Source: Candidatus Heimdallarchaeota archaeon (lineage in GTDB: Archaea; Asgardarchaeota; Heimdallarchaeia; Heimdallarchaeales; Heimdallarchaeaceae). From it: a stretch of DNA of 24,000 bases. This document shows positions 1 through 24,000 of the stretch, one piece after another. A program made the translations under genes and the position numbers. The DNA lies in contig JAUWEG010000002.1 in NCBI GenBank assembly GCA_030608385.1, forward strand, positions 28,879 to 52,878, written 5' to 3'. Below the pieces are notes generated by a model. It did no database searches. It was not told the origin of the DNA and saw only the letters and a program-made list of their open reading frames with translations. Numbering within the stretch: position 1 is the first letter of the stretch; every line of letters begins with the position of its first letter.

Positions 1-845
1 GCTGATACAGCTTCTGCAAAAAGTAAATGATCTGCAGACACAGCTTCAAGTTCAGCGGCCATTAATGCAGCTCCAACATTTTCTAGTTCATCTGCATGTA
101 TTCGAAGTTTAAAACCCATTTTCTTGGATTCATTTAAGAAGTGTTGAGATTCTTCAACAGAAAAAGCCCCCTTATCTGTCCAAATGTCAACATATTCTGC
201 GAGATTTTGATGTTTTATCTGAGGTAATAACTGAATCATACTCTCAATGTATTCCCATTGATTCCCAAGATAGTCAGCAGGTTTGATATGACAACCGAGG
301 AATGTAGGAACGATATCAATTGGATGCTTTTCATTAACGCTCTGAATTACTTCAAGAATCTTTATTTCACTTTTTGCATCCAAACCATATCCTGATTTAG
401 CTTCAATTGTTGTTGTTCCATGTAAAAGCATTTCATCCAACCTTTTAAGAGCCAATGCTTCTAGTTCTAGTTTTGAAGCTTCTCTTGTCTTGTTAACTGA
501 AAACATTATTCCACCACCACTTTGAGCGATTTCTAGATAAGATTTACCTTGTATTTTCATTCTCAGTTCATGAGATCTATCTCCTGCAAAAACCAGATGA
601 GTATGAGAATCAACAAAACTTGGACATACAGTTTTCTTTTTCTTACAATCAATTATCTCATAATCAAATTTCGAATAGTTGGATAAAATTGTTGAAGTTT
701 CTCCAATTGCTTCAATAAGACCATTCTTGATTACAACAGCATCTGGTATTTCGTTAGAATAGATTGGTTCATAATTTGAAACAGGTCCCAGATATAGTTC
801 TGAAGCATTTGAAATGACAATTCCTTCTTTTTGTGAATTCTGCAT
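1..845 (-). CDS. hutI: Imidazolonepropionase (HutI), N-terminal ~281 codons; C-terminus lies beyond the window edge
   Basis: Not in the ORF track because it is truncated by the window edge. My reverse-strand translation from the ATG (complement of 843-845) reads MQNSQKEGIVISNASELYLGP...CPSFVDSHTHLVFAGDRSHELRMKIQGKSYLEIAQSGGGIMFSV...TTIEAKSGYGL...LRIHADEL. These are the metal-binding HxH, GGGI, EAKSGYGL and HADE blocks typical of amidohydrolase-fold HutI. A histidine ammonia-lyase gene is adjacent on the same strand. Confidence 0.8.
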   Translation of the reverse strand, partial: MQNSQKEGIVISNASELYLGPVSNYEPIYSNEIPDAVVIKNGLIEAIGETSTILSNYSKFDYEIIDCKKKKTVCPSFVDSHTHLVFAGDRSHELRMKIQGKSYLEIAQSGGGIMFSVNKTREASKLELEALALKRLDEMLLHGTTTIEAKSGYGLDAKSEIKILEVIQSVNEKHPIDIVPTFLGCHIKPADYLGNQWEYIESMIQLLPQIKHQNLAEYVDIWTDKGAFSVEESQHFLNESKKMGFKLRIHADELENVGAALMAAELEAVSADHLLFAEAVS

Positions 846-951
846 CAATCTCAATTTTTAAGCAAAAAAGAAGTTTTTAAAGTTTACTTAAATATTTGAA
901 AAAAGAACAATGGAGAGGAATGAGAATTTATACACATTCCTATAAGTAATT

Positions 952-2475
952 TTAATCTAAACTTCCAATTTCTTTTTCAACTTCTTCAAGAATCTCACAT
1001 GACTTGACAAGAGCTTTCATAGCGTTATGATCATCAAATAATGGTCTATCTTCATCCAAGAATTCAACATGTCTTCGAATAACTTCTTTAGCTTTAGTAA
1101 CACCCTTACCAAACTCAAATTCTCTGAAGTCTAATGCTTGTGCTGCAGCCATGAGCTCAATGCCTAAAACTCCGTAAGCATTATCCATTATTTGGAAATT
1201 CTTGAGTGCTGTATTCATACCCATAGAAACAAAATCTTCTTGGTCAGCAGCTGCGGGTATAGATTGTATACTAGCAGGCATCGATAGAATTCTCATTTCT
1301 ACAATTTGCATACCAGCAGTATATTGACTTAACATTAAACCAGACATTAATCCAGCACCTTTTGTTAAGAATGGAGGTAACCCTACACTCAAAGCAGGAT
1401 GATTTAACCTATTCATTCTGCGTTCGGACATTACACAAACCATTGTAATAGCAGCTCCAGCTAAATCCATAGGCAAGCTTACAGGAGTACCTTGAAAATT
1501 AGCACCAGTTAGAGTAAGTTTTTCCTCTGTCAAGAAAACAGGATTATCACCAACACCATTTAATTCAATCTCAACTTGAGATCGACCCCAAGCCAGAGTA
1601 TCATGTACAGCACCTAAAACTTGTGGTGCAGATCGCATTGAATATGCATCTTGTACTTTAACTTTTAGCTTTCCTTCATAAAGAGCTCCACCTTTGAAAA
1701 GCTTAGTGAGAGCTTTTGCACATCTAACAGCTCCAGGAAAACCTCGAATTTCATGAAGTTTAGGTGTATAAGGTTTCAAGTTACCCATTAATGCTTCTAT
1801 CGACATAGCACAAGCGATTTCTGCTTGTTTCATAAAACGTAAAGCATCATATACAAAAATGGCACTCATTGCTGTAAGAAGATTGGAACCGTTAATTGCC
1901 GCTAAACCATCTCTTGCCTGTAAACCAGGTATTTCAATACCTGCTCTATCCATAGCTTCTTTTCCTGGCAGTAATTCTCCTTTATAAAAAGCTCGACCTT
2001 CACCCATCAATAATAGAGCAATTTGTGACATTGGAGCCAAATCTCCAGAAGCACCTACAGACCCTTTTTCACAAACTTCAGGAGTAACTCCTTTATTTAG
2101 CATTTCAACATATGTTTCAGCAATAATAGGTCTATTTCCAGAATAACCATTTGCTAAAACATTTATTCTGCCTAGCATTGCTCCGCGAATATGCTCTATT
2201 GGAGCAGCTTCTCCAATTCCAGCAGCATGATTATATATCAAATATTTCTGAAATAGCAAAACTTCATCACCTGTTAGGACCACTTCAGAAAATTCTCCTA
2301 TTCCTGTTGTAATTCCATACATAATTTCATTTGCTGCAATTTTCTCTTCAAGCATTTCTCTGCATTTTCTCATTCGTTCCATTGCATCTGGATGGATTTC
2401 CACTTTTTCATTATGTCGTGCAACATTGACAACATCTTCAATTTTTAGCCCTTTTCCAGTAATCACATAAGTCAT
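952..2475 (-). CDS. hutH: MIO-dependent histidine ammonia-lyase family protein (paralog 1)
   Basis: 507 aa. Contains the MIO-forming Ala-Ser-Gly triad in GSVGASGDLAPMSQIA, plus YGITTGIG, LAAINGS, QDAYSMRSAPQV, GANFQGTP and QEDFVSMG blocks of the HAL/PAL lyase family. It lies 106 nt from hutI on the same strand. Confidence 0.85.
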   Translation of the reverse strand: MTYVITGKGLKIEDVVNVARHNEKVEIHPDAMERMRKCREMLEEKIAANEIMYGITTGIGEFSEVVLTGDEVLLFQKYLIYNHAAGIGEAAPIEHIRGAMLGRINVLANGYSGNRPIIAETYVEMLNKGVTPEVCEKGSVGASGDLAPMSQIALLLMGEGRAFYKGELLPGKEAMDRAGIEIPGLQARDGLAAINGSNLLTAMSAIFVYDALRFMKQAEIACAMSIEALMGNLKPYTPKLHEIRGFPGAVRCAKALTKLFKGGALYEGKLKVKVQDAYSMRSAPQVLGAVHDTLAWGRSQVEIELNGVGDNPVFLTEEKLTLTGANFQGTPVSLPMDLAGAAITMVCVMSERRMNRLNHPALSVGLPPFLTKGAGLMSGLMLSQYTAGMQIVEMRILSMPASIQSIPAAADQEDFVSMGMNTALKNFQIMDNAYGVLGIELMAAAQALDFREFEFGKGVTKAKEVIRRHVEFLDEDRPLFDDHNAMKALVKSCEILEEVEKEIGSLD

Positions 2476-2639
2476 ATTATTATCCCTTTTTTTTGAATTT
2501 AAGAAAACTAAGAATGCTTTGTTTAAAATATTTCCCCAATGTAACTGAAAACAAAAAACTAGTGAACATCAGGATGATTGAAGAAATTGGGGAAAGCATA
2601 ATGAATAAATAATATAGAATGTAGGAATATTAGATAATC

Positions 2640-4181
2640 ATGAACCAAGAAATTGTAGTTCTAGACGGAGATTCCTTAACTATAGATTCTTTGATCGAAA
2701 TTACACGATTTAGAAAAAAAGTTAAAATCAGTGAGGAAGGAACAAGAAAAATAAAAGAAGCAAGGGTAATTATTGAAGCTAAACATGATAAAAACGAAAC
2801 TATTTATGGTGTATCTACAGGTATTGGAAAACTGTCCAATACAATCATTTCTCCTTCTGAAAGAGAAATTCTTCAAAAGAATTTGATCAAATCACATAGC
2901 ATTGGATTTGGTCCTAATCTTCCCGATGAAATAGTTTTAGGTGCCATGGTTATAGAGTTGAATTCATTTTGTAGAGGAGGGAGCGGTGTTCGAATAGAAA
3001 TTACTGAAATGCTTGAAAAACTGATTAATGAGAGAATCATACCTCTTGTACCCAGTATAGGCTCTCTGGGAGCTAGTGGGGATCTCTCACCTCTTGCATA
3101 TATAGCTAGAATTTTGATTGGAGAAGGAAAAGCAAAGTTAGATGGTAAAGTACTCAAAGGTTCCGAAATTCTTGCTGAACTTGATTTGTCTCCTATAGAA
3201 CTTAAAGCTAAAGAAGGATTATCATTAATTAATGGAACACATGTACTAACTTCTTTTGCAGCACATGCTGTTTCTGATTCTATGAATATTTTAGAAAACT
3301 CAGTTATTACAGTTGGTTTAACTTTGGAAGCCTTCGAAGGCAATATTAGTGCATTTTCCTCTTTTATAATGGATTTACGACCACACGTAGGACAAATGAG
3401 ATTCGCTAAAGCTATTTTGGATATTCTTAAGGGCAGTGATTTGCTAAGTAATCAACCAAAAAGAATTCAAGATCCTTATTCTATCAGATGTTCTCCACAG
3501 GTTCATGGAGCGATACTAGATGTTGTAGAGCACTGCAAGAATCTAGTAGAAATTGAAATTAATTCAACAACTGACAATCCTCTAGTCTGCTTAGAAACTT
3601 CAAAAGTTGTTTCTGGGGGAAATTTCCATGGAGAACCTATAGGTCTTGCTATGGATTATTTGTGCATAGCTATGACAGAATTAGGAAATATCTCTGAAAG
3701 AAGGGTAAACCTTTTACTAGATTCAACAATATCAGGACTTCCATCTTTCTTGATACAAAAACCTGGTTTAAACTCAGGTTTAATGATGATACAATATGTA
3801 GATGCAGCGATAGCTGCTGAAAATAAAATATTAGCTTCTCCTGCTTCAATCGATAATATATCAGTTTCAGCTAATCAAGAAGACCATGTTTCTATGGGTC
3901 TCACTGCAAGCAAGAAAGCGTATCAATTAGTCAAGAATGTTGTGCAAATGATAGCCATTGAATTTTATACTGCATATCAAGCATTAGGATTTAAAGAAGA
4001 TTTGAATAATGTTTCTGAAGCTGTACAAGAGATATATGAAATAGTAAGAAAAGATATTCCTCCATTGAAGGAAGATAGATTCTTTGATGAAGAAGTGAAA
4101 TGGATTTCTGAAAGAATAGATAATCAAGTATTTACTAAAATGGTTAAAGATAAAATGGGGCGTATTTTAGGTGATAATTAG
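2640..4181 (+). CDS. MIO-dependent histidine/aromatic amino acid ammonia-lyase family protein (paralog 2)
   Basis: 513 aa. Contains GSLGASGDLSPLAYIA (ASG triad), YGVSTGIG, LSLINGT, QDPYSIRCSPQVHG, GGNFHGEP and NQEDHVSMG, which are closer to canonical HAL blocks than paralog 1. It is divergent from paralog 1 across a 164-nt spacer. Confidence 0.85.
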   Translation: MNQEIVVLDGDSLTIDSLIEITRFRKKVKISEEGTRKIKEARVIIEAKHDKNETIYGVSTGIGKLSNTIISPSEREILQKNLIKSHSIGFGPNLPDEIVLGAMVIELNSFCRGGSGVRIEITEMLEKLINERIIPLVPSIGSLGASGDLSPLAYIARILIGEGKAKLDGKVLKGSEILAELDLSPIELKAKEGLSLINGTHVLTSFAAHAVSDSMNILENSVITVGLTLEAFEGNISAFSSFIMDLRPHVGQMRFAKAILDILKGSDLLSNQPKRIQDPYSIRCSPQVHGAILDVVEHCKNLVEIEINSTTDNPLVCLETSKVVSGGNFHGEPIGLAMDYLCIAMTELGNISERRVNLLLDSTISGLPSFLIQKPGLNSGLMMIQYVDAAIAAENKILASPASIDNISVSANQEDHVSMGLTASKKAYQLVKNVVQMIAIEFYTAYQALGFKEDLNNVSEAVQEIYEIVRKDIPPLKEDRFFDEEVKWISERIDNQVFTKMVKDKMGRILGDN

Positions 4182-5038
4182 TGAAAATTTCTGTAATCGG
4201 TGATTGTCATGGCAGCAATGCAAACTTGCATCGTATTCTTCGAAAAATAAGAAAAACAGATGCTCTCTTTATTACAGGAGATATTGCAGGAACCATATCC
4301 TATCGTTTGGTTCTAAAGTCTATTCTCAAAAGCAAGAAAATCTCCAGGGAAAAATATACAGAATTGGTTTATGATAAGTATCTTCCCCAATTTATCGAGT
4401 TTCAGAGAAAATCTACAAGAAAAATTTTCAAGATACTCTCAAAAGCAAGTATTCCTGTTTTTTATACTCATGGCAATAGTGATTCCGAAGAAGTTATAGA
4501 AATTTTCAAAGAATATTCTGAAAGCATTCCTCAGTTCTATTATCTAGGAGATTCAACCGTTAAACATGAAAATCTGCTAGTAGTAGGGTATGGATTTTGT
4601 TCTCCAGCTGAATATAGAACACCATTTCAAACACCTGGTGAAAAAGACAAGGAAGAAATATCCAAAGACTTGAGTAAACTTGAAAATAAAATTCTGAAAT
4701 ATGAAAAAAATAAAACGGATCTTCTTATCGGTTTATTTCATGAACCTCCTAAGGACACAAAATTAGATTATATTGGATGGTGTTCTATTCATTCAGGAAG
4801 TGAATTAATTCAAAACCACACTCTCAAAATTCCTTATGATTTGATTTTTGCAGGACACATTCATGAATCACAGAATTATGACATACAAGGAGAAACAATT
4901 TTAGTAAATCCAGGTCCTCTTGTTAATGGAAAATGGGCTATTGTTGATACTGATAAAAGAACCGTTTCTTTGAGAAAAATACCAATAGTGCTCTCTATCA
5001 AAAGTCTAATTTATCGCAGCAGAGAAACCTTCAAGTGA
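4181..5038 (+). CDS. Calcineurin-like metallophosphoesterase
   Basis: 285 aa with the ordered motifs ISVIGDCHG, ITGDI, THGNSD, GLFHEPP and AGHIHE. The GTG start overlaps the upstream TAG stop by 1 nt (TAGTG at 4179-4183). Confidence 0.7.
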   Translation: MKISVIGDCHGSNANLHRILRKIRKTDALFITGDIAGTISYRLVLKSILKSKKISREKYTELVYDKYLPQFIEFQRKSTRKIFKILSKASIPVFYTHGNSDSEEVIEIFKEYSESIPQFYYLGDSTVKHENLLVVGYGFCSPAEYRTPFQTPGEKDKEEISKDLSKLENKILKYEKNKTDLLIGLFHEPPKDTKLDYIGWCSIHSGSELIQNHTLKIPYDLIFAGHIHESQNYDIQGETILVNPGPLVNGKWAIVDTDKRTVSLRKIPIVLSIKSLIYRSRETFK

Positions 5039-5114
5039 AATCTTAATGATATGACCAAAAATTTAATAAAGATTCAATTTTACTGTAATTTACTCAAAAG
5101 TAGTAAAAAGAGAG

Positions 5115-6257
5115 ATGTATATGATACCTGTTGTTGATGTTGACATTAAAGAACCTGAATTGAAAGCAGTTCAAGATGTAGTTAAGAGCAAATATCTTGT
5201 TGAAGGTAAGAATGCGAGATCGTTTGAGGAAAAATTTTCTAAGTTTAGTGGAGCTAAATTTACTTCAACTGTTGTAAATGGAACATGTGCTTTACACCTA
5301 GCTATGGTTGCTCTGGATATCGGTCCCAAGGATGAAGTAATCACAACCCCTTTTACATTTGTTGCATCTTCTAACACAATTCTCTTCTCTGGGGCTATAC
5401 CAGTATTTGTAGATATAGACAGAGAAACATACAACATAGATCCAGAAAAAATTGAAGAAAAAATCACTGAAAATACAAAAGCAATAATGCCAGTTCATAT
5501 TTTTGGAAATCCATGTGACATGAAAGCAATTATGGACATAGCTGAGGATCGAGATTTAATTGTGATTGAAGATTGTGCACAAGGTCACGGTGCAACAATT
5601 GACGATACTCATGTCGGGAATTTTGGAAGTATTGGATGTTTTTCATTTTATGGAAGCAAAAATCTAGTAGGGGGAGAAGGGGGAGCAGTTATAACAAATG
5701 ATGAAGAATTAGCTGAAAAAATAAAAAGCATAAAGAATCACGGAAGAAGCCCTGCGGGAGGATACGCGCATTATTTCATAGGATTTAACTATCGGATGAC
5801 AGATTTGACTGCAGCTATAATGAATGTTCAAATGGATAGAGCACAAGAAATACTATCAAAGAGACATGATACAGGAGATAAATATAGAGAGGGATTGAGT
5901 GAACTAGAAGATTTAAGAATCCAAAAAGTTTTTTCTGGTCATCAACATTCTGATTATATTATGGCACCTGTTATTTTAAACAAAAAGTTTTCACAAAATG
6001 AAGTTATTGAGTACTTGAAAGGCAAAAATATTGGGTCTAGAGCTATTTACAATAAGCTTTCCTATCAACAACCTTGCTATTTAGATCTATCAAAGTGGCA
6101 TTTATCAAGAGTTATTGATTATCCAGATTATTCAAAAATTAAATGCTCAAACTCCGAGTTTGTAGCACAAAACCACTTTGAAATTCCAATGGTTACGTCT
6201 CTAACAGATGAATCTATCACATATATAATAGAAACGCTTAGTGAGTTTTTCAATTAA
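5115..6257 (+). CDS. DegT/DnrJ/EryC1/StrS-family PLP-dependent (sugar) aminotransferase
   Basis: 380 aa. Contains FEEKFSKFSGAKF..VVNGTCALHLAMVALDIGPKDEVITTPFTF, PVFVDID..TYNID, TKAIMPVHIFG, VIEDCAQGHGA and FSFYGSKNL (PLP lysine), which is the family's typical layout. Confidence 0.85.
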   Translation: MYMIPVVDVDIKEPELKAVQDVVKSKYLVEGKNARSFEEKFSKFSGAKFTSTVVNGTCALHLAMVALDIGPKDEVITTPFTFVASSNTILFSGAIPVFVDIDRETYNIDPEKIEEKITENTKAIMPVHIFGNPCDMKAIMDIAEDRDLIVIEDCAQGHGATIDDTHVGNFGSIGCFSFYGSKNLVGGEGGAVITNDEELAEKIKSIKNHGRSPAGGYAHYFIGFNYRMTDLTAAIMNVQMDRAQEILSKRHDTGDKYREGLSELEDLRIQKVFSGHQHSDYIMAPVILNKKFSQNEVIEYLKGKNIGSRAIYNKLSYQQPCYLDLSKWHLSRVIDYPDYSKIKCSNSEFVAQNHFEIPMVTSLTDESITYIIETLSEFFN

Positions 6258-6359
6258 AACAGTTGAGATATCATTTTTTTTCTCTTTTCACTATATTTTT
6301 ACCTAATAAAGACCAAGGATTCTTTCGAAAAGCTTTTTTGACTATAGTGAGAATAATGA

Positions 6360-7274
6360 ATGAGTATAATGAGTGATATTGGTAGTGATGATTTTCCTCT
6401 ATACATGTCTTCAGTCAAAGTTGAAGAAACTGACAAAGCAGAAATTATCGTAATCTATGAGGGAGATGGAACTGGAATAGATAACGTCTTACTCATAGGT
6501 AAGAACAATAATTTACCTCAAGACATATCAAAAGCAACTCTATTTGTAAAAGAAGACAAGGTAGGGAAAGCAGCATATAAAATTGCATTTCCTATTTGGG
6601 AGGATGGTTCCTTTCAAGCAGTAGTTGAAAGAGAAGGAAAATATATCTACGAGCCAGGTGAAGCTCATAACATAGTCTTCCGTGGTCGGGGAATATTTCT
6701 AGATCTCCGTAAAATTTTCCATTTAGCAAAGGAGATAGAGAAACCAAAGAAAAAGACTAAGAAAAAAGAGAAAATAGTTATCGAGGAATCTATTCCTAAA
6801 AAGACTGAAGTAAAACAAACTGAACCACCTGCTTATGATGATTACAACATGTTAACTCTCAAACCAAAAAATTTCAGAATTTTTGGACCCGAACTTAAGG
6901 GTAATTTAATTCAAGCACTTGACTATCTTGAAAATGAAAAAAGCCAATCAATGATCTTCGATAATGTTATCCTTCCAGATTTAGCCAGGTCACTGAAAAT
7001 CTGTATAAATGAGGAACTAAGGGCATCGGTTTATGATGTCTGTTTTCCAGTAATTATCTTCATCGAAAAAGCACTAATTCTTAGTAATATGATCCACAAC
7101 CAATTAGAGAAAGAGGAATCAAAAGAGAGATACAAAAGAGAGGTTGTAGATAAGATTCCAGAAGTTAGAAAGACTATACAAGTGACAGAATTTCATCGTG
7201 CTACAGATTTAATAAAACGAGACTACGATGATGATATTCATGCTTTGAAAATGCGATTTTACGAGGAAATCTAA
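6360..7274 (+). CDS. Hypothetical protein: beta-rich N-terminal domain, Lys-rich linker, helical C-terminal domain
   Basis: 304-aa ORF with protein-like composition and no competing frame. I recognise no motif. The linker reads EKPKKKTKKKEK and is followed by PPAY. Confidence 0.5.
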   Translation: MSIMSDIGSDDFPLYMSSVKVEETDKAEIIVIYEGDGTGIDNVLLIGKNNNLPQDISKATLFVKEDKVGKAAYKIAFPIWEDGSFQAVVEREGKYIYEPGEAHNIVFRGRGIFLDLRKIFHLAKEIEKPKKKTKKKEKIVIEESIPKKTEVKQTEPPAYDDYNMLTLKPKNFRIFGPELKGNLIQALDYLENEKSQSMIFDNVILPDLARSLKICINEELRASVYDVCFPVIIFIEKALILSNMIHNQLEKEESKERYKREVVDKIPEVRKTIQVTEFHRATDLIKRDYDDDIHALKMRFYEEI

Positions 7275-8437
7275 TCATTGTTTTGAACATTAATTTTTGT
7301 CAATTTATATTGATGATATGCAATTAGAACTTTTACATAACCATTTCTTATATCCGGAATATCTACTGGAGAATCAAGATCTAACTCCAGTTGTTCTATA
7401 GTTTCTAGTTTTTGCTCCGAAGAGAGGATTACAAATTTGAAGCTTTTCGCGTTTAGTAAAACTCTAGAACTTATTTGTTGGTTCCCACGACCCAAAAGAA
7501 AGCCTTGACCACCAATTGGTGTTAGTATAATAGATATATCTTTCCCTTTTGTAAGTTCATATAGTGTCGCTTCAGAAATATCTCTATTTACTATTTTTCC
7601 ATCCTCAAAGAGATCTACACCCAACAAGGTTTTCTCTATATTCATCGCTTTCATTACATGATAAATAGTACTTCCTGTGCCTAATACAACTATTCCATCG
7701 TTAATTGAATGTTCTTCCTTAAGCTCAAGTGCCATTACTTCATATGTTTCAACAGAGGTAACTGATGATGAGATTTTGCCTCCCTGTATTAACCCAGTTT
7801 TCTGAGGAACCATTAAATGACCGAATAGAGTAGCATGTACTTTATTTTCTCTAAATAATGCCTCATTTACATCCATAACATCTTCAGCAGTTATTACTAG
7901 CTCATCTGCAACAAGATCAACCATGATTTCACCTAAATCTTGAGGATGATAGAGAAAACACCCACTAAACATTTTTACTCCTGAAGGAATTCCCAAAGTA
8001 GGTATTTTATCAGCGATTACAGATGCAACATCTCTAGCTGTTCCATCACCACCTACAAAGAGTACCAAATCAACTTCATTTTCTAGAAAAATTTGGCAAG
8101 CTTTTTGCGTATCTTGAGCTGCAGTTCTATCTTTAGAAGGAGTGTAAATCAAGATTTTCTCGAAAGGATACTCTTCCAATATTTCTGCGCCCATTGGATT
8201 ATCACAATAATAAAAAGTAAGAGGTAACGAGGACGATAATGAAGATAGTGCTTTTTTCACTCTTTCAAAGGAATATTTCTCCCCACCCTCAAAATACTCC
8301 CATGCATCTTCAATTAAATCAGTTCCTTTCCAGCCTTTCTTCCCACCTATTCCTGCAATAGGATTAACCAGAAAACCTATTTTGAATGACACATGTTTCT
8401 GTAAAACAAAGATTAGATTAAGTTTTTTATCCGACAT
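7271..8437 (-). CDS. ATP-NAD kinase / diacylglycerol kinase-fold family protein (archaeal predicted polyphosphate/ATP-NAD kinase type)
   Basis: 388 aa with N-terminal FLVNPIAGIGGKKGWKGTD and VLFVGGDGTARDV (GGDGT motif). Its stop overlaps the stop of the convergent gene (7271-7274). Confidence 0.65.
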   Translation of the reverse strand: MSDKKLNLIFVLQKHVSFKIGFLVNPIAGIGGKKGWKGTDLIEDAWEYFEGGEKYSFERVKKALSSLSSSLPLTFYYCDNPMGAEILEEYPFEKILIYTPSKDRTAAQDTQKACQIFLENEVDLVLFVGGDGTARDVASVIADKIPTLGIPSGVKMFSGCFLYHPQDLGEIMVDLVADELVITAEDVMDVNEALFRENKVHATLFGHLMVPQKTGLIQGGKISSSVTSVETYEVMALELKEEHSINDGIVVLGTGSTIYHVMKAMNIEKTLLGVDLFEDGKIVNRDISEATLYELTKGKDISIILTPIGGQGFLLGRGNQQISSRVLLNAKSFKFVILSSEQKLETIEQLELDLDSPVDIPDIRNGYVKVLIAYHQYKLTKINVQNND

Positions 8438-8460
8438 GAATGAAAAAGAAAATAGAATCG

Positions 8461-9015
8461 TTACTTATCTTCTTTATCTTTCTTAATTTTCTTAATCCCT
8501 AGATATTGGAAAACAGAGGCTATTATTGGTACTATAAGTTGCATCCAAAAGACAGTATAATCATAAGGTAGATTCCGATTTATGTGGATGAATAAATCGT
8601 TGGACATTGTGCCGAGTACAGAATCTGTTAGCAGAGGCTCTGGTATTTGAAACACTAGATCAACTGCGAACTGTGTTAAAGGCAGGATTGCACCAAGTAC
8701 TAAGAGTATTGTAATTAAAGGCAATATGAAAGTATAGAGTTTTTTTGGATGTCTATAAGTTAGATAAACAAGGTTTCCAAAGAATAGTAGAGTTCCTACA
8801 ACAAAGATTAATCCTATAACCAGTATTAGAATTAAAGTTGGTTTAAGATCATATAAATAAACAGTCAAACTGGTTAATTTGAATTGTTTAAGATGAGAAT
8901 ATAGTTTAAAGAAATGAATTATGTCTACAGCAAAAAGGAAAGATGTTAAAAGCCAGAGTACGGCAGATGTTATTCCATAAATATTTTTGGAGAAGATTCT
9001 ATAATCATGCTTCAT
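8461..9015 (-). CDS. Hypothetical polytopic membrane protein
   Basis: 184 aa with about 5 hydrophobic helices and a Lys-rich C-terminal tail (KKIKKDKEDK). Function unknown. Confidence 0.5.
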   Translation of the reverse strand: MKHDYRIFSKNIYGITSAVLWLLTSFLFAVDIIHFFKLYSHLKQFKLTSLTVYLYDLKPTLILILVIGLIFVVGTLLFFGNLVYLTYRHPKKLYTFILPLITILLVLGAILPLTQFAVDLVFQIPEPLLTDSVLGTMSNDLFIHINRNLPYDYTVFWMQLIVPIIASVFQYLGIKKIKKDKEDK

Positions 9016-9020
9016 TTCTC

Positions 9021-9410
9021 TTAACCCCCAGTTTCAGTAGCTGATCTTTTCTTAACCGGAAAATACAAATTTAGTATCTTACCTATAGATAGTTCTTTAC
9101 TCAATTTTTTCTCAATGATTTTCACATGAAGTTGATATGTTATGAATAAACCAGCTATAATTACGAAATAAGCTAATACGGAAAAAGCTGGATCAATAGA
9201 TAAAGCAGTAGGGTCTGCATCTAAAAAGAACATTGGATAACCAAACATTGAAACAATCCAAATAATTCCCCACATACTGAAGTTCAATATGAATGCACTA
9301 AATGTCCATTCTCCAATAATAGCTGTGAAGAGAAAAGCTAGGATAAAGGCTATTAAAACATAAGCAGAACCATAGATCAACAACAGATGCCTTTTCTTAA
9401 ATTCAGTCAC
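9021..9410 (-). CDS. Hypothetical membrane protein
   Basis: 129 aa with 3-4 hydrophobic segments. It lies 5 nt upstream of the next membrane-protein gene on the same strand. Confidence 0.5.
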   Translation of the reverse strand: MTEFKKRHLLLIYGSAYVLIAFILAFLFTAIIGEWTFSAFILNFSMWGIIWIVSMFGYPMFFLDADPTALSIDPAFSVLAYFVIIAGLFITYQLHVKIIEKKLSKELSIGKILNLYFPVKKRSATETGG

Positions 9411-9873
9411 AAACTAAAGAAAGATGAGACGGTTTTAAGTTTAACTGAATTACATAAAAACAATTAGAAAAAAATAATTTAACACAGTAAAGCAGTTTCT
9501 GCTACAGAGTTGTGATTATATCACATTTTTTCTGTTGAAAAACGCAAAAAAAGCCAAAGTGTGATATATAAATCTATCTTTTTTGCATTTTATTGCACTT
9601 TTTTGAGAAAACTATTTAAGTGAAAATGCCCTAATATTACTACTAGAACATTAGAAACGGGTAAATTCACAGTTTTTACCGATAATGTTGTATACGTATA
9701 AGCGATACGTAGAAAAGTGTCCAAAACCCCGTAAGAAAGCCGTTTTGAACCTCCCAAAACTTTATAAGGGTCAACGTTAGGAAACAGTATCGCTAACAAA
9801 ATTCGACTCTTAGACGAGCTCTAAAGAGTAAGACAACCATTCCAAGTGGTTGAGCATCAAAAAGGTGTAAAAA

Positions 9874-10146
9874 ATGAAAAGACGAAAACTTCCACGCGGT
9901 GGAGAAGACATAATTAAAGTCTTAGATGTAAGCGGCCCTATGACTCAGAAGCAAATCCTTGGGTCAGTAAGCCAACCCGAAAGGACTGTCCGTTACGGTA
10001 TTAGAAGGTTGCTTGAGAAAGGAATCCTTAAGAAAATGTCCAATTTATCAGATATGCGTAGTGTATTTTATTACTTGGATCCTGCAATACGTGACAACTT
10101 TGAGTTTCTCGTAGGAGAAACAGTTCAAGTTAGTCAAACAGCTTAA
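9874..10146 (+). CDS. Small winged helix-turn-helix DNA-binding protein
   Basis: 90 aa. GPMTQKQILGSVSQPERTVRYGIRRLLEKGILKK fits a wHTH recognition helix plus wing. AGGTG lies 7 nt upstream of the ATG. GC is locally higher than in neighbouring genes, judged by eye. Confidence 0.6.
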   Translation: MKRRKLPRGGEDIIKVLDVSGPMTQKQILGSVSQPERTVRYGIRRLLEKGILKKMSNLSDMRSVFYYLDPAIRDNFEFLVGETVQVSQTA

Positions 10147-10188
10147 GTTTATGCTGGAGTTTTAGGCTCCGTAAATATAGGGAGTGTG

Positions 10189-10213
10189 AGAGGGTTTTTC
10201 CCTCTTTTTTTTT
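10189..10213 (+). terminator. Stem-loop followed by a T9 run downstream of the wHTH gene
   Basis: AGAGGG-TTTTT-CCCTCT hairpin runs straight into TTTTTTTTT. Oligo-T tracts act as archaeal termination signals. Confidence 0.45.
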
Positions 10214-10279
10214 CTACTATTTCCCTTTAATCCCATTCAACACAAATTATATTAATCTTGTAAACTTTTCTTAGCTGTA

Positions 10280-10591
10280 ATGACCGCTATTTCCCCTCCC
10301 GATGAGATTGATAATTTGTATAACGTGGCTTTATGGATGCGCTCTACAGTACAAGCTTATCAAGATGGTACAATTAATCGCAAACTCACTTCAGGAATGG
10401 CAAAAAAAGTTCTAAGAAAGATAAAGAGCTATATACCAACACAACAAGAAAAAGAACACAAAGAAGCCATTGAAGATCTCTGTATCTCTCTAAGTACTAT
10501 TGACAGAGCAGAGGGTAGTTTTGAAAAGTTTTATTTAGATAGTCTCATAGAGGATTTGGAAAGAATAGCTAAACTATTAGAAGAGGAGTAA
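10280..10591 (+). CDS. Hypothetical all-helical protein, translationally coupled to the downstream small GTPase
   Basis: 103 aa. Its last codons (GAGGAG TAA) double as the Shine-Dalgarno for the GTPase ATG one nt later. No recognisable motif. Confidence 0.5.
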   Translation: MTAISPPDEIDNLYNVALWMRSTVQAYQDGTINRKLTSGMAKKVLRKIKSYIPTQQEKEHKEAIEDLCISLSTIDRAEGSFEKFYLDSLIEDLERIAKLLEEE

Positions 10592-10592
10592 A

Positions 10593-11129
10593 ATGAGTAA
10601 AATTCAACCAGATTACAACTACAAAATTCTATTATTGGGATCCGCTGCTGTTGGTAAAACAAGCTTAGTACAACGATTTGTTCACGACAGATTTGATGGT
10701 TCCTACCTTATGACTATCGGCATGGAACCGTCTGAAAAACACATAGATTTAGAAGATGGAACAAGAGTTGCTCTTTCTATCTGGGATTTAGCAGGGCAAG
10801 AAAGATTTCGTTTCATCCGACACACATTCTACAAAGGGGCAAGAGCAGCATTACTAGTTTATGATTTAACAAGAGCTGCAACTCTCAAAGATGTTCAAAA
10901 GTGGGAAAAGGAATTTGTAGATAACTGTGGTAAAGATGTAATCAAAGTTCTTGTTGGAAATAAAGAAGATTTAAAAAATCAAATTGCTGTTTCAAAAAAA
11001 GAATATGAGGCAGTTCACACAAAAATAAAAAGCCACTACAGCATCATAACAAGTGCGTTAACTGGTAATCAAGTAGAAGAAGCATTCACTAACATTGCAC
11101 AATTATTAGTCAATCAATCAAAAAAATAA
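10593..11129 (+). CDS. Ras-superfamily small GTPase, Rab-like
   Basis: 178 aa. G1 is LLGSAAVGKTSL, G2 is the Thr in YLMTIG, G3 is WDLAGQERF, G4 is GNKEDL and G5 is TSAL. It is collinear with eukaryotic Rab over the whole length. There is no C-terminal Cys (ends NQSKK). Confidence 0.85.
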   Translation: MSKIQPDYNYKILLLGSAAVGKTSLVQRFVHDRFDGSYLMTIGMEPSEKHIDLEDGTRVALSIWDLAGQERFRFIRHTFYKGARAALLVYDLTRAATLKDVQKWEKEFVDNCGKDVIKVLVGNKEDLKNQIAVSKKEYEAVHTKIKSHYSIITSALTGNQVEEAFTNIAQLLVNQSKK

Positions 11130-11131
11130 GT

Positions 11132-11752
11132 TTAATTTTTTTCTGTTTCTTCTTTGATTTCTTCTTCAGAATCTTCAGCTAATTCTTCATCATCAAAGAA
11201 AAGCATACTATCTAGAACTGTATCAAGCAAGGGTCTTTCTGGCGGAGACATTGATTTTGTTACTGAATCAGCTATTCCTATTTCCAAAGAAGAAAGATCT
11301 GCTTTGGGACCTCTAGGTCTTTGTGTGATTACCCCTGTAGATTGTATTCGCTCAATCATACTTTTCATTGAAGAGATTTCTTCTTTCAGTTCCTTAAAAA
11401 CAGTAATATCTTCAAGTTTATCAAGTAATTTATCCACTTTTTCAATTTCTTTCTGGGTTTTTTGTTCAAATTTCTTACCATTTTCAATGATTCTAGCTAA
11501 TCTACCATCCGTAACAGGAGTATTTATCCCAGAAGCCGTTTTCACTCCTCTGGAGACTGTTGACGCCATCTGCATTCTAAAATCATCCAACGAGCCGAAC
11601 ATCTCCTTATGATGTGCCTTGATAGACTCTAAAACTGCTTTATCATTATTCCCATAGTATGAAACCAAATCCTGCAACATATCGAAGAACTCAAGAGGAA
11701 TGGGGATTTCAATAATTCGAGCAACTTTTTGAGTTCTATGTTCATCATACAT
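11132..11752 (-). CDS. Hypothetical protein: possible ribbon-helix-helix-like N-terminus, coiled-coil middle, acidic C-terminal tail
   Basis: 206 aa. KVARIIEIPIPLEFFDMLQDLVSYYG..AVLESIKAHH has a strand-helix-helix pattern. The tail is LFFDDEELAEDSEEEIKEETEKN. The antisense 152-aa ORF is Ser-rich and low-complexity, so this strand is preferred. Confidence 0.55.
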   Translation of the reverse strand: MYDEHRTQKVARIIEIPIPLEFFDMLQDLVSYYGNNDKAVLESIKAHHKEMFGSLDDFRMQMASTVSRGVKTASGINTPVTDGRLARIIENGKKFEQKTQKEIEKVDKLLDKLEDITVFKELKEEISSMKSMIERIQSTGVITQRPRGPKADLSSLEIGIADSVTKSMSPPERPLLDTVLDSMLFFDDEELAEDSEEEIKEETEKN

Positions 11753-11899
11753 AAGATAACCTCAAGACAAAGCGTTCTTGTCTGTTATGTTTTGTTTTGA
11801 TTATTTAAAGTATTTTTTGGCAAGAGACTTAATTCAAAGTGATAAAAATTAAAATTAATAAAAGAAGAAATTTAAAAACTCAAAAGGTAAGATATCTCA

Positions 11900-12022
11900 A
11901 TGAATACTGGAAAAAAAACTATTTTAGCATGTGTAGCACACCCTGATGATGAAATTGGGTGTATAGGTACTTTAGTTAACAATGTAGGGAAGGGAGATAG
12001 AGTCGATAAAATGGAAAAGTAA
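11900..12022 (+). pseudogene. Truncated 5' fragment (40 codons) of a PIG-L/LmbE deacetylase gene
   Basis: Translates as MNTGKKTILACVAHPDDEIGCIGTLVNNVGKGDRV, then DKMEK and a stop. Residues 5-35 align codon-for-codon with residues 5-35 of the full-length deacetylase counted from its ATG at 14287. Homology ends abruptly at 12004. Confidence 0.65.
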
Positions 12023-12053
12023 TCTACTACCAATTAGAAAAAGGTTATCTTAT

Positions 12054-12437
12054 TCATTCGTCTACAAGGATGAACTCTGTAAGAAGTTTTTGTTGAGATA
12101 AAAGTGTTCCTTCCTTAAGTTTCTTAATATCATTTATTATCCTTGATATTGTTCTTCTATTTCCCTCTGTAGTTTTGTGTTTTAATTGTTCTACTAATTC
12201 ATCACTAGAAATAAAAACAAAGTTCTCCTTAGAGTCAATTTCTATTGGTGTTTCTATATTCAAGCACCAAAAAATAACCTTGCTAGCATATTGAGGATAA
12301 ATGACTGAATCTTTAAATGTTAAAATATAAGGTGACTTCTTAACTTCGATAATCTCAAATGACCCATCGGTTTTTTCTATAAGTATTTCAGGTACTATCC
12401 AGTTTTTTCCTCCAAAATCTGGAGTTTCAATCTTTGG
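12054..12437 (-). other. 127-codon open frame directly in frame with, and separated by one TAA from, the zinc-ribbon repeat gene; PD-(D/E)xK nuclease-like motifs
   Basis: My translation after the TAA (complement of 12438-12440) reads PKIETPDFGGKNWIVPEILIEKTDGSFEIIEVKKSPYILTF...NRRTISRIINDIKKLKEG.... TPDF ... EVK matches the PD...(D/E)xK pattern. The track only called the last 69 aa from an internal TTG. Confidence 0.45.
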
Positions 12438-14057
12438 TTACCAAAACCATTTTTCTTCTTTTAAAAGCTGTTGAGCAATTCGATGGCAGATTCTTTCCCA
12501 GAGATATCCTATTAGCTCTACATCACCTAGATTACAATATGGACAACCTGTTGCTCTACGACTTGTTCTGTTATGCGGAGATGTTTTCCATTCATGATCT
12601 GGGTCCTTATCACATTTCCACCAATATCTTTTAGCAGACCCTGCAACGACTTTATCAGGTGTAATCTTCCCATTCTTTTCTTGGTACCATTCTTTAGCTA
12701 GGTCAGGATAGAGTGAGGCTAAGGAATTAGTGACTGAAACCTTCTGTCCAGCACAAAAAGGACAACCACCTCCTGAACTTCTGATTCGATTAGATAGCGA
12801 TGTTTTCCATTCATGGTCTGGACCCTTATCACACTTCCACCAAAATAGTTTCCCCGAGCCTACAACGACTTTATCTGGTGTAATTTCCCCATTCTTTTCT
12901 TGGTACCATTCTTTAGCTAGGTCAGGATGGAGTGAGGCTAAGGAATTAGTGACTGAAACCTTCTGTCCAGCACAAAAAGGACAACCACCACCTGAACTTC
13001 TGGTTCGATTAGCTAGTGTTGCTTTCCACACATGGTCTGATCCTTTATCGCACTTCCACCAAAAATATTTGCTGGATTTTGCTGTAATTTTATCTGGAGT
13101 AATTTCCCCATTCTTTTCTTGGCGCCATTCTTTAGCTAATTCAGGATAACAAGAAGCTAAGGAATTAGTGACTGAAACCTTTTGCCCAGAACAAAAAGGA
13201 CAACCTCTTTTTTGATTCGTTCTTGTATTTGGAGTTGCTTTCCACACATGGTCTGGTCCTTTATCGCACTTCCACCAATATAATTGTCCCGAGCCTGCAA
13301 CGACCTTATCAGGTGTAGTGTCTCCATTCCTTTCTTGGTGCCATTCTTTAGCTAATTCGGAATAACAAGAAGCTAAAGAATTAGTGACTGATAGCTTAAG
13401 GTTTTGGCAGAAAGGGCATCCTGATTTAGTTTTTCCGGTCCTATGTCCTACTTTTGTTTTCCATATGTGATCTGGGCCCTTATCACAGCTCCACCAATAT
13501 GCTTTACTTGTGTTAAATTTCACCATTTCTGGAGTAATTTTTCCATTTTTCTCTTGAAACCATTCATCAATTAATTCAGGAAACACAGTTGACAGAGAAT
13601 TTGTTATAGAAAGCTTTTTTCCTTCACAAAAAGGACATCCGGTCTTTCTCTTTCCTGTTCTATTTCTTATTTCTGTTTTCCATATGTGATCTGGGCCCTC
13701 ATCACAGCTCCACCATACGCTCTTGTGAGAACCAGTTATAACCATGTTTGGTTTTAATTCTTGATTTTTTGTTGGATGCCATTGTTTTGCTAGTCCTGGA
13801 TGAATTGATGCTAAAGAATTAGTGACAGAAGGTTTAAGACCGCGACAAAAGGGACATCTTGTTCTCTTGTAAGTTCTTGCTTCTACTGTGGTTTCCCATA
13901 CATGATCTGGTCCCCTATCACATTTCCACCAAACTTTCTTTTTTGACCACATAGAGGTGTTTTCTGGTTTAAAATCCCCATTTTTTGTTGGATGCCATTG
14001 CTTTGCTAGTTCAGGAAAATCAATTACAAATTTGGGCTTATCTCTATTTTTTGACAT
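12438..14057 (-). CDS. Tandem-repeat zinc-ribbon (treble-clef-like, C-H-C-C) protein with 7 repeats
   Basis: 539 aa. Each unit reads about PELAKEW.QEKNG.ITPDKV...S....WWKCDKGPDH.WK.....R.....GCPFC.GQKVSVTNSLAS. From memory this resembles the Pfam family called probable zinc-ribbon domain (DUF4379), which needs confirmation. Confidence 0.75.
   Translation of the reverse strand: MSKNRDKPKFVIDFPELAKQWHPTKNGDFKPENTSMWSKKKVWWKCDRGPDHVWETTVEARTYKRTRCPFCRGLKPSVTNSLASIHPGLAKQWHPTKNQELKPNMVITGSHKSVWWSCDEGPDHIWKTEIRNRTGKRKTGCPFCEGKKLSITNSLSTVFPELIDEWFQEKNGKITPEMVKFNTSKAYWWSCDKGPDHIWKTKVGHRTGKTKSGCPFCQNLKLSVTNSLASCYSELAKEWHQERNGDTTPDKVVAGSGQLYWWKCDKGPDHVWKATPNTRTNQKRGCPFCSGQKVSVTNSLASCYPELAKEWRQEKNGEITPDKITAKSSKYFWWKCDKGSDHVWKATLANRTRSSGGGCPFCAGQKVSVTNSLASLHPDLAKEWYQEKNGEITPDKVVVGSGKLFWWKCDKGPDHEWKTSLSNRIRSSGGGCPFCAGQKVSVTNSLASLYPDLAKEWYQEKNGKITPDKVVAGSAKRYWWKCDKDPDHEWKTSPHNRTSRRATGCPYCNLGDVELIGYLWERICHRIAQQLLKEEKWFW
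12531..14018 (-). repeat. Seven in-frame tandem repeats of 216-219 nt (72-73 aa) inside the zinc-ribbon gene
   Basis: Units cover protein residues 14-85, 86-158, 159-231, 232-303, 304-376, 377-449 and 450 to about 509. The 54-nt string ggctaaggaattagtgactgaaaccttctgtccagcacaaaaaggacaaccacc occurs exactly at 12717 and 12936, an offset of 219 nt. Confidence 0.9.
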
Positions 14058-14250
14058 TAAACCAGACCTAGAATTTTATTTTCATGTATACTTATTAGAA
14101 TTTCATTCTTAAAGTCAACTTTCACTTTTGGCTTTAGTTCACTTAAGATTACTCGCTTTCTAATAGGATGTCTATATGTATTGTTATTGTCCTTCTACAG
14201 ATTGAGTAAATTTCAAACTCCTTTCCACAGATTTCTCTTGCTCTTCTTAG

Positions 14251-14994
14251 ATGAAATTTAAAAACACATACTCTTATTTTGTAGCAATGGTAGATGAAAA
14301 AAAAACAATCTTTGCATGTGTAGCACATCCAGATGATGAAATAGGGTGCATAGGAACACTTGTAAACCATGTTAACAGGGGTGATAAAGTGTTTCTGGCT
14401 TGGACAACTAGCGGTGAAATGGCCTCACATTTTAATGGAATGTCTTCTTCTGAAGTGAAAGAAATAAGAGAAAAACAAGGAAAAGATGTTGGGAAGATAA
14501 TTGGTTGTGAAACTCTTTTTCTAGAATATGGTGATACATCTGTGAGAGCTACAAGAGAAAGTGCGCTGAAAATGGCTAAAGTGATAGCTGAGGTCAAACC
14601 AGATGCAGTAGTAACATGGTCAATGAACACAAGACATCCAGATCACAGAGGAACTGCTCAAATACTCTATGATGCAATCACATATGCGCGTATTCCAAAA
14701 ATAACAGAACCGCTAGATCCTTATAGACCTCCACTTCATATTCCAATCTTCATGTATCATGAGGAAATATCACCTTTGCCAACGATCTACATAGATGTAA
14801 CTTCCTCTTTTGAGAAAGTTAAGGAAGTAGCTAAACTTTATGGTGATTTCTACAATTGGCAACAAGTTGATGATTGGTTAGATGTTAATCGACGATCCGA
14901 TGGAATGAAGTGTGGAGTAAAATATGCAGAAAAATTTAATGTTTTATCTAGATTTCTACCTGTTGAGAAACATTTACCTATAAACAAATCTTAG
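14251..14994 (+). CDS. PIG-L/LmbE-family N-acetylglucosaminyl deacetylase
   Basis: Contains ACVAHPDDEIGCIGT (AHPDDE motif) and TRHPDHRGTAQ (HxDH motif). The true start is more likely the ATG at 14287 (MVDEKKTIFACVAHPDDE), because family members begin just before AHPDDE and the truncated copy at 11900 aligns from that ATG. Confidence 0.8.
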   Translation: MKFKNTYSYFVAMVDEKKTIFACVAHPDDEIGCIGTLVNHVNRGDKVFLAWTTSGEMASHFNGMSSSEVKEIREKQGKDVGKIIGCETLFLEYGDTSVRATRESALKMAKVIAEVKPDAVVTWSMNTRHPDHRGTAQILYDAITYARIPKITEPLDPYRPPLHIPIFMYHEEISPLPTIYIDVTSSFEKVKEVAKLYGDFYNWQQVDDWLDVNRRSDGMKCGVKYAEKFNVLSRFLPVEKHLPINKS

Positions 14995-15061
14995 GACTGC
15001 TTTAAGTGATAAAAAAATAAGTTTAATAACTTGATTCCTTGCTTTGTGATGAAGGTAGCCA

Positions 15062-15454
15062 ATGACAACTGATGATGAACTGGAGAAAATTAAGCAAAGA
15101 AAAGCAAAAGAGTTAATGCAAATTGCTGAACAAAGAAAACAACGAATGGAAGAGTTGAAAGAAGCAAAAGAATCTCCAACAAGTATAGAAGAGAAAGATA
15201 AATTGGCATTAATGCAATATTTTTTGGCTCCAGATGCTTATGATTATTGGATTAATCTCTATGAGAATCTATCTAAAAAACCAACTGCAGAAACAATCTT
15301 CAAAAACGTGTTATATATGATTAAGATTGGTTTTCTTGAGGGAAAACAGATATCGAGATTAGGTGTCAAAAAGTTAGAAAGAGAAATAGAAGGGATTCCT
15401 TCCTCTATAACAATAAAAAGAAAGGGAGAGAAGGAAAAGAGGACAACTTATTAA
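15062..15454 (+). CDS. PDCD5/TFAR19-like dsDNA-binding protein
   Basis: 130 aa. A charged N-terminal helix (DELEKIKQRKAKELMQ) is followed by LMQYFLAPDAYDYWINL...KPTAETIFKNVLYMIKIGFLEGKQIS...LEREI...ITIKRK, which is collinear with archaeal PDCD5 homologues. Confidence 0.55.
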   Translation: MTTDDELEKIKQRKAKELMQIAEQRKQRMEELKEAKESPTSIEEKDKLALMQYFLAPDAYDYWINLYENLSKKPTAETIFKNVLYMIKIGFLEGKQISRLGVKKLEREIEGIPSSITIKRKGEKEKRTTY

Positions 15455-15563
15455 TTTTCCAAAACATTGAGCTTCTGCAAATTCAAAAAACGCAGAATAA
15501 TTTGGTAAGCTTTAAGAATGAATATGTTAATAGAAATTTAGAAAGATTTAGGTGTGAACAAAA

Positions 15564-15800
15564 GTGAGAATAACTGTAGTAACAGCAATTGGTGGAGGAA
15601 AAATAGATTTAGATGTTGATCCACATTCAACAGTTGCACAATTAAAGAGAGAAGTTGCTAAAAAGAAGAAAATTCCTGCTAACACAGTCATTATAGTTTT
15701 CCATGGTAAGCAACTCGATGACAGTGAAATACTAAAACAAACAGGAATGATGGATGGCGATAAATGCTATCTTATTGCTAGAACTAAAGGTGGACTTTAG
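15564..15800 (+). CDS. Ubiquitin-like beta-grasp protein ending in Gly-Gly-Leu
   Basis: 78 aa. MRITVVTAIGGGKIDLDVDPHSTVAQLKREVAKKKKIPANTVIIVFHGKQLDD...YLIARTKGGL is collinear with ubiquitin (M.I.V.T..G..I.L.V.P..T....K......IP......F.GKQL.D), with a diglycine one residue before the stop. The start is GTG, with AGGTG 8 nt upstream. Confidence 0.8.
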   Translation: MRITVVTAIGGGKIDLDVDPHSTVAQLKREVAKKKKIPANTVIIVFHGKQLDDSEILKQTGMMDGDKCYLIARTKGGL

Positions 15801-15939
15801 TTTTATCTAAACACTTCTTTTAATTTAGTTTTCTTTCATAAAAAGCTCTTTTTATAGATTTTCTCGTTGTTTTCAGTGTGATAGTAAAAAGAAACTTATA
15901 TCAGTTCTTTCTATGTGAGTCATTCAAGGAGTTCATTAA

Positions 15940-16944
15940 ATGGATGGAGATGAGCGCTACTCAAGACAACAACTTATCCCAGGATGGGATCAACTAAAAC
16001 TTGACAATGGTTCTGTTGTTCTAGTGGGGGTTGGAGCAATAGGGAGCTATGTAGCTACTGTACTTGTCTCTTCAGGAATAGGGAAACTTACGATTATTGA
16101 TTTTGATACAATTGAAGTTTCGAATCTAAATCGACAATTATTGTTTAAAGACGAGGATGTTGGTAAATCAAAATCAGAAACAGCTGTACAAAGATTGAAA
16201 GAAATAAATCCCAATATCGAAATTGATTTTTATCATAAAAAGATGGAGAATATTTCTGCATCAGTTTATGAGCAAGCAAATGTCATAGTAGCATGCTTAG
16301 ATACTTTTATTGGAAGAAGATGGATCAATTCGATGGCTATTCGAGTAAAAAAACCACTTGTTATGGGGGGTATGTTTGCTTTCTTAGGTAATGCACAAGT
16401 AATTATTCCATATGAAACAGCGTGTTTTGAATGCCAGCCTTTGGTACCAGATGAAGAGTTAGCTCAAGCATGCTCTCCATTTGGGGATGAAAGGAAAAAA
16501 GAGAGAAAAGAAATTGATGCAGAGCCACCTTTACCAGCTGTTGCCACATTATCATCAATTATTGGGGGAATAATGGCTCAGGAAACACTAAAGTTAATTC
16601 TGGAATTAGGTGAAAAATTGGAAAATTATCTTTTCTATGATGGTCTTCATAATGCTACAACAATTCTAGAATTAGAAAAATCCAAGGAATGTCCAGCTTG
16701 TGGCGAGATGTACAAATTAGAACAAATCGAGTTTGTAGCGCTTCCAACTGAAACTGTAAAAGAACTCAGAATGAGATTAATGTTGACTTATGGGTTAGAA
16801 AAACCAGACCTAATGGTGCAAGGAAAACTGTTAGAGGTTGAATCATTACTTGAAGATGCACTGGATTCGAAAAAGGCTATTGTATTCGTTCTAGACAAGA
16901 ATTTAGCTCAACCAATCAAAATAGTTTTGCAATTATCTGAATAA
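15940..16944 (+). CDS. E1-like ubiquitin-activating enzyme (ThiF/MoeB/UBA adenylation fold) with a C-terminal extension
   Basis: 334 aa. Contains YSRQ, the VGVGAIGS nucleotide loop, DFDTIEVSNLNRQ, two CxxC pairs (CFEC 162-165, CPAC 251-254) and a lone Cys178 (QACSPFG) between them. About 80 aa follow the second CxxC. AAGGAG lies upstream of the ATG. Confidence 0.85.
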   Translation: MDGDERYSRQQLIPGWDQLKLDNGSVVLVGVGAIGSYVATVLVSSGIGKLTIIDFDTIEVSNLNRQLLFKDEDVGKSKSETAVQRLKEINPNIEIDFYHKKMENISASVYEQANVIVACLDTFIGRRWINSMAIRVKKPLVMGGMFAFLGNAQVIIPYETACFECQPLVPDEELAQACSPFGDERKKERKEIDAEPPLPAVATLSSIIGGIMAQETLKLILELGEKLENYLFYDGLHNATTILELEKSKECPACGEMYKLEQIEFVALPTETVKELRMRLMLTYGLEKPDLMVQGKLLEVESLLEDALDSKKAIVFVLDKNLAQPIKIVLQLSE

Positions 16945-16985
16945 TCTGATCTTTTTCGCTTTTCAAATGCAACATTTTTTAAACT

Positions 16986-18434
16986 TTGATTGGTATGAAG
17001 TTATTTAGAGAAATAATTAGAAAGGTGAACAAAATTTCCACAGACGATTTCCATCTTGCAAATGAAATGCAATTAGTATTCGATAAACAAATAAATTTCG
17101 AACCAGTTAGAGGTAATTTGAAACAATGGAAAGGCTATGTTGGAACAATAGAAGGTACTGAAATACCAATTTTTGCCAACATTTACATTCAGGATGGTTT
17201 CCCTGAAATACCTCCATTTGTTGATATTACTCCTAAAGTAAATCACCCTAATGTTGATGAAGATGGTACATTAAGTATGCGTCTTCTTGCAGAATGGGAA
17301 CCTAGGTATCATATTTATCAAGTTATGATTGATATAAAACAACTTTTCATCAATGTTCCTGCTAAAGCATACAAGACAAAGACTAAGAAACCAAAAGGGG
17401 AACAAAGATTTTCAACATTACCAAGAGCAACAATTCCTGTGAAGACAATACCTCAAGCATCTTTCGCAAGTATAAATCCAAGAATTGAGGAAGAAAGACG
17501 CTCCATTGACAAAACAATTGTCAATTATCAAGATAAAATAGAGCATATTTCCAGAGATATAGAAAAAGAAAGAAAAGCTTTATTGAAGGAAGGCGGAATA
17601 GCTGTACAAAGTAGAACTAAAGAGATTTCTATATCATTAAAAGAGGATTTGAGAGCTGAATCATTAGCTGTCCAAGATACTCTAGAAATAGTACAAGAAA
17701 AATTTGATGATGGCGATATGACTAATATTGATTACCTCAAATTACATAAAAGATATACCAAAAAAGGTTTTATAGCTGAGAAACAACTCACTCAAGTTAA
17801 AAGTAGCTCAAGTGGTGACATGACAAAAGCAGAAGAAAAAATATTGAATTTGGAAGCTGATCTGTTTGCTTCAATTGCAACTTTAGACAATCTAGTTCTA
17901 AGTTACGAAAAAAGTGAAATTGAGCAGATTGCTTATAGAAAACAACTTCGTGCTCTCATTAGAGGAATTTTCAAAACAAGATTAGAATTAGAAAAGATAG
18001 GCTTTAATTTAGATGATTTTGTGAAACGAGAGAATCTAAATAATAGATATCAAAAGGGAATCAAACAACTCATGGTTGTTGAAGGGGAAGAAACTGCAGA
18101 TACCAGTTCAATTCCATTTGATACCCTCAAGAAAATCCCATCTAAAACAGCTGATTTCGTTTCATCTGCGATTGAACTTATTGATTTAACTAGATTAAAA
18201 TCAGTAGCTAGAGCAGATCTCATAATTGCAGACATTGAAGAAATGATTCACATTCTGACAACATTTCCTTCAATACCAAAAGACCATTGGGTTATTGGAG
18301 ATATGAATAATTGGCGTGAAATTATAGGAAAATATAAGCCTCAGGAGATCATTAAAGAAGAAGATTGCGAAAAATTAGAATTTCAAGCAGCTCGTTGGTT
18401 AAATGACTTTCGAAGAGTATTGAAAGAACTTTAA
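16986..18434 (+). CDS. ESCRT-I-like fusion protein: N-terminal UEV/E2-fold domain, coiled-coil stalk, full Vps28 (core plus C-terminal domain)
   Basis: The UBC-fold block FPEIPPFVDITPKVNHPNVDEDGTLSMRLLAEWEP is comparable to the E2 consensus HPNI...G.ICLDIL...WSP, with Ser97 (AGT 17274-17276) at the Cys position. Residues about 170-280 are heptad-rich. Residues 281-482 are collinear with human VPS28: ADLFASIATLDNLVLSYEKSEIEQIAYRKQLRALI matches [35 protein letters not shown], and DLIIADIEEMIHILTTFPSIPKDHW...WLNDFRRVL matches PDLRELMETMHRMSHLPPDFEG...AYNAFNRFL. The likely real start is the ATG at 16995. Confidence 0.75.
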   Translation: MIGMKLFREIIRKVNKISTDDFHLANEMQLVFDKQINFEPVRGNLKQWKGYVGTIEGTEIPIFANIYIQDGFPEIPPFVDITPKVNHPNVDEDGTLSMRLLAEWEPRYHIYQVMIDIKQLFINVPAKAYKTKTKKPKGEQRFSTLPRATIPVKTIPQASFASINPRIEEERRSIDKTIVNYQDKIEHISRDIEKERKALLKEGGIAVQSRTKEISISLKEDLRAESLAVQDTLEIVQEKFDDGDMTNIDYLKLHKRYTKKGFIAEKQLTQVKSSSSGDMTKAEEKILNLEADLFASIATLDNLVLSYEKSEIEQIAYRKQLRALIRGIFKTRLELEKIGFNLDDFVKRENLNNRYQKGIKQLMVVEGEETADTSSIPFDTLKKIPSKTADFVSSAIELIDLTRLKSVARADLIIADIEEMIHILTTFPSIPKDHWVIGDMNNWREIIGKYKPQEIIKEEDCEKLEFQAARWLNDFRRVLKEL

Positions 18435-18498
18435 TATCAACAAAAGACTTGAAAATTTCTAGATTCCTTTCTTTCCATTCTTTAAGATAAGTTGCTAG

Positions 18499-18813
18499 GT
18501 GAATTACTTGGAAAGAACTAGCTCTATTAACGAGATATTTGTTAACATTCGAAAAGAAATGTTTGAATTAATCAACATGATAGAGATTAAGATAGATGTG
18601 GGCTATATTCTTGAGGAATTAGAAGATATTTCATACGAAATTAAGAATTTAGGAGAAGAAGGGAAGCAAATCCATGAAGAAATGATGAATATTTACAATT
18701 CGTATTTTAACAAATATAAAAACAAACTTGCAGCTTTTCTTTCACCAAGGGAGAGCAGCTCTTTAACTGAAAAGATAAAGAAATGGCTTTTAGAATTATC
18801 AAACATTATATAA
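18499..18813 (+). CDS. Hypothetical small helical protein between the ESCRT-I and ESCRT-II genes
   Basis: 104 aa, predicted helical from composition. AGGTGA overlaps the annotated GTG, so an in-frame TTG at 18508 is an alternative start. No recognisable motif. Confidence 0.45.
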   Translation: MNYLERTSSINEIFVNIRKEMFELINMIEIKIDVGYILEELEDISYEIKNLGEEGKQIHEEMMNIYNSYFNKYKNKLAAFLSPRESSSLTEKIKKWLLELSNII

Positions 18814-18882
18814 TAATCATTTAATCAATTAATTTGAGAAGATATAAATAAGTCCTAGACAATAACAAAGCTGGAGATAGAA

Positions 18883-19608
18883 GTGGGTTTAAGAGATATA
18901 GAGAAGAAGATCAAAATTAAGTCAGCTTTTCAAGTAAAAGCGGCAGAGCTAATGATTAAAGAATTAGAACAAATGATAAATAATATTAGCGAAGTCAAAA
19001 AACAACTGAAAAAGTTTGAGAAAAAATACGGTGATAAAATCTCTGAAAATAAAGATTATTATGATAAATTAGCAAATCTGAGAGAAGAACTAGGATTACC
19101 CACCGAAATTGGACGTTTTGACTGGAAAGAAACTCCAACTCTCAAAGATAAACTTACTGGAAAGGGCTTCTTTGATGTATTAGCTAATGAAATTCTTGAA
19201 ATAGGGCAACAGATGATATCAGAAAACGGTGGAATTATGGCCATCGGAGAACTATTCACACAGCTAAATAAAACTCGTCCTGGGAGGATGGTTTCAATTG
19301 ATGATATGTATCGATCCTTGGAGAAATTAATCAATACTCAATTAATCCCACCATATAGAGTGTTAGATTCAGGATTGAAGATTGTTGAATTTGTTCCTGT
19401 TGAGTTTAGTCCAGATCATGATGTTATTCTAAATTATGCATCCAGAGTTGGTTTTGTTACAAAGGAAGATTTACTCATGAGAACAAGTTGGACTGAAGAA
19501 CGAATAGATAGATGTTTACAATTCTTTGAAGAAAATAGCATAGCTCGAGTTGACAGGAGTTATTCTGAAGGCGTGAAATATTGGTTTCCCGGTTTAATGG
19601 GACTATAA
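18883..19608 (+). CDS. ESCRT-II EAP30-domain protein (Vps22/Vps36-like): N-terminal helix plus tandem winged helices
   Basis: 241 aa. GGIMAIGELFTQLNKTRPGRMVSIDDMYRSLEKL...LDSGLKIVEF...ILNYASRVGFVTKEDLLMRTSWTEERIDRCLQFFEENSIARVDRSYSEGVKYWFPGL follows the EAP30 pattern (GG.i.l.e.y...N..R....vSp.D...a...L ... w.D.......Y.F). GTG start with GGAG 6 nt upstream. Confidence 0.75.
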   Translation: MGLRDIEKKIKIKSAFQVKAAELMIKELEQMINNISEVKKQLKKFEKKYGDKISENKDYYDKLANLREELGLPTEIGRFDWKETPTLKDKLTGKGFFDVLANEILEIGQQMISENGGIMAIGELFTQLNKTRPGRMVSIDDMYRSLEKLINTQLIPPYRVLDSGLKIVEFVPVEFSPDHDVILNYASRVGFVTKEDLLMRTSWTEERIDRCLQFFEENSIARVDRSYSEGVKYWFPGLMGL

Positions 19609-19625
19609 TTCAGAAAAAGAACAAA

Positions 19626-20402
19626 CTAAAACACTTTATCAGCTTCAAACTGAATTATTGTTTTTTCTTTGTTTAACCAACGAGCAACTTTACGTTCTAC
19701 TAGCATTTCGCACACAATAACAAGATCATCAGCAGGCAAATTTCCCCAATTTTGTTCCAGCTGAGTTAAATCGTAAAGTGAGTGTATTTCAACCACTCTT
19801 CCAGTATCTATCATGAAGTCTACTAACGCATCTGCCCATTCTTCATTTGATTTCCAATAAATGCGAGCCCTTGTTTTTGTTTTCTCATCTAACCAACGAG
19901 CAATATTCTGTTGAACTAAATGATCAACGATACTTCTTACTTGTGCAAGAGTTAATCGCTTACCTAAATTTTTGTTATTGAAGGGGTGACCACTTCTCAA
20001 ATCGTTAATATTAATTATGTGAATCACAAAAATACGGGAGTAATCCAATACTATCGCAGACCAACTTTGGAGCCATGATTCAATTTGATCAGTTTTCTTA
20101 GGCTTGATATACATCCATGGCCTTTTTACCCATTCTGGAAGTTCTTCCTCAAATTCTAATTCAAGCATAGCCCTTTGATCTTTAGAGAGATCTTCTTTTA
20201 CAAAAATAGCATCAACAGGCAGAGTAGCTTTTAATTCTTCAGCTGTAATCTCCAAACCTTTAATACTAGCTTCAATTAATTTTAATTTCTCATCTGAAAT
20301 CTCTTTTTCATCTTTTAATTTTTTTAAATCTATTTCAGATGATTTCTCCTTCTTAGGCTTCTTCTTCTCAGTGGTGGACATGGATTTAACCTCTAAAATC
20401 AT
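19626..20402 (-). CDS. ESCRT-II Vps25-like protein (two winged helices) with a charged N-terminal extension of about 90 aa
   Basis: 258 aa. RPWMYIKPKKTDQIESWLQSWSAIVLDY...HPFNNKNLGKRLTLAQVRSIVDHLVQQNIARWLD...RARIYWKSNEEWADALVDFMIDTG...LYDLTQ...LVIVCEMLVERKVARWLN parallels Vps25 (F..QPN..TR..QL..W..LIL.Y ... F.N..I.R.L ... G.AEW.D ... I.W....EWA..I). The start overlaps the Vps4 stop (ATGA). Confidence 0.7.
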   Translation of the reverse strand: MILEVKSMSTTEKKKPKKEKSSEIDLKKLKDEKEISDEKLKLIEASIKGLEITAEELKATLPVDAIFVKEDLSKDQRAMLELEFEEELPEWVKRPWMYIKPKKTDQIESWLQSWSAIVLDYSRIFVIHIININDLRSGHPFNNKNLGKRLTLAQVRSIVDHLVQQNIARWLDEKTKTRARIYWKSNEEWADALVDFMIDTGRVVEIHSLYDLTQLEQNWGNLPADDLVIVCEMLVERKVARWLNKEKTIIQFEADKVF

Positions 20403-21553
20403 GCGCTGCCGAATTCTTCATTCCAGTTATCGTATTTTTCTATTTCATCATCACTTACAGAGGGGTTAATTGATTCAATTGCTTCAAGAAAATCATCTTG
20501 AGTTACTGCCCGAGCAGCTATTGAAGTATCTTCAATAGCTCCTGCCATGTCAAGTTCTCTGATTGGAGTCATGATTGCTTCTCTACATACCATTGCAATA
20601 TCAGAACCTGAATAACCTTCTGTAATTTCTGCTAGAACTTCGAAATCTGCATCTTCAGCTAGTTCAACACCCTTGGTATTGAAAACAAAAATAGCTTCAC
20701 GAGCTGGTAAATCTGGTAAAGGAATGTAAATCCTTCTCTCGAATCTTCTTCTGAATGCTCCGTCTATAGATTCAGGCATATTAGTAGCACCAACAGTAAC
20801 TATTCTGTCAGTTTCGGAACTCGATAGACCATCCATTGATGTTAAGAGCTCAGTTTTAACTCTACGCATTGCATCATGTTCTCCACCTCTGGCACCAGCT
20901 AAAGCATCAACTTCATCAATAAAAATAATACTGGGTTGTTTTTCGTCTGCTAATTCGAAAAGCTGTTTAACCAATTTTTCTGATTCACCAAGCCATTTTG
21001 AAATGATTGAGGATGCACTAACATTGAAGAAAGTTGCTTCTACTTCAGCTGCTGTTGCTTTTGCTAAAAGAGTTTTACCACAACCAGGGGGACCAAAAAG
21101 CAAAATACCTTTCCAAGGTTTTCTTGCTCCAGAGAATAAATCAGGTCGCATAAGAGGTAAAACAATAGCTTCTCTCAAGGTTTGCTTTGCGGTTTCTAGA
21201 CCTGCTATATCAGCTAAAGTAATATTTGGTTTCTCTGTAACGATTATATCAGATATAGCATTTTCTAATTTTTCTTCCTCATCATCACTTCCTGCTTTGG
21301 ATTTCCTTTCTTTTCTCTTCTCTAGAAGTTCCCTTAGTTCCCTTGCTCTACTAATGTACATATTGGCTTTCTTCTTAAGAGAACGAGCAACTTGAGGGTT
21401 TCTTTCAAATTTTATGGCTTTCATTAAAGCTTCAGCAGCATCTAAATAGTGTGGAATAGCTTCACTGTAGTTTTTTTCTTTATCAAAGGAATAGGCTTTG
21501 ACTGCAAAATCCCTTGCATGATCTATTAATCCTTGAGCAGACACGTGATTCAC
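20399..21553 (-). CDS. vps4: Vps4-type AAA+ ATPase with N-terminal MIT domain
   Basis: 384 aa. The MIT-like three-helix N-terminus reads AVKAYSFDKEKNYSEAIPHYLDAAEALMKAIKFE...KANMYISRARELRELLE. Also present are Walker A GPPGCGKT, pore loop SKWLGESEKLV, Walker B IIFIDEVD and second region of homology GATNMPESIDGAFRRRFERRIYIPLP. Confidence 0.9.
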   Translation of the reverse strand: MNHVSAQGLIDHARDFAVKAYSFDKEKNYSEAIPHYLDAAEALMKAIKFERNPQVARSLKKKANMYISRARELRELLEKRKERKSKAGSDDEEEKLENAISDIIVTEKPNITLADIAGLETAKQTLREAIVLPLMRPDLFSGARKPWKGILLFGPPGCGKTLLAKATAAEVEATFFNVSASSIISKWLGESEKLVKQLFELADEKQPSIIFIDEVDALAGARGGEHDAMRRVKTELLTSMDGLSSSETDRIVTVGATNMPESIDGAFRRRFERRIYIPLPDLPAREAIFVFNTKGVELAEDADFEVLAEITEGYSGSDIAMVCREAIMTPIRELDMAGAIEDTSIAARAVTQDDFLEAIESINPSVSDDEIEKYDNWNEEFGSA

Positions 21554-21678
21554 AACCTCTATCTATTTATTCCATTTATCTAATATAAAATGTTTCATTT
21601 TGTTTCATACCAACTTGATAAATTTCATTGTACGGATTGTAAGAACTAACAAAAATAAAAATATAAAAAGTGGAAGAA

Positions 21679-22329
21679 TTACTTATCTTCACTCATTTTC
21701 TTCTTTAATCCCTCAAGCTCAGCTTCAAGCTCTGATGTATCTTCTTCTTTGTCAGTTCCAACAGGAGTTGAAGGAAGACCACTAACATCAGGTAAGCTTG
21801 TTGTTGTACCTAAATCCATCTCAGCTTCTAACTGAGCTAACTGCTCATCAATAGCTGCATCATCTTCAAAATCTAGAATGCCTTCAGATAAGCTTGGATC
21901 AGATAGAGCTTCAGTCATCATTTCAATTTGATCTCTCTGTTCCATTACAGAATCCATAACACGTTCTGTTCTCTCAGGAGAAACGCTTTTGATTTTCTCT
22001 CCAACAACTTTTGTACCAAGTTCCATAGCTTTTACAGTCTCTGCTGTTGAAGTAGCTGTTTGTATACTATCTATCTGAGCTTGTAAATTCATTCCTGTGT
22101 TATGAACTGTATTCAGCCTTTTCATGAAAACGGCTCTTCTTTTTAGAGCTTGTCTTGCTCCAGCTTTATTACCAGCTTTTAGCATTTTTGAGGCTAAGAT
22201 TTTCTGTTCATCTGATTGTCTTTCAAGATTTCTTGCTTCTGCTTGTAATCTGTTTTGTTGTCCTTTGAGTGTGGATAATGCATCAGCATCTTCTTTTCTT
22301 TTTTTTCCAAAAAGCCAATTCTTAACCAT
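21679..22329 (-). CDS. ESCRT-III subunit, Snf7/CHMP4-like (Vps20/32/60 group)
   Basis: 216 aa, collinear with CHMP4: GARQALKRRAVFMKRL matches AALQALKRKKRYEKQL, IDSIQTATSTAETVKAMELG matches IEFQREALENANTNTEVLKNMGYA, and MDSVMEQRDQIEMMTEALSDP...EDDAAIDEQLAQLEAEM matches LMQDIADQQELAEEISTAIS.P...DEDELMAELEELE. AAGGTGA lies 6 nt upstream of the ATG. Confidence 0.85.
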   Translation of the reverse strand: MVKNWLFGKKRKEDADALSTLKGQQNRLQAEARNLERQSDEQKILASKMLKAGNKAGARQALKRRAVFMKRLNTVHNTGMNLQAQIDSIQTATSTAETVKAMELGTKVVGEKIKSVSPERTERVMDSVMEQRDQIEMMTEALSDPSLSEGILDFEDDAAIDEQLAQLEAEMDLGTTTSLPDVSGLPSTPVGTDKEEDTSELEAELEGLKKKMSEDK

Positions 22330-22342
22330 TTTTATTCACCTT

Positions 22343-22957
22343 TTAATCCTCTTCTCTTCTTCTTAATTTCTGAATTTCATCCTCTAAATCATCTGTTTGC
22401 ACTACACCAACTGTTGGTAATCCAGCTTGAGTGGAAACACCTAATTCAGCAGCTGTTTGTTCAATTAACCTATCGACTTCAGCTGGATCAGTATCAGCAA
22501 TCAGTAAATCGTCAATACCATCTTCAATAGTTCCGGTTGACTCTTCGATTCCATCAATGGAACTTTCCATATCTTGAATAACTCTATCTAAATCTGGAAT
22601 CTGTAATTGAGCATTTGCGATTCGTAAAGCAGAAGCAATACCATGCATTTCTTCAGCCATGCTTGCTGCAGTATCAGCTCGTTCTAATTTAAAGATTAGG
22701 CCATTCATACGCGAAACTAGTTTCTGATAACCAAATTCCCATCTTCTGTTGCGTACAATATCAGTAGCAAATAATCTTGCAGATTCCAAATCTCCTCGTT
22801 GGATGTTTTGTTTCATTTTCAACTGCATTTTGGATTCATCTCGAGAAAGTTTCCTTTGTGCTCTTTCTAATCTTCTTACAGTTAATCGAAGATTAATTAT
22901 ATGATCACGAGGACTCTTCTTTGTACCCAAAAGCCAACCCATAAAGTCACGGAACAT
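22343..22957 (-). CDS. ESCRT-III subunit, CHMP1/Did2-like (Vps2/24/46 group) with a C-terminal MIM1-like helix
   Basis: 204 aa. HIINLRLTVRRLERAQRKLSRDESKMQLKMKQNIQRGDLESARLFATDIVRNRR is collinear with CHMP1B [54 protein letters not shown]. The C-terminal DDLEDEIQKLRR resembles the MIM1 DELSQRLARLR. Confidence 0.85.
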   Translation of the reverse strand: MFRDFMGWLLGTKKSPRDHIINLRLTVRRLERAQRKLSRDESKMQLKMKQNIQRGDLESARLFATDIVRNRRWEFGYQKLVSRMNGLIFKLERADTAASMAEEMHGIASALRIANAQLQIPDLDRVIQDMESSIDGIEESTGTIEDGIDDLLIADTDPAEVDRLIEQTAAELGVSTQAGLPTVGVVQTDDLEDEIQKLRRREED

Positions 22958-23070
22958 CTAAATCACTGCTTTGAATTATAGTATATTCATATTTAAGCTT
23001 TCGTGGTTATTATATGTATTGTTTCAGAATTTAATTTAACCCAAAAAATGATTTGCTGTCTTTCCGAAAT

Positions 23071-23080
23071 TTTTAAATTA
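23071..23080 (+). promoter_or_regulatory. Candidate TATA-like box for the proteolipid gene, within the 161-nt divergent spacer shared with the ESCRT-III string
   Basis: TTTTAAATTA lies about 40 nt upstream of the ATG at 23119, and AGGTGA at 23107-23112 is a plausible ribosome-binding site. This is a positional argument only. Confidence 0.3.
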
Positions 23081-23118
23081 ACCTACGGTAATTGACCTTG
23101 TAAAATAGGTGAAATTGC

Positions 23119-23418
23119 ATGCGTTTTCAAAAGAAATCTAAAAGAAATTTTGCATTTATGACAATAATAACAAGTTTGGTGATTCTTGCTTCAAAAACTG
23201 CTTTAGCTCAAGATGGAGATTTAACTCCCATTGGTGCAGCACTAGCAGTTGGAATAGCTGGAATTGGAGCAAGCATAGGTATGGGTATGGCAGGTAGTGC
23301 AGCCATAGGTGCTATTGTGGAAAAACCTGAAGTTTTCGGAAAAGCTTTTCTCTTCATAGTGTTGATTGAAGCTGTGGCTATTTATGGTCTACTAGTAGCT
23401 ATCCTACTTGTATTCTAA
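23119..23418 (+). CDS. atpK: A/V-type ATP synthase proteolipid (subunit K/c), single hairpin, with an N-terminal signal-like extension
   Basis: 99 aa. GAALAVGIAGIGASIGMGMAGSAAIGAIVEKPE...FLFIVLIEAVAIYGLLVAILLVF has the Gly-rich helix 1 and the carboxylate Glu in helix 2. The N-terminus MRFQKKSKRNFAFMTIITSLVILASKTALAQD looks like a signal or anchor sequence. Confidence 0.8.
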   Translation: MRFQKKSKRNFAFMTIITSLVILASKTALAQDGDLTPIGAALAVGIAGIGASIGMGMAGSAAIGAIVEKPEVFGKAFLFIVLIEAVAIYGLLVAILLVF

Positions 23419-23444
23419 TCCCATCTCTTTACTCTCCTTTTTTT

Positions 23445-23825
23445 GTGATAATTATGACAGAAGAAAATAAGGCCTTAAAATCTCCAGCAGGGATTAAACT
23501 TGCGTCATTGAAGGATTTAGTGAGATTAGTTATTTCAAGTGTAGGACCTGATAGAATCGTTGGTTATATAGGGCATTTTAAGGAAGCAGATAGGACAATA
23601 TATTTCGTTTTTAATACAAGTCTAGGATATTACGAACTTAATGCACTTCCAATAATTGTGTGGACTGACGAAGAAGAAATGCCTACAAAATCATTCATAA
23701 GATATAAATCAGCAACAAATGAAACAATTGAATTCTCTAATGATGCAACAGATCCTAAATGGTTAAGCATACCAATTGTAAATTTTGAGATAATGCCTGA
23801 ATTTCTCAAAGTATGGAAGAATTAG
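23445..23825 (+). CDS. Hypothetical protein
   Basis: 126-aa ORF, or 123 aa from the ATG at 23454. Mixed alpha/beta composition, no motif recognised. It does not resemble ATP synthase subunit E, C or F. Confidence 0.4.
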   Translation: MIIMTEENKALKSPAGIKLASLKDLVRLVISSVGPDRIVGYIGHFKEADRTIYFVFNTSLGYYELNALPIIVWTDEEEMPTKSFIRYKSATNETIEFSNDATDPKWLSIPIVNFEIMPEFLKVWKN

Positions 23826-23844
23826 TGGCATAAGAACTAAGTTC

Positions 23845-24000
23845 TTAAAGTTCCCACATGTCATCAAATTCTTCACTTTTTCTTTGAATATCATCCAAAT
23901 GTCGTTTGAGCCTATGATGTTCACTGGTTAGTTTTCTTAATAATCCATCTATGCCTCTGGTACTTCGAGAACCATACCTTCTAGTTTCATTTAATCGATG
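23845..24000 (-). CDS. C-terminal 51 codons of an unidentified gene entering from the right window edge
   Basis: The reverse-strand frame is open from the window edge: HRLNETRRYGSRSTRGIDGLLRKLTSEHHRLKRHLDDIQRKSEEFDDMWEL, then TAA (complement of 23845-23847). It is too short to identify. Confidence 0.3.
   Translation of the reverse strand, partial: HRLNETRRYGSRSTRGIDGLLRKLTSEHHRLKRHLDDIQRKSEEFDDMWEL

What the first reader, a model, noticed from the sequence alone, without database searches (positions are those of the whole stretch)
11900..14391. Insertion-like 2.4-kb segment bracketed by two diverged copies of the same gene's 5' end (PIG-L/LmbE deacetylase)
Seen in sequence: a 40-codon ORF at 11900-12022 reproduces the first 35 residues of the deacetylase whose intact copy starts at 14287. 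The 93-nt blocks 11912-12004 and 14299-14391 align codon for codon. By my hand count there are 21 mismatches: 13 changed codons are synonymous and 5 are non-synonymous. That pattern indicates both copies evolved as functional coding sequence in different lineages or paralogs before being juxtaposed. It is not what a recent target-site duplication, or a decaying local duplicate, would look like. The 2.3 kb between them carries only the zinc-ribbon repeat/nuclease gene on the opposite strand. Inference: a mobile or horizontally acquired cassette recombined into the 5' end of the deacetylase gene and supplied its own version of that end, as integrative elements that target a gene and restore it do. 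The displaced native 5' end, with its promoter, was left as a stub. No integrase or transposase is visible, so the mechanism is unknown. The event sits inside an otherwise Asgard-signature neighbourhood, between the GTPase and ubiquitin-ESCRT genes.
Basis: partly seen in the sequence, partly recalled or inferred. Interest (0 to 1): 0.65.

Follow-up and report, generated by a model that had tools for sequence, protein, structure and literature searches.

The report
Nuclease cassette that replaced a gene start
A 2.4-kb foreign block in a Heimdall-type Asgard archaeon carries one zinc-finger nuclease gene plus its own promoter and first 35-50 codons for the neighbouring deacetylase gene. The original gene start is stranded as a dead stub, a selfish-DNA pattern best known from fungal mitochondria.

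Summary
In detail: 11912-12004 and 14299-14391 align codon for codon with 21 mismatches (13 synonymous, 5 non-synonymous codons). The repeat also includes a promoter box (11863-11882 / 14249-14268).

- **Empty sites.** 21 of 22 related genomes have the deacetylase about 150 nt from the 206-aa gene.
- **Which end is native.** The stub is the native start (97/104 nt to the closest orthologue). The working gene's first 150-180 nt are foreign (17-22% divergent against 2-5% downstream).
- **A second occupied genome.** One other species (G012) carries a diverged copy at the same locus. Its left junction differs, and its nuclease dS is 0.5-1.2 against 0.15 in the flanks. I read this as separate arrivals.
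- **The cargo.** It has seven DUF4379 zinc fingers plus a rare C-terminal domain that models as a PD-(D/E)XK nuclease, under purifying selection (omega 0.1-0.2). The in-frame TAA is polymorphic with CAA in public reads.
- **Assembly.** Unitigs from two runs span both junctions.

Best reading (0.55): a free-standing homing-type endonuclease cassette that brings a replacement gene start. This resembles fungal mitochondrial mORFs and phage intronless homing, with a new nuclease family in an archaeal chromosome. Cleavage is untested.

The parts
11132..11752 (-). 206-aa gene, the native left flank. In empty-site relatives it is divergently transcribed from the deacetylase.
   Evidence: Orthologue lies 143-156 nt from the deacetylase start in 21 related genomes. 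It is 95% nt identical to G012 through to 11955.
11863..11882 (+). Native promoter-like box (AGAAGAAATTTAAAAACTCA) of the deacetylase, now driving only the stub.
   Evidence: Conserved in all close orthologous intergenic regions. It is the left copy of direct repeat D6.
11900..12022 (+). Displaced native 5' end of the deacetylase. This is a 40-codon stub; homology to orthologues ends at about 12003.
   Evidence: Residues 1-27 are identical to G024/G013. It matches G013 at 97/104 nt against 78/104 to its own intact copy. It sits in the clade with G013/G024/G010 at 100/99.
12005..12053 (.). 49-nt spacer of unknown origin between the stub and the nuclease stop codon (left junction region).
   Evidence: No match in any relative, in G012's equivalent 70 nt, or elsewhere in the genome.
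12054..12530 (-). C-terminal PD-(D/E)XK-like nuclease domain of the cargo gene. It contains an in-frame TAA at 12438-12440 in this assembly.
   Evidence: AF2 model has pLDDT 89. Foldseek top hits are all PD-(D/E)XK nucleases, though weak, with E 2e-3 to 1e-1. Conserved W11-E12, P47-E/D48, D/E62-x-K64. Position 12440 is A/G polymorphic, giving TAA or CAA. G012 has CAA.
12531..14057 (-). Array of seven DUF4379 treble-clef zinc-finger modules (219-nt repeats) with the start of the cargo gene.
   Evidence: PF14311, 7 stretches, E 2.9e-132. Repeat families D1-D3. Array length varies among relatives from 1 to 7.
14058..14249 (.). Element-borne intergenic region. The first ~57 nt travel with the nuclease gene at other loci.
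   Evidence: Homologous to G012's equivalent region (79% over 134 nt). 14058-14114 matches metagenome contig L062, where the gene sits at another locus.
14249..14268 (+). Element-borne copy of the deacetylase promoter-like box (AGATGAAATTTAAAAACACA).
   Evidence: Right copy of direct repeat D6, 90% identical, offset 2386 nt. Shared with G012.
14287..14466 (+). Foreign 5' tract of the working deacetylase gene (codons 1 to about 50-60), fused in frame to the resident gene.
   Evidence: 26/150 mismatches to G018 in nt 1-150 against 10/525 in nt 181-705 (Fisher p 6e-11). Mismatch gradient per 30 nt. dS 0.6-1.25 here against 0.05-0.2 downstream.
14467..14994 (+). Resident (native) remainder of the PIG-L/LmbE deacetylase gene.
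   Evidence: PF02585. nt 301-705 form a tight clade with G018, G012, G024 and G013 at 98/99.

Best explanation
This is a free-standing, homing-type endonuclease cassette. It entered the 5' end of the PIG-L deacetylase gene and carries its own replacement for what it displaced.

**Shown**
- About 2.39 kb (12005 to about 14391, with a diverged tract continuing to about 14466) is absent from 21 of 22 related genomes.
- The block consists of one gene for a seven-finger DUF4379 array fused to a PD-(D/E)XK-like domain, an intergenic region, and a diverged copy of the deacetylase promoter box plus its first about 50 codons, joined in frame to the resident gene.
- The original promoter and first 35 codons remain upstream as a young stub.
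- A second species has a deeply diverged copy of the same cassette at the same locus, with a different left junction.

**Inferred**
- The nuclease recognises and cuts the native allele in the region encoding the conserved AHPDDEIGC motif through about nt 120.
- The right end of the break is resected and repaired by copying from a cassette-bearing donor. This gives variable co-conversion tracts, about 150-180 nt here and about 270-300 nt in G012.
- The left end is joined without homology, which strands the native start.
- The donor's version of the target differs mostly at synonymous sites. This keeps the enzyme functional and would make the occupied allele uncuttable.

The nuclease gene is under purifying selection, but a nonsense allele is already segregating. 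That is what the gain, decay and loss cycle of such elements predicts.
For: **Insertion and which end is native**
- Empty sites in 21 of 22 relatives.
- The stub is native and the intact 5' end is foreign.

**An island of deep divergence around the nuclease gene (WIN vs G012)**
- Six flank genes: dS 0.15.
- Nuclease: dS 0.49-1.17, omega 0.09-0.20.
- Deacetylase: nt 1-150 dS 1.26, nt 151-300 dS 0.66, nt 301-705 dS 0.11.

**Separate, recent arrivals**
- Left junctions differ. The stub ends at nt 104 plus 49 nt here, and at nt 57 plus 70 unrelated nt in G012.
- The stub is young: against G013, dS 0.21 and dN 0.038.

**Nuclease fold and architecture**
- Nuclease fold and catalytic-type motifs.
- The same domain is fused to other DNA-binding arrays (C2H2, HTH, DUF6011), so the targeting module is exchangeable.
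- Arrays of DUF4379-like modules plus a C-terminal Vsr-like nuclease have been described as homing endonucleases in phage group II introns (PMC12350094).

**Mobility and activity in the population**
- The gene sits in at least three genomic contexts.
- The intact CAA allele is present in the population.
- G010, an empty-site relative, has a 13-nt frameshifting deletion at nt 109-121 of the gene, 4 nt from this junction, flanked by CT microhomology.
- Empty-site relatives co-occur in the same sediments (loose ends).

**Precedents**
- Fungal mitochondrial mORFs (PMC3630166).
- Intronless homing (PMC2988022).
Against: - No cleavage activity or target site is known. The fold matches are weak (Foldseek E 2e-3 and above, TM 0.3-0.45).
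- Only two occupied genomes exist, and G012's copy is split over two contigs.
- AU tests on the 150-nt segment do not reject placing the intact 5' end with the native clade (p 0.25-0.29). The 'foreign' call therefore rests on divergence levels, not on topology.
- Copies of the gene at other loci show no gene-end duplication. Three of them are paired with a conserved 227-233-aa neighbour, which could mean a cellular or defence role.
- A homing event between alleles with homology on both sides would not create a new stub. An illegitimate left join therefore has to be assumed.
- All relatives are MAGs.
Confidence: 0.55

Rival explanations
1. Passive cargo. The block was acquired by ordinary recombination with DNA from a related species in which the nuclease gene already lay next to the deacetylase. 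There was a homologous crossover inside the gene on the right and an illegitimate join on the left. The nuclease is a defence or housekeeping gene that did not cause the event.
For: - Three other copies of the gene sit beside a conserved 227-233-aa partner.
- Other loci show no flank duplication.
- A C2H2-type paralogue occupies a fixed position after rpS11 across the genus and is intact, which looks like a resident gene.
- Local recombination mosaics are common in these genomes: G018's E1 and ubiquitin genes are far more diverged than its left flank.
Against: - Two diverged copies arrived at the same 50-nt region of the same gene with different junctions.
- Divergence peaks exactly beside the nuclease gene.
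- An empty-site relative has a microhomology deletion at the same spot.
- The architecture matches homing endonucleases.
Confidence: 0.3
2. Remnant of an integrase-type integrative element whose attachment site lay in the gene's 5' end and restored it. The recombinase and most of the element have since been deleted.
For: Gene-end restoration with a displaced partial copy is typical of such elements. The homology block of about 140 nt could be an att region.
Against: - No recombinase gene, no terminal repeats and no identical core. The two copies are 78% identical with no long exact stretch.
- Synteny on both sides resumes immediately, so the insert is only 2.4 kb.
- G012's junction lies at a different position.
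- The foreign tract extends past the repeat with a gradient, which is a recombination signature rather than a fixed crossover point.
Confidence: 0.07
3. Local tandem duplication followed by divergence, or an assembly artefact.
For: Direct repeats flank the insert.
Against: - The stub is 93% identical to orthologues but 75% to its own partner.
- Unitigs from two independent runs span both junctions.
- An independent MAG shows the same organisation.
Confidence: 0.03

Closest known systems
Mobile endonuclease ORFs (mORFs) of fungal mitochondria that create gene hybrids: Allomyces macrogynus atp6; Glomus sp. atp6, atp9, cox2, nad3 (PMC3630166)
   Same: An endonuclease gene arrives together with a foreign copy of a gene terminus that joins in phase to the resident gene. 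The native terminus is displaced and kept as a fragment. The native fragment is much closer to relatives than the inserted copy is.
   Different: - Here the 5' end and its promoter are replaced, not the 3' end.
- The nuclease gene is on the opposite strand and is not fused to the host gene.
- The host is an archaeal chromosome, not an organelle.
- The nuclease is a zinc-finger-array PD-(D/E)XK protein, not LAGLIDADG or GIY-YIG.
Intronless homing by free-standing phage endonucleases (T4 Seg and Mob proteins; PMC2988022)
   Same: A free-standing nuclease gene lies next to a gene whose allele in nuclease-free relatives differs. Flanking sequence is co-converted with variable tract length. Presence or absence is polymorphic among close relatives.
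   Different: The classical phage cases leave no displaced stub. They occur during co-infection between phage genomes, and cleavage has been demonstrated. Here activity is only inferred and the setting is a cellular chromosome.
Homing endonucleases with 3-5 CapR/DUF4379/DUF723-like modules and a C-terminal EDxHD/Vsr-like nuclease in phage group II introns (PMC12350094)
   Same: An array of ~60-aa DUF4379-like zinc modules followed by a small C-terminal nuclease of the restriction-endonuclease-like fold.
   Different: The C-terminal domain here matches no Pfam family. It carries an E...P(E/D)...(D/E)xK motif, not EDxHD. The gene is free-standing, not intron-borne (no Rfam match).

Membership tests
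Free-standing homing endonuclease (intronless homing) | Encodes a site-specific DNA endonuclease | tested here: inconclusive
   DNA-binding array plus a PD-(D/E)XK-like fold and motifs. Foldseek scores are weak, and activity cannot be tested with these tools.
Free-standing homing endonuclease (intronless homing) | Present or absent at one locus among close relatives, with a clean empty site | tested here: met
   21 empty and 1 occupied among 22 relatives.
Free-standing homing endonuclease (intronless homing) | Co-converted flanking tract of donor sequence next to the nuclease gene | tested here: met
   The diverged tract spans nt 1 to about 150-180 here and to about 270-300 in G012, against near-identity beyond.
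Free-standing homing endonuclease (intronless homing) | Cuts the nuclease-free allele and spares its own allele | not testable with these tools
   There is only an indirect hint: a 13-nt microhomology deletion at nt 109-121 in empty-site genome G010.
Fungal-type mORF gene hybrid | A foreign gene terminus joined in phase, with the native terminus displaced and closer to relatives | tested here: met
   It is the 5' terminus here.
Fungal-type mORF gene hybrid | LAGLIDADG or GIY-YIG endonuclease in an organellar genome | tested here: not met
   Pfam shows only DUF4379, and the C-terminal domain matches no family. Neighbouring genes are chromosomal Asgard genes.
PD-(D/E)XK nuclease superfamily | Alpha-beta-beta-beta-alpha-beta core fold | tested here: met
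   AF2 gives pLDDT 89 with elements H-E-E-E-H-E. The best PDB matches are McrC, EcoO109I, MspJI, NucS, AvaII and VRR_NUC, with E 2e-3 to 6e-2.
PD-(D/E)XK nuclease superfamily | Conserved acidic residues and lysine in the (P)D...(D/E)xK arrangement | tested here: met
   P47 and K64 are invariant. E/D48 and D/E62 are conserved, as are W11-E12, across 23 members.
DUF4379 (PF14311) treble-clef zinc finger | Match to the Pfam model above the gathering score | tested here: met
   431 bits against a cut-off of 24.5, in seven stretches.
Integrase-type integrative element | Tyrosine or serine recombinase gene and identical att core at both ends | tested here: not met
   The insert holds a single gene. 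The repeats are 78-90% identical with no long exact core.
Transposon / insertion sequence | Transposase, terminal inverted repeats, target-site duplication | tested here: not met
   No transposase ORF and no terminal inverted repeats. The flanking repeat is a diverged 140-nt gene segment, not a short exact duplication.

The most novel reading that the evidence does not exclude
Heimdall-type Asgard archaea harbour a previously undescribed family of natural 'zinc-finger nucleases'. These proteins have exchangeable arrays of DUF4379 or canonical C2H2 fingers fused to a private PD-(D/E)XK domain. At least the DUF4379 branch would act as a home-and-rescue selfish element in cellular chromosomes. 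It would cut the sequence encoding the catalytic HPDD motif of a PIG-L deacetylase, and it would spread linked to a recoded, uncuttable gene start with its own promoter.
Probability: 0.35. Interest if true: 0.75.

Novelty: new variant of a known kind. Interest (0 to 1): 0.58.

Why it matters
If the nuclease is the driver, this extends the 'endonuclease plus replacement gene end' way of invading a protein-coding gene without an intron or intein. That strategy is known from fungal mitochondria; this would place it in the chromosome of an Asgard archaeon and at the promoter-proximal end of a gene.

It would also introduce a new nuclease family built like engineered zinc-finger nucleases, with a modular finger array that varies from one to seven units among close relatives. 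Such proteins could be a source of programmable DNA binders or cutters. They would also give a tractable marker of gene flow between Heimdallarchaeial species that share cold-seep sediments.

If the nuclease is only cargo, the locus is still a cleanly resolved case of gene-start replacement by recombination between species.

Tried and rejected
- **Source paralogue for the stub.** I searched the genome for a closer paralogue that could be the stub's source. There is none; the nearest other PIG-L gene is 34% identical.
- **Flank duplications at other loci.** I looked at G001, G013 and the own-genome C190 copy. None has a gene-end duplication.
- **AU topology tests on the 150-nt 5' segment.** Not significant (p 0.25-0.29), so I do not claim phylogenetic incongruence as proven.
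- **Pfam and PHROGs on the C-terminal domain.** No family matched.
- **Rfam on 11600-14600 for intron-like RNAs.** Nothing found.
- **Terminal inverted repeats.** None.
- **Metagenome-contig scan for more occupied loci.** Nothing found.
- **Origin of the 49-nt and 70-nt junction spacers.** No match anywhere.
- **Apparent pseudogenes among the C2H2 paralogues.** One search reported 'one stop inside' for seven C2H2-type paralogues, which I first took as pseudogenes. One search shows the stops are the natural gene ends, so that idea is withdrawn.
- **G018 as a loss scar.** G018's 5' end is native-like in nt 1-27 and cassette-like in nt 42-92. I considered it a scar of cassette loss by recombination between the repeats. 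Many 'cassette-type' states are simply the ancestral states of the genus, so this stays a possibility only.
- **GC content.** The insert is only modestly higher (0.38-0.42 against 0.30-0.35). This is explained by the Cys/Gly/Trp/Pro-rich finger coding, so I did not use it as evidence.
Full report
**1. The observation**

- Blocks 11912-12004 and 14299-14391 align without gaps at 72/93 identities. Thirteen codons changed synonymously and five non-synonymously.
- BLASTN gives E 3e-15 and 9e-19.
- The 40-codon ORF at 11900-12022 repeats the start of the PIG-L/LmbE gene at 14287-14994 (PF02585, E 3e-24).
- Between them lies one minus-strand gene, 12054-14057. It has seven DUF4379 modules (PF14311, 431 bits) and an in-frame TAA at 12438-12440.

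It is a promoter-like box, AGA(A/T)GAAATTTAAAAAC, at 11863-11882 and 14249-14268, with the same 2386-2387-nt offset.

**2. It is an insertion, and the stub is the native end**

I searched 40 related genomes with the deacetylase and fetched the locus from 22 same-genus genomes.
- In 21 of them the order is 103-aa gene, small GTPase, 206-aa gene (minus strand), deacetylase, 130-aa gene, ubiquitin, E1. The deacetylase start lies 143-156 nt from the 206-aa gene.
- Only G012 carries a DUF4379 gene at this position.

The stub matches the native type.
- Its residues 1-27 (MNTGKKTILACVAHPDDEIGCIGTLVN) are identical to G024 and G013, two of the closest relatives.
- At the nucleotide level it matches G013 at 97/104, but its own intact partner at only 78/104.
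- In a tree of nt 1-150 it falls inside the G013/G024/G010 clade (100/99), while the intact gene's 5' end and G012's 5' end fall outside on long branches.
- In a tree of nt 301-705 the window, G018, G012, G024 and G013 form one tight clade (98/99).

Constrained-topology AU tests on the short segment are not significant (p 0.25-0.29). The claim therefore rests on divergence levels.
- Window against G018: 26/150 mismatches in nt 1-150 and 10/525 in nt 181-705 (Fisher p 6e-11).
- G024 against G013: a uniform 6% in both parts.

The mismatch gradient puts the end of the foreign tract at about nt 150-180 of the gene, which is window 14436-14466.

**3. The assembly is sound and the stop codon is polymorphic**

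Logan unitigs of two cold-seep metagenomes tile the region with zero or one difference and span both junctions.

Position 12440 is A or G. G gives CAA (Gln) in place of TAA.
- G is the only state in run X2 (depth 13.8 of 13.8).
- G makes up about half of run X1 (4.5 of 9.2).

G012 also has CAA. An intact 667-codon allele therefore exists, and the nonsense allele is a recent variant.

Loose ends in runs X2 and X3 continue from the stub sequence straight into G018-type and G013-type gene sequence. Empty-site relatives therefore live in the same sediments.

**4. The cargo gene**

The 158-residue C-terminal domain matches no Pfam or PHROG family.
- A full HMMER scan of 1.84 billion representative proteins finds only 41 relatives.
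- Among 83 genomes of the class, the domain occurs in 23 genomes from 3 of 18 genera, 21 of those genomes in this genus.
- In other members the same domain follows arrays of C2H2 fingers, DUF6011 or helix-turn-helix domains.
- The alignment shows conserved W11-E12, an invariant P47 followed by E or D, D/E62-x-K64, and K73-D74.
- An AlphaFold2 model (pLDDT 89, pTM 0.83) has a helix, three strands, a helix and a strand. Its best PDB matches are all PD-(D/E)XK nucleases: McrC, EcoO109I, MspJI, NucS, AvaII and VRR_NUC. The scores are weak, with E 2e-3 to 6e-2 and TM 0.3-0.45.

I read it as a nuclease domain behind an exchangeable DNA-binding array. Arrays of DUF4379-like modules with a C-terminal Vsr-like nuclease were recently described as homing endonucleases in phage group II introns (PMC12350094).

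**5. Two diverged copies at one locus**

G012's copy is split over two contigs that both end in the finger repeats.

| Window against G012 | dS | omega |
|---|---|---|
| Six flank genes | 0.15 | 0.10 |
| Nuclease gene | 0.49-1.17 | 0.09-0.20 |
| Deacetylase nt 1-150 | 1.26 | 0.04 |
| Deacetylase nt 151-300 | 0.66 | 0.20 |
| Deacetylase nt 301-705 | 0.11 | 0.06 |

The cassette and the adjoining gene start form an island several times older than the surrounding genomes, and the nuclease has been kept functional.

The left junctions differ.
- Here the stub runs to nt 104 and is followed by 49 unique nt.
- In G012 the stub stops at nt 57 and is followed by 70 unrelated nt.

Both stubs are of the native type and differ from each other at 1 of 57 positions. 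The window's stub against G013 has dS 0.21 and dN 0.038, which is no more than ordinary species divergence. Young stubs beside old, diverged cassettes are most simply explained by separate, recent arrivals from different donors.

**6. The gene moves**

DUF4379-type copies also sit at other loci.
- Next to a TnpB-like gene in G013.
- Beside a divergently transcribed 227-233-aa gene in G001 and in two metagenome contigs.
- One of those metagenome contigs (L062) is 81% identical in nucleotides to the window's gene but has a single finger module.

None of these loci has a gene-end duplication.

**7. Mechanism**

The shown facts fit a break in the native gene start repaired from a cassette-bearing donor.
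- The right end is resected and copies donor sequence, which gives variable co-conversion tracts.
- The left end is joined without homology, leaving the native start as a stub that ends near the break.

Empty-site genome G010 has a 13-nt frameshifting deletion at nt 109-121, 4 nt from the window's junction, flanked by CT microhomology. This is the kind of scar expected from imprecise repair at a cut site, but it is a single case.

The donor's gene start differs mostly at synonymous sites (stub against intact: dS 1.17, omega 0.16). That would preserve the enzyme while changing a nuclease target. The target and the cleavage itself remain untested.

**8. What is known**

- The closest described systems are the mobile endonuclease ORFs of fungal mitochondria. 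These bring a foreign gene C-terminus and displace the native one (Allomyces atp6; Glomus atp6, atp9, cox2, nad3; PMC3630166).
- Intronless homing of phage T4 Seg and Mob endonucleases is also close (PMC2988022).
- This case differs in the end replaced (the 5' end with its promoter), the host (an Asgard archaeal chromosome; relatives are titled Candidatus Heimdallarchaeota) and the nuclease family.
- Earlier notes of this scan report similar cassettes with LAGLIDADG or HNH enzymes in other prokaryotes and phages. I did not test those notes. They suggest the pattern is more widespread than the literature shows.

**9. Verdict**

- That the block is a horizontally acquired cassette which replaced the gene start is very likely (about 0.9).
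- That its own nuclease drives the process is my best explanation, at 0.55.
- The main rival, at 0.3, is passive acquisition of a nuclease gene that has a cellular or defence role.
- Novelty: a new variant of a known kind.

Noticed in passing
window 12440: A/G polymorphism in public reads turns the in-frame TAA into CAA (Gln). G is fixed in run X2 and at about half depth in run X1. The split of the nuclease gene is therefore a segregating nonsense mutation, not recoding or a designed split.
   Followed up: yes
window 13123: Both cold-seep runs read T where the window has C. This changes Arg to His in the 'EW(R/H)QEKNG' motif of one finger module, and His matches the repeat consensus.
   Followed up: partly
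own genome C190:50605-51786 (L056 4605-5786, + strand): A 393-aa protein has about eight C2H2 fingers fused to the same nuclease domain. It sits directly after ribosomal protein genes S13, S4 and S11. The position is conserved across the genus and the gene is intact. It is only 59-89% identical between species, while S11 is 97-100% identical.
   Followed up: partly
proteins P0006, P0004/P0043, P0008, P0010: Canonical eukaryote-like C2H2 arrays with HTGE(K/R)PY linkers are fused to this PD-(D/E)XK domain. They occur in MAG proteins labelled Candidatus Heimdallarchaeota and Candidatus Hodarchaeales. These have the architecture of natural zinc-finger nucleases.
   Followed up: partly
L037 (G010:C2) deacetylase nt 109-121: A 13-nt frameshifting deletion flanked by CT microhomology inactivates the deacetylase in an empty-site relative. 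It lies 4 nt from the window's insertion junction.
   Followed up: partly
L063 (G011:C168) 2972-3428; G001 and G023 genome-wide: The deacetylase is a truncated, frameshifted pseudogene in G011. No orthologue was found in G001 or G023, so the gene appears dispensable in this genus.
   Followed up: partly
L062 856-1548 (metagenome contig): A 230-aa version of the nuclease gene, 81% nt identical to the window's, has a single DUF4379 module instead of seven. Within the window, the two modules nearest the nuclease domain are 84% identical. The array grows and shrinks by repeat recombination.
   Followed up: partly
L057 7799-8500, L061 1-378, L062 3-683: In three unrelated contexts the DUF4379-nuclease gene is divergently paired with a 227-233-aa protein (46-51% identical to each other). 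That protein has a SAP-like N-terminus and a possible D...ExK motif. This may be a two-gene module, and it is absent from the window's genome.
   Followed up: partly
L023 (G018:C224) 2-1001: G018 is 98-99% identical to the window on the left flank and in most of the deacetylase. Its ubiquitin gene has 0.375 divergence at four-fold sites, and its E1 is only 80% identical in protein. This marks another sharp recombination boundary downstream.
   Followed up: no
L025, L026, L029, L032, L038, L040 (about 1.6 kb) and L035 (about 3.7 kb): More distant members of the genus carry an extra 1.6-3.7 kb between the deacetylase and the 130-aa gene. This stretch is absent from the window's clade.
   Followed up: no
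L052 9599-11500 (G013:C12): A 633-aa TnpB-like protein lies next to G013's copy of the DUF4379-nuclease gene. Homologues of 35-40% identity occur in the window's genome on C89 and C88.
   Followed up: no

Follow-up and report, generated by a model that had tools for sequence, protein, structure and literature searches.

The eukaryotic ESCRT pathway comprises, in yeast, Vps23/28/37/Mvb12, Vps22/25/36, Snf7/Vps2/24/20/Did2, and Vps4, while the Cdv system of TACK archaea is built from CdvA, CdvB, and CdvC. The closest described system to the locus analyzed here is that of Candidatus Heimdallarchaeota archaeon AB_125 (HeimAB125_14010-14070 and the ubiquitin HeimAB125_14240). Yeast two-hybrid links among the ESCRT-I, -II, and -III proteins of AB_125 have been reported, its Vps22 (HeimAB125_14050) is a homodimer, and its ESCRT-I fusion protein (HeimAB125_14070) binds ubiquitin (PMC9192718). 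A membrane-remodelling sequence of ESCRT-IIIB and ESCRT-IIIA (PMC11804906) and membrane fission by ESCRT-IIIA and Vps4 (10.1101/2025.11.28.690958) have also been described for this organism. In published trees, Asgard Vps4 and ESCRT-III proteins group with those of eukaryotes (PMC10936438; PMC11804906), and Makarova et al. 2024 listed 'Vps28_C' as separate genes in Asgard clusters.

The window (the whole 24-kb stretch of DNA analyzed) contains a ubiquitin–ESCRT cluster of nine ORFs at 15564-22957, five on the plus strand and four on the minus strand, arranged as convergent strings. All nine lie exactly at the coordinates given in the original prediction, and the two strings meet tail-to-tail as it described, with 17 nt between the stop codons (19609..19625) as read from the sequence. 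The minus strand of this gap is T-rich (TTTGTTCTTTTTCTG) and may serve the minus-strand genes as an oligo-T terminator. Families were assigned by Pfam profile search with curated gathering cutoffs, and scores are given below as bits/cutoff. Eight of the nine proteins exceeded the cutoff, in agreement with the families proposed for them beforehand.

Gene order and orientation are identical to those of AB_125, a separate genome within this family that diverges by 4-15% at the amino acid level. Amino acid identities to AB_125 are 96% for ESCRT-IIIA, 98% for ESCRT-IIIB, 92% for Vps4, 88% for Vps25, 91% for Vps22, 85% for a small four-helix protein, 86% for UEV-Vps28, and 100% over 77 residues for ubiquitin. 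The AB_125 cluster is cut by a contig end, so that its ubiquitin and E1 are on another contig, whereas the whole supercluster is contiguous in the present genome. Identical gene order and 85-100% protein identity were found in six Heimdall MAGs (AB_125 and five other Heimdallarchaeaceae MAGs), and the same order recurs in the more distant genome L010. We are highly confident that the region represents a Heimdallarchaeaceae ubiquitin-ESCRT supercluster, gene-for-gene orthologous to the AB_125 cluster. The cluster is real, complete, and biologically important; it is not a new discovery, because work on a near-identical cluster has already led to purified proteins, solved structures, and reconstitution. 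The "unusual details" ascribed to this instance are common to all relatives and are therefore not peculiar to it. The statement that the function of such loci is largely untested is correct for living cells but not in vitro, where the AB_125 orthologs have been characterized biochemically and structurally.

The plus-strand string begins with a ubiquitin-like modifier of 78 aa (15564..15800) that matches PF00240 (53.8/25.4, aligned from residue 3) and ends in RTKGG-L. Its residues 1-77 are identical to HeimAB125_14240, the ubiquitin used by Hatano et al., and its GTG start and an upstream AGGTG Shine-Dalgarno-like motif are identical in four orthologous loci. The single residue after GG varies among orthologs (L, S, Y, F, or none), which implies that C-terminal processing is needed. 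The following gene (15940..16944, plus strand) encodes an E1-like activating enzyme of 334 aa with a ThiF adenylation domain (210.6/28.1 over residues 10-252), a Zn tetrad, a crossover-loop Cys, and a C-terminal ubiquitin-fold domain; residues C162, C165, C178, C251, and C254 do not vary across 28 Asgard homologs. The AF2 model (pLDDT 84.5), in which residues 263-332 form a beta-grasp-like unit, finds its best Foldseek matches in UBA3 of the NEDD8 E1 (TMq 0.76-0.78, versus 0.64 for ThiF/MoeB), and by this model the enzyme has a UBA3-like ubiquitin-fold domain. As in UBA3, the catalytic subunit of the NEDD8 E1, an adenylation domain is combined with this C-terminal domain. Unlike UBA3, the present E1 is a single chain, no APPBP1-like partner is encoded close by, and the large catalytic-cysteine domain is replaced by a short crossover loop, modelled with low confidence (residues 170-196), that holds the invariant C178. 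Profile scans of the window proteins found no E2, RING E3, or deubiquitinase encoded within the 24 kb, so the sequence by itself does not demonstrate a conjugation cascade. The window showed neither ESCRT-0 nor a Bro1 protein.

ESCRT-I is encoded as a fusion of 482 aa (16986..18434, plus strand) comprising a UEV domain, a coiled-coil stalk with a steadiness-box-like segment, and a full Vps28. The protein matches UQ_con (44.3/27, residues 35-123) and VPS28 (37.2/24.5, residues 291-479), while UEV (20.5 bits) and Vps23_core (20.3 bits, residues 221-263) remained under their Pfam cutoffs. Alignment with RAD6-type E2s places Ser at the catalytic Cys position (HPNVDEDGTLSMRLL), and the sole Cys of the protein is at residue 461, outside the UEV domain; it is therefore a UEV and not an E2. 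Both the UEV-Vps23-Vps28 fusion and the Cys-to-Ser replacement are common to AB_125 and the present genome. Two ESCRT-II proteins were identified. The Vps22-like (EAP30) protein of 241 aa (18883..19608, plus strand; EAP30 73.7/26.8) scores higher among PDB sequences with SNF8/Vps22 (66 bits) than with Vps36 (29 bits), and it falls into one 90%-identity cluster with HeimAB125_14050. The Vps25-like protein (19626..20402, minus strand) carries an N-terminal extension of ~90 aa before its ESCRT-II domain (75.9/27 over residues 98-217), and among PDB entries it matches 7PB9 ('Tandem WH domains of Vps25') best.

The remaining minus-strand genes encode Vps4 and two ESCRT-III proteins. Vps4 (20399..21553, 384 aa) is an AAA+ ATPase with MIT (46/30), AAA (144.8 bits), lid, and Vps4_C (37.4/21.3) regions, and it matches yeast and human Vps4 with 306-327 bits. 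Its score against the CdvC equivalog (317.7 bits) is far under the cutoff of 650, which, together with the published trees, upholds the earlier placement of the locus in the Asgard ubiquitin-ESCRT class and not with TACK Cdv. The ESCRT-IIIB protein (21679..22329, 216 aa; Snf7/Vps20/32/60 class; Snf7 81.6/27.3) is most similar in the PDB to 9FTL, 'Heimdallarchaeota archaeon AB_125 ESCRT-IIIB' (E 1.3e-127), followed by yeast Snf7. The ESCRT-IIIA protein (22343..22957, 204 aa; CHMP1/Vps2/24/46 class; Snf7 63.1/27.3) has an N-terminal amphipathic helix and includes five N-terminal residues missing from the AB_125 UniProt entry; its best PDB matches are CHMP1B, CHMP1A, and CHMP2A. The PDB matches agree with the "Snf7-like" and "CHMP1-like" labels first given to the 216-aa and 204-aa proteins. 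The C-terminal segments LPDVSGLP and LEAELEGLK of ESCRT-IIIB may be MIM2-like and MIM1-like motifs, respectively, and LEDEIQKLR of ESCRT-IIIA may likewise be MIM1-like.

The locus shares with eukaryotic ESCRT a UEV ubiquitin reader, a Vps28 domain, the winged-helix ESCRT-II subunits Vps22 and Vps25, ESCRT-III proteins of both A and B types, and a Vps4 with MIT and Vps4_C domains. It differs from the eukaryotic system in having ESCRT-I as one fused chain without Vps37 or Mvb12, no Vps36 (GLUE/NZF) with Vps22 as a homodimer (PMC9192718), only two ESCRT-III paralogs, and a free-standing Vps28-CTD-like protein. With TACK Cdv the locus has in common an ESCRT-III-family member and a MIT-bearing ATPase of the Vps4 family; in contrast to Cdv, the ESCRT-III proteins here are too short for the C-terminal winged helix of CdvB, ubiquitin, E1, ESCRT-I, and ESCRT-II are present, and CdvA was not found among the scanned window proteins.

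On this basis we propose how the encoded machinery might work. The ubiquitin-like protein, made with one extra residue after GG, would be trimmed by a hydrolase encoded elsewhere and then adenylated by the E1-like enzyme, whose modelled UBA3-type ubiquitin-fold domain would hand it over to E2s encoded elsewhere. Ubiquitylated cargo would be recognized by the catalytically dead UEV of the single-chain ESCRT-I (UEV-Vps23 stalk-Vps28), consistent with the ubiquitin binding of the AB_125 ortholog. The Vps28 end would touch ESCRT-II (the Vps22-like homodimer and Vps25), probably aided by the adjacent Vps28-CTD-like four-helix protein. As for the AB_125 orthologs in vitro, Vps25 would nucleate ESCRT-IIIB at the membrane, ESCRT-IIIB would recruit ESCRT-IIIA, and ESCRT-IIIA would tubulate the membrane and, while Vps4 turns it over with ATP, sever the membrane by means of its N-terminal amphipathic helix; the MIM-like C-terminal tails suggest that they are engaged by the Vps4 MIT domain. 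In Asgard cells the machinery may sort ubiquitylated cargo, instead of or alongside roles in division, vesicle release, or membrane repair.

Among the readings that compete with this proposal, the weightiest is that the ESCRT part serves mainly division, abscission, or extracellular-vesicle release, with ubiquitin a mere regulator (e.g., modifying ESCRT-I) and not a cargo tag. We regard this as unlikely, yet deserving of real weight: TACK archaea, sister to the Asgard-eukaryote clade in the Vps4 tree, divide by ESCRT-III and Vps4 (PMC10936438), ubiquitylation of the Asgard UEV-Vps23 steadiness box itself has been reported in a preprint (10.1101/2023.07.25.550441), and nothing in the window identifies a cargo. 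However, the locus encodes ESCRT-I and ESCRT-II together with a ubiquitin-binding UEV and keeps them linked to the ubiquitin and E1 genes, the scanned proteins include no CdvA, and roles in division and in ubiquitin-cargo handling are not mutually exclusive. Far less probable is that the ubiquitin-like/E1 pair is a sulfur-carrier system (MoaD/ThiS-MoeB/ThiF or SAMP-UbaA) located beside ESCRT genes by chance. The small modifier matches the ubiquitin family itself and not ThiS/MoaD, the E1 has its nearest structural match in UBA3, not in MoeB/ThiF, and lacks a rhodanese domain in the Pfam scan, the AB_125 ubiquitin binds the neighbouring UEV (PMC9192718), and the Ub-E1-ESCRT-I adjacency is kept in five loci. 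These observations outweigh the best NCBIfam matches of the E1 (MoeB/ThiF/UbaA models, all under cutoff), its public annotation as adenylyltransferase/sulfurtransferase, the lack of an E2 or E3 nearby, and the lack of ubiquitin/E1 among the called ESCRT-flanking genes of Baldrarchaeia and another Heimdall-labelled locus whose flanks were retrieved.

The small gene between vps28 and vps22 (18499..18813, plus strand; 101-104 aa), an ortholog of HeimAB125_14060, had been described as a "104-aa helical orphan." About 45 homologous 90%-identity clusters show that it is no orphan; it belongs to a conserved, position-fixed Asgard family with a Vps28-C-terminal-domain-like fold (13 representatives among 1.84 billion proteins). 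It has no match in Pfam (the VPS28 model included), NCBIfam, or PDB sequences, and a profile-profile comparison (hhalign) with the Vps28 CTD of its own lineage found no similarity; its top Foldseek match, the Vps28 CTD 2J9W (TM 0.67-0.70 over 97-99 columns, probability 0.96-0.97), has an E value of just 0.27, and four-helix bundles are common. That it lies outside the ESCRT system, as an unrelated passenger gene or an artefact of gene calling, is nevertheless quite improbable. The AF2 model is confident (pLDDT 91.5, four helices), with the same size and topology as the Vps28 CTD (2J9W/2J9U), and 29 synonymous and 15 non-synonymous changes relative to AB_125 (5 and 1 in codons 1-20) indicate purifying selection. 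Its place in Heimdall, Baldrarchaeia, and other loci is always between vps28 and vps22, even where the rest of the cluster has been reshuffled and UEV-Vps23 is encoded apart from Vps28, and Makarova et al. describe Vps28-C domains as genes of their own in Asgard clusters. Its sequence has no detectable similarity to the Vps28 CTD, and it stands beside an already complete Vps28 domain in the fused ESCRT-I protein. The fold and gene position suggest that the protein probably assists the Vps28–ESCRT-II contact. The long form of the gene is the real one, and public 84-aa annotations are too short. As for the host, a Loki-type (Promethearchaeia) archaeon was originally proposed, in keeping with the low GC (about 0.30-0.39) and Asgard gene content. 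This was rejected and is as good as impossible: the named cluster mates and the six syntenic genome loci (85-100% amino acid identity), AB_125 included, are all labelled Heimdallarchaeota/Heimdallarchaeaceae, and the UEV-Vps23-Vps28 fusion is the Heimdallarchaeota arrangement, with separate genes in Loki (PMC9192718).

The four GTG starts and one TTG start noted earlier are as in the ORF track, and all five are conserved in orthologous loci, but the TTG of UEV-Vps28 is probably misplaced. Relative to AB_125, codons 1-13 of this gene show 0 synonymous and 6 non-synonymous changes, compared with 7 and 4 in codons 14-60, and this pattern makes GTG 17025 the probable start rather than TTG 16986. 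Upstream, a non-coding block (CTTTTCAAATGCAACATTTTTTAAAC; 16959..16984, plus strand) is invariant in six loci, while the 32 nt from the block to GTG 17025 vary; the block is possibly a BRE/TATA promoter. Vps25 probably starts at its second ATG (20381, 251 aa), because in two orthologs, those of L008 and AB_125, codon 6 is an in-frame TAA; this ATG is preceded by a GAGGT motif, and the cluster of the protein contains 251-aa members. With two of the proposed starts probably misplaced and no significant excess of non-ATG starts (5/9 in the cluster versus 3/17; Fisher p=0.078), the suggested "dosage tuning" is unsupported. The GTG of the Vps22-like gene and its upstream GGAG are conserved in six loci. 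The start of Vps4 is either its first GTG or the GTG that forms codon 4, and both, with the 60 nt upstream, are nearly invariant in six loci (57/60 nt identical between the window and AB_125). A conserved BRE/TATA-like element in this region (GAAACATTTTATATTA; 21581..21596, minus strand) may be the vps4 promoter. The present genome also carries an extra 539-aa 7xDUF4379 gene ~1.5 kb upstream, which is absent from some relatives.

Nine open reading frames at 15564-22957 make up the locus. The plus strand carries five of them (15564-19608) and the minus strand the other four (19626-22957), and the two strings run tail to tail with 17 nt (19609-19625) separating the facing stops, as described in the original prediction. 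Profile searches upheld the predicted family names for 8 of the 9 proteins, which match the corresponding Pfam families above gathering scores, with the candidates for ESCRT-I and for ESCRT-II among them. The plus strand encodes a ubiquitin-like protein (from 15564; PF00240, 53.8 bits), an E1-like protein (from 15940; ThiF, 210.6 bits), UEV-Vps28 as one 482-aa protein (from 16986; UQ_con, 44.3 bits, and VPS28, 37.2 bits, each above the cut-off), a 104-aa ORF with zero Pfam matches (18499-18813), and a Vps22-like protein (from 18883; EAP30, 73.7 bits). The minus strand, listed from its lower coordinates, encodes a Vps25-like protein (19626; ESCRT-II/Vps25, 75.9 bits), the ATPase Vps4 (20399; MIT, AAA, AAA_lid, and Vps4_C), and two ESCRT-III proteins of 216 aa (21679; Snf7, 81.6 bits) and 204 aa (22343; Snf7, 63.1 bits). 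Within the fusion, the UEV (20.5 bits) and Vps23_core (20.3 bits versus a cut-off of 26.8) models score below cut-off, and the steadiness box is visible solely as the sub-threshold Vps23_core match. Scanning the window for Rfam families and tRNAs gave no matches.

The locus is a real and correctly classed Asgard ubiquitin-ESCRT supercluster of the Heimdallarchaeaceae/AB_125 type, AB_125 being a Heimdallarchaeota reference genome. It combines a di-glycine ubiquitin, a fused UEV ESCRT-I, Vps22 with Vps25, and A- and B-type ESCRT-III with Vps4, in the synteny of the class. It also obeys the general gene-direction rule of Makarova et al. 2024, under which vps25 lies with vps4 and ESCRT-III, and vps22 with vps23 and vps28 (PMC10936438). 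Seven of the nine proteins are present identically in public collections by exact-sequence look-up, and their cluster mates at 90% identity are named Candidatus Heimdallarchaeota or Heimdallarchaeaceae; those from AB_125 include OLS31932 (HeimAB125_14010) and OLS31936 (HeimAB125_14050). A genome scan with ESCRT-I recovered six loci, all in Heimdallarchaeota MAGs at 86-96% identity. In tblastn searches with all window proteins, these loci had the gene order and orientation of the window as far as their contigs extend, at 85-100% amino acid identity. The common order on one strand is PIG-L, a PDCD5-like gene, ubiquitin, E1, UEV-Vps28, the small gene, and Vps22; on the converging strand it is Vps25, Vps4, ESCRT-IIIB, and ESCRT-IIIA, with an ATPase c-subunit gene thereafter. 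Compared with AB_125, identity is lowest for the small protein (85%) and reaches 98% for ESCRT-IIIB, and the same layout recurs in a more distant locus (L010) whose small protein is 45% identical. The UEV-Vps23-Vps28 fusion is itself the Heimdallarchaeota arrangement (PMC9192718). Because all close relatives are Heimdallarchaeota or Heimdallarchaeaceae with identical synteny, the Loki-type host that had been deduced from AT-richness is wrong.

The distinction from the TACK Cdv system drawn in the original prediction holds. Vps4 scores 317.7 bits on the NCBIfam CdvC equivalog NF041006 against a cut-off of 650, and no CdvA-like match was found in any window protein scanned. TACK CdvB has a C-terminal winged helix, whereas in the window ESCRT-III proteins the Snf7 domain occupies residues 19-183 of 204-216 aa and the remainder consists of short acidic MIM-like tails. 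The failed CdvC cut-off and the lack of room for a CdvB winged helix place the locus outside the TACK Cdv type. Published trees group Asgard Vps4 with eukaryotic Vps4, with the TACK clade as sister (PMC10936438), and connect the Asgard pair of ESCRT-III proteins with the B and A paralogs of eukaryotes (PMC11804906). The placement of Vps4 and ESCRT-III given here is based on the CdvC cut-off, the best PDB matches, and these published trees of the AB_125 orthologs, which are 92-98% identical.

Comparison with PDB resolved the subfamilies. The 204-aa ESCRT-III is nearest to CHMP1B, CHMP1A, and CHMP2A and is therefore A-type, while the 216-aa protein matches 9FTL (Heimdallarchaeota archaeon AB_125 ESCRT-IIIB; E 1.3e-127) and next yeast Snf7, which makes it B-type. 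Both proteins terminate in a motif of the form Lx3[LI]x2L[KR] that we read as MIM1-like, and ESCRT-IIIB carries in addition a putative MIM2-like stretch, LPDVSGLP. The EAP30 protein scores 66 bits to Vps22/SNF8 versus 29 bits to Vps36, and the Vps25-like protein matches 7PB9 ("Tandem WH domains of Vps25"), 3CUQ_C, and human and yeast Vps25. The E2-like domain of the fusion aligns with RAD6/UbcH5-type E2s and retains the HPN motif; its catalytic Cys is replaced by Ser (HPNVDEDGTLSMRLL), and the sole Cys of the fusion is residue 461, with none in residues 1-460, so the domain is a UEV and not an E2. Four Heimdallarchaeaceae homologs (P0131, P0132, P0137, and P0138) are stand-alone Vps28 proteins of 204-205 aa that share 41-78% identity with the Vps28 portion of the fusion; these represent either unfused vps28 in some members of the family or a fusion gene split by assembly.

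The ubiquitin ends in ...RTKGG plus one residue and is identical over all 77 mature residues to AB_125 ubiquitin (Hatano et al. supplement). Among otherwise near-identical orthologs the residue after GG is L, S, Y, F, or none, a variability that implies trimming of a precursor. The E1 has 334 aa, including about 80 residues past ThiF, and is kept at full coverage among homologs labeled Heimdall, Kari-, Thor-, Freya-, and Promethearchaeota. Its invariant cysteines are a Zn tetrad (C162, C165, C251, and C254) and C178. The AlphaFold2 model (pLDDT 84.5) contains a beta-grasp-like unit at residues 263-332 and is most similar to UBA3 (TMq 0.76-0.78), the NEDD8 E1 subunit with a ubiquitin-fold domain; ThiF and MoeB reach 0.64. 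The closer match to UBA3 argues for a conjugation-type E1 rather than a sulfur-transfer enzyme. The protein thus has the layout of a canonical eukaryote-type E1, with an adenylation domain, C178 as the putative catalytic Cys, and a C-terminal ubiquitin-fold domain, supported by the beta-grasp unit and the UBA3 matches, that would recruit E2s; a separate large Cys domain is lacking. A 417-aa metagenomic homolog of the E1 (P0260) carries PF00240 and ThiF in one chain, which makes it a natural ubiquitin-E1 fusion in the near kin of the window E1.

Apart from the dead UEV, no E2, and no RING E3 or JAB/MPN deubiquitinase, was found among the window ORFs scanned. Cascade genes beside the cluster are typical of some Asgard loci and do not define the Heimdall type. 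The bona fide E2s of AB_125 are encoded elsewhere in its genome (PMC9192718).

The finding is already known, and the locus is closely orthologous to the most thoroughly studied member of its class. Hatano et al. 2022 described the Heimdallarchaeota UEV-Vps23-Vps28 fusion HeimAB125_14070, which, like its isolated UEV, binds cognate ubiquitin via the hydrophobic patch; they also showed that the Vps22 homolog HeimAB125_14050 forms a homodimer and mapped yeast two-hybrid links among ESCRT-I, -II, and -III (PMC9192718). Souza et al. 2025 solved ESCRT-IIIB filaments and showed that ESCRT-IIIB recruits ESCRT-IIIA, which tubulates membranes (PMC11804906). The class is highly important as the prokaryotic forerunner of ubiquitin-directed membrane remodeling and a leading piece of evidence for an origin of eukaryotes from Asgard archaea, Heimdall in particular. 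Because the near-identical AB_125 ortholog already models Asgard ESCRT biochemistry, the instance in the window adds little to this. It does offer the whole supercluster in one contiguous stretch, with ubiquitin and E1 joined to ESCRT-I/II/III, which the AB_125 assembly splits across contigs, and it points to the small four-helix protein, the single cluster member still without an experimental role.

Although this protein (18499-18813) had been called an orphan, its family numbers about 45 clusters at 90% identity; the members are 84-104 aa long, mostly 101 aa, and an acidic motif, IDVGYILEELEE, is invariant. A profile search of 1.84 billion representatives returned just 13 family members, all small stand-alone proteins, with source labels of Heimdallarchaeota, Baldrarchaeia, Hodarchaeota, Odinarchaeota, and "Asgard group". 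AlphaFold2, given a 26-sequence alignment, confidently predicts a four-helix bundle (helices 3-29, 34-49, 53-73, and 83-103; pLDDT 91.5, pTM 0.81). Its top two Foldseek matches in PDB are both chains of 2J9W, the Vps28 C-terminal domain (TM 0.67-0.70, RMSD 2.7-3.0 Å over 97-99 columns, probability 0.96-0.97, but E 0.27), and generic or designed four-helix bundles rank close behind. The 2J9W structure is that of the paper on the ESCRT-I-II link. Searched as a single sequence and as a 26-sequence profile, the protein gave chance-level matches only in Pfam, NCBIfam, and PDB, and none of the 26 family members matches the VPS28 Pfam model at E<=10. That the protein is a sequence paralog of the Vps28-CTD of the fusion was rejected at the sequence level by hhalign, leaving the similarity of fold alone: against the Heimdall Vps28 alignment the family has a probability of 0.4%, where the Vps28-CTD profile is of limited depth because searching for homologs of the Vps28 portion of the fusion gave 8 close matches only.

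Gene context is the strongest evidence on the small protein. Its gene lies between vps28 and vps22 in every locus examined, and this placement holds in Baldrarchaeia and in a divergent Heimdall-labeled genome, both of which encode UEV-Vps23 and Vps28 separately and have the remaining cluster rearranged. On the predicted model and this setting, the protein would be Vps28-CTD-like by fold and context. Makarova et al. remarked that some Asgard genomes encode the Vps28 C-terminal domain separately besides a full vps28 (PMC10936438), and the small gene fits this remark and may be one such case. That the small four-helix protein serves as a dedicated bridge between ESCRT-I and the Vps22 homodimer, replacing the eukaryotic Vps28-CTD/Vps36 NZF contact, is a tentative idea that we consider rather unlikely; if true, the fixed position, the acidic motif, and the lack of Vps28 sequence similarity would mark a distinct Asgard-specific ESCRT component.

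The GTG and TTG starts named in the original prediction agree with the ORF track, and ortholog comparison refines them. For ubiquitin, the GTG is invariant, with AGGTG 9 nt upstream, homology from residue 1-3, and no alternative start; for Vps22 it is also invariant, with GGAG upstream. Both GTG starts are solid. The start region of Vps4, GTG-AAT-CAC-GTG, is invariant, and a GAGGT motif stands 2 nt away from the first GTG (21553) and 11 nt away from the second (21544), on their upstream side; either may therefore serve as start. In the small gene an in-frame TAG precedes the GTG, and most homologs start at the position of the TTG (codon 4) of the window, giving 101 aa. The AB_125 member, HeimAB125_14060, is annotated as an 84-aa "hypothetical protein". 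Codons 1-20 differ from AB_125 at 5 synonymous sites and 1 non-synonymous site, and F14 is invariant in the family, which indicates that the long form is translated and that the 84-aa public calls are truncated at the N terminus; experiments so far may thus have missed or mis-built the protein.

In UEV-Vps28 the TTG is invariant, yet a 26-nt block upstream of it is equally so, and the codon-4 ATG is unique to the window genome (ATC or ACC in others). Relative to AB_125, synonymous and non-synonymous changes number 0 and 6 in codons 1-13 but 7 and 4 in codons 14-60. Both the AB_125 annotation and the functional full-length construct of Hatano start at the codon-14 GTG (MNKISTDDF...), and a start at this GTG (17025) is better supported. 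In Vps25, a TAA at codon 6 in two orthologs puts the conserved start at the second ATG (20381, 251 aa), which has GAGGT in front of it. The ATGA overlap with vps4 seen in the window is only apparent and is not kept among orthologs. These corrections to the starts of the small protein, Vps25, and UEV-Vps28 matter for construct design. Dosage tuning by non-ATG starts, which had been suggested, is without basis, since their frequency (5/9 in the locus versus 3/17 elsewhere in the window) does not differ significantly (Fisher p=0.078) and two of the claimed starts are probably not real.

The ESCRT-I gene, vps4, and ESCRT-IIIA each have a conserved non-coding block of BRE/TATA-like sequence upstream; these blocks may suggest several transcription units rather than two long operons. 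The 17-nt convergent gap (19609-19625) is T-rich on the minus strand only. On the plus strand, a T-run is first met at ~19660-19676 (TTGTTTTTTCTTTGTTT), within the 3′ end of vps25, so plus transcripts would probably extend into the convergent gene by some 50 nt or more.

Directly 5′ of ubiquitin, a 130-aa protein (15062-15454, plus) is kept in all Heimdall loci. Without a Pfam match itself, it is 40% identical (E 7e-15) to a PF01984 dsDNA_bind/PDCD5-like gene adjoining vps22 in a Baldrarchaeia ESCRT cluster, so that a PDCD5-like gene adjoins the ESCRT cluster in two Asgard classes. A 539-aa protein with seven tandem DUF4379 "treble-clef zinc finger" repeats (12438-14057, minus; PF14311, 431 bits) is missing at the orthologous position in two related loci (L006 and L007) and partially matched in another (L004), a patchy distribution that makes it a variable insertion, placed immediately upstream of where the conserved block lies. 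At 10280-11129 (plus), a 178-aa Ras/Roc/Arf-like small GTPase (PF00071, 156 bits) starts 2 nt past the stop of a 103-aa protein without a known domain, and in L006, L007, and L010 the pair is conserved just as far from the ESCRT cluster. At 23119-23825 (plus), past the putative promoter region of ESCRT-IIIA, lie an A/V-type ATPase proteolipid c subunit (PF00137) and a 126-aa protein that is conserved but of unknown function, as they do in all related loci. Further away, at 952-4181, two divergent, back-to-back paralogs of the HAL/PAL family of aromatic amino-acid ammonia-lyases (both strands; PF00221, 524 and 575 bits) stand before a metallophosphoesterase and an aminotransferase of the DegT type.

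Follow-up and report, generated by a model that had tools for sequence, protein, structure and literature searches.

Described ESCRT-I proteins closest to the locus

Eukaryotic ESCRT-I is built from Vps23/TSG101 and Vps28, with Vps37 and Mvb12, and the first two are separate polypeptides. In archaea, separate UEV-Vps23 and Vps28 genes were reported in Odinarchaeota, and a "UEV-Vps23-Vps28 fusion", HeimAB125_14070 (OLS31938.1), was described in Candidatus Heimdallarchaeota AB_125 (Hatano et al. 2022, PMC9192718). The AB_125 protein lacks the catalytic-site Cys. It was produced and purified as a full-length chain and interacted with ubiquitin by yeast two-hybrid; it was also cross-linked to ubiquitin with BS3, and this cross-linking was abolished by the ubiquitin V45D substitution. 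Binding required the hydrophobic patch of ubiquitin, but neither E1 nor ATP. In the authors' model the fusion dimerises, the stalk-equivalent region was modelled in the same study, and AB_125 was found to have Cys-retaining E2s as separate proteins (Hatano et al. 2022, PMC9192718). A later study, in which the protein is called "UEV-Vps28", used SPR to measure how its UEV binds ubiquitin (Lu et al. 2023, bioRxiv 10.1101/2023.07.25.550441).

In the archaea most closely related to eukaryotes, proteins of this class connect the recognition of ubiquitin with the recruitment of ESCRT-II, and they are thus informative about the origin of ESCRT-I. Biochemical work published in 2022-2023 on a near-identical orthologue already made this case, and the locus described here is one more member of the class. 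The additions made here are modest: a survey of HPN and the Cys site, overlapping split genes, a relic Vps28 start and a co-occurring small ORF.

The fusion locus in the window

The window is a stretch of 24,000 nucleotides from a contig of a Candidatus Heimdallarchaeota archaeon (JAUWEG010000002.1). The fusion gene lies within the following neighbourhood.

15564..15800, + strand: ubiquitin homologue, 78 aa, ending in ...GGL, with Val45 at the hydrophobic-patch position (Pfam ubiquitin, 53.8 bits)
15940..16944, + strand: E1-like ThiF-family adenylyltransferase, 334 aa (Pfam ThiF, 210.6 bits)
16986..18434, + strand: UEV-Vps23-Vps28 fusion gene (ESCRT-I), 482 codons from TTG 16986
18499..18813, + strand: conserved small ORF (HeimAB125_14060 family, 84-104 aa), 45 homologues, predicted four-helix bundle
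18883..19608, + strand: Vps22/EAP30 of ESCRT-II (Pfam EAP30, 73.7 bits)
19626..20402, - strand: Vps25 of ESCRT-II (Pfam ESCRT-II, 75.9 bits)
20399..21553, - strand: Vps4 AAA ATPase with MIT, AAA and Vps4_C domains (Pfam)
21679-22329 and 22343-22957, - strand: two ESCRT-III (Snf7-family) genes (Pfam Snf7, 81.6 and 63.1 bits)

The fusion protein shares 87% identity over 97% coverage with HeimAB125_14070 (P0006 in our set), in which the same NHPNVDEDGTLSMRLLAEWEP motif with an AGT-encoded Ser is found. Gene order in AB_125 (locus L001) is identical to that in the window from ubiquitin through the two ESCRT-III genes. The two proteins differ by point substitutions only, and there are small changes in the flanking accessory genes: a DUF4379 zinc-finger repeat protein is encoded near the window locus, where AB_125 has an amidohydrolase. 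The initial annotation could not say whether this architecture had been reported. Since the 2022 study already characterised so similar an orthologue with biochemical tests, the fusion in the window is not new. All biochemistry cited here for the fusion protein comes from the AB_125 orthologue. It is highly probable that the gene encodes the Heimdallarchaeial ESCRT-I protein orthologous to HeimAB125_14070, a non-covalent ubiquitin binder in which Ser97 is no nucleophile.

That the ORF at 16986-18434 joins an E2-fold domain to Vps28 was borne out by Pfam matches to UQ_con and VPS28; their E-values are both ≤3e-9, which excludes chance matches. No NCBIfam model was found for the fusion or for the small ORF. 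Besides TTG 16986, the gene has further possible starts at ATG 16995 and GTG 17025, and the equivalent of GTG 17025 is the called start in most orthologues (469 aa); the true start codon is uncertain. Residues 1-18 are modelled by AF2 with pLDDT <50. The whole-chain AF2 model has a pTM of 0.37 and so does not give the relative placement of the domains.

An E2-variant domain with an intact HPN triad

The N-terminal domain contains the following features.

17040..17369, + strand: UEV (E2-variant) domain, residues ~19-128, alpha1, four beta strands and alpha2 (Pfam, AF2, Foldseek)
17244..17252, + strand: HPN triad His87-Pro88-Asn89, codons CAC CCT AAT (codon reading)
17274..17276, + strand: Ser97 (AGT) at the E2 catalytic-Cys position (phmmer alignments to solved E2s)

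The UBC core fold is present, as judged by the UQ_con score, AF2 secondary structure and Foldseek. UQ_con matches residues 35-123 (profile positions 16-110 of 140) with 44.3 bits against a cut-off of 27, and the AF2 elements are H19-34, E38-41, E44-54, E61-67, E78-82 and H110-123. Foldseek with the whole-chain model returned E2/UEV matches only, with the N-terminal domain dominating and the Vps28 half unrepresented: E2s were recovered at a target TM of 0.54-0.67 and the UEV-like domain of VPS37A (8e22) at a TM of 0.75. The Pfam UEV model (PF05743) reaches 20.5 bits in the window protein, below its gathering cut-off of 27, and matches 20 of 26 family members at E ≤1e-3 (best 3e-7). By sequence, the domain is nearer to E2s than to TSG101 (UQ_con 44 bits versus UEV 20.5). 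The two C-terminal E2 helices are missing; the UQ_con match stops at position 110 and the model is disordered past residue ~128.

Residues 86-106, which include HPN and Ser97, read NHPNVDEDGTLSMRLLAEWEP. In phmmer alignments, Ser97 pairs with the catalytic Cys of UBE2B (1jas, 'HPNVYADGSICLDIL'), UBE2D and others. The codons and these alignments agree with the initial annotation, which had described an E2-like domain with an intact HPN and Ser in place of Cys. The UBC core fold, HPN, the Gly and Trp landmarks and the active-site spacing are shared with catalytic E2s (UBE2B/Rad6, UBE2D/UbcH5), whereas the fusion has Ser for Cys, lacks the two C-terminal helices and carries a one-residue deletion between the Ser97 site and the conserved Trp. 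TSG101 had been described as lacking HPN, which is essentially right: human TSG101 retains His alone ('KHVDANGKIYLPYLHEW') with a Tyr where E2s carry the Cys, whereas the fusion UEV has the full triad.

HPN is invariant in all 43 cluster representatives of the fused family. At the former Cys site 40 of them have Ser, and Asn, Lys and Ala occur once each; Val and Asn were also found among orthologous genomes, and a distant fused protein of 445 aa (P0076) has Met. Every Ser-bearing orthologue encodes this residue with AGT or AGC, never with TGY, and AGY is found there in more than 25 independent assemblies. Stand-alone UEV-Vps23 relatives (40 Asgard-type representatives) have 14 different residues at the site, and 16 of the 40 keep HPN without Cys. 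No Cys occurs at the catalytic position in these 40 relatives or the 43 fused representatives. Such variability alongside a kept HPN indicates that HPN retention does not track the presence of a nucleophile, and HPN with a non-Cys residue at the site, which for the HPN-plus-Ser pair had been read as an intermediate state, is not special to this protein. The strong though not absolute conservation of Ser97 within the fused family could reflect some constraint or simply shallow divergence. Searches of the main texts of articles found no discussion of HPN in archaeal UEVs.

Could Ser97 nevertheless act as an acceptor? In such a reading the domain would be an E2-like carrier that receives ubiquitin from the neighbouring E1 as a stable oxyester, leaving ESCRT-I covalently charged. 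Oxyesters do form on E2s in which the Cys has been engineered to Ser. The invariant HPN, the presence of Ser exactly in the catalytic-Cys column of nearly all fused representatives and the position of the gene right after those for ubiquitin and E1, the operon slot expected for an E2, are all in keeping with a carrier. However, orthologues with Asn, Lys, Val or Ala and the distant relative with Met cannot accept ubiquitin at this site, although conservation elsewhere in the protein is maintained. Moreover, the UBC profile is unmatched over its C-terminal third (~30 positions), the AB_125 orthologue binds ubiquitin through the hydrophobic patch without E1 or ATP, and Cys-retaining E2s exist separately in that organism. 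An active Ser-E2 was rejected because the site varies in orthologues and relatives, and we regard the oxyester, which the initial annotation had entertained, as very improbable. On the preferred reading, that of a non-covalent ubiquitin binder, the UEV domain descends from an E2 fold whose catalytic Cys and final two helices were lost while the HPN loop was kept. Ser97 would be a tolerated substitute for the lost Cys, HPN would be retained for loop structure, and ubiquitin would be bound through its hydrophobic patch, as in the experiments on the 87%-identical orthologue.

Stalk, probable steadiness box and Vps28

Beyond the UEV domain the chain continues as follows.

17379..17474, + strand: Lys/Pro-rich disordered linker, residues 132-163 (pLDDT <50; variable and indel-rich in alignment A1)
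17478..17591, + strand: stalk helix, residues 165-202, a Vps23-type coiled-coil stalk (AF2)
17637..17804, + strand: probable Vps23 steadiness-box helical hairpin, residues 218-273 (Pfam, AF2)
17826..17993, + strand: Vps28 N-terminal core hairpin, residues 281-336, the headpiece-forming part (Pfam VPS28, profile A2, AF2 H281-308 and H314-336)
18117..18428, + strand: Vps28 C-terminal four-helix bundle, residues 378-481 (profile A2, AF2)

About 110 heptad-rich residues had been described between the two halves. A helical connection to Vps28 is indeed present, but it is not a generic coiled coil: Vps23_core and AF2 divide it into the linker, the stalk helix and a probable steadiness-box hairpin. 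Pfam Vps23_core covers residues 221-263 with 20.3 bits in the window protein, below its cut-off of 26.8; across the family, 24 of 26 members match it, the strongest with an E-value of 2.7e-9. In the AF2 model the hairpin (H218-241/H247-273) comes after helix 165-202.

The Vps28 half is full-length, comprising both the N-terminal core and the C-terminal bundle as initially described. Pfam VPS28 matches residues 291-479 over profile positions 2-188 of 188 (37.2 bits, cut-off 24.5), and every one of the 26 family members matches this profile. Positions 110-203 of profile A2 match the Xenopus Vps28 C-terminal domain (2j9w_A) with an E-value of 3.5e-4, and AF2 places helices at 378-403, 410-426, 435-448 and 458-481 with pLDDT 84-94. 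Positions 3-70 match the yeast Vps28 core chains 2f66_B, 2f6m_B, 2p22_B and 2caz_B (E 3e-3 to 6e-3). These yeast matches are weak, yet consistent over the four PDB chains. When the C-terminal half was compared with PDB sequences by phmmer as a single sequence, nothing relevant came back, and Vps28 was found only by profile.

The domain set and order match those of eukaryotic ESCRT-I: a UEV without catalytic Cys or the last two E2 helices, a stalk, a probable steadiness box, the Vps28 core and its C-terminal domain are shared, the difference being that the fusion is one polypeptide where Vps23/TSG101 and Vps28 are two. By analogy with the published model, the stalk helix, the probable steadiness-box hairpin and the first hairpin of Vps28 would make up the stalk and headpiece of a probably dimeric ESCRT-I. 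The Vps28 four-helix bundle, which docks onto ESCRT-II in eukaryotes, may provide the link to ESCRT-II here; Vps22 and Vps25 are encoded just downstream.

Origin of the fusion

A survey of orthologous loci found the same continuous ORF in ~30 species-level Heimdallarchaeota genomes, including the closed CP084166 and CP084167, so the UEV-Vps28 fusion seen in the window is genuine. The fused family comprises >40 protein clusters at 50-98% identity, and synteny is conserved in the order ubiquitin, E1, fusion, small ORF, Vps22, Vps25, Vps4 and two ESCRT-III genes.

Split Asgard ESCRT-I (Odinarchaeota; L034-L037) has homologous parts encoded by two genes rather than a single ORF. At L034-L037, UEV-Vps23 and Vps28 are separate, adjacent and co-directional genes with homologous products (43-46% identity); HPN is often retained, with Ala, Ser or Asn in place of the Cys. 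At L034 the UEV-vps23 gene (3899-4681) overlaps vps28 (4647-5258) by 35 nt and vps22 comes next. The start Met of L034 Vps28 aligns with M279 of the fusion.

17820..17822, + strand: Met279 (ATG) in the junction linker, the sole invariant start-capable codon, aligned with separate Vps28 starts

Of the 456 aligned columns, that of Met279 alone holds an invariant start-capable codon. Met279 lies within a variable Gly/Ser-rich linker; it is a relic start codon of a former separate vps28. Adjacent, overlapping UEV-vps23 and vps28 genes would have merged to give the fusion, and the split overlapping arrangement retained in sister lineages accounts for how this could have happened. The distant fused protein P0076 hints at a second fusion event or at a deeper origin.

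Two other readings of the junction were weighed. Because the two genes of the sister lineages overlap in different frames, a single-base error could mimic a fusion, and a frameshift or assembly join of UEV-vps23 and vps28 might thus be mistaken for one. Against such an artefact, the same ORF recurs in ~30 independent assemblies, two closed chromosomes and >40 clusters, and the AB_125 chain was purified full-length. The orthologue survey already refutes this reading, whose probability we put at next to nothing. Alternatively, and as a compatible addition to the main reading, the gene could yield two products, the full-length fusion and a free Vps28 translated from an internal start at M279. The invariance of M279 in a variable linker and its alignment with separate Vps28 starts would suit this idea. 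Moreover, GGTG, GGTGA or GGAGG was found upstream in 19 of 25 unique sequences (76%), compared with 29% at background internal ATGs under a loose window, and the motif sits at canonical spacing in divergent lineages (L003, L019, L022, L023, L027, L029, L030). However, these counts are not independent, the sequences being phylogenetically related, and Gly-Asp and Gly-Glu codons yield GGTGA of themselves. In the clade of the window it lies at -6 to -2, whereas genuine starts in these genomes have theirs at about -14 to -7, and with strict spacing the junction scores 0.39, less than the gene-wide 95th percentile of 0.61. The Shine-Dalgarno signal was thus lost under the gene-wide control with realistic spacing and in comparison with real starts. 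We consider an internal start unlikely.

A small ORF downstream of the fusion

The small ORF lies directly 3' of the fusion in 33/33 fused loci; among the split loci it is missing in L034-L036 and weakly recognisable in L037. No discussion of it was found in the experimental papers on the fusion orthologue, and neither Vps37 nor Mvb12 was detected. The small ORF had no sequence match among PDB sequences, and neither BLASTP nor hhalign (probability 0.85%) found sequence similarity between it and the C-terminal domain of the fusion. Its AF2 model (pLDDT 91, pTM 0.80) has as top PDB fold match the Vps28 C-terminal domain 2j9w, at TM 0.67-0.70 and probability 0.97-0.98 with a non-significant E-value of 0.24. 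The predicted fold is a Vps28-C-terminal-domain-like four-helix bundle. Together with an internal start at M279, such a downstream protein would make for a multi-subunit rather than single-chain ESCRT-I, a combination that we find unlikely. The description of the fusion as a "single-chain minimal ESCRT-I" was nonetheless too strong, given that the published model dimerises and that a small ORF with a predicted Vps28-C-terminal-domain-like fold follows the gene in every fused locus.

Architecture and distribution of the fusion

The fusion gene lies within a ubiquitin/ESCRT cluster, and its product was examined with Pfam profiles and with an AlphaFold2 model built from 26 homologues (mean pLDDT 76.6).

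Features of the fusion gene and of the modelled protein
16986-18434, + strand: UEV-Vps23-Vps28 fusion ORF, 482 residues, translated from TTG
16986 (TTG), 16995 (ATG) and 17025 (GTG), + strand: candidate starts
17244-17252, + strand: HPN triad
17274-17276, + strand: Ser97, codon AGT
17820-17822, + strand: Met279 codon, with flanking stretch 17790-17819 and preceded by GGTGAC
residues 132-163: Lys/Pro-rich linker, disordered (AlphaFold2)
residues 165-202: long stalk helix (AlphaFold2)
residues 218-273: helical hairpin, coincident with the Vps23_core match (AlphaFold2 and Pfam)
residues 281-336: second hairpin, the Vps28 core (AlphaFold2)
residues 378-481: four-helix bundle, the Vps28 C-terminal domain (AlphaFold2)

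UQ_con (E2) was matched at residues 35-123 (44.3 bits, cut-off 27), with the last ~30 positions of the UBC profile absent, and VPS28 was matched at residues 291-479 over profile positions 2-188 of 188 (37.2 bits, cut-off 24.5). Neither the UEV profile, at 20.5 bits, nor Vps23_core, at 20.3 bits over residues 221-263, reached its cut-off; Vps23_core was matched by 24 of 26 members of the fused family, with a best E-value of 2.7e-9. The initial annotation, which saw a UEV-type domain joined to a full-length Vps28, is borne out by the two profile matches and by the modelled core hairpin and C-terminal bundle. Its heptad-rich coiled coil stands as regards the stalk helix, but the region is not a plain coiled coil, as a disordered linker and the hairpin at 218-273 are also modelled. 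The start of the ORF is ambiguous. Most orthologues are annotated with a start corresponding to GTG 17025, disorder is predicted for residues 1-18, and ATG 16995 is not conserved, being ATC in Candidatus Heimdallarchaeota AB_125. Conservation against AB_125 in the 'intergenic' stretch 16945-17025 equals that of coding sequence.

A search of 5.8 billion proteins returned 46 near-full-length homologues (50-98% identity), each with UQ_con and VPS28 and mostly labelled Heimdallarchaeota. Scanning species-representative genomes gave 34 loci, and the ORF was continuous in about 30 of them, two of which lie on closed chromosomes, those of Candidatus Heimdallarchaeum aukensis and Candidatus Heimdallarchaeum endolithica. 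That the fusion stems from a frameshift or from joining during assembly is thereby excluded. Two fused-family members of 50-68% identity carry other labels, namely locus L019 (record titled Thorarchaeota) and protein P0045 (named Bathyarchaeota); these probably reflect MAGs that were mis-binned or mislabelled, rather than true occurrence outside Heimdallarchaeia. A distant fused UEV-Vps23-Vps28 protein of 445 aa, P0076, whose N-terminal part is ~29% identical, suggests a wider distribution of the fusion or a second origin.

Whether the architecture had been reported before was left open initially; it is already known from the literature, together with biochemistry, and the structural reading is right. 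The AB_125 orthologue, HeimAB125_14070 (P0006, OLS31938.1; 87% identity, 97% coverage, identical gene order), was described by Hatano et al. 2022 (Nat Commun, PMC9192718) as a Vps28 domain fused to a UEV-Vps23-like structure that includes a coiled-coil stalk and steadiness box and is without Cys at the expected catalytic position. Parts of it were modelled with AlphaFold2, and cognate ubiquitin cross-links to the full-length chain as well as to the UEV domain alone, both of them purified (PMC9192718). The interaction was also seen by yeast two-hybrid and is strongly lowered by the V45D change in the hydrophobic patch of ubiquitin (PMC9192718). Lu et al. 2023 (bioRxiv 10.1101/2023.07.25.550441) named the same protein 'UEV-Vps28', confined to some Heimdallarchaeia, noted its co-location with ubiquitin and included its UEV among SPR measurements of ubiquitin binding. 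A relic start codon, split sister loci and a conserved Vps28-CTD-like neighbour are small additions, perhaps noteworthy.

The HPN triad and the former Cys site

The NHPNVDEDGTLSMRLLAEWEP motif spans residues 86-106, and phmmer aligns Ser97 exactly on the catalytic Cys of solved E2s, e.g. UBE2B 'HPNVYADGSICLDIL', confirming that HPN is kept with Ser at the catalytic position. A Cys codon here had been named as the finding that would overturn this. All Ser-bearing orthologues use AGT or AGC, TGY is seen in no orthologue, and Ser97 is therefore not a sequencing error. At the codon level this exclusive usage, one step off TGY, fits direct descent from a Cys codon, yet it is expected of any UEV. 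Neither HPN nor the replacing residue is mentioned in the main texts of the published work on archaeal UEVs that was searched.

HPN was invariant in 43/43 cluster representatives of the fused family, whose Cys site is occupied by Ser in 40 and by Asn, Lys and Ala in one each. Val (GTT) and Asn (AAT/AAC) were also seen among the surveyed genomes, and P0076 ('VHPNLSDSNRFMLKILQEWNH') has Met. The UEV-Vps23 part, used as query in an exhaustive HMMER search, gave about 40 stand-alone UEV-Vps23-like representatives (180-320 aa). HPN is kept in 16 of these and His in nearly all, while 14 residue types occur at the Cys site, with Ser in 6 proteins and Cys in none. Human TSG101 keeps only the His of HPN and has Tyr at the Cys site, whereas the fusion has the full triad and Ser. 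HPN without Cys is thus common in the archaeal UEV-Vps23 family and does not mark a special intermediate between E2 and UEV, as had been proposed. Judging from these alignments, a nucleophile at the former Cys site is clearly not required. The accompanying suggestion that Ser97 could accept ubiquitin as an oxyester is very unlikely, given the variability of the site in fused and stand-alone proteins alike, the missing end of the UBC profile, and the binding of ubiquitin by the orthologue through the hydrophobic patch without E1 or ATP (PMC9192718).

The ESCRT cluster and the small downstream ORF

Genes of the cluster around the fusion
15564-15800, + strand: ubiquitin homologue
15940-16944, + strand: E1-like ThiF
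18499-18813, + strand: 104-codon ORF directly downstream of the fusion
18883-19608, + strand: Vps22/EAP30
19626-22957, - strand (opposite to the fusion): Vps25, Vps4 and two Snf7-family ESCRT-III genes

The 104-codon ORF belongs to the HeimAB125_14060 family (84-104 residues, 45 homologues), found directly 3′ of the fusion in 33/33 fused loci. It had no Pfam or NCBIfam match and no detectable sequence similarity to the fusion's own C-terminal domain. AlphaFold2 predicts with high confidence a four-helix bundle, which is a common fold (pLDDT 91, pTM 0.80). The best PDB fold match was the Vps28 C-terminal domain 2j9w (TM 0.67-0.70, probability 0.97-0.98), with a non-significant E-value of 0.24. 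On this modelled fold, the ORF may encode a Vps28-C-like subunit as a protein of its own. Makarova et al. 2024 (PMC10936438) reported that some Asgard genomes encode the Vps28 C-terminal domain separately besides full vps28, and the family may be a case of this. The term 'single-chain ESCRT-I', applied to the fusion initially, is overstated, given this neighbour and the drawing of HeimAB125_14070 as a dimer by Hatano et al. 2022 (PMC9192718).

Origin of the fusion

Four loci (L034-L037, 43-46% identity) have the split form, in which UEV-Vps23 and Vps28 are distinct genes, the second immediately after the first. At L034 these ORFs, at 3899-4681 and 4647-5258, lie in different frames and share 35 nt, with vps22 beginning at 5258; L034-L036 have neither the small downstream ORF nor the upstream Ub-E1 pair. 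The initiator Met of L034 Vps28 ('MQRRQKDPLQVEADLY...') aligns with Met279 of the fusion ('MTKAEEKILNLEADLF...'). Adjacent split genes are likely the ancestral state, and in the simplest reading a frame-restoring change would have merged two translationally coupled genes, leaving the old Vps28 start behind.

Met279 is kept throughout the fused family without exception despite the variable Gly/Ser-rich linker around it, and of 456 columns it alone has a codon capable of initiation in 95% or more of the sequences. The codon is a relic start or, possibly, an internal one that still functions. Continued use seems improbable to us: although GGTG(A)/GGAGG precedes Met279 in 19/25 unique sequences, against 29% at other internal ATGs, its position in the window's clade is -6 to -2, against about -14 to -7 at true starts in these genomes (vps22, ubiquitin). 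This spacing is too short, and the Shine-Dalgarno evidence is therefore equivocal. Nor did a gene-wide control with realistic spacing single out the junction (0.39, 95th percentile 0.61).

Other observations in the window

The ubiquitin homologue ends in ...TKGGL, one residue beyond Gly-Gly, so that its C-terminus would have to be processed ahead of activation, and carries Val45 in the hydrophobic patch, the position altered in the published test of binding. Immediately upstream, a 130-residue Lys/Glu-rich ORF (15062-15454, +), conserved in position in L001 (the AB_125 locus), L003 and L005, was matched weakly, below threshold, by NCBIfam PRK04239 'DNA-binding protein' (26.7 bits, cut-off 98). 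A 539-residue protein of seven DUF4379 'treble-clef zinc finger' repeats (12438-14057, -; 431 bits) is missing at the corresponding place of the AB_125 locus, where an amidohydrolase gene is nearby instead. A small Ras/Arf-family GTPase (10593-11129, +) follows a 103-codon ORF; this pair (10280-11129) recurs next to the ESCRT cluster of L001 and L005, and a Roadblock/LC7 protein occurs in the L003 neighbourhood. Two divergent aromatic amino acid lyase paralogues (HAL/PAL family) lie at 952-2475 (-) and 2640-4181 (+), with 524 and 575 bits.
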